This document shows positions 1 through 64,000 of a DNA stretch of 64,000 nt, one piece after another. Position 1 is the stretch's first letter, and the number at the start of each line of letters is the position of its first letter. Location of the stretch: contig NW_027266289.1 in assembly GCF_022045235.1 (NCBI RefSeq), forward strand, positions 434,001 to 498,000, given 5' to 3'. Source of the DNA: Haliotis cracherodii (lineage: Eukaryota). The position numbers were made by a program, and so were the translations under genes. The notes below the pieces were generated by a model, which made no database searches, was not told where the DNA came from, and worked only from the letters and a program-made list of their open reading frames with translations.

Positions 1-113
1 AGAATATGTGATATTTCACTTGGTGATTCAGACACCAGACCTCTGTGTATACAAAGCATTGGGTTGACAATATTCCTTCTCAGAAGAGAATGATCTGTTA
101 CACCCGTCCCACT

Positions 114-438
114 ATGATCTTGTTTCAAATGTCTGACATTTTGTTATTAGCATGCACATTGCCATACATTCTAAGTCAGTTACTGCACACTACAGGCAGA
201 TGTGCTAAAGTGACTTTCTACAGGAGGTCTGAGATGGACGATCTGGTGTTTGCCGGGAGTCTGATAGAAGAGATCAACCAGGTGGACATGAGGGTTGGGT
301 GTTTCTCTCAGTGTCAGTGGCGGGTGCGGTGTAACCTGGTCTTGTACAACCCGCTCACCAGGAAGTGTAGATTGTACACTGAAGACTTTGGCTCGAGCAG
401 TGACGGCACAGTTGATACTGGATGGCAGTACTATGGCA
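114..438 (+). CDS. PAN/apple-domain first exon A1 (putative signal peptide + PAN); no downstream exons of its own visible
   Basis: ATG at 114, hydrophobic leader MILFQMSDILLLACTLPYILSQ, PAN pattern C-x3-C-x5-C...YNP..RKCRL...GWQYY, ends at phase-1 donor A|GTGAGT; 325 nt, the same length as exon A2. Confidence 0.75.
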
Positions 439-1244
439 GTGAGTATCATTGAATAATAAGAAAATGAACAACGAACTACACGGTTAAACTCCCATGTGAA
501 TGCATGATGTAAGATGCAAGCATTTCTCAACGGACTTTTCAATCCTTCAGTCCGTTATTCCAAGTTTCAAGTAGTTTATATCAAATATCATGCACTTCAT
601 CATGTCATTTCAAGACATATAACGTAAAAGGACAATTTAGTGTCAACTCTGATGGGAAACGTCAGCCTAATATTAAGATGGTGTAATTTTATCAGAACAT
701 ATTATCCTAGGCTAAGGGGAACGTCGTATCATGTGTCAACAGAGAAGCAGTACGACCTCGTGTTAAGTCAACTGACAAAGCGGCGCCATGCCTTTGATAT
801 TCACATCTGCAAATCTCAAAACAAAATCTATTTATAATTTCTACCCTTTTCTGCAATATCTAGAAAGTTCTGTTAAAGATAATCATTATCTTGAACACAA
901 TCTAGGAATGAGCCTTACTTATATAATCGTAGCTTAAAGAGGAGTGATTCGTACATGTCATTTCCCCCAGTATAGGTCTCTTAATTAAATTTTAGCTGAC
1001 CTAATCCACATGATACTGAGGGGAAACATCTGCCATTATCATTATGATACAAATACAATACACATGGCGTGATTAGTATGATACTGATATACATGATATT
1101 ATCGATATGATACTGAGACGATACACATGGAATGTCATATGATACTGAGACGATACGCATAACAAGATCAATAAGGTACTGAAGCGATACAATTAACATC
1201 ATCAATTAAAAAATGAAATACCACATGACAGCAGTCACAGGATC

Positions 1245-3275
1245 GATACTGAGGCGACACACATGACATGATCAATATGACACTGAGCCGACAAACACGA
1301 CACGATCATTATGACACTGAGGCGACACACATGACATGATTAATATGACACTGAAGCGACACACACTACATGATCAATATGATACTGAGGCGACACACAC
1401 GACATAATCAATATGACACTGAGGCGATTCAAACGACATGATCAATATGGTACTGAGGCGACACACATGACATGATCAATATGATACTGAGGCGACACAC
1501 ACGACATAATCAATATGACACTGAGGCGACACACATGACATGATCAATATGACACTGAGGCGACACACACGACATGATCAATATGACACTGAAGCAACAC
1601 ACACGACATGATCAATATGACACTGATGGGACACACATGAAAAGATCAATATGATACTGAGATGACACACATGACATGATCAATATGATACTGAGGCGAC
1701 ACACATAACACAATCAATATGATACTGAGGCGACACCCACGACATGATCAAGATGATACTGAGGCGACACACATGACATGATCAATATGACACTGAGGCG
1801 GCACACATGACATGACTAATATGACACTGAGGCGACACACACGACATGATCAATATGACACTGAAGCAACACACACGACATGATCAATATGACACTGATG
1901 GGACACACATGAAAAGATCAATATGATACTGAGATGACACACATGACATGATCAACATGATACTGAGGCGACACACATAACACAATCAATATGACACTGA
2001 GGCGACACACACGACATGATCAAGATGATACTGAGGCGACAGACATGACATAATCAATATGACACTGAGGCGACACACATGACATGATCAATATGATACT
2101 GAGGCGACACACATGACACAATCAATATGACACTGAGGTGACACACATGAAATAATCAATATGACACTGAGGCGACACACATGACATAATCAATATGACA
2201 CTGAGGCGACACACATGAAATGATTAATATGATACTGCGAGGACATAAATGACATGATTCGTATGATACTGAAGGGACACAAATGACATGATTAATATGA
2301 TACGAAGGCGATACAGATCATATGATCAAGATGATACTGACGCGACACACAATACAATGGTGTAGCGATGCACATGGCGCGATCAATATGACACAAATAC
2401 GATGCTGCAGCGATATACATGACATTGTCAAAATGATAGAAATACAATGCTGTAGCGAAACACATGACATGATCAATGTGACACAAATCCGATGCTGTAG
2501 CTATACACATGACATGTTCGATATGACCTAAAACGATGTTGCAGCAATACACATGACATGACACAAATACGATGCTCTAGCGCTACAGATGACATAATCA
2601 ATATAACACAAATACGATGCTGTAGAGGTACAAATGACATTGTCAATTTGACATAAATACCATCCTGTAATGTTACACATGACTTGATCAACATGACAGA
2701 GAAACGATGCTGCAGCAATAAACATGACATGTTCAATATGACACAAATACGATGTTGTAGCGATACACATGACATTGTCAATATAACACAAATACTACGC
2801 TGTAACGATACACATGACATTATTAATATGACACAAATACGATGCTGTAGCGATACATATGACATGGTCAATATGACAGAAATACGATGCTCTAGCGAAA
2901 AACATGATTTGATGAATATGACACAAATACGATATTGTAGCGATAGACATGACATGACCAATATGACACAAACACCATGTTGTAGCGTTACACATGACTC
3001 GATCAATATGACAGAAATACGATGCTGTAGCGATACACATGACATGATCAATATGACACAATGCTCTGTTGTAGCGATACACATGACATGATCAATATGA
3101 CACAAATACAATGCTGAAGCGATACAGATGACATGATCAATATGAGACAAATCCGATGCTGTAGCTATGCACATAACATGATTAATACGACAGAAATACC
3201 ATGCTGTAGCAATACACATGAAATGATCAATGTGACACAAATACGATGCTGTAGCGATACACATGACTTGATCAT
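1245..3275. repeat. Compound minisatellite: ~34-bp units (to ~2340) then ~45-bp units
   Basis: Core ACACATGACATGATCAATATGACAC repeated with spacer TGAGGCG in the first block and AAATACGATGCTGTAGCG in the second. Confidence 0.9.
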
Positions 3276-6200
3276 TATGAAAAAGACAGAAGATGAGATT
3301 GGGTTAAATGGCCGAGGGTGTGCCTGGTCATGTAGCTGGATCCCACCATCCAAACTGTAAACAATAAGAACTGTAGTAAGTACCATGAAAGACTATTTGA
3401 ATTAATTGTGTAACATTGAATTTGTTGGTAAGCGTATGTAAGCATTGTAGCAATCTGATTTCCACCTGCCGTATTGTTGTATGAGGTGTTCGGGCACCCC
3501 ATTCATGGCTGCTGATGTGGCTGCCCCAATGCGGAAGGAGTGCGAAGAATAGCGGGCCGTGTTTATGTTGCTGTGTGCTAAGGCCTTTTTTTGGAGCCTG
3601 GAATTGGTACCTTGTAACGGGGGAATGGTCGAAATGAACGAATGCATGTTGTGGGCCGGAGGGGCGCGCCTCCAGGTAGTGCTTGATGGCGACTACCGGA
3701 CATAGCGGATTACCTGGTATTGATGACATTGTAACTGTTGTCCCCATCCTGTACTGATCAGACTTTGAGTGTGGTAGATGGATTGAAACCTGCTGGGGGT
3801 TGCCCGAGAAGCTTAAATTCTGGATGGCGCAACCTGTTTTTGAGGGTCCAGTTTGGACCAGTTCGCTATCCCGAAAGAAGCCGAAGAAGGCTGTGCAGTA
3901 GACTGCCTTGAACAGTCTGGCTTCATAAGCTGATGAGCATACGTGAGGCAGATTGTTGGTTACTACCTGCAGCAGATCTGCAGTGATCGGTTTTCTGGTG
4001 TCTGGTCGGCCCGCTGATTTGTGTAAGCCTGTTAAAATCTTGCCTACCAGGAAATGGTTTGTACAGTCGGTGAGCCCGTGGAATTTGTGGTGTGAAGACA
4101 GCGCTGCAATGAAAGTCTTGACAGTGTAAGGGGAGTGGTGAGTGACTGACATATAAGCAATAAAGTTTACGACCTGATCCAGCGGGACTGGCCACACCTC
4201 TTGTAGCTGGTGTGCGGACCGGAACTGGTGCAAGGCATTGATGCCTGTTTGGTAAGTGGCCCATGTATTTGTAGACAGAGATTGTTGTAGGAGTCTGCCG
4301 GCTTCCTGCCTCAGATCAGCCATATGTTGCACGGGATAGGTGTGGGGTTCTGGTCCGCGGCTGTTGCTGCCTCTCGGAAGCGTTTGAGCTGAAACCTCGA
4401 GAGAGCATCGGCAATAGTGTTAGCAGTGGAACATACATACTTTGCCTTAAACATAATATTATATCGGAGGCACTGCAGGATTAGGCGACGGAGTAGGCTC
4501 ATCACTCTGGGGGCGTGGTCGACTGTTTGTTGATTATTGCTACGACGGCTTGGTTGTCACAGTAAAAGAGGACCTTTTTGTTTGCGAGTTGCTTGCCCCA
4601 AAGTTGGATGGCCAGTGTGATGGGGAACAGCTCCAGGAGCGTCAAATCCCGAGGAGTTCCACTGGGTTGGCCATGCGCCGTTAAACCATTTGCCCTGCAT
4701 GTAGGCCCCAAAGCCGGCACCACCCGCTGCGTCTGAAAACAGCTGGAGGAAATCGCTGTCTACCCATAGTTGGTCCTGAAACACTGAAATGCCGTTATAA
4801 CTCGTAAGAAATGTTAACCACATTTGTAGGTCTTCCTTTTCCCAGCTGGTAATCCTAATGTGGGGAAATGGTTGCTTACCTTTGCTATGCAGATCGATTA
4901 GCCTGCGGCTGAATGCCCTTGCCATTGGTATAGCCCTGCACATAAAGTTAAGTTTGCCTATGAGGAACTGAAGGGCCCTTTTTGTGACCTTGATGTTACC
5001 TGTTGACAGGATGTCTTGGATTTCCCTTGTCGCCTCCTTGATCTTGGACTCTGGGATTCTGATCTGCGTTGCATTGGTGTCGATTTCCAGCCCTAAGAAT
5101 TTCAGTTTGGTCGTGGGGCCCACCGTCTTGTCGTGCGCAAAAGGGACCCAAAGCTGTTCGACCCGCATCCGTTAAGGTTGTCTGAGCAGTGGCTGGTGCC
5201 TGCTGTGCCCTCCGTTAGGAAGTCATCCAGGTAATGCATGATCTGCACGTTGGAAGATGCGATTGCATGCACCATTGCCAGAAGGTACTAAACGTTTCAA
5301 ATATGGCGCAAGATATGGAGCAGCCAAATGGTAAGCATTTATCGAAATAGAACTCACCTTCGAATCTGATGCCTAGTAGCTCGAAATCGGATGGATGGAC
5401 TGGTATAATTCTAAAGCCCGACTGAGAGTCAAATTTTGCTAGTAGTGCTCCCTTTCCCAGTTGTTGAACCATATGCGTAGCCTTATCAAATCTGGCATAC
5501 ACAACGGAACAGGCCTCTGTGTCTATGAAGTCATTTATAGATTTAGGATAGATGGTGAATTAGATGGAATTCCTCCGCATGCTTACCCAGATGGTGACAA
5601 TAGCCTGGCTGCCTCTTCGGCACCAGGCCTATTGGGGATACTTGGAGGTTATCCAGGGGGGTGCCCTTGAAGGGGCCCGCCATCCTGCCAAGGTCGACTT
5701 CACTTTGTTGTTTTTGTTTCACGTAGCCTGCCGTGTCTTGGTGCGTGGCTGATCGCAAGTTTCGTGCCCGGCGACCAATGCGGCTTCCCTGAAACTCGAG
5801 CTTAAAGCCAAAGCTAAAACCTACCCATAAATAATTTGCATCTCTGTAATTGACCCTAGCATATTGGCGTAACCAGGGTGCCATTTCATTGAGATCCACG
5901 GGGGAAGGGGCCATTGAGTGTACCTGCCTTGACGGCTGGTTTTCTGTTAGGGAAAGGCTGATTGGGCTTGTAAGGGGTCGGTTGGACCCAATTCCCTCGA
6001 AAGCAGGTCCTAGAGCTATGGGAATGTTTGCCACACTTACCGCATTTGTGAGTGTACTTACAGTTGACCCTGCTACAACCAAATTTATTGAAATCCCAAC
6101 ATACCTGACTGGCGATGTCTCCCTGTACGCGTGTCATTGCGCCCCGTCCGCCTGATTCTGGTTGTCGTACCGGCTGTGTGACCATGTACTTCAGCCACAA

Positions 6201-6680
6201 CTCCCCGTCGATGTAGTCCCAGCGTCGTGACGGGTCCCTTGACATTCTGTGACGGAATTGTTGGTCGTAGGTTGACCAGGCATCCCCCCCGAATCGAAGT
6301 GCCGCCGTTCTTATGGTTGCCATGTAGGACAGCAACCCCTGGGTTGTGCGGACCTCGGAGTGCCTACTAACATAGATATACATGAAAATGTGGAAAGCTG
6401 AAGTCCAGCTTGCCAGGCCTGGGACAGGAGCTTTGGTTGCTGCTTTGTTGGTTTAAAAAGTATCTTACCTGAGGAGTCGAACGCCATGGTAATCGTACCG
6501 TCCTCGTGACTTCCCTCGGTGTTTGGTACGATTGTGCCAAGGTCGACAAACTCGCCACACCAGATTTTTTCCCTCACCTGTTGTTTGACGTGCGCGTCTA
6601 TTCCATCCGCACGGAAGGATAGGGAATCCCCGTATCCTGCGTTCTGATTGGCTGGCCAAGCCGCGTCACTGTCGGCCAGT
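3276..6680 (-). mobile_element. Decayed tyrosine-recombinase retrotransposon (DIRS order, Ngaro-like): gag, RT/RNase H, YR, start of a hydrolase ORF
   Basis: gag-like YDQQFR...WD...CWDFN...C..TH.C.KC (5886-6383); RT motifs SPIGLVPK, YFDKCLPFGCSIS, KLKFLGLEID; RNase H LFSDAAG, LELFPI, FYCDNQAVV, NTIADALSR; YR HSFRIGAAT...GRWKS..Y..YIR; many frameshifts. Confidence 0.92.
3402..4332 (-). pseudogene. Tyrosine recombinase of the Ngaro-like element (frameshifted)
   Basis: ORFs 3328-4332 and 3402-3647 carry AFFGFFRDSEL, SKSDQ, LCPV and HSFRIGAATSAA...GRWKSDCYNAYIR. Confidence 0.88.
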
Positions 6681-7428
6681 ACTGTGTTTTGAGATTTGAC
6701 GTAGTCCCGCTGTAAGGTAGATACCTCTCGCATATTGAGAAGATAAACGTACTGTGTTTTGAGATTTGACGTAGTCCCGCTGTAAGGTAGATACCTCTCG
6801 CATATTGAGAAGATAAACGTACTGTGTTTTGAGATTTGACGTAGTCCCACTGTAGAGTAGATACCTCTCGCATATTGAGAAGATAAACCTACTGTGTTTT
6901 GAGATTTGACGTAGTCCCACTGTAAGGTAGATACCTCTCGCATATTGAGAAGATAAACCTACTGTGTTTTGAGATTTGACGTAGTCCCACTGTAGAGTAG
7001 ATACCTCTCGCATATTGAGAAGATAAACGTACTGTGTTTTGAGATTTGACGTAGTCCCACTGTAGAGTAGATACCTCTCGCATATTGAGAAGATAAACGT
7101 ACTGTGTTTTGAGATTTGACGTAGTCTCACTGTAGAGTAGATACCTCTCGCATATTGAGAAGATAAACCTACTGTGTTTTGAGATTTGACGTAGTCCCAC
7201 AGTAGAGTAGATACCTCTCGCATATTGAGAAGATAAACCTACTGTGTTTTGAGATTTGACGTAGTCCCACTGCACAGTAGATACCTCTCGCATATTGAGA
7301 AGATAAACCTACTGTGTTTTGAGATTTGACGTAGTCCCACTGTACAGTAGATACCTCTCGCATATTGAGAAGATAAACCTACTGTGTTTTGAGATTTGAC
7401 GTAGTCCCACTGTACAGTAGATACCTCT
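6680..7428. repeat. 70-bp minisatellite, ~10.7 copies
   Basis: Unit ACTGTGTTTTGAGATTTGACGTAGTCCCACTGTA..GTAGATACCTCTCGCATATTGAGAAGATAAAC.T recurs at 6681, 6751, 6821 and onward. Confidence 0.95.
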
Positions 7429-8313
7429 TATTTTAATTTGGATTTGAGCACGAGTGGGTGATTCATATAATTTCCACAGCTATTTTGTCCTGTACACCAA
7501 ATGTTTCTACACGGGTTAATCTCTTGCATTGACATTTGGTATTTCCAATATGCCGCTGTATCAGTATGGAACTCTCAAATTTGTCATCTTTCAAGTCCGC
7601 ATAATGATTCATAGATGATACTTCTTTTTGAGGTCTTAGAGGAGGCCTCATATATGAATGTTATCTCACATTCTCACATCTCACATTTTGCTATTCTGGT
7701 GCGAGAAGTCTGCTGACCTGTTGATGGGCTGGGACACATCGATATGGATGCTTACAGGAACAGGTGATGTGGTAGTTTAGACTTAGACTCGGTATTATGT
7801 TGTGAGTTTCCAGGGTTTTCTCTACTGAATGTCTGACATACATAGTTGCATCATGGAAAATGGAAATCCACGCACTGTGTTTGCACCGTAGCGCTTCAAT
7901 AACTGTAGATTTAACCTTCACTTTAAAACTCAATTTAGCATGCTTACATGTAGTCTCCTAGTAACCTAGCGCTACATTGTAAACACATGATGTATATTTC
8001 CTGATTATGTACTTAATCAATCTGAAAATGGTGACGCAAAGTATATTTTGTTGTCTTTTTCTTTTTTAACCAGGGCTTTCTTAGTGTTAGATTGATAATC
8101 CATATATTATTGATTCGTCTCTCTTGGCAGTCCTTCAACCACGCATGTTCCTGTTTTGAAGTGTTCATATGTTTGAACAGACACAAAACCAGCGATGCTT
8201 AGTGAGTAAAACATAGCTTTAAGACAGAATACAGAAAAATCTACACTAGCTATGCAGAGGGATTGATAAATCACGAGGAGTCAGCATACACAATTAGAAT
8301 CCAGTAACAGACA

Positions 8314-11300
8314 ATGATGTTCCTGCAGCCAGTCGACATCTTGGAATTATTTGTCATTTTACAACAAGTCCGTTGTCAGTTGGTTTACAACATGGACAGT
8401 TGCACAAATGTGACATTCCACAGAAGGTCTGAGATGGATGATCTGGTGTTTGCCGGGAGCCTGATAGAAGAGATCAACCAGGTGGACATGAGGGCAGAGT
8501 GTTTCTCTAAGTGTCAGTGGCGGGTGATGTGTAACCTGGTCTCGTACAACCCGCTCACTAGGAAGTGTAGACTACACTCTGAAGGATTTGAGTCGAGCAG
8601 TGACGGTATGTTCGAGAGTGGATGGCAGTATTACGGGGGTGAGTATGACGGATGTGATGTGCAAAGTTCAAAAGTCCTGTGAAAGAAGTGATTGACATCA
8701 ACGACATTAGTGATGCGTCCGTAAATAATACCAGACGTAACATTACAAATCTGAAATGTATCACTATAAGGTTTGAGCATAGGCTTTTGTAATCTTTATT
8801 CTATTATGAATTTTAATGATATCAAAGATGTGTCAATATTGTAGGATAAACCATTATCTTCTGTCACAGGGAGAAATTCTCCAAATTATCAATGTAAATA
8901 ACCACCTATTTGACTCAACATGGACTATAACGTTATAGTATGAACTGCAACCACATGGAAAGGACATGCTTACCTTTTTCGCGAATATCTGGTGTCATCA
9001 TTCACTTAATTTCACTGCTTCTTTGTCTTTTAGGCAACTGGAATCTGTTTGGGCCTATAGTTGAGAATGATTATTCTCTCTCGTTGATGTCTTATATGAT
9101 ATGTGTTCGTGTGAAAAATATATGCATATGTTATACTTATATTTATAAATTAAATTAAATTGTCTGAAGAAAACCGTGAATTCGACAGACTCTCTACACA
9201 CCGGTACATGGTGATTCCCGAATTGAAAGGCGAAGGTTAATAGGTCCATACAGAAATAGATAGCGAAATCAGTCACTAAACACACACGACAAAACACATA
9301 TTTACTCATTACAGTCGAGCTTCGTTGTATCACATTCTCGGTTGTCTCGCCCTTCCTTCTATGATTATCATTAAATTATGATTATTCAGAAAAGAAGAAA
9401 ATTAAAAATGAAGACTATCGAGGCAAAGAACGAACTAGTTTTTTTATGATACGGTTACAAACGTTGAAACGTGGTGAACAAAAGATGAATAGATTTCATG
9501 TAATACTCTCTCATAATATGATGTTTGGTTTACGAGTGACTATGTGGCAGCAGTGTTGATTAATATACCCTATCACACAAATCGGTGCACACACGGATGT
9601 CCGGCAATTGACACAGATGGATGTCTTGAATGGGGCACTTGCTCCGTTCTTGAATCCAGGAATCCGTGATGGATGCAGGCAGAACAGTAAGTGTTTGCCG
9701 ACAGGTATCCCGTCCGTCCTGGGAAAGTAGATAGGACGCAAGCCAGATCGTTGAAGGAAGGTATCGAATGACTCTCGTCTCACATTTATATAGGAATAGC
9801 TAGCATTCCAGAATATGCTGCCTTGAAGCATATCGAACAAAGTTGTGCGGAAAATGAGAAATCTAAACAAGCCAGCTTTCTCATGTTAAATAAACATTAC
9901 TTACATATTCCGATTTTTTTCAAAACGTTTTGTGCTGGACGTGAAGGACAGTTTCAAATTTGAGGCATCAGTGTAGTGTTCTAGTTGTACTGGTACAAGA
10001 CGTGTGTTGTGCTCCCTCGCAAGGCTGTGTACTGTTCTTCCATTAATCGGTTTCAATACAGGAATCGCCTGAGCTGTTAATGAGGCAGTTTGGTTTCGAA
10101 TCCGTAGATGCACAAATGGAATGTTTGTCTTGTTGACGCTACGTCACACTTGGACGATCGGCCCGTGGCAAGCCATGAGTGTTTCCCTGCTGTAGATAAC
10201 ATGTCCAAAAAGATACAATTGCGTTTAAATGAACATTTAAATGTCTGGCAAATTAGTTGTGCAACGTACCCACGGCGTAGACGTTGATTTTCAGCAAGTC
10301 GTGGCACTGCTTAAACGTTAATTATGGTTAGGGTCAACTGTTTTAAAAGCACCTGATAGCTAAACAAGGATTGCGTGCTGTTCACATTGCAACATTAAAG
10401 CAGGTGGGAGAGTTTCATGCTCCACGCAAACACGCAAACGTCCAAATTGTGCGCCGTGAATGAACATGCACGTGAAAATTATGAATCACGACGCTGAAGT
10501 CGAGGCGATGTCTTCATGAATATATATCACCATTGAAAGCAGCATTATTTCATTTCAGAAAACATTTATTTTTATTAAACTTAACAACCAAGCACAGTTT
10601 CTTTCTTTTCCTTTAGAAAACAAAGACTGTGTTCTGTTGCGTTTATTTGTATCACCTTTACGTAAAAACACATATAGAAACCTTGTTTTGTTAGCAGAGC
10701 TTAACATGAACCATGAAACATATCCTTTAAATATCTGTCCCTTGTTAACAAAAATAATTACATCACTAAAGAGGTTTTTGAGTGGTGTGGAAGCCTAGTG
10801 TACAAGTGTTTGCTTGTCACGCCGAAAGCCCAGGTTCGCTTCCCAACATGATTACAATGTGTGAAACCCCTTTATGGTGTCCCCCGCGGTGATATTGGTA
10901 GGATACTGCTAAAGGCGGCATAAAATCATACTCACTTCTCACTGAAGGCAGTTTTGCTATTTTAATGTACCAGAAGTGAATCATTAATTCTGATAAGGAA
11001 AACAGTACCACCGGAAGACGCTGAGTGTTGGGTAAAGTGTATTCATAATGAAAAGCCATCCATTCAGATTGTGTTCCTTGATATTCTAAACTTTGTGTCA
11101 GTTCAACACCCGTTAAGTTCCCAGGTAAAATACTTTGCAAGGATACCAACTCAGAATCAGGCATGACACAATTTTTTGATTGAGGGTTTTACACAACAGA
11201 AACAAAACTGTTTGTCATTCTTAATATAGTCATACTATTAGCAAACTCGTCGTCTTTATATCAAAGACAAATATTATGAGATCAAACAAGAAATATGACG

Positions 11301-14300
11301 AGGAACCAAAAATAGAACTTGCGTACAAACATAGACATCGTTAGGAAAAACACCTTGTGGGTGTTACCTGTGGGCGTGTAAAATACCTCGTTGTGATCTC
11401 GGTGCTTAATATTTACTTATGGACGTGGCTGTGGCTCGATGACAATAAAAACGAGGGCTGGTCAAAAAAGTTCTTAGCTGTACTAACTTTCAACTGTGGT
11501 CCATAACAAAGTGAAATGCCAATGTTGTACATTGTTTGAGTAGTTCATTGTAAGTGCATTTGGTCTGTTGATGCCGTTTGTATATTAGTGACAGCCAGTT
11601 GAACGGGATAGGGTCCTTATGGACACAGAACTGCAAAAGAACGAGTACCGAGCAGTCATCATGTTCTTTACTTAAGGATTTCTTCAAGTTTAAAAATAGA
11701 TAAGTAACGATTGATGAAACATGCTGCTAACCCCACTATGATCCCTAGTCAAAAAGTCATAACATTGAATGGCACCATATCAACGTCTCCAGTACCAGAG
11801 ACATTCAAGTCTTCAAGATCAGTGAAGAAAGTAAAGGCCAATGTATTCTATTGATTACTTAGAAAGTCAAAAGACGATTACCGGTGCCTACTATGCTGAT
11901 TTGCTTCATCTTCTGAGAGATTCTATCAAATATTATTGACTGCTGGAGATCTACTACTTCATGACAACGCCTATTATCACACCTTTCAGCTTGCAAAGAC
12001 TGCTGTGCGACAATGTAGGTTCGAAGAGCTTCCTCAGGATCCATACTTGCCTGGAAGAACTCAGCGAGAGGTTGCCAATATTTTCAATTTGTGATTTGCA
12101 GACTATGCTTTTTGCAGACACAAAATGTCAATGATCGGCCCCGCAGATGGTTTCCCGGGTAAACAACACAAATCGAGGGTCGATTAATCAGATACCAGGC
12201 TTAAAGATATCCAGCCCAAACAACGAATTCAATTGTTTTCATTTGATTCAGGCAGCTCAGTTTAAGTCACTGACTGATTAGAAATAGTCTGCTTGCACTT
12301 AATCTGCACGCTCTCCGACCACGTTTTGAATTACCGTCAACGAACCGACACAATCTATACTGGCACAAAATACACTGCATTTTCTGGATAGGCGTGGGCG
12401 TGTCTTGATGAGGCAATGCGACGGGTTTGGATTGGGGCTCTGTAATGATATAGGACGGGGTCATAATGAACGCCATTGTATATTGTCCACGGAAGACTCA
12501 CTGGACAGTACACCGAGACAACATACTGGCGTGAGTATGTGTACTGTTTGCGCGCCATGCTGGTCTTCATTTTGCCTATAAGATGACTCTCGTGCCCACC
12601 GTGTACGTTGTTGTAACTACAAACTCCAGCAACAAAACATCGGCGAAACCGCATTAGCTGTGGTTCATATTGGGAAAGGGAGGTTACTCTAATTTCAAAA
12701 GGGAGTTATCTCCGTTGTTTTCGTATTTAGAAATGGCGTCAGTGTCGCTGTACGTTGTTGTTGGTCCAGCTATTAAATTCCCAGTTTATCAGGTAAAACG
12801 TATTCTAAATTAAATGTTTGCATGCATTACATATTTATCTTTCCATCCTTTCATCTTCTTAGATTGGTTTAGTGCTGATAACCATTTTCTAAAATGTGGG
12901 CCCACATTTTTCACGTCATATAGGGTTATCGAATCAAGTGGGCCCACACTTCTATATCGCCTAGCTTCGTTAGGTTGTTTAATTAGTTCTGATAATCAAT
13001 TCCTAAATGTGGGCAGGCATTCTTCCGTCATTTTGATTGCAACAGGAGGGACCACATTTATTAATCACGAAATCCAAGAAACTTAGATCTACTTCAAATT
13101 AAATGTTCCAAGGCAATACCAATCATTCTACTTTTTCCAGTAGAAGACGGCACTTTTGGTGTTTTTGTATGTTTGATACCGAGAAAATAGTACTAGAATT
13201 CCAGTATGCCTGATTCCTGCATGACGATACAGGTGAGCAGATAGGGATTCCCCAGCATTCCATAGTGACGGTGGGCGTGGCTTCATTTGTTACAAACATT
13301 TGAAAATAGTGTTTATGTGTTTGCACATGTGATTTTAGTTTTGTCATGGAAACATCAACTGTTCAGTCTGACGCGGAACTGCCTCCAGCCGGCAATCAAG
13401 AACAGCATACAATGAAAGGGAACTTAAGTATTTCCTTGTATTGAATTATGTCGCAGCTGACACTCAACGTCTAACGTCTAAGCCGTCCAGCGAGAGTGAT
13501 ATGCTTCCCGATGCTAAGTGGCAAATATATAAAACATCATTCCTTTAATGCAGATACACTATTTATGTTTTTTGCTTTTGTTTATTTTATTATTTTTGCT
13601 TAAGTGTATATTAACGAATAACGTGCAATTAAACCAACTACTAGTTACACATACTTAGACTGTCAGTCTAGATGGGAAGACGTCACGATGCGACGATGTC
13701 GTATTGGCCATTCGAAATATACACACACATATTTTATTGAAAGGTGAAGATCACACTTTCTGTATCCCTCGTGATGAAATAATCAGTCAAGCATATGTAC
13801 CGCTTGACTGTATTGATTTTCCGCCACAAGGAATGAGTATTTCAAAGTTTCCCACATCAAGTATTATTTTAACATAAGTGCTCATGTATTTTGTATTTTT
13901 CAAAAAGATACAATTTGTTAAAAGAAATTGATGTAAAACGTTATGTATTTAAATTTTGTTGATTGTTCGTCGCTGTGCACTTGATGGACTTAAATAAAAC
14001 TGAAATTTTAGTTTTCAGGAATGGTGGCAAACTTAGAAATACAGAAAATTGGAAATTTCGAAATATTATTATTAAAGTTTCTACTTATTACAGGGTTTAA
14101 TATTTTCAAACCGTTTGTGTTGAACTTTGGGCGTCAATACCCTGGTGAATAAGGCTAATAAAGCTCTCTTTTAATTGAAGCAAATAAGAATTCGTTTTAA
14201 GAATATTCCTATCTCAGCCTTATTTACGATTTTTGATATGCAAATAAAGCCCATATTGTTGTACTCGTCAGAAGTGTGGGGTTTAACGTTTCATGTGAAA

Positions 14301-17300
14301 TTATGTAAGTTTGTTTTGGTTGTTGGAAATCATGTAACAAGTGCAGCAGTATTAGGAGATTGTGGTAGATATGGACTGTATGTTGATTACCACAAAAGGT
14401 GTATTAAATATTGGTTACATTTACTATATTTACCTAATACTAGATACCCAAAGCAACGTTATATACTATTGAAGTCTCTAGATGATGCTGGTCGCTTTAC
14501 ATGGGTCACATACTGTATGTTAAAAAAATGTTATATGATTATGGATTGGGATTTGTTTGGACTTCGCAAGTTGGTGATTGTAAAATGTTTATTGATACCT
14601 TTGTACAAAGACTAAAAGAATGATATAGTACAGTTTATGAATCTCGTAAATTAATACTACTTGTGTTTAGTTATTAAGACAATAATAGATTGCATTTAAT
14701 AACAAACAAAACATTGCATGAATAACAAACTGAGAAACAGACATATTTGGATTTAAATATTTCGATTGAAGTGTTTTAAACTTATGTTTGAATATTAAAC
14801 TTATGAAATTGTCAGTACTTGTTCATTGATTGATGTTATGGACCCCAAAGGTTCAGTACTCGGTTAATGCTTAATGTGCAGACCCCTGACTGACTGGGCG
14901 GGTGTGTTTATTTTATGTAGGTAAGCTAGCCCTGAGTTGAGGGAGTGGTGAGTATGTGTGTTGAATGTGGGTAACGTAAATGTAAGTAACCTTGAGTTGA
15001 GTGAGAGGTGTGTGTGTGTTCGATGTGGGTAACGTAAATTTAAGTAACCTCGAGTTGAGTGAGAGGTGTGTGTGTGTTCGATGTGGGTAACGTAAATGTA
15101 AGTAACCTCGAGTTGAGTGAGAGGTGTGTGTGTGTTCGATGTGGGTAACGTAAATGTAAGTAACCTCGAGTTGAGTGAGAGGTGTGTGTGTGTTCGATGT
15201 GGGTAACGTAAATGTAAGTAACCTCGAGTTGAGTGAGAGGTGTGTGTGTGTTCGATGTGGGTAACGTAAATGTAAGTAACCTTGAGTTGAGTGAGAGGTG
15301 TGTGTGTGTTCGATGTGGGTAACGTAAATGTAAGTAACCTTGAGTTGAGTGAGAGGTGTGTGTGTGTTCGATGTGGGTAACGTAAATGTAAGTAACCTCG
15401 AGTTGAGTGAGAGGTGTGTGTGTGTTCGATGTGGGTAACGTAAATGTAAGTAACCTCGAGTTGAGTGAGAGGTGTGTGTGTGTTCGATGTGGATAACGTA
15501 AATGTAAGTAACCTTGAGTTGAGCGAGAGGTGTGTGTGTGTGTGTGTGTAGTCGATGTGGATGACGTGANNNNNNNNNNNNNNNNNNNNNNNNNNNNNNN
15601 NNNNNNNNNNNNNNNNNNNNNNNNNNNNNNNNNNNNNNNNNNNNNNNNNNNNNNNNNNNNNNNNNNNNNNNNNNNNNNNNNNNNNNNNNNNNNNNNNNNN
15701 NNNNNNNNNNNNNNNNNNNNNNNNNNNNNNNNNNNNNNNNNNNNNNNNNNNNNNNNNNNNNNGTGAATGCAAGTAACCTGGAGTTGGGAGACTGAACAGC
15801 ATTACTTTTGCCTGTTTGTTTTTGTGAGGAGATAGGCGATGGGCGTGGGATTGGGATATTTTTGCTAGATTTCCTTGAACATTGGATCAAACAAAACGAT
15901 TACCTATGTTTCCAAAACGTTACCGGACTGAAACAGTCGCCGAAAGACTGCAAATTTAAGGTAAAAAAACACAAGTGTGATAAAACACTTAATGAAATAC
16001 ATCACCATCAAATAACTATTTCCTGTGTGTTTCATTGTAGCCACCATAGACATTGGGTGTATGTTTGCTTTTGCTCGCCACCAAAGAGTTCGCGTTCGAG
16101 TTTGTTACGGTACATTGAGGACAACCCAGCTGCCTGCAGGTTTAATGTTAGAAATGTTTGTTTAGTTCAAAATTCTATTTAGCACACTTAATCTACAGGT
16201 AACCTTGCTCACCATTGTAAACACATGTTGTTTATCTCCTGATCGGCAATTTACGTGAGTGGCTTTTGAATTTCCTCGTCATCATGGTAACTTTTACATC
16301 TTACCACTTCCTTCATATTAATAATCCACAAAGTATTGATTTGCCTCTGGTGGCAATCTCCAACTCAAACATGTACACGTATTTCAAGTGAATTGATGAC
16401 CTTGAAAGCACGCGCAAGGCCATGACGTTCAGAGCAAAGAGGCTTTACAGACCAAACTTGGTACACTCGCGGGACTTGAAAAAATAAAAATATTTACCAT
16501 CTCGACTACTTGGTAAACCATTAGTAGCAGTAAACAGGGTTACCGTCCAGTTAGACAATGATGTTCCTGCAGCCAGTGGACATCTTGGAATTATTTGTCA
16601 TTTTACAAGTTCGTTGTCAGTTTGTGTACAACATGGACAGTTGCACCAATGTGACATTCCACAGAAGGTCTGAAATGGATGCTCTGGTGTTTGCTGGATC
16701 CACTAACTTTGGTCCATCTTGATATCAATGTAGACAAAGTAGTCACACAAACACAGATAGAATCTAGTCACCAAAGCAAGCAAATACTAATCTGTATTCT
16801 AAAAACAAATACATTTGTTGTTGAACAGCTATGGAAAGAGAAATTGTCAACGCCAGAGAATAACAAGTCTCGGTTAAACATTTACTCACAGTTACATCTT
16901 TATAATGGCATCACCACAGTTACATCACCATAGTTACATCACCATAGTCACATCATCATAGTTACATCATCAAAGTCACATCATCATAGTTACATCACCA
17001 TATTTAGATCACCATAGTTACATCATCATTATCACATCATCATAGTTACATCACCATAGTTACATCACCATAGTTACATCACCATAGTAACATCATCATA
17101 GTTACATCATCATAGTCACACCATCCGTGTTACATCATCATAGTCACATTATCATAGTTACATCATCATAGTCACATCATCATAGTTACATCACCATAGT
17201 TACATCACCATAGTTACATCATCATAGTTACATCATCATAGTCACATCATCATAGTTACATCACCATAGTTTCATCACCATAGTTACAACACCATAGTCA

Positions 17301-20300
17301 CATCATCATAGTTACATCATCATAGTCACATCATCGTAGTTACATCACCATAGTTACATCACCATAGTTACATCACCATAGTCACACCATCATAGTTACA
17401 TCACTATAGTTACATCACCATAGTTACATCATCATTATCACATCATCATAGTTACATCATCATAGCTACATCACCATAGTCCCATCATCATAATCACATC
17501 ACCGTAGTTACATCACCATAGTTACATGACTATGGTTACATCATCATAGTCACACCATCCGTGTTGCATCACCATAGTTACATCATCATAGTCACACATG
17601 CTTATGATATAGGCGGAATGTAAAATGTGTTTTATCGCTTTTCTTTATCGACAGATTTTCCTGCATCGTATTCACATCACCATAGTTACATCACCATAGT
17701 TACATCACCATATTTAAATCACCATATTTACATCACCATAGACACAATATCATGGTTACATCACCATAGTCATATCACCATAGTTACATCACCATAATAA
17801 CATCACCATAGTCATATTATCATAATCACATCATCATAGTTACATCACCATATTTACATCACCATATTTGCATCACCATAGTCTCATCATCATAATCACA
17901 TCATCATATTTACATCACCATAGTCACATCATAATATTAACATCATCATAATCACATCATCATAGTTACATCACCATAGTTACATCACCATATTTACATC
18001 ACCATATTTGCATCACCATAGTCTCATCATCATAATCACATCATCATATTTACATCACCATAGTCACATCATAATATTAACATCATCATAATCACATCAT
18101 CATAGTTACATCACCATAGTTACATCACCATATTTACATCACCATAGTCTCATCATCATAATCACATCATCATATTTACATCACCATAGTCACATCATAA
18201 TAGTAGCATCATCATAATCACATCATCATAGTTACATCACCATAGTTACATCACCATAGACACAATATCATGGTTACATCACCATAGTCACATCACCATA
18301 GTTACATCACCATAATAACATCACCATAGTCACATCATCATAATCACATCATCATAGTTACATCACTACAGTTACATCACCATATTTACATCATCATAGT
18401 TACATCACCACAGTTACATCACCATATTTGCATCACCATATTGACATCACCATATTTACATCACCATAGTCACAATGTTTGAGATGTAGCAACATAATCA
18501 ACCTTCAGTGATATAGGATACACTCAGCTTTTCACCAACACCTGATATCGACGCCATCCTTTAGTGATTCATAAAAAAAAAAACATGCTAATTATATAGT
18601 CGGAATGTAAAACGAGTTTGTTATGATTATCGAAAGTGTTTTATCGCTTTTCTTTATCGACAGATTTTCCTGCAAGATATGATGGAGAATTGTGAATGGG
18701 GCATGCGCACATTGAGGCATATCAGATATCTGTCTTTTTGGTATTTCAATTATTTTCTTTCACAAAGTGAAAGGGGCAGAGATACTCTAAAGACATTTTC
18801 TGAAAACAACTATATGTCATTGCGAGTTGGAAATGCACTCAAAGTACCAAAGCACACCCTTTGCAAACTATTGCTTAAATTGGTTGTAGGTACACAAACA
18901 GTAATGGAAAGGAAACTGATGAGAATAGTAATAAGATGTTTTTTAGTGTGCGTTAGAACTGGTTCAGATGTGGGTGTTATGTAAGATTATTATTGTGATT
19001 ATGCTTCACAAAGTCCTAAAATATATCAAGTGATACCTTCATTCGACCAAGCGTACCACACAATTGGGATAAACAAGGGTAAGAGTCTAAACAGGAACAA
19101 TCCCACGTTAAGAAGTTCTTAAGTGGCATGGTGTGCTGGCTTAGGCAGGCGAATATTGCTGTGCAGACAAAGTCAACCACACCACAGATCACAAACACGA
19201 ATTAACAGTCAGTGTATAAATGTATTATGCATCCTAAACATTGATATAACAATCCCATAGAATCAGCTGGTACATTGTAAACGGTGATGCACTATATGAA
19301 CCAACAACATCAATCTCCGTGTCAGAACCCTTGTTCAGATGAGGATGAACACGTGGGTAGGAAGTGTGATTATAGCTGTAGATGTATCAGCAATCCTAAT
19401 TGCCTGGTGCAGACAAGAAAGGCCAGAAAAGGGAGATCTATTGATTCCCCCAAAAGTGAATCAGGAGGCCATGTCAGGTTACTATCTGTTCAGAGTTTGT
19501 GATGACCGCATTAACGCAAAGGTTATAAACTAAACAACGTTCCCCTTCGATAAAGCGGCAATTGTCACGTGTCGTGCCAACAGTCAACTTTCCCCTCATG
19601 TCAAGCAATATTCCAGCAGCTCCAGCCTTTGAAATACAATCAACCATGGTCTTTCTACCAAGATTTTAAACGACTCTTTTAGAAGTTGTTTGATCAGGGT
19701 TACAATAATCAAGGCCTCGGTAAAGCTTTCAAAATTGTTTATGGAAGACACGTGGAGCACATTACCAAATTGATTCATCGTTAACCAAAATGATGTCGGA
19801 TTTAATTCCCTGTTTTGACCGTGATTTTCAGGTGAACAAATGGCTTGCCTTTGTATGTATTTGTGACGGGCACCTAGGTGTGTCAGGATACGCTCACCTT
19901 TAGACGAACACCTGGTATCATCACTATTCCATTGTGATTCATAAGCACATGTGCATCATATAATCGGAATCTTTCACTCGACTTATTAACAGAGTTTTCT
20001 AGAATATGTGGAGGGTTTTGTTGCTTTTATAAAACAATTGTTATATTGCTTGAATTGTATTACTTGTCACCAGATAGTTCCATGTGCTAGACAATTGTGG
20101 CAGTTGCCACATTTCGACATTTCATATTGTCCTCATCAGTGTGTACATTGTTCTGTCTTGGCAGTCTCTTCCTCAATTCTAGTTGCTATATACCGACATC
20201 ATTGAATTCCTAGACACTAAGCTCTGCTCTTTCCCACAGCTGCCTGCGATGACTACAGATTGGCAAATAGTCGGGAGGACGTGGACGTCATCGACACAGA

Positions 20301-23190
20301 CCCAGCGGAGATGTGCAACAGCAGCTACTTAACAACATCTGACAACTCCTCTTCCTGTTTTAGAGGAGCATCCTGGAAAACAGTCAAAATAAAGTGTCGC
20401 CCGTGCTACTATGGTACCACCCAGCAGACACTAGTAAGATAAACGTAGCTCTGTTCAGATAGGCTTTGATCATTATTGCTAGACTATTCTTCATTTTTAG
20501 CAAAGTTGTAAGGGCAACTGATTGCAATAGACTGCAATATTCTAGAAGAGAGGTCCATAGGACTATTTGCTTTGACGTACAATTCAGGAGTTCCACAAAA
20601 GATGTTTCAGATTTGTTAGTGAGTAAAACCTGACAAGGCGAAAAGAAATGCTGCGTCATTCCCGCCTTATGAATAAATGTACTTGTACTATAATCTGTTA
20701 TTAAAGCATATAAACGCCAGTTGATCAGGATGATAATCAATAACAAATACATAGATATTATATTTCTCAGATTCAGTCCACACTACAAGTTGTGTGTGTC
20801 ATATGTTTCAAATTAATTCAGGAAGGTAAAAGATAGTTATGGCAGGCGAGCAGGTACACCAATACCTTATACTGAGTTGTTTAAGAAAGGAGAAGTGTTC
20901 ATCAAAGTCATTCTCAAAGAAAAATAAAGAAAAAAATAATGTAGCATGGCAGAGTGGAAATTGTACAAAAAGTGTCAGCAAATCGTTCATACAGAGAGTC
21001 GCGAAATTGGGAAAATTCAGTTCCAACCAATCAAAGAGAAATACAAAAATATGATGACGCACTTGGAGGACTTGTAGGAGAATTTCGTTGATGTATCGTT
21101 GAGCCTTAAGATTGCCCTGGATATTGACCAAACCTTTCTTGCCATGATGGGAGAAATCCGCCCACATCATTACGCTACCCTCACCAAACTGTCCACTTCC
21201 TTCCGACGTCTTTAGACTTGATTCGTCGCTGAACCAGACATCTATCACATCGCAGTTGAGTCCATGCCCTGTGTTGACGACACCAACGCAGTCGTTGTTG
21301 ACGATGTTGTTGACTCAATATGATGGTTCTGTACTGCTGGGCGGTACAGAAACGAGTGTCAACCAAGTGAAAAGCCATCTCCAATCGGCCCATTTCAAGG
21401 AAAAACCTCGGGCGTGTCATAGCACACCAGGTGTAAAATGTCTTATGGCTGGATATAGCTACAGGTTATAGAGGTTTAATGTGGCACGGTGTGGACAAGA
21501 TTGCCACAACGACATCGAAGTGGAATATCTAAAAAATATAATCCAGCGATATCGCATCCATCCATCCATCAATCATCACAAACATCATTGTACACATTTT
21601 TTTCAGGATACTTTAGGATTCATTAATTGACGAAATGATTGCTTCAATTTTATAAACATTGATTTTGATTCTACAATCATCTTAGGACCCCACAGCTTCC
21701 CTCACCGAAGATCTGGACTTTGATCTTGACGTTGGCATGAAACTGAGGCTCAGAGTAGCTGTATCAAGAACACACACGTAAGAGTGAATGAGTTAGAGAT
21801 TATTTGTTTTAGGCCGCATCAGTCACCTGGCAGCTATTTGCGGCGACAAATGTCTATAGTGGTATCATAGTTAACTGAAAACGATAAAAGTGACATTCAA
21901 GTTGTCCCAAAACTCTTAAAATGTCAAATTCAAGGGTACACAAATAAGAGAAAACCCAGTCATTTCAGTGTGCATCTACACAGTATTCAATGACATTGTT
22001 CGATTGGGGTATCTGACATTCAAGAAAAGCGTTTTTTCCGATGAACAAGGAAAAGTAACAATAAACAGCAAATATGCTTTTAAAAAGGAAATACGAAATA
22101 TGTAACAACACAGATGTTCCTTTGTGGATAAAGACAAACCTGAAATGAGTTGAATTATTATTTATGTGCAAGTTGTGCGCTCTCATGCTTCCGATAGATT
22201 TGTTCAATGCATCCATCCATCCTCATCCATTGCTTCTCCTGGCATACCTCCGTGCACTGCAGCTACAACGTGCGGTTCATGTCTCCCAATCAGGACGTCA
22301 TCTACCTGGCATCAGTCAGGTTCGACTTTCCTGCAGTTGGACTCTATAAGATCATCTTCAACACTCGTCAAAGCGGCGTATGGGGTAATGAATTTCGGAC
22401 CGACTTCACACCAAACAGCTCCGACAATTATGTAATTGAGATTGTCATAACAGAGACGTCTTTCCTGGTAGGTTGGTTGTCGTGAGAAGAAGAGCGAATG
22501 CTTTAAGTGTTGTTATAAACCTATCACCACATTTCTCTACATTACAACACGTAATGTTTCACTATAAGGTAAATTGATGCTTTCGTAGTTTTGTCTGCTA
22601 TTTCTTGATTTGTTCTGTTTGTTTATTTGTTTTTATCGCCGCACTCAGCAATATTCCAGCGGTCTGTAAATAATCGAATCTGGTCCAGACAATCCAGTTA
22701 TTGACGTCATGAGCATCGATCCACGCAATTGGGACATGATAACATGAACCAAGTCAGCGAACAAGACCCCCCGATCCCGTTAGTCGCCTCTTACGAAAGG
22801 CAAAGTCGCCCTTTACGGGTTAACGGTATCTTCACGGGTCATATTTCTTGCAGTTAGACGGTTCATATGGTGGAGCTTAAGATTTTAGATTTTCAACCCA
22901 AACCGAGGACATCTACACATGTTCTCTTGGTAGGGTGGTTTTCGTGGTTATATTACGATCTTCGTTATTAAAGAATGTATACTATTTTATGGTATAATGT
23001 CACAATTGAAGGATCACATATATCAATGTATGTACTTTGTTCTTTTTGACCATTTTGTTTCCAGACGTACGTCGATGGAACTTTGTGGATGACGAACCCC
23101 ATCCGCTTTCCTCTCAGCGGTGTCCGACGCATCCTGTTTGATGGATCCACTGCCCTCCATGAATTCAACATCGGGAAGGGAATGTGTTGA
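8314..23190 (+). CDS. Gene A: putatively secreted PAN + Sushi-like + galectin-like protein, 313 aa; exons 8314-8638, 20240-20433, 21686-21777, 22263-22467, 23065-23190
   Basis: All introns GT-AG with compatible phases (1,0,2,0); spliced frame is open to TGA at 23188-23190; exon sizes 325/194/92/205/126 mirror paralog B (322/197/92/202/117). An assembly gap lies in intron 1. Confidence 0.8.
9900..10320 (-). mobile_element. Tc1-like transposase remnant (N-terminal HTH region)
   Basis: MPRLAENQRLR..., GRSSKCDVA..., HLRIRNQTASLTAQAIP...INGRTV fragments in several frames. Confidence 0.6.
10780..10943 (+). mobile_element. tRNA-derived SINE family A (diverged copy)
   Basis: AGCCTAGTG...GGTTCGCTTCCC head, GGCGGCATAAAATCATACTCAC tail; homologous to copies at 52996, 56628, 62258. 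Confidence 0.8.
11452..12070 (+). mobile_element. Mariner-like transposon remnant
   Basis: TIR-like ACGAGGGCTGGTCAAAAAAGTT; decayed W-H..SP.P..FK...S.KKV.A and LLHDNA..H motifs. Confidence 0.6.
13650..13950 (+). mobile_element. 3' end fragment of an I/Nimb-type LINE
   Basis: Decayed EDVTMRRCRIGHSKYTH...KGEDHTFCIP C-terminal motif. Confidence 0.55.
13995..14680 (+). mobile_element. LINE (CR1/L2 group) RT C-terminal remnant
   Basis: KTEILVFRNGG, KPILLYSSEVWG, AVLGDCGRY, IKYWL motifs with frameshifts. Confidence 0.7.
14930..15569. repeat. 58-bp minisatellite with (GT)n core, ~11 copies, runs into the gap
   Basis: Unit GAGTTGAGTGAGAGGTGTGTGTGTGTTCGATGTGGGTAACGTAAATGTAAGTAACCTC. Confidence 0.95.
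15570..15762. other. Assembly gap (N run)
   Basis: 193 N. Confidence 1.
16558..16722 (+). pseudogene. Truncated duplicate of PAN first exon A2 (A3)
   Basis: MMFLQPVDILELFVILQVRCQFVYNMDSCTNVTFHRRSEMDALVFAGS, then homology ends and a stop follows; upstream 16213-16370 resembles 7976-8150. Confidence 0.85.
16910..18475. repeat. 14-bp minisatellite (CATAGTTACATCAC), ~100 copies
   Basis: Directly visible tandem array with one internal non-repeat island. Confidence 0.95.
19610..19960 (+). mobile_element. Penelope-like element 3' remnant
   Basis: Decayed LSTKIL...QGY...KAFKIVYGRH-type segment. Confidence 0.4.
21050..21520 (-). mobile_element. Tc1-like transposase fragment
   Basis: LSQQHRQQRLRWC, VWFSDES, FGEGSVMMW, GNLKAQRYINEIL. 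Confidence 0.85.
22610..22840 (-). mobile_element. SINE family B copy
   Basis: Homologous to 27262-27531; flanked by TATTTCTTG direct repeat. Confidence 0.8.
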
Positions 23191-23371
23191 AGAAGATGAA
23201 ACTCCCAGTATCACCGCTGCACGTGCTCGTTATCTAATCTGGGATGTTCCATGGTGATCATTGTTTAATCTCACCAATATTTTGCCTTTATCTTTCAGAT
23301 GATCATAAACTATACACTACAGGCCACTATACACTACAGGCCAACTGCATCAATACATAACGCAATACATA

Positions 23372-23750
23372 GGACAGTCGAACAGTACGAGGTGTAAGAC
23401 AGTCAAACAGTACGAGGTGTAAGACAGTCGAGCAGTACGAGGTGTAAGACAGTCAAACAGTACGAGGTGTAAGACAGTCGAACAGTACGAGGTGTAAGAC
23501 AGTCGATCAGTACGAGGTGTAAGACAGTCGAACAGTACGAGGTGTAAGACAGTCGAACAGTACGACGTGTAAGACAGTCGAACAGAACGAGGTGTAAGAC
23601 AGTCAAACAGTACGAGGTGTAAGACAGTCGAGCAGTACGAGGTGTAAGACAGTCGAATAGAACGAGGTGTAAGACAGTCGAGCAGTACGAGGTGTAAGAC
23701 AGTCAAACAGTACGAGGTGTAAGACAGTCGAACGGTATGAAGTGTAAGAT
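23372..23750. repeat. 25-bp minisatellite, ~15 copies, just 3' of the gene A stop
   Basis: Unit GACAGTCGAACAGTACGAGGTGTAA. Confidence 0.95.
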
Positions 23751-24329
23751 AGTAGAGCAATATTAATCATAATACAACCCGTGGCAATGTGTCAAAAATT
23801 GTTTTTTTATATCAAATGAAATAATTATTTGTAAAAAGCATTTAGCATGTCAGTTTTACTGCATATGACATTAGTCTATGTATATGTCGTTGTTCCAACC
23901 ATTAAGTGATCTTCAAAAACATTGGCAGTTAAATATACAAAAAGGTTTTGTTCATTTTGTGTAATGCTACATCGTCATTTGTTGATACATACTTTCTTCG
24001 AATAGTGTTGTCAAGTTAACTGTCATGTTTGTTGTGTAGGAAATCCCGATGCAGTAACATTCCACAGACACAACCACAATATTACAACGATTCAGTAATC
24101 GATGTGTAAGTGAGTTCTCTTTCAATAGGATTTGATTTGTTTTGCCTTAAAATCGATGGATTCACAAACCTCATCAAAACTTATTTGGGTACAAAAAAAG
24201 TCCCTGTTTCCGTTCTTACAAGTAAGGCTTAAACTGACAAAGTGAAAAACACCACTTTCATTTGTAAATGACATTACATGAACTGTTTATACTAACATGA
24301 ATGGGATATTTAGACATTCAACACACAAA

Positions 24330-24900
24330 ACCAGTCCTTTGTCTGAAAAAGAACTTTGTGATAAATATGAATTATTTCTAAGTGAGAATAAATTCATTCG
24401 AACTTTTTTTTGGATTCCTGAGCTTCATAAGAATCCATAAAATATAGGTTATACAGCAGGGTCCAGAAAATCTACCACCAAATCTTTGTTAAAACTAACA
24501 ACAATATCAGCATTATCAGCAAGGCTTAATTGAATTGAAGAGATGAGACAAATGGATTTGTTTGTTTTTTTTTTGTTTTTTTTTTTGGTTTTTTGGGGGT
24601 TTAACGCCGCACTCCATATTCCAGCTATATGACGGCGGTTTGTAAATATTCGAGTCTGCACAAGATAATCCAGTGATTGACATTATGAGCATCAATGCAC
24701 GCAATTGGGATCGATGACATGCATCAACCAAGTCAGCGAACATGACCACCCGATCCCGTTAGTCGCCTCTTATGACAAGCACAGTCACCTTTTACGGAGA
24801 GGAACAAATTGCTGAAGACCTAACCAATGGATTTAATCACATGCGGATCTTGACAAATTCGAAAGTTCTACTTGAAGTTAACACAATCTCAGACAAGCAA
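24330..24900 (+). mobile_element. Penelope-like RT remnant interrupted by a SINE B copy (~24560-24820, - strand)
   Basis: WIPELHKNP..AGSRKSTTKSL before the SINE and NHMRILTNSKVLLE after it. Confidence 0.6.
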
Positions 24901-25578
24901 ATGTAAGTGAAGAAACCCTTTCTGGTTTCAAAATAAATTTCTGCTACTTTATAAGCATGTGTTTATGAACCACTTTAAATAGTGATGATACCAGGTGTCG
25001 AGAAAAGGTGATTCTACCCCACCAGTGACACCCATATCAAATAAATAAAGCGACAAAACACTTTTCTAAAAGCAATCGTCGATTGTACGATTCAGACTAC
25101 ATTATGAGCATGTGTTTATGAATCAGTATCAAACACTATATCAGGATCGTATTAAGTACGTAGCGTAGCCGTCATCCGTTAGTAGAGGCGCTGATAAATC
25201 GAAATGATTTCAAGAATCTCTTTTTGCAAGTAAGTGCTCGTCAGAAGGAGATGTATTACGTTTCCCGAGGTTCAAATGGAAAGTGTGTTGGAAACACAAA
25301 AATGTATATTAATGTTGCTTTAGATGTATATTTCGGGTTATAAGTAGGAGAAAACACGCTTCGGGGTCGGGAAGAGTGACTTCGGCCATCGACTCATACC
25401 TCTCCCTCGTGTTGACGTTGATAATCAAACTTCAATGTAGCTTACCATCCTTTTGAACGACTACGGGTTCACAGGTAAACCGCATACAATCCTTTGGAAA
25501 TCCTATTTGTATGTAGGCCTTTGGCTCGTAACAGATATGTGTTGCATGCAAACGTGCAATGCATTCATATGTTGAGAA

Positions 25579-25680
25579 GGGGGCGGCGTGACAGTCTAGT
25601 GGTTAAAGCATTGTCATGTCACACTGAAGACCCAGGTTCGATTCCCTGCATGAGTACAATGTGTGAAGCCCCATTGTCCT
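25579..25680 (+). mobile_element. SINE family A, 3'-truncated
   Basis: GGGGCGG..AGTCTAGTGGTTAAAGC...GGTTCGATTCCC...TACAATGTGTGAAGCCC. Confidence 0.75.
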
Positions 25681-27261
25681 GTGTATTATATGTGGATATA
25701 TTATATGTTCGGGAGGAAATAAATAAAATAATGACAATTCATTGTTCACACCATCCTGTCATGTTTATTTATTTGTTGTTATTGATTAACGCTGCACTTG
25801 TCAATATTCCTGCGATATTACGGCGGTCTGTAAATAATGGATCGATGGCGCCATGAGCGCCGACCAACGCAATTGGGATAGGATGATAGGGTGTCTATTC
25901 CTGTGTGGTCAATTTCATCCAACTCATTTCATCTTTACATCTTTATGTAATTATTTGATTATTTAGATGAAGGTGGAGTGTCGTTAATCTACTTACAACA
26001 CTGATGCTGAGAGGCGGCTAGATATATGGATGCTCTGCATCATTTCCTATTAGTAATTTCGCTGCAATAAAAAGCGAGACAGTTTTCTGCTGCACCTGAT
26101 TCGAAGGCCAGAGCTCAGATTAGCGTTCACAGCAGGACACAAAGCACACAGCAAATGGCTCCCCGTTATTGCAGCAGTTTTTTGCTCGGCGTTCTTAAAC
26201 ACTGTCGCTTTATTTGGAACAGAAAGATCATGTTTGCATCATACAACTTTGATTTTGAGCCATGTTGATGCCTCTTGTTTTAATATATCACACACCTAAA
26301 TGTGGTTGTTGTTTTTAAAAGATGAACGCAAAACATGCTCGCTAACTGCTGAGAAGATGTTCATCACAAATACTCTTAGACTTGTTTTGTTTTTGTTATG
26401 AATATAGAATTATCATATAATGGGTAGGTTTCTCGGCAGGATAAAGTCAGCGGATAAAAAACGATATCCGCTGGCGTCATATGCGGATAGAGATGCAAAT
26501 ATCAATAAAGGGCAAGTAGTGACTACTTTCACTGTTTATAAACAAACATGGCGTCGCCTTTGACTTTCGGCGATCGAGTCGGAATTAAAAATCGGGAATC
26601 TGGAGAAACTACTGGGGTAGATTGCTATCATTATCAAAAGAACAGTCTTATATACTGAAGTTTTGCAGATATGAATTGCAAAACACTTTTACGAGAGCAC
26701 TAGCCAAGGGGACCTCTTATCAATACTAGTATCTGTTTTTGTAGACCCTTGCGGCTTGGAACCTTTTAATACAGTTGGATTTGGCCGAAATATGTTAAAT
26801 TGTTACCTTGTTTTGTTTTGTCGATGTATGTACATCTGTTGGCACTTCTGAACGTTGTGACAGGGCAGATCGACTGTCAAAAACGTCTGAATGTAGACTA
26901 GGGTTAGAGTAGCTTCCTTGTGATAAAGGGCAGTTACTCTATCGGACAGACCGATAGATTGCCGCTAATGGCAAGTAAAAACAATTTGTGTAAGCAATGG
27001 TTTTGCATATATGTACGCCATATTTGGAAAACATGTTGCGCTTACTTTTAATGAAATGCACTACGTTGTATTTTCAAAACGAGGGGCAGGTCGACAGACT
27101 GTCATACAACTCTTACTTTCACATCATCAGCAACAGCGACTTCACAACGTTAGCTGGATGTCCGAGATGATCCCAAGACTTGGTGTTTCTTTCCTGTGTG
27201 AGCACATTAAGCTATGGAGTATATAGCTTGCCTACAGCATCACTAACATAGTTTGTAGGTG

Positions 27262-27531
27262 TGTGTTTGTTTGCTTGTGGTTTAACGGCGCACTCAGCAG
27301 TATTCCAGCTATATGATGGCGGTCTGTAAAATAATCGAATGTGGACCAGACAATCCAGTGACTGACATCATGAGCATCGATCCTCGCAATTGGGATCGAT
27401 GACATGTATCAACCGAGTCAGCGAGCCTGACCACCCGATCCCGTTAGTCGCCTTTTACGACAAACATAGTCGCCTTTTACGACAAGCATGGGTTGCTGAA
27501 GATCTATTCTACCCCGGAATCTTCACGGGTC
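27262..27531 (-). mobile_element. SINE family B, full-length copy
   Basis: Minus strand GACCCGTGAAG...CTTGTCGTAAAAGGCGACTA...CACTGGATTGTCTGGTCC...GCTGGAATACTGCTGAGTGCGCCGTTAAAC + (CAAA)n tail; imperfect TSD TAGT(T/C)TGTAG. Confidence 0.85.
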
Positions 27532-27705
27532 TAGTCTGTAGTTGGGTGTATTGATGTTCGACAGGTTACAGGTGAATTCAAATACCAGACTGGTCCAATA
27601 GCTGATGGATGAATTCCTGATTAGGATAAATAACAAAAAAAAGTTTTGTAAAATCAGCACCCATGGCGGTATGGAGAATCTACACCATGTTGTTGTGTTC
27701 TACAT

Positions 27706-28305
27706 CTGTTATACATCAGGTGTCGAGACTGACAGGGAATAACAAGGATGTGCACCAGTAGTGGATGTGTATGTTCTGTAGCTGTTATACATCAGGTGTT
27801 GAGACTGACAGGGAATAACAAGGATGTGCACCAGTAGTGGATGTGTATGTTCTGTAGCTGTTATACATCAGGTGTTGAGACTGACAGGGAATAACAAGGA
27901 TGTGCACCAGTAGTGGATGTGTATGTTCTGTAGCTGTTATACATCAGGTGTTGAGACTGACAGGGGATAACAAGGATGTGCACCAGTAGTGGATGTGTAT
28001 GTTCTGTAGCTGTTATACATCAGGTGTTGAGACTGGCAGGGGATAACAAGGATGTGCACCAGTAGTGGATGTGTATGTTCTGTAGCTGTTATACATCAGG
28101 TGTGGAGACTGACAGGGAATAACAAGGATATGCACCAGTAGTGGATGTGCATGTTCTGTAGCTGTTATACATCAGGTGTGGAGACTGGCCGGGAATAACA
28201 AGGATGTGCACCAGTAGTGGATGTGCATGTTCTGTAGCTGTTATACATCAGGTGTGGAGACTGACAGGGAATAACAAGGATATGCACCAGTAGTGGATGT
28301 GCATG
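27706..28305. repeat. 76-bp minisatellite, ~8 copies
   Basis: ATACATCAGG recurs at 27711, 27787, 27863 and onward. Confidence 0.95.
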
Positions 28306-28913
28306 TACATGAATAATGTCGTTAGCGAAGGATCGGAAATAAACCTTTAAACGGCGTCAAAAAGATGGACTATTGATGAGTTACACAACAAACAAAACAA
28401 ATAATAGATTTACGAGTTACAGTACATGCCAAGTTATGAGCAAAGGGTGATGATTCAGTGAGTTTGGTTTTGACGTCGTATTTTGTATTGTTTGCATTAT
28501 TCCAGCAATATCACGACGGAGGACACCACAATAACGTTTCAAACGTTGTGTCCATGCGGGCAATCGAATTCGGGCCTTCGGCGAAACAAGCAAACACTTT
28601 AACTACTCCGGTACTCCGCCTTCTCAAAGAGCAAAGACCACTGTACGAATCCGACCCGAAATGTTCATTTAAGAAGAACATAGTCTATTCATATATTTTC
28701 TTACATTTTGCCTGACAGTTACTTTTCAAGGTCCATACAGATATAGCTTTTCAAGCTTTTCAGCTGACATTTTCAGTTTTTCTTATTTTGCTAAATAGCT
28801 TCAGTCAGTGAATTTTATCTTAAGCACAGTATAACAGTTTAAATCAGTCGTTAGACAAAGACAGCAGCATGAATATCACAAAGCCCCCCCCCCCAAAAAA
28901 AAATAATAAATAA

Positions 28914-28969
<56 letters not shown>

Positions 28970-29106
28970 TAATAATAAATAAAAATACTACTACTACAAA
29001 AATAAAGATATACAGTTAATAAATAAAAAAAAAAAATATTTTCACAACCATCAAATTAAAGAAGTTAAGTTTGTATTAAATGTTAATACTTTCATAAACT
29101 AGTATA

Positions 29107-30525
29107 CACTCTTCAAAAAATGAAACGCACAGGTAGTAAATTTAATGTATCTTAGAAAGTCGATATATTTAATTTAATGTCATAAATACAAGTATGAGAT
29201 ATAGGAGCCGATAGTCACATGTTGTCGTTGTACAAATGCATTGAAAACTGTTCATTGTCATGTGACAAGGCCAGAAGGTTGCGCTGAGCTCAGTATCTAG
29301 TGTGACAGCCCCGGACAACAATCACGGCTCTGCATCTCCTCGGCACCGAATAGATAAGTGTACGAATTCTGTGCTGCAGAATTCTGCGCCATTCTGCTTG
29401 TAACGCGTTGGCCAGTGGTGGGAGTGTCTGCGGCGTGTTCTGACGTTGACGTACTCGTCGATCGATTTGATCCTAGAGGTGTTCGATTCGGTTGAGATCT
29501 GGAGATCTCGACGGCCGGGGAAGACGTTGACGTTGGCATTATGAAGGTAATCTACCATGACACGAGCTGTGTGCGGTGGAGTGTTGTCCTGTTGAAACAG
29601 CTCCCTTAGGCGGTCAATGATTGGAAGAAGGTGAGTTTGGAGAATTTGATTCATGTAGCGATTTGCTGTCAAATTTCTCTGAACCACAACCAAGTTAGAT
29701 ATCGTAGTGTAGGGTATGGCCCCCACACAATGACACTTCGTCCACCAAATGTGTCGCATTCGCGTACACAATATGGGGCAAAACGCTCATTTCGACGACG
29801 ATAAACTCGTTGTCTCCCATCTCGCCGGTGAAGAAGAAATCGTGATTCATCTCTAAACCACACTCGTTTCCAGTTTCTCAAATTCCAAGGCTGTAAGGTA
29901 TGGCTACAACGCAAGCGTCGCTGTCGATGGATCTGTTGCAAAACAGGAACGATTACTGGTCTTCTGGGTCGGATTCCAGCCAGTCTGACAGTCTGGTCCG
30001 ATATCCTCCTTAAACCAGGGATGCGTCCTGCAAGTCTCCGAAGCTGCGGCATTGGGATGACGTAGGTGGAACGTCGAATGTAGCGATCTTGTGACAGGGT
30101 ACGTGGTAACTCTTGGTCGGCCGGTTCTCGGACGGTCTGCAGTGGAATAAAACCGTATGTATCGGTCCCAAAGGCGACAAATGGTGCTGTGGTGGACGTC
30201 TCGGCATTTTCGAACTTGTTGACAATTGAATGAAGTTATTGGCTTAGGCTTGCCTTTTCATAGCCACTACCACGAGTTACGAATGCAACAACTTGCACGT
30301 GCATTATGCTTTACTGTTTTCCTCCATGACAATTGTGAAGTGTGAAAACAAGGCCGTTAAAGACATTGCAAATTGCAGTGGCTGCGTTATGACGCGCCGT
30401 TTGTCGAATATCAGGCCACCAACATTTTCCAAAAACATATATCCAATTTATATACCGAATTTTTAGTGTAGTCAGGTTCAGTGATCTACAAACTTCCTGT
30501 GCGTTTCTTTTTGTTTTGAAGAGTG
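29107..30525 (-). mobile_element. Full-extent Tc1-like DNA transposon with TIRs and decayed transposase
   Basis: TIR CACTCTTCAAAA..GAAACGCACAGG at 29107 and its inverse ending 30525; TA on the left; VWFRDES, FGGRSVIVWG, FQQDNTPPH motifs. Confidence 0.9.
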
Positions 30526-31399
30526 TTTGTCGTTGTTGTACAAATCCAAGGCTTTTCGAACTATTTTTGTGATTTTCTTGCTTTTCAAGAAGGATCTTAA
30601 AATGTCAATGCCTTTTCAAGCATGTGTGAACCTTGCCATTGTATCGTTGAAATATTTTACTTCGAAACATTGCCGTTCGGCGGTTTTGGAGTAGGTATTT
30701 TTTACTGAAATAACAAAAGGGGAGGGAAATATTCCCTTGCTAATCAGAAATATTGGTTTTTATATTTCATCAGCATTAATTTGCAACACAACTCCAAAGA
30801 AAAAGTTATATATATATATAACATATGGACCACATGCTGCCAATGTTGTACTTGCATATGTCACGTAGTCAGAATTGACTATTGTATTTGGCAGAGACAA
30901 CAGACTGCCGTTATAATGGTTATCCCTTGGCCGAAATGTCGTGTGACGTCACAGCCGTTGCGCATTTGCCGCCACATCAGCTGGGCGAACCTCGGCTCAG
31001 TCTGAGGCCACAGGTTACACCGATATGTGAGCAAACAGTTTGTTGTCTGTTTCACGGTTAACTATAACCTATCACAAACAATTAACAAAGCATCTATAAT
31101 TACACTCAGTAAACAATTTTCTTACCTGACCATGGAAAGTTCCAAACACAACAAATGACAAAAAAATGTCTGAAAATGTTTTTACAAGTTTTATTTATTT
31201 TGAGAAAACAACAAACAGTTTCATCTAAATCATGAAATATTTACACGCTCGGATGTGAACGGCACACCACGTGCCTTCAGTGAGCGCCACGGGACAACAG
31301 AAGATCCACCACTCGCTGACGTTTCCTGGATCTCGCCGTGTCGGTCGCTGTCCAACCGATGTTGTTCTTGGCGTCCATGTCGACCACGTTCAGAGATAG

Positions 31400-34390
31400 G
31401 ACAAACATCACCGTCTCTACGTGTCCTCCGTGACAGGCCCAGTGAAGGATGTTGTTACCGACATCGTCAACCAGTGACACATCAGCTCCTTTACTCACAA
31501 GGAGCTCCAGCACGTCTCTGTGTCCGCACACTGCTGCCACCAACACCGGTGTCCTGCTCTCCTTTCCCACACTACAGTCGATGTCCACCACGTTCAGAGA
31601 CAGGACAAACTTCACCGTCTCCACGTGTCCTCCCACACAGGCCCAGTAAAGGAAGTTGTTACCGTCATCGTCCACCAGTGACACATCAGCTCCTTTACTC
31701 ACAAGGAGCTCCACCACGTCTCTGTGTCCGCACACTGCTGCCACCAACACCGGTGTCCTGCTCTCCTTTCCCACACTACAGTCGATGTCCACCACATTCA
31801 GAGACAGGACAAACTTCACCGTCTCCACGTGTCCTCCCACACAGGCCCAGTAAAGGAAGTTGTTACCGTCATCGTCCACCAGTGACACATCAGCTCCTTT
31901 ACTCACCAGGAGCTCCACCACGTCTCTGTGTCCGCACACTGCTGCCACCAACACCGGTGTCCTGCTCTCCTTTCCCACACTACAGTCGATGTCCACCACG
32001 TTCAGAGACAGGACAAACTTCACCGTCTCTACGTGTCCTCCGTGACAGGCCCAGTGAAGGATGTTGTTACCGACATCGTCAACCAGTGACACATCAGCTC
32101 CTTTACTCACAAGGAGCTCCACCACGTCTCTGTGTCCGCACACTGCTGCCACCAACACCGGTGTCCTGCTCTCCTTTCCCACACTACAGTCGATGTCCAC
32201 CACGTTCAGAGACAGGACAAACTTCACCGTCTCCACGTGTCCTCCCACACAGGCACAGTAAAGGAAGTTGTTACCGTCATCGTCCACCAGTGACACATCA
32301 GCTCCTTTACTCACAAGGAGCTCCACCACGTCTCTGTGTCCGCACACTGCTGCCACCAACACCGGTGTCCTGCTCTCCTTTCCCACACTACAGTCGATGT
32401 CCACCACATTCAGAGACAGGACAAACTTCACCGTCTCCACGTGTCCTCCCACACAGGCCCAGTAAAGGAAGTTGTTACCGTCATCGTCCACCAGTGACAC
32501 ATCAGCTCCTTTACTCACAAGGAGCTCCACCACGTCTCTGTGTCCGCACACTGCTGCCACCAACACCGGTGTCCTGCTCTCCTTTCCCACACTACAGTCG
32601 ATGTCCACCACGTTCAGAGACAGGACAAACTTCACCGTCTCCACGTGTCCTCCCACACAGGCCCAGTAAAGGAAGTTGTTACCGTCATCGTCCACCAGTG
32701 ACACATCAGCTCCTTTACTCACAAGGAGCTCCACCACGTCTCTGTGTCCGCACACTGCTGCCACCAACACCGGTGTCCTGCTCTCCTTTCCCACACTACA
32801 GTCGATGTCCACCACGTTCAGAGACAGGACAAACTTCACCGTCTCCACGTGTCCTCCCACACAGGCCCAGTAAAGGAAGTTGTTACCGGCATCGTCCACC
32901 AGTGACACATCAGCTCCTTTACTCACCAGGAGCTCCACCACGTCTCTGTGTCCGCACACTGCTGCCACCAACACCGGTGTCCTGCTCTCCTTTCCCACAC
33001 TACAGTCGATGTCCACCACGTTCAGAGACAGGACAAACTTCACCGTCTCCACGTGTCCTCCCACACAGGCCCAGTAAAGGAAATTGTTACCGTCATCGTC
33101 CACCAGTGACACATCAGCTCCTTTACTCACAAGGAGCTCCACCACGTCTCTGTGTCCGCACACTGCTGCCACCAACACCGGTGTCCTGCTCTCCTTTCCC
33201 ACACTACAGTCGATGTCCACCACGTTCAGAGACAGGACAAACTTCACCGTCTCCACGTGTCCTCCCACACAGGCCCAGTAAAGGAAGTTGTTACCGTCAT
33301 CGTCCACCAGTGACACATCAGCTCCTTTACTCACAAGGAGCTCCACCACGTCTCTGTGTCCGCACACTGCTGCCACCAACACCGGTGTCCTGCTCTCCTT
33401 TCCCACACTACAGTTGATGTCCACCACGTTCAGAGACAGGACAAACTTCACCGTCTCCACGTGTCCTCCCACACAGGCCCAGTAAAGGAAGTTGTTACCG
33501 TCATCGTCCACCAGTGACACATCAGCTCCTTTACTCACCAGGAGCTCCACCACGTCTCTGTGTCCGCACACTGCTGCCACCAACACCGGTGTCCTGCTCT
33601 CCTTTCCCACACTACAGTCGATGTCCACCACGTTCAGAGACAGGACAAACTTCACCGTCTCCACGTGTCCTCCCACACAGGCCCAGTAAAGGAAGTTGTT
33701 ACCGTCATCGTCCACCAGTGACACATCAGCTCCTTTACTCACCAGGAGCTCCACCACGTCTCTGTGTCCGCACATTGCTGCCACCAACACCGGTGTACTG
33801 CTCTCCTTTCCCACACTACAGTCGATGTCCACCACGTTCAGAGACAGGACAAACTTCACCGTCTCCACGTGTCCTCCCACACAGGCCTAGTAAAGGAAGT
33901 TGTTACCGTCATCGTCCACCAGTGACACATCAGCTCCTTTACTCACCAGGAGCTCCACCACGTCTCTGTGTCCGCACACTGCTGCCACCAACACCGGTGT
34001 CCTGCTCTCCTTTCCCACACTACAGTCGATGTCCACCACGTTCAGAGACAGGACAGACTTCACCGTCTCCACGTGTCCTCCCACACAGGCCCAGTAAAGG
34101 AAGTTGTTACCGTCATCGTCCACCAGTGACACATCAGCTCCTTTACTCACAAGGAGCTCCACCACGTCTCTGTGTCCGCACACTGCTGCCACCAACACCG
34201 GTGTCCTGCTCTCCTTTCCCACACTACAGTTGATGTCCACCACGTTCAGAGACAGGACAAACTTCACCGTCTCCACGTGTCCTCCCACACAGGCCCAGTA
34301 AAGGAAGTTGTTACCGTCATCGTCCACCAGTGACACATCAGCTCCTTTACTCACCAGGAGCTCCAGCACGTCTCTGTGTCCGGCCCCTGC
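31400..34390. repeat. 204-bp coding tandem repeat (2 ANK per unit), ~14.5 near-identical copies
   Basis: Periodicity of 204 is visible in the sequence and in the ORF track. Confidence 0.95.
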
Positions 34391-35759
34391 TGCCGTCATC
34401 ACCGGTGTCATGCCCCGCCGTCCTCTACAGTTGATGTTGGCGTCTCCTGTAGACAGGATCAGCCTCACCTCCTCCAGGTCCCCCCTGCTGCTGTCATCAC
34501 CGGTGTCATGCCCCGCCGTCCTCTACAGTTGATGTTGGCGTCTCCTGTAGACAGGATCAGCCTCACCTCCTCCAGGTCCCCCCTGCTGCTGTCATCACCG
34601 GTGTCATGCCCCGCCGTCCTCTACAGTTGATGTTGGCGTCTCCTGTAGACAGGATCAGCCTCACCTCCTCCAGGTCCCCCCTGCTGCTGTCATCACCGGT
34701 GTCATGCCCCGCCGTCCTCTACAGTTGATGTTTTCGTCTCCTGTAGACAGGATCAGCCTCACCTCCTCCAGGTTCCCCTTCCTGCTGGCGCCATGGATGG
34801 CGTCGCAGTCTGCTGGAGATGGCGTCCCTGTAACACAAAGTGAACTCTGTACACGTCTGTGTCATCCATCTACATTGTTCACACCTAAAAGTGTTGATAC
34901 GTGACACAATACACCATTAAAACAATTCTAGAATGACGACAGATGATTGATGTACTTAAGGATCAGGTATTTAATGTTTTAATTCTCTCTGTTACATCCT
35001 GTAATTGTGAAACCTGTCTGTGTATGACTAGAGAGTGTCAACGTTTGTTGGCCTGAGAGTAATCAGACGATGTCAGGACAATTGCTGTTTGAAATTATTG
35101 GGATAACATGATATAAAATTGGTTTTATATCAGCTGGTTTGTATGTTGTTTTAAGCCGCACTCACGAATATTCCAGCTATATGAAACAGCGACAATGCTG
35201 TTCAGAAGCACTATAAATACCGGTCACCTTCAGGTCATTGACCTTTTTACTGTAACTGAAAAATACATTTATTTTGTTTTGGAACGTAAACATACAAGAT
35301 ACATTTACATTATTGTTACAAGACTGACAGTACAATCAAATATAAAATACAATATAACACCTGAAGGGTCTGATTCTGATATGTGAGGCTGAGAACTTTT
35401 CAGTCAACCCCTTGTGTGTACAGACATACATTTACAATGTCCGGGAATATGCACTCAAAAGAGTCAATTGGATATTTGTAGGATACCTATTACTTGTCCA
35501 AGATATATCTGATCTGACTGGTATGGTACTAGTAACAAATGGAACAGTTCAACCAGATATGATCATGCCTTATAATGCTGACATAAGCAAATATGTTTGC
35601 AAAGATAACGAACATCTGTAAACGAGTGACAGATATAATTAGAAATAAATTTTAGTTTATGTAACGTCTATGTCCACCCCTCTCCTCGGATGCATAACTT
35701 TTGCCATCAAGAGTTAAAAAAGAACACAGCCTGGTTCAATTCCAGTAACGTCTTGATGT

Positions 35760-36175
35760 GCCCAAGCTTGTATTGTGTCATGGCTTCTGTGATTCTTTCA
35801 GAGCGAGATTTGAGTTACAGTTTCACCTTAAAGACCTTTGGTTTTACATTGTACCTCACAAATGTGAGATTTTCCAACAACGTGTGCCGTGTGCGAGATA
35901 CGCTTAATGTAATTTTATTACATGCGGAAAGCGCACGTTAGCTCTCCGAATATGACTGATCTGTGTTATGTATGTGGGCACTTATATAAAACCTGGTTTG
36001 TTTACACAGATGCTGCTATTTTTGTCATCTGTTGATAGATCTGCGTCAGATACAAGCACATTCATGAAGCATAGGGCATCTCGGATTGTGTATTGCTCTA
36101 GCTCTTCATTTTCAAAATGACACGTTTCAACTTTAGTCTTTAAATTAGAAGATTTTACTATATCTATCGTCATTA
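35760..36175 (-). mobile_element. LINE ORF1-like remnant in the ankyrin gene intron
   Basis: EELEQYTIRDAL...STDD and FVRYNVKPKVFK.K...ITEAMT motifs. Confidence 0.5.
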
Positions 36176-37519
36176 TGTTCAGTGAGAAATACCCTACGGA
36201 TCAAGAAATGAAGATTTTCCTTAATTCTGTCACTTGGGATAATGGAATACAACATTGAAAAATCAAATGTTTGAGATCATTGACCTTGTTTTTTTGAGAT
36301 TTTGAGAATCTACATGGTATTAATTTCACCTGTCTCAAATATTTACAGAGAATATAAAGAACAAGACTATAGTGAAGTGTATGAAAGTATACTGTAGCGG
36401 TGTTTATCCGTGGGGATGATTAGTAACATTTATTTACCTTGTTTGTTGACAGTTTGGCCAACCCCACTACATGCAGCTCCTGTAATGGCAAATTTCTCAA
36501 TGGCCGTGTTTGTTTCAGTCTGTGGTGCAACATGGATATTCTGGGCCGTGGATTCAGGGAGTTTAATGCCATCCTCCTCATCACTCATAATGGCGGTGGT
36601 CTGTACAGAATAGGAACAAGTTATGTTACTTCATCACATCATATCAACATCTGCATCGGAAATATGTCTTGCCTTAGAATCAATTGCATTGAATTCTTTT
36701 TACAGGATCAAATCATGACATGACATGCTACAATCTGTTTACATGTTCCCAATTTGTTTTCAATATGTGAACACGTATATAACTATCTGATAACTACCAA
36801 GAACATTGATGGAAGCTCTGGCTATCTGGCTTGTGTGTATCTGGATTTAAATCTTCTCCATGTTGTTTTTTCTAGTACATACTGCTAAACCTGTTTGTAT
36901 CAGATAGCTTCAGTAACTGACTGGCTTTCTAGTCAGCAATATCATCAGAAAAATAAGTGTGTGAGCCACACACCATCGTGCTATATCCACAACGCTTCCC
37001 CACTGCCGTTTACACAGTTTTAATTCCGTGGGCCTTGTTGCTAATGAGAAGACTGATCTGGACGAGCTGTCACACTTGTATTGATAATACGTGTGCCTTT
37101 AATATGAGATTAGTTTTAGTTTATTCTGAGAAAAAAGTCCAAAGGCACAGAAACAGACAACACAAAGCCAAAGGTTTACTTTCGGTCTTGGTGAGATGAT
37201 AAGATAGATAATTGTTTAAATGTAAAATAACAGGAACACTCCCTCACCGGCTTTGCGAGAAGGCCATAGGAATTAGTACATACTTTGACGTATATCCGGT
37301 GTGATACCAGGTTGGTGTAATGCGTCTCTGGACATGTCCAAGAGTTAAGTCTTCAAAAGGCTCAATGTATAGTATCATAAAATATGATTGCCTAAATGTT
37401 GAAAATTATCTAACCCTACTGCAGGAAAACGTTTGGCGAGTCTTGGAAAAGCAATGTTATTGAAGTATCGGAACAATGCTGGTTGTCAACCCCGATAACC
37501 TAACCTACTGTTGCGTGAT

Positions 37520-37810
37520 TACCACTGTTGAGATAAACGCCAGAGTTGGACAACCCGCCTAAGAATGTATCTGACTTTTCTTTTCCTGAAGAAAAGCGTG
37601 TAAAACTTAATAAACGCAAATCAAATGACAATTTCACAAATAGAGCTGGATAGATATCATTAAATTTGTAGTATGTTTAGAGCATATATTCTCAATGGCC
37701 GAGTGTCTCCCGATCCTGAAGGACAATTTACATTCACATCTTAGCAGGGTAAACGATTACTTTATCGAAATGTTGAATCAGATCATATGCCATTAGAAAT
37801 ACATCTTATA
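37520..37810 (+). mobile_element. LINE AP-endonuclease remnant
   Basis: EINARVG, ILNGR...GQFTFTS, SDHMPL motifs. Confidence 0.55.
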
Positions 37811-37842
37811 CATCAAGAAAAGCTACTGAAAATGCCTCATCA

Positions 37843-38114
37843 ACACCATTCAGATATCTATGGTGATACTTACAAACACACCTGATGAACACCATTCAGA
37901 TATCTATGGTGATACTTACAAACACACCTGATGAACATCATTCAGATATCTATGGTGATACTTACAAACACACCTGATGAACACCATTCAGATATCTATG
38001 GTGATACTTACAAACACACCTGATGAACACCATTCAGATATCTATGGTGATACTTACAAACACACCTGATGAACATCATTCAGATATCTATGGTGATACT
38101 TACAAACACACCTG
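37843..38114. repeat. 46-bp minisatellite, 6 copies
   Basis: Unit ACACCATTCAGATATCTATGGTGATACTTACAAACACACCTGATGA. Confidence 0.95.
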
Positions 38115-39363
38115 GAATCCAAAACTAGCTGCATGTAGTGATAGTTCTTCCCTATAATCTTTGTAAGAAGCAAACAAGCTGGTGGATATAAGGATTGATC
38201 ACACTCCTGGATCGTTTGTCCAGGTTGTTTTGAAGCACCCGGCTGTTTGAAAAATCGTACATTTTACAGGCGCGTGTGTCAGCTTTTTGTACATTCACTG
38301 TAGGGGAGCAACGTATCAAACTCGCGAGACTTTAAGATATTTTCGGAAAGGCAATATTTATAAAAGCGCCTTAATTGTGTGGAAATAAATAAGTATAATA
38401 CATATGCATGCAGTCAAAACAAGCTTGTCAAGAAAGAAAAGAAGATGTTAAAACAAACAACATATAATCCTGTTAGATGTTGGAGGGTACTTATGCGTAT
38501 ATCCACAGTGCCTCTTTATTTTAACATAATAAGTGAAAGGCCACCCTCTCGTTATGGAAGAACATATTCCGGCTATAACCCAGAAGTTGGACTCTGTTAT
38601 TGAGAAACAAGTTGAAGTTAGTGAGAGATTCAGGCAGCTGAAGTGTGGGAACGACTATATCTAAACGTCTAACCAATCTAACAGTGGACATTGTGGACGC
38701 GATAGCAGTAGTCAACCGGGTGACAGTCCGCCATTACCACCTCACCAGGCTCATCAGAGCAGACAGAATTCGTTTCCAACAAGCTGAAGTCAGGACATTA
38801 CCTCTGCCCGCGACCCCACCAAATCAAGTCGTGAAGGTGTTGTCGGTATTCAGGAGCAGTATAACTGTTGAGAACGTCACTTGACTGGGTGATTTTACCA
38901 CCGCATCTCAAACTGCATGATTCCCGTGACGGCATTAGCATAAATGATCAGCCGGTGTTGAATGTCATATCTCAGTGTGGGAGATACAGTGAAGCATCTT
39001 TACAGTGGACATTACTGAACAAACATCGACAGAAATATGTACGGTATGAATTTGCGGCAAACTTGTTCAAAGACGTTTTGACAATGACACACAGCGAAAC
39101 TCTTTAATTCCTTCTAAAAGGAGGGTCTGATTATCTTTCTTTGAGAAATGTTCGAATTGCGGCTCAACTTTCAAATAAACGGTCAGGATTCCCTACAAAA
39201 TGGTCCGGTCATCATGGAAATAACATTACAACAGTATTCCAGTTATATCGCGGCGTGTCAGCTTAATGTGGGACGAAAGCCCGAAGTGATGCAGGTCTCA
39301 GACGTTAACCACTTCGGTGAAACCCACGAGCACGGGTATGGTGTTGACAAACCTAGAAACATA

Positions 39364-39472
39364 ATCGGGGCGAACCGGGATTCGAACCCACAATCATAGG
39401 TTTCTGGCGTGCCCAAGGGACGCAACTCTGCACAGCGAATCGCGGCGCCTAAGGCGACTGGGCCATCCGTGC
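39364..39472 (-). mobile_element. tRNA-derived sequence (SINE head or tRNA pseudogene)
   Basis: Minus strand box A-like TGGCCCAGTCG and box B GGTTCGAATCCC with a long intervening segment; no clean cloverleaf. Confidence 0.5.
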
Positions 39473-41199
39473 CCTCTCATCATAAAAATAACAACAGGTC
39501 GAGGTCGCCATCAGCGTGGTGCGTTGGGGCGGCCTGATATATTTAGTTGGATGGCAAACGACGGATATTTCCCTAACAGTTGCACTCAATGGGGGAGACA
39601 AGGGCAAGAAAATGCCTCACATCAAAGATACGACGGCGCCATGGCTTAGTTGTTACATCATGAACTGTGCACGGTCCGGATTATAACAGACCGGAAGTCT
39701 TATAGTGTTAATGTTTATGGCTGCTTGGTCACTCGGGAATGTGCAGCTCCATTCATGAAGCGGAGTATGTGGGAGACTGGAACAGGACTGGTGTGTCTTT
39801 TGACGTACAGGATTTTTATAGAGGCATTCCTCGTAGGGAACTCGTAAGGAACAATCAGCGTTAATTTCATCGCAAATTGTCAAACTTTGAGCCAGTGATT
39901 TTGTTGAATTATGCCATACACTAAAACGTGTTTCACCGATTCCATGTGTACCTTAAAAAATCTAGTGGTTCCCTTTTCGTGAGAGACTTGTTAACAAATA
40001 CTGCCATCCACATTCGTTTAACTTTATCTCCAGTTTCCCGTCATGTTGTGGCTATGTTAAACATCTGCCCAGAGAACATATTCCCGCGGCGAGGGACTTA
40101 ACTGACCGTAAAAGTCTTGTATCCACCCTTGACGAACTAGGCTGGAATTCCTAGGCTCGATCGTAGCGCCACCAGTGGCGATTACGAGTTATGTCCCTTC
40201 TATGTCCCTCCTACTGACCAATCAAATTCCACCTATCACACCATGATCACTTGCATTTGCTTCAAACAAAATGGCGGCGCCCATTCACGATGATTTGATC
40301 GATAATCAAGATCTATATAATAATAAAACGGGTCTTTCTTCGCGAAGTTCATCAAATCACGTGAACACATTGATTAAAAATATCTGTATAAAAATATCTG
40401 TTGACGCAGAGTTAGTGGTAGACGTGCTATAACAAATCCAGCAAACGACCGAAATCTGGACGGCAGTTTACAAAGCGGACGTCGATTGCGCTACATGATT
40501 CTGATTAGAATCGTTAGTATAACTCCATAATTCCAGTTAGTTCGACATGGGTGGAAACCGGACCTTCCTGGATGCTAAAGACCAATTCTTACTGAGATCT
40601 TCACGGGTAAATTGATTACAGATGTATGGATGTAAATTATCAAAACCTTTTGCTACGTTGGGCCAAGAAGGAGTATTTTCTTATAATCAAGAAATATCTT
40701 GCTTGACAATGCTATAAGGATCTATACCGAAACATCGCCTTTACACTAAATAAAGAAGTTGTTATCCATAAATTATCTCTACTTTGTCATCTGTAAACTT
40801 CCAAGTAATGACTATCGAACAATTCATCCGACGTCTAACTAACGATACTGATTCCTCAATCCAACTTCGGCACTATGTTAGATCGAGGAATTCAGACGTC
40901 CGTTTCTATGTGAAGTACTTCCTAGTTATATATTCATGTCTGCAGCCTCAACTTCATGCTGGCGAAAGTGGAATATTTTATTGCAGGGCTAGATCCTTAA
41001 ACAATAAGTTTTGTTTTGTCTGAATTGACTAATCAGCGATTAATTACACATTCAGAAAGTACGATCAGCGTACATATGGGGAGGTTAGATAGGGTCTACG
41101 TTGCGTCTAAGTTTATTGCACTTTTATACTAATGTACTAGTCCGGACAGATGACTTATAGTGCTAGCACACTGAGATAGCTTGCCCCAGTTTAACATGA

Positions 41200-41385
41200 A
41201 TACCCCACTCAGCAGGATACTGACTCTGAGCCGACCAGTCCTTGCTTTAGCCCCTTAATGCCGCGCGAGAGACAGGGTAACAACAAGTACCATTTTGTAA
41301 CGTCTTTTAGTATGACGCGGCCTGGTATCGAATCCAGGACCTTCCGCTCTCCGGGCGGACGCTCTGCCACTAGACCACGGAGGCA
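41200..41385 (-). mobile_element. tRNA-derived SINE family C
   Basis: Minus strand GCCTCCGTGGTCTAGTGGCAGAGCG...GGATTCGATACCAGGCCGCGTCATACTAAAAGAC; related fragment near 57530-57620. Confidence 0.7.
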
Positions 41386-41779
41386 GTCCTCAGCGTACAG
41401 ACGGACTAACCGTTTCAAATAGAAGGTGATATTTTCAGATATATGTTTCGGAGTTTATCCTGTGACAATTATTTTCCTAAGTCACTTACGGAGATAGAAA
41501 ACAAAAACAGAGACGGATATTCACAAAGGTATGTTCCCTCACACAGGATTTGATATCAGTTTTGATATTCTGTATTAATTTGAGCATCTTATCTTTCAAG
41601 CTTATCTTTATCATTTTCTTTCATAATTCTTACCTCCGAATCTCCGGCTTTTGAAAAATGTATATAGGCACAAAACATTTTTTTGTGAAGATAGTAGATT
41701 CTAAATGGTTCTATTGTAGAGAAAGCTTTTCGAAATCCAGATTGCGCATGTAATATTACTTCAAAGAAGTTGCTCGATT

Positions 41780-41909
41780 CCAATTGCGTGGATCGATGCT
41801 CATGATATCGATCACTGGATTGTCTGGTCCAGACTCGATTATTAACTGACCGCCGTCATATAGCTGGAATATTGCTGAGTGCGGCTTAAAACAACAAACC
41901 AACCAACCA
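41780..41909 (+). mobile_element. SINE family B, 3' half, abutting a LINE RT fragment (41590-41770, -)
   Basis: CACTGGATTGTCTGGTCCAGACTCG...GCTGGAATATTGCTGAGTGCGGC + (CAAC)n; adjacent QSGFRKAFSTI motif. Confidence 0.8.
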
Positions 41910-44084
41910 TCGAAGTAGTTGCAAACGCAATCGATAAATAATAATTACAGATTGATATGCGTTGATTATTGAATTTTTGAATCTCTTTTCATATGATACA
42001 GGTGAACCAAGATCCAAATAATATTCCGAAATCATAATGATTCAAATATCCACCATAAACTGACAACAGTTTGATGACGAGGCAATCATGTATTATTACT
42101 TGATGATTCCCAAACTGAAACGCGAATGTGAACCCAGAAATAGGTAAGCACAGAATTAAATTAAATTGAATCAACTATACTAGGCATCATGTTTGAATTT
42201 GAACTTTTAAAAATGAAATATATTTTAATTGTATCCGTACCCATATGTACCTCGTAGTATCGCCTATTAATCTATATGCATGACTTTCAGTACAGCAGAA
42301 CTCGGAACTCGAGGTGATGCGGAACGCGGGATGTGAGGGCTTATGCACGGTGTAAAGTATGTCAGAAAGTATTGTGAGTATTTGCGGCAGCAGAAGTATT
42401 TTTGTATTTATGTGACTGAGAGAGGGGAGAATACATTTCCTAGAAATTGTGAAATATTCAGGCACTGACAATGTCATCCACTACATGTCCGTGTTGTGGC
42501 AACATTTTGCAATGGTTTTCCCTCACTGATCACAAAAAAAAAAAAAACTCCAAGAAACTGTATGTGTGCTGTCATGTCACATTGACCTAACTGTAGTACG
42601 ACCTCATTACTCTGCTGTAGTTGACGTCAGTCGCCCAATGTTGGAGGTACACGGAATACCCCCAGCGTCTGTGTATGAAGGTTCAAACACGAAGACGAGT
42701 AAAACACTCAAACAATAAAATCTAGATGAAACTCACCGGAACCTTTCGCAATGTGAACAGATCAAAGTCCGCGACACTCCCACCCTGACACAGCTACCTC
42801 GTGGTGATGACCTACTTGTCTAATGTGCGCCGATTCACCGTACAGCCGCGACCTTGTCACCCTCAGTGGTCACGTGTTTGTATCGATACACCCTCATTGT
42901 GATTCTATTTTGTTAAGATTAAAATGAAGGGTAAATGTTGAAATGGGCAACGCCGCAATGACCAAGGGGGTCGGTGAGGTGAGCGTCGAAGCTCGGGACA
43001 CAATTCTGAGTGCAGCCACCTTGGGTGCAGATCTGTGTGGAAGAAACACATACTCTTGTATACATCATAATTATAGCATGTTGACCAGAAGGATGGTTAT
43101 GGAGTTACTGGACACAGCAGTAGTTCGGTGTAATAACGATCTTCCATTCACGAACGTTGAAAATGCGCTGATCCAGCCGGTCTGACAATAAACTGACTGT
43201 GCATGTGGTTTGCGACATGCGAGCGGTACAGGTTAATCTACAGTTCCATCATATTTCTCATTTGGTCCAAGGTAAATTAACAAAATACAGAAAAAATAAG
43301 TAATGAAAACAATAAATTTAAACATGACTTATTTAGGAAAGGTTTAAATGAGTATCGAAAATGCCGATGTGGCAGCCGATGGGGAAATCAATTTCATTAT
43401 TTCGTTGAATGTCCTTTATTTAAATAGCTAGAAACGAATTGATTCACTCACTATTGTTAATTGTGAAAGCTACGTGTGATGGAAATATTAACCTGATGCT
43501 AGTCAGAAATGCAATTGTTCCTGATCATGTAAATGAATTTTTTTTTGAGGAATGTACATACATATATAAAGAAAACAAAACGGTTTGAGTGAGCAGTTTG
43601 AATGTATATACGTTTCTTTATTTCCTTTCGGCCATTTAATTTATTAATTGTAAATAAGCATACATGTAAATCTATGAGAGACGTTCTGATGCGGTCTCGT
43701 TCATACACATATGAACGACAATTTCGCGGCCATGTGACCGACCTCTCTTCAATGGAAAAGCTGAATTTCGTGTAACCTTTAAATTATAAAAAAATAATTA
43801 TTTATTAAACAGTAAAATTAAAATATAAGAATACTAGGTACGATTATTGTTTGTAAATAAGAGGCATATATCAAATGCAAAACATTCATTTAACTGCCCC
43901 ATATTAAATCCATACAGAGACCATACGCATGGAATGTAATGAACTATTGCTCGTGAAATAGTGCACCGCCACAGGACATTTTTAGTATTAATTCTGAACA
44001 CCACCATTACAAATCAATCACTGATCTTGTAGAGATTATGTGTTGGTGCGTGGAGGCCACACAGATTCAATGACCCCAGCAACC

Positions 44085-44332
44085 ATGTTGCTGCTGACGT
44101 CATATAACATTGTTTCAAGTATGGATGTTGCTGCTGACGTCATATAACATTGTTTCATGTATGGATGTTGCTGCTGACGTCATATAACATTGTTTCATGT
44201 ATGGATGTTGGTGCTGACGTCACATAACTTTGTTTCAAGTATGGATGTTGCTGCTGACGTCATATAACATTGTTTCATGTATGGATGTTGGTGCTGACGT
44301 CACATAACTTTGTTTCATGTATGGATGTTGCA
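44085..44332. repeat. 40-bp minisatellite, 6 copies, each with TGACGTCA
   Basis: Unit ATGTTGCTGCTGACGTCATATAACATTGTTTCATGTATGG. Confidence 0.95.
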
Positions 44333-45139
44333 GCCAAGTTTTCAAAACTAACTAATAGGGTATAGTGACAAATGCGGACGCTTAGTTGCGCTAAGAAAAC
44401 CAATTATTTTTATTATTTCCAGCATGTTGTAACACCCTGATGGTGTCACAGATGCCGTCTTTGATTGATAAAAATGCATCTGCAAGGCAACATTCAAGTT
44501 AGTTTGAGTTCATTTGTAATTCAATCAGGAAATACTTTTATAAAATTATTGACAATATTCGCAAATCCAATGTTGTTTTTCAGTCAAGCAGTCAGTTGTC
44601 CGTCTCGTGCATTTGTCAACTCAAAAATTTTACATTCACAGGTATCGGAAAAGACCTGCAGAAAATGCTGATGTTTGCTCATACGACTCTCATTGATCTG
44701 CTTGCCAGAAGCAAGAACTCAACTCAAGATCGGACAAGACATCAAGAGTTTAATCAATCATGGGTACAGACAATGAATCTCTGATAGTCCTAGCATTATC
44801 TTTTATAAACGCTCCTGCTTTCATGTATGGCTCCACACTCGGTGATGTTCTTCAGATGTGTATTATGTTTATCTAACGTTGCACTGTTGTAGCATGCCTT
44901 AAGTCGCACGATGAGACACAAAGAATTTGTTAAAATAGACAGACACAGGTTCTTCATATACACTTGTATTCAAAACGACTGCCAACACAATACACCTCCT
45001 GCACCCACACAGGTTGTCACTCAACTGCCTGCCTAGAGCAAACCAAGATGGCCGCCGTAAAGTCATTCTCAAATCACAGACAGCAGTTTCGTATTCGAGG
45101 GGAAGTTTCGTATCCACACATTTATAGAATTACCAGTGT

Positions 45140-46035
45140 CCAATGTTGTAGCATGCCTTAGGTCGTATGTTGAGACACAAAGAATGACTAATGGCCAATG
45201 TTGTAGCATGCCTTAGGTCGTATGTTGAGACACAAAGAATGACTAATGGCCAGTGTTGTAGCATGCCTTAAGTCGTATGTTGAGACACAAAGAATGACTA
45301 ATGGCCAGTGTTGTAGCATGCCTTAAGTCGTATGTTGAGACACAAAGAATGACTAATGGCCAGTGTTGTAGCATGCATTGAGTCGTATGATGAGACACAA
45401 AGAATGACCAATGGCCAATGTTGTAGCATGCACTGAGTCGTATGATGAGACACAAAGAATGACCAGTGGCCAGTGTTGTAGCATGCCTTAAGTCGTATGA
45501 TGAGACACAAAGCATGACCAATGGCCAATGTTGTAGCATGCCTTAAGTCGTATGATGAGACACAAAGCATGACCAATGGCCAATGTTGTAGCATGCCTTA
45601 AGTCGTATGATGAGACACAAAGCATGACCAATGGCCAATGTTGTAGCATGCATTGAGTCGTATGATGAGATATATAGCATGACCAATGGCCAGTGTTGTA
45701 GCATGCATTGAGTCGTATGATGAGATACAAAGAATGACCAATGGCCAGTGTTGTAGCATGCATTGAGTCGTATGATGAGATACAAAGCATGACCAATGGC
45801 CAATGTTGTAGCATGCATTGAGTCGTATGATGAGATACAAAGCATGACCAATGGCCAATGTTGTAGCATGCATTGAGTCGTATGATGAGATACAAAGCAT
45901 GACCAATGGCCAATGTTGTAGCATGCATTGAGTCGTATGATGAGATACAAAGATTGACCAATGGCCAATGTTGTAGCATGCATTGAGTCGTATGATGAGA
46001 CACAAAGAATGACCAATGGCCAATGTTGTAGCATG
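45140..46035. repeat. 55-bp minisatellite, ~16 copies (orphan partial unit at 44884-44926)
   Basis: Unit CCAATGTTGTAGCATGCATTGAGTCGTATGATGAGACACAAAGAATGACCAATGG. Confidence 0.95.
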
Positions 46036-46424
46036 GACTATGCCTATTGAAGACAACTGCCATGACTTGCATTTGAACATTATGTCTCACTTACCCACGA
46101 GAACGAATCATGCAGCAGTCATCAATGTCAAACCCTATCAAAGAACATGACCATGTTGTGAGTGAGTGAGTGAGTGAGTGAGTGAGTGGGTGAGTGAGTG
46201 AGTGTAATGTAGCAGTACAACCTGGCATACATGCCATCCTGAAATTTACTGTTAAACATATATTCACCACCTATACATTTCTTATATGTTTGGGGAGTAT
46301 AGTATTATTCAACGATGTTTGGGGTTCTTTAATACTTGTAATTGTCAGTTGTTAGTTTTCCAGTTGCACAGTAATATCATCGTCTCGACTGCAGGTTAAT
46401 GACCTGAACCCGTTCTCTCTAATA

Positions 46425-47950
46425 TACTGAGCCGCAAAAGAAACGTCGCCATGGATAGATGTACGAGAAACCTTATTTGTCAAAACACTGTAAACATACT
46501 TTGAGACATATTAAAAAGAAGAAACTTGGCAAAACTGATCACCAAGGTTGAAATTAAAGTGTGAAACACAACACTAGTCTCTGAGAAAATTGCATCACAA
46601 GTCAGTATCTCGTGTGTCCGCCATGTACATTGATGACTGCCGTCAACGTCGATACATGGAATGGATGAGGCGGTTGATGGAGGCCAAAGGCACTTGAGTC
46701 CACACTCTGAGGAACGCCTGACGCGGTTTAGCTGGAGTTGTCGGCCTAGGTCGGACGTCAGGTGCTCAATGGGATTTTTATCGGGACTGAGGGCATGCCA
46801 CTGCATGGTTCTGATGCCATTCTGCTGCAAGAAGTCTCTTGTTGCTCACGCAGTGTGGGCACGAGCGTTATCATGCTGAAACTCGTGGTTGCGGCGACGT
46901 GCCAAATGAGGCATGGCGTGTGGTCACAAGACTTGATCAATGTACCTAGCTGCTGTGACTTCATTGCCTCTCCCTGGTCCAATGTTCTGGAAGACCACAG
47001 GGCCGACCCTCTGTGCAAGACCAATTCCACCCCACACCATGATGCTCGGACCACCCCACGAGTCTCTCTCAACAACACAAGCATCCGAATAACGTTCCCT
47101 ACAGCGTCGCCAGACTCTCTCTCTCTGTCATCTGCTGTTGAGATACAGTAACAGCTCTCGTCTGAGAAGAGGACTCTTTTCCAATGCTGGTGGCGTCAAT
47201 GCTGGTGCTGTGTTGCCCACTGAAGACGGTCCCGGCGATGACGTGGTGTCAGAATGGGTCCTCGGTGTGGCCTGTGACGGTGGAGGGGTCTGCTCGTCAA
47301 TCGTCGACGCACGGTGTCCGCACTAATGTGTCGCTGGTGTGTCCCGATGGTCTGTCGAGCAGTTTCCCCAGCAGGAACAAAGCGATCTTGAAGATGCTGC
47401 CGCACAATTTGACGATCCTGACGTCGGGTGGTGACCCTTGGTCTTCCACTACGTGGTCGGTCATCTGTAGTGTTAGTGGTCTGGTACCGTTGCTGGAACC
47501 TGTATAGGGTCTTCACGTGGACTTGAAATGTATTGGCTACTTGCCGGGCGGTGTGTCCAGCTTGCAATTGCAATCTCCCAATTTGGCCAAGGGCTTGGTG
47601 TCGCTGATTTCGTGACAATCTTGGAATGTGGTAGCAACTCAGTACCGAATAAATGTTTTCCGATCAGGGTGGATATTAATAGGGCAAGAATTGGGGGAAC
47701 GCATGTACATTTCAATTTGCCCTGAATCAACGTCTATCGGGTTACCATGGCCGTTGCCGTGATGCGTTTGGGTGATCGGTTTTATTGTTATCTGCTTTGT
47801 TTTTTATCATTATACATTCCTTTTGGAAGTGTCTTGGGACATAATTTAACTCGCTCATGACAGTGATTAACGTCTATTTTTAGCATATTGCCATGCAAAT
47901 CAGGCGCAAAACGAAGCTTTGGTTTAAAGTATCTATCATTATTGAATGGA
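46425..47950 (-). mobile_element. Tc1-like transposon, decayed transposase; one TIR-like end visible
   Basis: DRPRSGRPRVTTRRQDR, ISADTVRRRL, LTPRHRRDRLQWA, SPDKNPIEHL; TIR-like end TACTGAGCCGCAAAAGAAACG. Confidence 0.88.
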
Positions 47951-48250
47951 GATAAATTGCACTGAGCATTCAAGATGACAATAATTAAAGTTCACCTCAT
48001 CGGCCCTGCCTGGCTGACGTTATGACATTGAAGGTCATTGTACCTCTGTACATACCAGGTGTATCTCATTATATCTCTATAAATCTGTATAGTCATGTAG
48101 GGATCTGACAAGCGACGATTCTAATTCACACTTCAACCTTGTTATGATCCTTGTTTTGTCACCATCACACACGCGCTTTGTAGTTCACGAAGTTCAAAAA
48201 CGTCTACGAATTTTAGAATGTATTTGTTACACCCCATCTGTGCAACTGCC

Positions 48251-48296
48251 AGGGTTAGGTTAGGGTTAACCCTAACCCTAACCCTAACCCTAACCA
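48251..48296. repeat. Interstitial telomeric sequence, head-to-head (TTAGGG)n/(CCCTAA)n, with 15-bp direct repeats
   Basis: ATCTGTGCAACTGCC at 48236-48250 and 48297-48311. Confidence 0.9.
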
Positions 48297-50885
48297 ATCT
48301 GTGCAACTGCCCATGTCTTGCACTGGGGAGGCCGTTTGTGTCAAGCTCGGAGGTTCACACAGTTTAAGCAGCCCTTTCAAATCGTTCACACTTCAATGAA
48401 CCCATCCAAACTGACGTTTAATTCTTATAATTTCATACTTCCTAGTTTATTGGTCTCGCCGAAAAATACTATAACAATGTTTGCTTAAATTTGTAGTTCT
48501 CTTGTTTCGCGGTAGAACATTACAACAATGTTATTTTGTCGGCGTTTGACGGCTCTCGGTCACATACGTTTCACCACTCATACTCAGTTACGCAAATAAA
48601 AATAGTTTGAATATATGCAGCATAATCGGAAAATATGTCAACCTCAATATAATTTTATTCTTTGAACAAATTGACTAACGATATTTGGGATTAATTAAAA
48701 TCTTAAAAATATGTAACAGGAAAGTGAATAAAAATATAAATATGACTTGCAGCAGAGACGTGCGGTCAACCATTAAGTGTGGATTTATATCTGGCGTCAC
48801 ATAAGTTTGTAAAGAGATGCATTTCGAGTCGAACAGGAGGCTGAGGATAAAATTAATATTTACTGCTGTTGAAAACGAAGTTCTTGGAACAGTTACGGAA
48901 AACACCCCGAGGCATGGACCCTCCCATGACACCAGCAAATTAGGAATATGACTGATATGTGAATGTGTTGCTTGTGTTTGGACAATCGCAAACCAATTCG
49001 GACGATACGGTATTAATTAACGGAGTGCTCCATAACTTGTGTATTTTGTGTCAGGGTGTGTTATATTTGGAGTTTGGGATTTGTCGTGTGTGCTGTAATA
49101 CTTTGCTTGGCTGGTGTTTCTTGTCTCCGATGACCAATCAGTAAAACAGGTAGGCAAGTTTTTTTTATTTTTAATTGAAGTTTCGTTCTTTACCTTTTAT
49201 GTCTTATTTTTTTAAAAGCTAGGTTAATTTTATTTGGCTTAACCATTGAACATGTTCAGAGCCTGTTAATGTAGTGTGTTTCATTGTAGATTTGCTGTGT
49301 TAGTTTCTCAATATCTTGGAGGGTTTTTTTCCGATACGATAGTGAATCAGGTTTTAGTTTTGGATTTATCAGGAGTCGCTTTGATCTGTGTCGGCGACCA
49401 CATCTGAGCAGGGTACGACATTGATTTCATTGTTGCTAGATTCCTGACATTTCCGAAAACAAGGCATCGAAGTCAATATCGCTCAATCAGTCAATTTTGT
49501 TCACCTCAGTAAATTTACAGAATTCGTGTTCTTCACTTGCGTTATTAGTATTGATCGATAGCTACATTAGTATTAATAGATAGCCATTCCATATCAGCAT
49601 CACCGTAAGGACAATGAGAGTAGTTTGGGAAACCATATGATGATGTTTGCTGAGACTACCATTGCAAGTTAAGTAGAAGTATAAGTTCTGGCCCAAACAC
49701 TGTTATTTCTCACAAGCCTAAGGATGACTATGCATCTGATTGTTCTGCCCCGTGTCCCTCTGAATATGAACAGCAAGGTATTGACGTCCTCAAGCGAGGG
49801 AAGACTGGACAATCCATACCAAGGGAGGAATACCACTTCTTGACATAGTCTTCCTGTGTTTCCGTGGATGGAGTTGACAAAGTGATTTGAACGCTAGAGG
49901 TCAAGTCTACTTAGTTGTCATGCAAACCAACAAGGATGGCAGCTATCGATCCATTCTACATTTTTGAGAATATCTCACAAGATTCACGTTATTCGTTCTT
50001 TGAAAACCAAGACTGCAGCTGAAGTCGGTCGTGACTTTTATTCCTTCATCTGGACATTGAAGCAGTCCACCTTCACCAGTCAGACAACGGAAGAGAATCC
50101 TCTGCTCAGACATGTTGTTTTTCGGAGTATATGCCATTAATTCACCTCATGAAGGAGCAAGCATATACTCAGAAACGTGATATGAGAGATGTAATCTAAT
50201 TGGTCAATAGGAGGGACATTGAAGGGACATAACTAGTAATAGCCACAGGAGCACTACAATCGATCATGGACCTTGTTCGGCAGGATTGGAAACTTGACTC
50301 TTATAGACAATTAGCGCCCTTGCCTCGGGAAGATAAAAGAAGTAGACCGTTGCATTTCAAGTTCCTCGTGCATTTTGTAGTAAAATATATGAATGAAAAA
50401 AGACTTTCACGAATTATTAGGGGGCAAGAAATTTTGCAAAATAAAGTTTTCAAATCATTTTTGGTTAAATAACACTTGTGCCACATACGATGTTTTTGTC
50501 ATCAGTTATATTTTACATAACATCCATATGGACAAAATAGGGATCACATACAGTCAGATCGTCTGGAATATGCGCGAAACAGGTTCAGTTAAGTATGATA
50601 TGCAAAATAGTCATGTAAATGATAGGAATAGACCACTGCAAATCAGTCATGACCCTAGGTGTTTGTGAAAAGAGTGGAATTGTCCTGCACGTTCGGTAGC
50701 ACTCGACCACTCGCACGATTTGCATAAAAAAAACAAGTGTTTGTTATTTGACTTCCACCACAACCAAAGCATGTCTTGATCGGTGAGAAAATTACTAAAA
50801 CATAGTTGACCATTAATTTGCTTTATTCACACCGTGGTGGTGTCGGCTGAAGGACACAGTGTGTCGTGCACGGCTGCACACAACT

Positions 50886-53800
50886 CTAACAGAAGATTTG
50901 GACACTGTGGATGGCTGTGAATCCTTTCAATGTGACCCGACGGACGCCAGTGAGTGGGAGCCGCATCTCATTCTCCATCCAAAGAGTCCCGTCACCGAAA
51001 AGCTGGAAGTAACATTGACCTGGCAATTTAAAAGTTGATATAGACATACTTGATTTATAAAGGACTTAAGATAGATCTTCTGCGGTTAATAAATGTTATT
51101 GATAAAGATGTACGTTAATCAACGTGGGCCTGGAGGTAGACACACCTGATCAATGAACGACTTGTGATAGATTTGCCTATTAATAAATGATTAATAAATG
51201 TATTGACACAGATGTATTGTACTTAATGTAAGGCAGACAAACACTGAGTTATTTAGAAGTCAAGTGAATTATACACTTGTATTACCAGAAAATCTGGAAT
51301 TAGGCCTTCTACTTATAAAAGATCAACATTTTATCTGAAAACGCAGCATGTTGATAAGATGTTATGTGGTGACATTTTAGAAACCTGCTTCCTCATTCGT
51401 CCGACAGGGTCTGGAATCTTACTTTAGGCCATGATTTTGCTGCTGGTCGCATAATGACAACAACAAAAATATTCAGAAACACTGCTTTTGCAAACCAGCC
51501 CGTTTCGCAATTTAAAATACATATCTTCCTTCATTGACACAGCTTAATAACATGTGTCGATTCGTACATTACTTACAGCAGGTGTGGCAAGATATTTCAG
51601 GTGGAAAACTTGATGAACAAATGTATTTGTACCGTGACGTCATGTCTATCGTTTTACAATGCTTAGACTTGCATTATGTACAATGTTATGACGTCATGAT
51701 ATTGGATTGTACTTGAGAGGAAAACTTTACAAAGAGTGATTTTGGACTCTAAGGAATGATGCTTACAGGATATCCTTGCATGATTATATTGTGTCTTTGG
51801 TGGTTTATGTTTTATGGTTCACGTTTCTTTTGTCATTGTGCCATTGAATAATGGGGATACCTTTACCCTTTTCAAATTCGAAACCTCACGCTATCTCAAA
51901 ACTTTAAAGGTATCAAGGTAGGTGTCTTAATTGTACGCTATCTTCTGTATTGGAGCTTTTTCTACTAAATATAATGTTAAACGTCGTATTGAAATAACAC
52001 CCAGCATGGTGTTATGACATTGGTTCAGGGCATAAATAGGCGTTCGGGTGTTTTACAGTACAGAGTCAGGGTCCCATAGTCCCCTCCTTGTGATCCGGAA
52101 TACCTTTGCCCTGCATCACGTTAAAAGACGTTAATGTACAAGGATATGACAACAGGCATTGGAGGACAAATGATCAGCTATAAATTATGTATGCATGGTG
52201 ATCAGTATACCAATTCGTGTTTATATTATTATTCTTGAGACAATATTAACGATTTTATAATCGAAAAACAATAACTGTTTTCCTTCCATCAGATGTTATT
52301 TTTGTTACATTTTGTTTTTGTCACCCTTTCTCAATTATATGAGTCGTGCAATACATGACTTGAAATAAATGTCATGTGTAATGCGCTATGTACCTTAAAT
52401 GAACTCTCAGTGATCTGGATTTCAATCACATAGTTGTTGATGTTGTCGACGTCGATGTGATCTACATACTCCTCCAGTCCAAAGGACCCTCCTTGTTTTG
52501 TGTTGAAGATGAGTCGTGACGTGGAGCCCCATCTCCATCTGAGGGACAAGATGAGGGCCAAGTCGGTGTTTGGCAGCACAAAGGTCACAGCGTTACTGTA
52601 AGGACAATATTGATCATTTGCTTACTGCAGCCTGGGCCACCACCCTTTTGTCATCACATCGATGTGTATCCCCACACAGTGGACTTGTTGGGATGTTTGT
52701 ATGTATATTTATTTTGTTGCCATGACATCAATCATCTACTTCAGGGGTGACTTGATGGGATGTGTTATCTGCTGTCATGCCGAAGGGAAATAGAAGATTC
52801 TTAAATTTGGCACCTGGCAGCGAGAAGTCGCACAACAATTCAAGGTCCACAAAAAAAACTAACCCTAACCCTGACCCTGAGGCACTTAGGATATCATACG
52901 ATTAGTCATAAACAACAGTTTAAAAGATGACGTCATGATATGTATGGCTTAAGCCAGGTTAAGGTGTTTTACTTTTACATACTACTCATACTGCGGGGGC
53001 GGTCGGGTAGGCTAGTGGTTAAAGCGTTTGCTCGTCACGCCGATGACCCGGGTTCGATTCCCGACATGGGTACAATGTGTGAAGCCCATTTCTGGTGTCT
53101 CCCGCCGTAATGTTGCTGGAATATTGCTAAAAGCGGCGTAAAACCATACTCACTCACTCACTACTCATACTGCGAAATACAGTCCCTCCATACATTTTAG
53201 ATACATGATCTAAGAAAGCCCAGATCGTTGCAGTGTCAATACGAATAGGGATTGGAACATTCAAACAGCGGATCATGTTACGACACATGGATAAAGGCGT
53301 TGTGCATCTGTGACACGGGAATTGCCAAACATTAAAATAAAACATATACTACTATTAAAAACATGTAAGAAATAAATACACTTTGAAAGACAAAACTCAT
53401 TTGACTGCTTCATATGCGTGTAAGTTATGACTGCATGTTGATGATGTTATGACTGCATGTTGATGATGTTATGACTGCATGTTGATGATGTTATGACTGC
53501 ATGTTGATGATGTTATGACTGCATGTTGATGATGTTATGACTGCATGCTGACGATGTTATGATTGCATGTTGACGATGTTATGACAGCGTGTTGACGATG
53601 TTATGACTGCGTCTTGACGATGTTATGACTGCGTGTTGACGATGTTATGACTGCATGTTGACGATGTTATGACTGCGTGTTGACGATGTTATGACTGCGT
53701 GTTGACGATGTTATGACTGCATGTTGACGATATAATGACTGTGTGTTGACGATGTTTTGAGTGCGTCTTGACGATGTTTTGAATGCGTCTTGACGATGTT

Positions 53801-56800
53801 ATGACTGCATGTTGACGATGTTATGACTGCGTGTTGACGATGTTATGACTGCGTGTTGACGATGTTATGACTGCATGTTGACGATATAATGACTGTGTGT
53901 TGACGATGTTTTGAGTGCGTCTTGACGATGTTTTGAATGCGTCTTGACGATGTTATGACTGCATGTTGACGATGTTATGACTGCGTATTGACAATGTTAT
54001 GACTGCGTGTTGACAATGTTATGACTGTATGTTGGCGATGTTATGACTGCATGTTGACGATGTTTTGAGTGCGTGTTGAAGATGTTTTGAGTGCGTGTTG
54101 ACGATGTTATGACTGCATGTTGACGATGTTATGACTGCATGTTGACGATGTTTTTACTGCGTGTTGACGATGTTATGACTGCATGTTGACGATCTTATGA
54201 CTGCGTGTTGACGATGTTATTACTGCATGTTGACGATGTTATGTCTGCATGTTGATGATGTTATGACTGCATGTTGACGGTGTTATGACTGCGTGTTGAC
54301 GATGTTTTTACTGCGTGTTGACGATGTTATGACTGCATGTTGACGATCTTATGACTGCGTGTTGACGATGTTATTACTGCATGTTGACGATGTTATGTCT
54401 GCATGTTGATGATGTTATGACTGCATGTTGACGGTGTTATGACTGCGTGTTGACGATCTTATTACTGCATGATGACGATGTTATGTCTGCATGTTGATGA
54501 TGTTATGACTGCATGTTGACGATATTATTACTGCGTGTTGACGATATGTCTTTCAACCTTGCCCTTACTGTAAACATGACTCTTTTAAGGATAACAACTT
54601 ATTTTATTCTTTGTCATGACGTTTCAGAGCTACTTCTTGCTCCTTCGCCTAATGCACGTCCAAGAAGGAGCTCTGAAACGGCGTGCCAGAGACTAATAAT
54701 CTGCTGTCCAGAACAGTGTGATGTTTTCGTTTCCTCGCAACTTCAAAGACTTCATTACTTATTGAATATGTGTATCACAACCCTGATCTTACTATTTAAC
54801 GATATCTCCTGCAACTGTCAACCTTAAGGTCATCCCTGCAGCGAGGTCAAAGGGCAAGTCTTCATTCAGATGTGTTGTTGGTAGCTGAATAACAAAGCAA
54901 AATTATTTATGAATCACACCGGCGCTAAAACCCGAGTTTACACCACTTGAACAAACCGAGTTGCGTGTGTTTCCCGATATCATCCTTTGAGCGTCTAAAT
55001 GGCCATCGTGTATGGCCGTATGCTTGTTCATTTCCTAGCATGCATACCTTGTGGAAATACTGTCTCTCCGTGTGGAGTTACAAATCTGTTCATTGCTGTG
55101 TCGGGCATTCGGATTTCAAACATAAATAAAACTATATCATTCCTCAACTCACAAACTCTATACTCGTGTTGCTTCATGAACAGTTATAGTAAGTCACAAA
55201 ATATTACAGATTTTGTAATATGGCAGGTATGTCACAAAGACACTACATGATTATGGTCAACAAGAGGAACTATGAATACATCCAGACGTACTGTAGACAC
55301 AACGGGCGTTTCAAGGTAACACAATGTCTAAGAACATTGAAACACGTTCAGACATACCATAGACACCACGGGCGTACCAGTGTAACATGACGTGCATTTG
55401 ATTCTCACGCTTTCCCAAGATCCATCTCGCAGACAGGATGAGGTTTCATTTGCAGTGACGACGTTGAAGGGATCCTGGCAAACGTCTTCCACGGCAGTGT
55501 TGATGATGTCTACACCTGGACGGGCGTTGGCCAGTCTGTACCCATCACACGACACTGGAACATTGTATGTGGTGAACTGGAACATTGTTTGTAGTGAACT
55601 GGAACATTGAATGTGGTGAACTGGAACATTGTATGTGGTGAACTGGATCATTGTATGTAGTGAACTGGAACATTGTATGTGGTGAACTGGAACATTGTAT
55701 GTGGTGAACTGGATCATTGTATGTAGTGAACTGGAACATTGTATGTGGTGAACTGGAACATTGTATGTGGTGAATTGGAACATTGTACGTGGTGAATTGA
55801 AACATCGTATGTGGTGAACCGGAACATTGTATGTGGTGAACTGGAGCATTGTATGTGGTGAACTAGAACATTGTATGTGGTGAACTGGAACATTGTATGT
55901 GGTAAACTGGAACATTGAATGTGGTGAACTGTAACATTGTATGTGGTGAACTGTAACATTGTATGTGGTGAACTGGAACACTGTTTGTGGTAAACTGGAA
56001 CATTGTATGTGGTGAACTAGAACATTGTATGTGGTGAACTGTAACATTGAATGTAGTGAACTGTAACATTGTATGTGGTGAACTGGAACATTGAATGTGG
56101 TGAACTGTAACATTGTATGTGGTGAACTGGAACATTGTATGTGATGAACTGGAACATTGTATGTGGTGAACTAGAACATTGTATGTGATGAACTGGAACA
56201 TTGTATGTGGTGAACTGGAACATTGTATGTGGTGAACTGGAACATTGTATGTGATGAACTGGAACAATGTATGTGATGAACTGGAACATTGTATGTGGTG
56301 AACTGGAACATTGTATGTGGTGAACTGGAACATTGTATGTGGTGAACTGGAACATTGTTTGTGGTAAACTGGAACAAAAAATATGTTCGTTTTATACGTC
56401 AGTTTGTTATAAGCGCGTTCGTTATAAACGTAGTTTACTGAATTATGCATTGTTTTTTTATTTTTTATTTCGCTACATTGAATGCGTAGCTGTGTTATAT
56501 GTGGTAACACATGAGGCAAAAGACGGACTTGGCAGGTTATAAGATTTCAAATTCACTTTACTGCAACGGATATTCATGTTTAAATTGTGTAATGAAAGAA
56601 ATGTTCAACAGTTCTTTAACAAGATATGGGGCGGTCGGGTAGCCTAGTGGTTAAAGCGTTCGCTCGTCACGCCGAAGACCCAGGTTCGAATGCCGACATG
56701 GGAACAATGTGTGAAGCCCATTTCTGGTGTCCCCCACCGTGATATTGCTGGAATATTGCTAAAAGCGGCGTAAAACCATACGCACTCACTCATTCTTTCA

Positions 56801-58360
56801 GCAACAGCCACCTGGCATTGTCTTCCAGCACAGACAACCCGAGACCGCATGTCAAGGCTCATACTGAACATTGTGCACAACACGAACATCCACGTTTTAC
56901 CTTGCCCGACTCGTTCACACACTCACTTTAACAAGATGTCTTCCGCATTCTGACTCGTCAACGTGTAAAAATCATTCAAGTTTGATTACGGGTATGTGTT
57001 GGTGGATCTGTGTTTTACCCTGGACAAGTCAATAAATCGTGGTATTCGCCTGCTATATCATTCCTCTTACAATGATTGCAACTTCTTAACTTGGTATACT
57101 TTCACATTGTCCCTTCGCTATCGACAATCAGCGGTTAGTAGATCGTATCTTGATAAGAATTGGAATATTAGGATTGTTCGTCAATCGTAATACGTCGGAT
57201 TATACATGATCAAATATGGGCCAGAAATGTTCTACATAAATATATAAATATATATATATATAAAGCGCAGTAAAGTAAAGCGCAGTAAACTTCTAACACT
57301 CAGACATAATATAGCAATAATTGAATAAGTGGAGTAAGATTGAACACAGTTTTAATTGGCTAGTGCTTTCAGCTCGTACCACGTACGAGTCTCGTCAGGC
57401 CATAACTACTTGATGAGACTCGTACGTGGTACAAGTTGAAAGTGCTAGCACATTATAACTGTATTCAATCTTATTCCAGTTATATAATTATTACAATATA
57501 TATTTGTATAGTCGATGAGTCGATGTATTGGTGGTTCTAGGCCGTGACCACGTCATACCAAAAGACTTCAAAAGATGCTACTTGTTATTGAGAGGATACA
57601 ACGAGGACTTGTCTGCTCGGATGTTGTTTTATCATTCCTGTGAATCAGGATGTCGATCCACGTCAACTATCGACCGTTGAAATTGTTTCTTGCAAATAAT
57701 TACACATGCCGCGTTGACGGAGAAGGAACCAATTGTCGTAATTGCCTCATTAAAATTTTTAAAAAAACTAAGACATCAAATAATGCTTTCTTTCTAAGTG
57801 GGCTTGCGAATCCGAAGTTGTATTGCCGCTAGTGTCAGCAACCCATGGGCGCAAAGTGTCAGAGAGATCAGCTGTCTCCGACGCCGCGGGGTTATCCTAA
57901 ACATACACAAACATCTGTACATTTCAAACGCAGCTGTGATACTTTAATCTCTGAAGTCCTCATACATTTTAGAATCCAATGCGAAAACCTCTACTTGTTT
58001 GAAATGTAATTTAAGCAAAATTCAGATTTTGCACAGTATTTTTTTACTCTTATATAGGGAGATCCATTCGTTTAATTGTTGCATACATTGGCTCGCGTGT
58101 TTGAGAAATTCCTGCGAAGAGTATCATAGCACGAATTAAAAGTATATACATTATAATGATCAGGTAATTTCAAAAGAATTCGTACATGTACAGTCCTGTT
58201 TGACGCAATGCCTGACGCAAAACCACGCACAACGATGACGGTAGTTAAGCGATCTACATGTCTGACTAAATATCTTGGTTTCATTGGAAAAAACTTAAAA
58301 CCAAATAACAGTACGCAGATTGTAAGATAAATGGTATCTGATAGACACTCTTGTATTTAT

Positions 58361-58403
<43 letters not shown>

Positions 58404-59354
58404 GATAATTAAATACCCTTACATAAATACAAGGCACATCACCTTCTACATGCCCCCTTTCTCTAAATGGGCACACATTTATCTCGCTCATGGCAGTAAT
58501 TTACCTCCATTGCTACTTTTATCATAGTGAATTGGGGGAAAGATAAAGCTGAGGTGACACAATGAGTCCAGAGTATATAGAAACATAGAACTGAGATAAA
58601 TACACTTGAAAAATGTAAGTGCGCCATTGACAGCTAAACACAAAACGTGAATGACTCAGTCTCAGTATGTAGCCCCTGTACAACTGACTTATAGCATCTT
58701 ACCCTCTACAGAGACAATACTTGCATGACAGTGAGCTTAACCTTCAACTTCTTTATGTTCATAGTCAGTTATCGTTACATCTCTAAGTCTCTATAGCCTT
58801 GTCGTAATATGACTGAGGATTCGCATTCAAAATCCCTATTATTGTAATTGGCTTGCTGATGCCAAGATCGTTTTTATGCATTTCACGAAGTAACCAAGTT
58901 GCTTCATTTAGACCTAAGAAACGCATTTGAATAAATCATGCACTTACTCAATTATTTCGCCTCAAATAATGATTGCATTTCATTTGTGGGAAAAGTGTTA
59001 AAGTCTTTGGTAAATATTATTCTAAATCCTACCACCATAGTACTGCCATCCAGTTTCAACTGTGCAATCACTGCTTGAATCAAAGCCTTCAGAGTGTAGC
59101 CTGCACGTCCTGGTGAGTGGGTTGTACAAGACCAGGTTACACCGCAGCCGCCACTGACACTGAGAGAAACACTCAACCCTCATGTCCACCTGGTTGATCT
59201 CGTCTATCAGGCTCCCGGAAAACACCAGATCATCCATCTCAGACCTTCTGTGGAATGTCACATTGGTGCAACTGTCCATGTTGTACACCAACTGACTTAA
59301 AACACGGGGAATTTGGTTGACACAGAGCAGAAGGTAGACACCCAACAGGACCAT
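50886..59354 (-). CDS. Gene B: putatively secreted PAN + Sushi-like + galectin-like protein, 309 aa; exons 59354-59033, 55554-55358, 54884-54793, 52595-52394, 51002-50886
   Basis: Leader MVLLGVYLLLCVNQIPRVLSQ; all introns GT-AG, phases 1,0,2,0 identical to gene A; open spliced frame ending ...HSVQIFC-stop; every exon aligns with gene A. Confidence 0.88.
52996..53159 (+). mobile_element. tRNA-derived SINE family A, full length
   Basis: Box A/B head, (ACTC)n tail, 15-bp TSD ACTACTCATACTGCG (52981-52995, 53160-53174). Confidence 0.92.
53424..54545. repeat. 22-bp minisatellite, ~50 copies
   Basis: Unit GTTATGACTGCATGTTGACGAT. Confidence 0.95.
55555..56376. repeat. 22-bp minisatellite, ~37 copies, abutting gene B exon 2
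   Basis: Unit CTGGAACATTGTATGTGGTGAA. Confidence 0.95.
56626..56925 (+). mobile_element. SINE family A with 3' extension of Tc1-derived sequence
   Basis: 12-bp TSD CTTTAACAAGAT at 56614-56625 and 56926-56937 encloses the SINE plus ~130 bp matching 61504-61626. Confidence 0.85.
57330..57478. ncRNA. Inverted repeat of two decayed minimal hammerhead ribozyme motifs (Penelope pLTR-like)
   Basis: Minus 57402-57357: TGGC CTGACGA G ACTCGTAC GTG GTACGAGC T GAAA GCAC TA GCCA; plus 57409-57451: CTTGATGA G ACTCGTAC GTG GTACAAGT T GAAA GTGC TA GCAC. Confidence 0.65.
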
Positions 59355-60779
59355 CGTGGCTTCTTTTAGTGTATACACGTATCTTAATGTCAACCAGTTG
59401 CTAGACACACACTGTCCCCATACACATCAAACTGTCCAATGACACATAATCACACACTGAACAATCGATTCATTTACATTCCTTTTCAAGAAGAGTGCTA
59501 TGTTGGATATATGTACAGTACAACTTATATCAATGGCCTAAGTGTGAGGACACTGAATGAATGTGCTTGATTTGTGGATATAACTCTGTCTGTCTGTTCG
59601 ACGAGCTGACACTCATGTTACGCATGTAGGTAACATTGAAAGTTAATACCAAAAGTCTCCAGGCCATCGTGGTCGTCACAAGCTTAAGATGTTTTAATCA
59701 ATGCACGTCCAATGTGTTTTCTTCACCTATTGACTATTGCCTTGTCTTTGATTCATCGATTGCTTCACGAAGGAAAGAAGCGAACAAGCTGTTGAAGACG
59801 GTAACGTTGCTTTCCCTAAAGAAATCTTTATTCACATACTTGGAGAAGGGTATTCTACATAGATGAGTTCAGAAAAACAAAGCGTTATTGAGCTAGGATG
59901 GATACGAAAAAGGAAGGCTTGGTGTAACGGTCAACATAACATCAAAGTTTTCAAGCTGTATGGAACAACTCCACTACGGGAAGCAAAGAGACTTTGATTA
60001 CAAACCCAATTACAATGTTGATACGAACTGCAGAGTGTTTAAGTACCGAGGGGGGCGTGTCTGTTTGCTGTCCAAGAGCATACGTTTTGTTCTCTGATGG
60101 TAGCTTATGATGATAACAGCAGACACAACTCAGGGTTAAAGGGTTGAAGACAGCAGCCATGTTTATTGTTGCAAGTTGAAATAGGCTGAAATAGTACAAG
60201 TACTGATTAACATATAACAGAACCGAGCGGCCAAGCGTCTGCTTCTGTCGATGACTTGAACCTGTCTCTCTGATTGCCCATGTCAGTCAGGTTTTGTAGA
60301 AAGAGGAATTTCGTAAAGTGATGCAATGTCAAAGGCCCACGTACATTGATAATTGTTGATACAAGTTGATAATAAGAGTAGATATGCCAAATTTTTGTTG
60401 TATAAATAGAACAAAGGGGAGAGAATGTCGGAGCACCTTGGAAACATGTGGAAACAAATAGACATTTTAGATCAATGAAATTGAACGAATTGAAATTGTT
60501 GTTACAATAAGAATAACTCAAAAATTCAAATATGAAATGAAACTTAAATATGTCGGACTTATACAACCAAATATATTCGCTGAAAAAAGCAGGAAAAATC
60601 TACATTTATCGTGAATATCGTGTATTTTGACGAAACGTCTTGGGCTTCGTTGAACGAAATACACGTTCTAAAATACCGTAAAAACTGGTGGCATTATGGG
60701 TACATGAACCAAAAGCCCTGTCTAACCGCTATACAGAGGGAGGGAGAGCCGCTGGTATGGAGCAACAGAGAGCCACGCA

Positions 60780-61700
60780 CGCCGCCATTGTAAGAACGTT
60801 TCTCTGAACCCCTGCCACCATTACCAGATAATGCAACGTTTACATCAGACAGGCGTAGAACCGAGAGACCACGGGTGACAACGCCCATTGAAGACAGCCA
60901 CATCCGGACCATTCATCTCCAAAACTACTTCATTACAGCGATGGCAACTGCAGCGACAGTGACAGCACTGGGACACAGGGTCAGTCTACAGACAGTGTCT
61001 TGGAGATTAAGAGAAGGAGGTATCCTGCTGGGGAGTGATGTTAAGACGTTAACACCGACGTTACAGGTTCACCTGGGCCAGGCGAGTTCGACGTTTGCAA
61101 GTCCGAGACTGGGGATGTGTCTAGTTCTACGATGAGAGCAGATATTGCTGGTACATGAAGCGGCCATAAAATGTCCAAGTCCCGTGATGGGATTCGAACC
61201 ACGGACCTTCTGCTCCGAGGTCGGACGCCTTGTCCACATGGCCAAAGAGGTTAACCCCGTCAGCAAGCTGACAAGGTAAGGAAGCCATCAGTGGGATGAC
61301 TCCACGCCCTGCTACATACAGAAATGATGGTCGGGATCGAGTGTAGAGACGAGAAGGTGAACATTTAGAGTTAAATTGTGTCCATCAAGTTCAACCATTT
61401 GTGGCCAGTAGCGTCATGGTCCGGGGAGGTATCTGTGTGTGGGGCTCGTTATGATTCATTGAAGCCTGAATGCCCAGACATATCGGGATGAAGTTTGAGA
61501 CCTTTCTTTCAGCAAAAGCCACCTGGCATTGTCTTCCATCACAGACAACCCGAGACCGCATGTCAAGGCTCACTAAGAACATTGTGGACAACACGAACAT
61601 TCCCATTTTACCTTGCCCGACTTGTTCTCCGGATGAATTTATAGGACCACATTCACCGACAGCTCAACAGACGACAAGCGTCTCCCAGCAACCGTCAAGA
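60780..61700 (+). mobile_element. Tc1-like transposase remnant interrupted by a tRNA-like insert (~61170-61316)
   Basis: RVTTPIEDSHIRTIHLQNYF...VSLQTVSWRLREGG, FGG-SVMV.GG-like and DNPRPHV-like motifs. Confidence 0.7.
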
Positions 61701-62257
61701 GTTTTCTACATGATTTTGATTTTCTTTCATAGTCTTTCAAACTCTTGGTATACTTTCTTCAGGACATTAGTTTACATTTGGAATTATCTTCTGAAAGCTA
61801 GCATCACATTGGATGCTTCGAAAGGAATGGGTATAAGTATTCATAGCTAAGTAATGATATTTCATGACCTGTGTGATTCTCTTGCCATTGGGAGATCATG
61901 TGTGTAACAAGCTTACATTCTTAAGCAGAAACGATAAACTACAGTCTAGTGCCTTTATAAGTTGCGAGACAAGATCCACAGTCATATCACTTACATGGTG
62001 TAGATGATGCAGTGTCAAAGAAAGTGGTTTGAACCCAGATCGCTTCCTACCGGAACATGGTGCTTGTTGTTACACTGCCTGGCGCAAGGGCTGGTCGGCT
62101 GTTTGACTGCTGTGGCTTAGTTAGGTATCCACGCTAAACTGTAGCATGGTGTCTCAGTGGGTTAGCACTTTACCAAGAGCACTGTAGTTTGATGGTGGTT
62201 CACCACTGTCGTCAAGGATTAAACCTCTCACCCCTTTCATATTCTCTTCCATTATAA

Positions 62258-62426
62258 GGGGCGGTCGGGTAGCCTAGTGGTTAAAGCGTTCGCTCGTCAC
62301 GCCGAAGACCCGGGTACGATTCCCGACATGGGTACAATGTGTAAAGCCCATTTTTGGTGTCCCTCGCCGTGATATTGCTGGAATATTGCTAAAAGCGGCG
62401 TAAAACCATACTCACTCACTCACTCA
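62258..62426 (+). mobile_element. tRNA-derived SINE family A, full length
   Basis: TSD CTCTTCCATT(A/C)TAA at 62244-62257 and 62427-62440; (ACTC)n tail. Confidence 0.92.
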
Positions 62427-62737
62427 CTCTTCCATTCTAACACGTGCTTCACAAGTTGAAGCAATCGTAAAATATAACACGACAAAGTCGGCAGGTTCTG
62501 CCCATCATCCGCAGTGTACATGTGAGACGTTATTCATATTTCAATAATATTTTCACAAATCTGGCCATAATAAAAATATGGTACATCATATTGTTTCCTT
62601 AATGTGGAACTTGACAGAATGTATCTTATTAATTATTTTGCTATAAAAGGAAATTAGTAAAAACATTTTGCGAAAAGCACCTGAAATGTAAAATGTCCAC
62701 AGGTAAGTCTAATAAATTAGAAGTGGAGGCTAAAGCT

Positions 62738-62856
62738 TTTGTTGTTGTTTGTTGTTTTACGCCGCACTCAGCAATATTCTACCTATATGACGGCGGTCTG
62801 TTAATAATCGAGTCTGGACAAGACAATCCAGTGATTGATATAATGAGCATCGATGC
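62738..62856 (-). mobile_element. SINE family B, 3' part
   Basis: Homology to 27262-27380. Confidence 0.75.
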
Positions 62857-63079
62857 TAAAGATGAGATGAGATGAGATGTACCACATGCTGGAGTATCTG
62901 AAACAGTGTGAGCAGCCAGGTGGCCCACACAGAACGATTGGTGAGTCTGGGGGTTTATTGTATCTATCGGGTAATGTTACCCTCCATTCACTCACTTTAT
63001 ATGTTGTTACACATTGTAGTGACGATTGTAGGGATAGTAATTATGTCTCTTCAAGCTAACTACCCGTGGAGGTCGTGGA

Positions 63080-63532
63080 TAGAATTGGTCTTCGGCAACC
63101 CATGCTTGTCTCCCCTGTGAAATCCTGGTTAGAATTGGTTTTCAGCAACCCATGCTTGTCTCCCCTGTGAAATCCTGGTTAGAATTGATCTTCAGCAACC
63201 CATGCTTGTCTCCCCTGTGAAACCTGGTTAGAATTGATCTTCAGCAACCCATGCTTGTCTCCCCTGTGGAATCCTGGTTAGAATTGATCTTCAGCAACCC
63301 ATGCTTGTCTCCCCTGTGAAATCCTGGTTAGAATTGATCTTCAGCAACCCATGCTTGTCTCCCCTGTGGAATCCTGGTTAGAATTGATCTTCAGCAACCC
63401 ATGCTTGTCTCCCCTGTGGAATCCTGGTTAGAATTGATCTTCAGCAACCCATGCTTGTCTCCCCTGTGGAATCCTGGTTAGAATTGATCTTCAGCAACCC
63501 ATGCTTGTCTCCCCTGTGGAATCCTGGTTAGT
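63080..63532. repeat. 50-bp minisatellite, ~9 copies, derived from the SINE B 5' region
   Basis: Unit GAATTGATCTTCAGCAACCCATGCTTGTCTCCCCTGTGGAATCCTGGTTA inside a SINE B copy (63061-63612). Confidence 0.9.
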
Positions 63533-63874
63533 ATTGGTCGCTGGCAAGGATGATGATGCATGTCACTGTATCCCACATGCGTCGATAGATGCTCATGATG
63601 TCAATCACTGGGTTTATCCTGCGCTAGAGTACTATTTTTTAACTATGTTTTAACAGGATGACGTCATGACGCTGTTCAAATTACCTCCCCCGCCATCAAA
63701 CGTATCAATGGTAACATGATACGGGATGGTACATCCACATCAATTATTGGTCAACTTTAAGCTTGTCGAATAGTTGAATATTATTAGCTGAGGGGAAATA
63801 TGGCATCCATCTCTCTTGCCGCGGGGTTATCCAAGACAGATTAAACCACGATGTCCCGTACCACAGCAGCCAGA

Positions 63875-64000
63875 GGGGCGGTCGGGTAGCCTAGTGGTTA
63901 AAGCGCTCGCTCGTCACGCCGAATACCCGGGTTCGATTCACCAACATTGGTACAATGTGTGAAGCCCATTTCTGGTGTCCCCTGCCGTGATATTACTGGA
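63875..64000 (+). mobile_element. SINE family A, cut by the window edge
   Basis: GGGGCGGTCGGGTAGCCTAGTGGTTAAAGCG...GGTTCGATTC. Confidence 0.9.

What the first reader, a model, noticed from the sequence alone, without database searches (positions are those of the whole stretch)
50886..59354. Unusual architecture: signal peptide + PAN/apple + Sushi-like + degenerate galectin domain (two convergent paralogs)
Seen: exons 3-5 translate to a galectin-like sandwich (A: DVIYLASVRFD..IIFNTRQSGVWGNEFR...YVIEIVI...TYVDG...IRFPLSGVRRILFDG; B: DLALILSLRW..LIFNTKQGGSFGLEEY...). Established: canonical galectins use H-x-N-x-R...N...W-x-x-E-x-R and usually lack signal peptides. Gene A loses H and N (L, S) but keeps R, N, W, E, R. 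Gene B also loses W and the last R. Exon 2 has CCP-like C...C...C-x4-W...C spacing. Inference: a classically secreted chimeric family with altered or lost beta-galactoside binding. I do not recognise this combination as a named family.
Basis: partly seen in the sequence, partly recalled or inferred. Interest (0 to 1): 0.8.

Follow-up and report, generated by a model that had tools for sequence, protein, structure and literature searches.

The report
Abalone secreted PAN–galectin-fold mosaic lectin genes
Two intact black-abalone genes encode probably secreted proteins that join a PAN/apple module to a galectin-type sugar-binding fold with an altered binding groove. They belong to an uncharacterised gene family found so far only in abalone.

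Summary
The window is Haliotis cracherodii. Gene B (minus strand, 50886-59354) and gene A (plus strand, 8314-23190) are intact five-exon paralogs. Their spliced products equal two public 'uncharacterized protein' models, P0040 (309 aa) and P0042 (313 aa).

What was tested:
- **PAN/apple:** confirmed by Pfam PAN_1 at about 30 bits.
- **Galectin domain:** confirmed three ways. Pfam Gal-bind_lectin is above cut-off. A PDB profile search returned galectins almost exclusively. The AlphaFold C-terminal domain superposes on galectin-9 N-CRD at Z 20.2, 1.8-2.4 Å over 142-146 residues.
- **Motif changes:** confirmed. His becomes Leu/Ile and Asn becomes Ser in every copy. Arg, Asn and Glu are kept. Trp is kept in A-type copies and is Phe/Tyr in the others. 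The last Arg is lost in B.
- **'Sushi' reading of exon 2:** not supported. Its first Cys completes the PAN profile, and its last two Cys lie on the first strand of the galectin fold.

The family has at least 13 copies in this genome. Public proteins come from four Haliotis species only, and no paper describes it. This scan already reported the family on another piece of this genome (s1-843338).

Secretion, splicing in vivo and the ligand are untested. Secreted galectin mosaics (Biomphalaria GREP) and PAN-plus-C-type-lectin mosaics are known, so this is a new variant of a known kind.

The parts
59033..59354 (-). Gene B exon 1: start codon, hydrophobic leader (residues 1-21) and PAN/apple domain up to its fifth Cys. 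Ends in phase 1 at a G|GTAGGA donor.
   Evidence: translation, donor. (PAN_1 32.2 bits). (100% identical to P0040 residues 1-107). (hydropathy).
55358..55554 (-). Gene B exon 2. Its first Cys (C110) completes the PAN profile. It then carries a linker of about 46 residues with two Cys and an N-x-T sequon. Its last residues (from about 157, with C161 and C164) form the first strand of the galectin fold.
   Evidence: TTCCAG| acceptor, ATG|GTATGT donor, phase 0. (PAN_1 residues 42-110 = profile 8-76/76). (galectin alignment from 157-162). (Sushi not supported).
54793..54884 (-). Gene B exon 3 (92 nt): N-terminal strands of the galectin fold. It was found only through conservation with gene A.
   Evidence: 67% identity to A 21689-21760, E 2e-6. 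(CAG| acceptor, TA|GTAAGA donor, phase 2).
52394..52595 (-). Gene B exon 4: galectin core strands S4-S6 with the altered motif I-x-S-x-R ... N ... F-x-x-E-x-Y.
   Evidence: Gal-bind_lectin profile 40-96, sub-threshold alone. (25.0 bits in the whole protein). (motif alignment).
50886..51002 (-). Gene B exon 5: C-terminal strands of the galectin fold, the conserved terminal Cys and the stop codon.
   Evidence: (P0040 residues 270-309). (terminal Cys in all full-length members).
8314..8638 (+). Gene A exon 1 (leader + PAN), with a G|GTGAGT donor.
   Evidence: (PAN_1 32.8 bits). (matches the P0042 N-terminus).
20240..20433 (+). Gene A exon 2: last PAN Cys, Cys-containing linker and the start of the galectin fold.
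   Evidence: (100% identical to P0042 residues 109-173).
21686..21777 (+). Gene A exon 3 (92 nt, the same length as in B), with an AC|GTAAGA donor.
22263..22467 (+). Gene A exon 4: galectin core with L-x-S-x-R ... N ... W-G-x-E-x-R.
   Evidence: Gal-bind_lectin 25.1 bits, above cut-off, profile 39-95..
23065..23190 (+). Gene A exon 5: C-terminal galectin strands, terminal Cys and stop codon.
114..438 (+). Extra intact copy of the leader+PAN exon with a GTGAGT donor. No exons 2-5 follow before gene A, and no retrieved public protein uses it. It is either an orphan or an alternative first exon.
   Evidence: (best match P0036 at 88.5%, which is encoded on another contig).
16558..16701 (+). Truncated duplicate of gene A exon 1 (first 48-49 codons, 94% nt identity to 8314-8638), lying inside intron 1 of gene A.

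Best explanation
Shown: genes A and B are two intact, convergently oriented members of an abalone-restricted multigene family. Each encodes a protein of about 310 aa built as hydrophobic leader, PAN/apple domain (six Cys, the last one encoded in exon 2), a short Cys-containing N-glycosylatable linker, and one galectin-fold domain ending in a conserved C-terminal Cys.

Shown: the galectin domain descends from ordinary galectin genes. It shares sequence profile, fold and the position of the intron after the core exon.

Shown: its groove is remodelled. His becomes Leu/Ile/Gln and Asn becomes Ser throughout. Arg, Asn and Glu are kept, and the stacking position is always aromatic (Trp in A-type copies, Phe/Tyr in the others).

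Inferred: the proteins enter the secretory pathway and act as soluble recognition lectins. The remodelled groove would bind a glycan other than the classical beta-galactoside, or bind it differently. The conserved PAN module would give a second contact, to protein or sugar. The odd eleventh Cys would allow disulfide-linked dimers, so that ligands can be cross-linked. Lineage-specific expansion and faster change in the groove exon fit a defence or other self/non-self recognition role.
For: Gene models:
- GT-AG sites and consistent phases in both genes.
- Exact identity with public models P0040 and P0042.

Domains:
- PAN_1 30-33 bits.
- Gal-bind_lectin above cut-off in A exon 4, P0040, P0002, P0005 and P0006.
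- An exon-4 profile against PDB sequences returned galectins almost exclusively, best E 8e-6. The only listed non-galectin was a fibre protein at E 0.22.

Fold:
- AlphaFold C-terminal domain pLDDT 70-86.
- Foldseek top hits are all galectin CRDs, E 4e-11, TM 0.8-0.84 on the target.
- VIA-align Z 20.2, rmsd 1.8-2.4 Å over 142-146 residues.

Shared intron: canonical galectin core exons in this genome end at profile position 97-98 and the next exon starts at 94-96. Exon 4 of A and B does the same.

Groove conservation: across 13 paralogs Ser, Arg and Glu are invariant, Asn is kept in 12 of 13, and the stacking position is always aromatic.

Secretory features:
- N-terminal hydrophobic stretch (KD10 2.5-2.8), with no membrane-like segment elsewhere.
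- N-x-S/T sequons recurring in most members.
- 11 conserved Cys.

Family size and range:
- At least 13 exon-4 and 14 exon-2 copies on two contigs.
- Only Haliotis proteins among 1.84 billion representatives and in the word search.

Rates:
- Mean pairwise identity is 72% in PAN and 49% in exon 4.
- Pairwise dN/dS among six recent paralogs is 0.5-1.7 in exon 4. Among four of those paralogs it is 0.07-0.47 in exon 2.
Against: - No transcript evidence could be obtained. The four runs offered were genomic-looking contigs of relatives, and they covered intron and exon alike.
- No signal-peptide predictor was available. Gene A's leader contains Asp and Glu in its hydrophobic core.
- Loss of the His and Asn that contact galactose O4 in classical galectins could equally mean loss of sugar binding (established knowledge of galectin-1/-3 sites).
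- The dN/dS values rest on about 64 codons and few changes, so they do not separate diversifying selection from relaxed constraint.
- The N-terminal half of the model is unreliable (pLDDT <50). Disulfide pairing and dimerisation are therefore conjecture.
- No tissue, ligand or phenotype is known.
Confidence: 0.6

Rival explanations
1. The galectin-fold domain has lost carbohydrate binding and serves as a protein-binding or purely structural module, as in some galectin-related proteins. Any lectin activity would reside in the PAN/apple domain.
For: - His and Asn of the H-x-N-x-R triad are absent in all 13 copies. Non-A-type copies also lack Trp and the final Arg.
- The PAN region gives a weak match (E 0.029) to the Sarcocystis apple-domain protein 2yil.
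- PAN is the most conserved part of the protein at 72% mean identity.
- GRIFIN appears among the close structural matches at Z 18.3-18.6.
Against: - The residues that remain on the canonical groove (Ser, Arg, Asn, aromatic, Glu) are the most conserved positions of exon 4 across deeply diverged paralogs. This would be unexpected if the groove were idle.
- Ser in place of Asn also occurs in ordinary invertebrate galectin CRDs found in the same searches, as H-I-S-V-R in 4hl0, P0012 and P0017.
Confidence: 0.25
2. One reading: exon 2 encodes a genuine, very divergent Sushi/CCP module between PAN and the galectin domain.
For: - The Cys and Trp spacing C-x22-C-x14-C-x5-W-x6-C resembles a short CCP, and the Trp and four Cys are invariant in 12 paralogs.
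- There is a weak Pfam Sushi match of 14.9 bits (E 0.036) in the two B-type copies.
Against: - The Sushi score is below the 20.7-bit cut-off, and 10 of 12 paralogs give no match.
- A PDB profile search gave no hit at E<=10.
- The exon alone folds at pLDDT 43.
- The first Cys is taken by the last position of the PAN_1 profile in P0040 and P0002.
- The last two Cys sit in the stretch that superposes on galectin strand S1.
Confidence: 0.12
3. One or both genes are unexpressed relics, and the public proteins are only computational gene models.
For: - No RNA evidence was obtained here.
- Orphan and truncated exon-1 copies lie nearby.
- At least one family copy in the genome carries a stop codon (C6:7826996).
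Against: - Both genes have complete open frames over five exons, canonical splice sites and preserved phases.
- All 11 Cys are conserved.
- A-versus-B dN/dS in the mature PAN exon is about 0.16.
- Models of about 310 aa with the same domain order exist in H. rufescens, H. asinina and H. rubra.
Confidence: 0.05

Closest known systems
Canonical galectins (e.g. galectin-9 and galectin-8 N-terminal CRDs, Toxascaris leonina galectin 4hl0)
   Same: - Same beta-sandwich fold (Z 18-20).
- Pfam PF00337 above cut-off.
- Same position of the intron after the core exon as in this genome's ordinary galectin genes.
- Arg, Asn and Glu of the binding motif retained.
   Different: - N-terminal leader plus PAN domain, where classical galectins lack a signal peptide (established knowledge).
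- His becomes Leu/Ile and Asn becomes Ser in all copies.
- Trp and the last Arg are lost outside the A-type copies.
- Conserved C-terminal Cys.
- Only 15-25% identity.
Biomphalaria glabrata GREP (galectin-related protein of the VIgL family)
   Same: A gastropod plasma protein with non-lectin N-terminal modules followed by one C-terminal galectin domain, with a recognition role proposed (PMC5433772).
   Different: - GREP carries two IgSF domains, whereas here there is a PAN/apple domain and no Ig match.
- GREP was recovered from snail plasma on columns of immobilised schistosome larval proteins, whereas nothing is known experimentally here.
- No sequence relationship beyond the galectin domain was tested.
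PAN/apple + C-type lectin mosaics of nematodes and Biomphalaria
   Same: A PAN module joined to a carbohydrate-recognition domain in secreted invertebrate proteins (PMC5297725; PMC13712769).
   Different: The lectin partner there is a C-type lectin domain, not a galectin fold. I found no paper describing PAN joined to a galectin domain.
Galectin-related proteins with incomplete binding motifs (GRIFIN and similar)
   Same: Galectin fold with substitutions in the seven-residue signature. Chicken GRIFIN is a close structural match (Z 18.3-18.6).
   Different: Those are single-domain proteins without leader or PAN (own knowledge). The pattern of substitutions was not compared residue by residue.
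Mollusc shell-matrix proteins combining chitin-binding, Sushi and galectin domains (Haliotis laevigata proteome)
   Same: Abalone secreted proteins that contain a galectin domain among other modules (PMC6003135).
   Different: Those are listed with two or more chitin-binding domains plus other modules and no PAN. They are not the family found here.

Membership tests
Galectin (Pfam PF00337, Gal-bind_lectin) | Sequence match to the family profile above the curated cut-off (22.1 bits) | tested here: met
   A exon 4 alone scores 25.1 bits. Whole gene B protein P0040 scores 25.0 bits over profile 40-132. Relatives P0002, P0005 and P0006 score 27.4, 38.6 and 37.4 bits. B exon 4 alone is sub-threshold at 13.4 bits.
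Galectin (Pfam PF00337, Gal-bind_lectin) | Two-sheet galectin beta-sandwich fold | tested here: met
   AlphaFold model residues 162-309 have pLDDT 70-86. Foldseek hits are all galectins at E 4e-11. VIA-align gives Z 20.2 and rmsd 1.8-2.4 Å over 142-146 residues against galectin-9 N-CRD.
Galectin (Pfam PF00337, Gal-bind_lectin) | Canonical sugar-binding signature H-x-N-x-R ... N ... W-x-x-E-x-R | tested here: not met
   Profile alignments to galectin-1 and 4hl0 and the 13-copy alignment give: A = L,S,R,N,W,E,R (5 of 7) and B = I,S,R,N,F,E,Y (3 of 7). No copy has His or the first Asn.
Galectin (Pfam PF00337, Gal-bind_lectin) | Beta-galactoside binding | not testable with these tools
   Needs recombinant protein with a glycan array or lactose-column binding.
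Galectin (Pfam PF00337, Gal-bind_lectin) | Gene structure: core exon ending at the same place as in other galectin genes | tested here: met
   Canonical galectin exons in this genome end at profile 97-98 and the next exon starts at 94-96. Exon 4 of A and B ends at profile 95-96, one residue from the exon end.
PAN/apple (Pfam PF00024, PAN_1) | Profile match above cut-off (21.4 bits) with the C-x3-C-x5-C core and outer Cys pair | tested here: met
   Scores of 32.2, 32.8 and 33.1 bits for the three full exon-1 copies. P0040 scores 29.8 bits, with residues 42-110 matching profile 8-76/76 and ending on Cys110. Core Cys are conserved in all members. Disulfide pairing itself was not tested.
Sushi/CCP (Pfam PF00084) | Profile match above cut-off (20.7 bits) | tested here: not met
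   14.9 bits in the 2 B-type copies and nothing in the other 10. A family profile against PDB sequences gave no hit at E<=10.
Sushi/CCP (Pfam PF00084) | CCP beta-sandwich with C1-C3 and C2-C4 disulfides | tested here: inconclusive
   The exon-2 model has pLDDT 43, too poor to search. Cys spacing is compatible, but C1 is claimed by PAN and C4 lies in the galectin S1 stretch.
VIgL / GREP (IgSF + galectin) | One or two N-terminal immunoglobulin-superfamily domains | tested here: not met
   No Ig-family Pfam match in any exon or in P0040 and P0002.
Classically secreted protein | Cleavable N-terminal signal peptide | tested here: inconclusive
   Only a hydropathy heuristic was available. KD10 is 2.8 (B) and 2.5 (A) within the first 20 residues, and no later segment exceeds 1.3 over 19 residues. 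No SignalP was available. Gene A's core contains Asp and Glu.

The most novel reading that the evidence does not exclude
The family may be an abalone-specific recognition system built on two contrasting parts. A constant PAN exon would be kept alike between distant paralogs by exon-limited sequence exchange. A galectin-fold groove that has left beta-galactoside recognition would diversify between copies to read other glycans, microbial or algal. The spare intact PAN first exon upstream of gene A would serve as an alternative 5' exon.
Probability: 0.12. Interest if true: 0.65.

Novelty: new variant of a known kind. Interest (0 to 1): 0.4.

Why it matters
Galectins are defined by a cytosolic, leaderless origin and a fixed beta-galactoside signature. 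Here a galectin CRD was captured behind a leader and a PAN module. Its groove was rebuilt but kept under constraint, and the gene then multiplied in one gastropod lineage.

If the groove binds a new ligand, this would widen the known specificity range of the galectin fold. It would also add a third kind of mollusc mosaic lectin beside the Ig-linked (FREP/CREP/GREP) and PAN-C-type-lectin kinds.

Black abalone is endangered and disease-limited, so a lineage-specific secreted lectin family is a reasonable candidate for immune studies. The genes are already in RefSeq as uncharacterised proteins, so the gain is interpretation rather than discovery of sequence.

Tried and rejected
- **RNA evidence.** The look-up of sequencing runs offered four runs with at most 5% of the words. 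Laid on 50400-56399, they were contigs of relatives that cross exon-intron borders at about 92% identity and pile up on a repeat at 52996-53162. This says nothing about splicing or expression.
- **Sushi test.** Pfam on 12 paralogs, a PDB profile search, AlphaFold of exon 2 alone and an ESM Atlas look-up of residues 108-175 gave either no support or no usable result.
- **8.2-kb tandem duplication.** I rejected this as the source of the exon-1 copies. Similarity stops at the exon borders.
- **Phase-1 donor after '...SCYT'.** I rejected this for exon 2. The phase-0 donors ATG|GTATGT (B) and CTA|GTAAGA (A) are the ones that fit exon 3 and the public proteins.
- **Minus-strand ORFs at 3328-6383.** Pfam gave no clear family.
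- **Joined step.** Whole-protein tests used P0040 and P0042, public proteins returned by the search tool.
- **Other constraints.** The N run at 15570-15762 was left as it is.
Full report
**What is in the sequence**

The gene B peptides lie on the minus strand at 52466-52564. The gene A peptides lie on the plus strand at 22294-23145. The finding's coordinates (50886-59354) therefore cover gene B only. Gene A ends 27.7 kb upstream and points towards B, so the pair is convergent.

Comparing the two loci in translation recovered a small exon that open-frame listing had missed: B 54884-54793 and A 21686-21777. With it, both genes have five exons with GT-AG borders and matching phases.

- **Gene B:** 59354-59033, 55554-55358, 54884-54793, 52595-52394 and 51002-50886. 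This is 930 nt.
- **Gene A:** 8314-8638, 20240-20433, 21686-21777, 22263-22467 and 23065-23190. This is 942 nt.

**Identity of the genes**

A profile of exon 4 from 13 copies in this genome was run against 1.84 billion representative proteins. Only 24 scored E<=0.001.

- Three were abalone proteins with this layout.
- Nineteen of the other 21 were Pfam-scanned or carry a source name. Seventeen of them are ordinary multi-CRD galectins. P0023 and P0024 gave no galectin match.

A word search with the 311-aa abalone protein P0002 returned 16 proteins, all 'uncharacterized protein' from Haliotis rufescens, H. cracherodii, H. asinina and H. rubra. Most carry precomputed PF00024 + PF00337.

Two of them match the window exon for exon.

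- P0040 (XP_071115878.1, 309 aa) is gene B.
- P0042 (XP_071115951.1, 313 aa) is gene A, using the first exon at 8314-8638.

The window is therefore black abalone, and my models coincide with independent public gene models. This is not transcript evidence, and I could not obtain any. The runs offered were genomic-looking contigs of relatives.

**PAN/apple domain**

PAN_1 is above cut-off for all three full copies of exon 1, at 32-33 bits. In the whole proteins the match runs to the last profile position, exactly on the first Cys of exon 2. That is P0040 residues 42-110 = profile 8-76/76, and P0002 residues 45-111 = profile 10-76/76.

**Galectin domain**

Gal-bind_lectin is above cut-off for A exon 4 alone (25.1 bits), for P0040 (25.0 bits) and for three relatives (27-39 bits). 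The exon-4 profile against PDB sequences found galectins almost exclusively, with best E 8e-6. The one listed exception was a fibre protein at E 0.22.

An AlphaFold model of P0040, built with a 19-sequence family alignment, is confident only for residues 162-309 (pLDDT 70-86). That part matches galectin CRDs and nothing else.

- Foldseek: E 4e-11, TM 0.8-0.84 on the target.
- VIA-align: Z 20.2, rmsd 1.8-2.4 Å over 142-146 residues of galectin-9 N-CRD.

Ordinary galectin genes in this genome break their core exon at profile position 97-98, with the next exon starting at 94-96. Exon 4 of A and B breaks at the same place. This argues for descent from a galectin gene by addition of 5' exons.

**The binding motif**

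Alignment to galectin-1 and to the nematode galectin 4hl0, together with the 13-copy alignment, gives the seven signature positions below.

| Signature position | Gene A | Gene B | Across the 13 copies |
|---|---|---|---|
| His | L | I | Never His (L in 11, I in gene B, Q in L004) |
| first Asn | S | S | Always Ser |
| first Arg | R | R | Always Arg |
| second Asn | N | N | Asn in 12 of 13 |
| Trp | W | F | Trp in the five A-type copies, Phe/Tyr in the others, always aromatic |
| Glu | E | E | Always Glu |
| last Arg | R | Y | Arg in four of the five A-type copies |

These retained positions are the best-conserved columns of exon 4, although the exon as a whole is the most divergent part of the protein. 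Mean pairwise identity is 49% in exon 4 against 72% in PAN. Ser at the Asn position also occurs in ordinary invertebrate galectin CRDs seen in the same searches. I read this as a remodelled groove that is still constrained, not an abandoned one. That is an inference.

**Exon 2 is not shown to be Sushi**

- Pfam Sushi scores 14.9 bits against a cut-off of 20.7, and only in the two B-type copies of 12.
- A family profile finds nothing in PDB at E<=10.
- The exon alone folds at pLDDT 43.
- The ESM Atlas look-up gave no usable hit.

Two structural points matter more. The supposed first Cys of the CCP is the terminal Cys of the PAN profile. The supposed last Cys (C161), with C164, lies in the stretch that superposes on the first strand of galectin CRDs, since the aligned range starts at residues 157-162.

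About 46 residues remain between the two domains, carrying two Cys and an N-x-T sequon that recurs in most members. I call this a Cys-containing linker. A very degenerate CCP cannot be excluded, and I give it about 0.12.

**Secretory character**

Both proteins start with a hydrophobic stretch and have no later membrane-like segment. Most members share N-x-S/T sequons. All full-length members share 11 Cys in the mature part: six assignable to PAN, four in exon 2 and the very last residue. The odd number leaves one Cys free for a dimer or an inter-domain staple. No signal-peptide predictor was available, and gene A's leader has two acidic residues in its core.

**Family and evolution**

The genome holds at least 13 exon-4 and 14 exon-2 copies, in clusters on contigs C26 and C6. 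At least one carries a stop codon.

Pairwise dN/dS among six recent C6 paralogs is 0.5-1.7 in exon 4. Among four of those paralogs it is 0.07-0.47 in exon 2. This is suggestive only, because it rests on about 64 codons.

Between A and B, synonymous divergence is saturated in exons 2-4 and reaches 1.29 in exon 5. It is only 0.45 in the mature PAN part of exon 1, with dN 0.07. The similarity stops at the exon borders.

**Comparison with what is known**

I found no paper on PAN joined to a galectin domain, on these loci, or on PAN domains in Haliotis. Secreted mosaics with a C-terminal galectin domain are known in snails. Biomphalaria GREP has IgSF1, IgSF2 and a galectin domain, and was recovered from snail plasma on columns of immobilised schistosome larval proteins (PMC5433772). 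PAN joined to C-type lectin domains is known in nematodes and Biomphalaria. Abalone shell-matrix proteins with chitin-binding, Sushi and galectin domains are a different architecture.

Its remark about snail galectin mosaics led me to check GREP.

**Verdict**

The thing is a lineage-restricted new variant of a known kind, the secreted mosaic lectin with a galectin-fold domain. It is already present in RefSeq as uncharacterised proteins. Function, ligand, expression and secretion remain to be tested.

Noticed in passing
window 114-438 (+): A third, intact copy of the leader+PAN exon with an open frame, all five Cys and a GTGAGT donor. No exons 2-5 follow before gene A, and no retrieved public protein is 90% or more identical to it. 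It may be an orphan or an alternative first exon of gene A.
   Followed up: partly
window 16558-16701 (+): A truncated duplicate of gene A exon 1 (first 48-49 codons, 94% nt identity to 8314-8638) inside gene A intron 1. It is followed by a 1.6-kb minisatellite at 16878-18474.
   Followed up: partly
window 8314-8638 vs 59033-59354: Exon 1 of A and B is 85% identical in DNA, with dS 0.45 and dN 0.07 in the mature part. The other exons are 51-64% identical, with dS saturated in exons 2-4 and 1.29 in exon 5. The flanks show no similarity. This is consistent with exon-limited gene conversion or exon exchange.
   Followed up: partly
window 55554-56376 and 53424-54545: A 22-bp minisatellite (37 copies) runs right up to the splice acceptor of gene B exon 2. 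The TTCCAG acceptor belongs to the last repeat unit, and every unit carries a potential acceptor. A second, unrelated 22-bp array (51 copies) sits in intron 3.
   Followed up: no
window 52996-53162 (also about 56626-56790): A short interspersed repeat inside gene B introns. It drew summed contig depths in the hundreds of thousands in all four runs laid.
   Followed up: no
window 3328-6383 (-): Several long minus-strand ORFs (up to 334 aa) in a G+C-richer stretch between the first two PAN exons, probably a decayed mobile element. Pfam gave only a sub-threshold CCCH zinc-finger match.
   Followed up: partly
G000, many contigs (e.g. C45:33020788-33028781, C12:12054909-12093402): At least 40 further galectin core exons above the Pfam cut-off are scattered over the genome, several in tandem clusters. 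The black abalone galectin repertoire is large.
   Followed up: no
window 31373-34413: A 3-kb tandem array with a period of about 204 bp and 94-98% identity between copies, in the G+C-richest part of the window, between the two genes.
   Followed up: no
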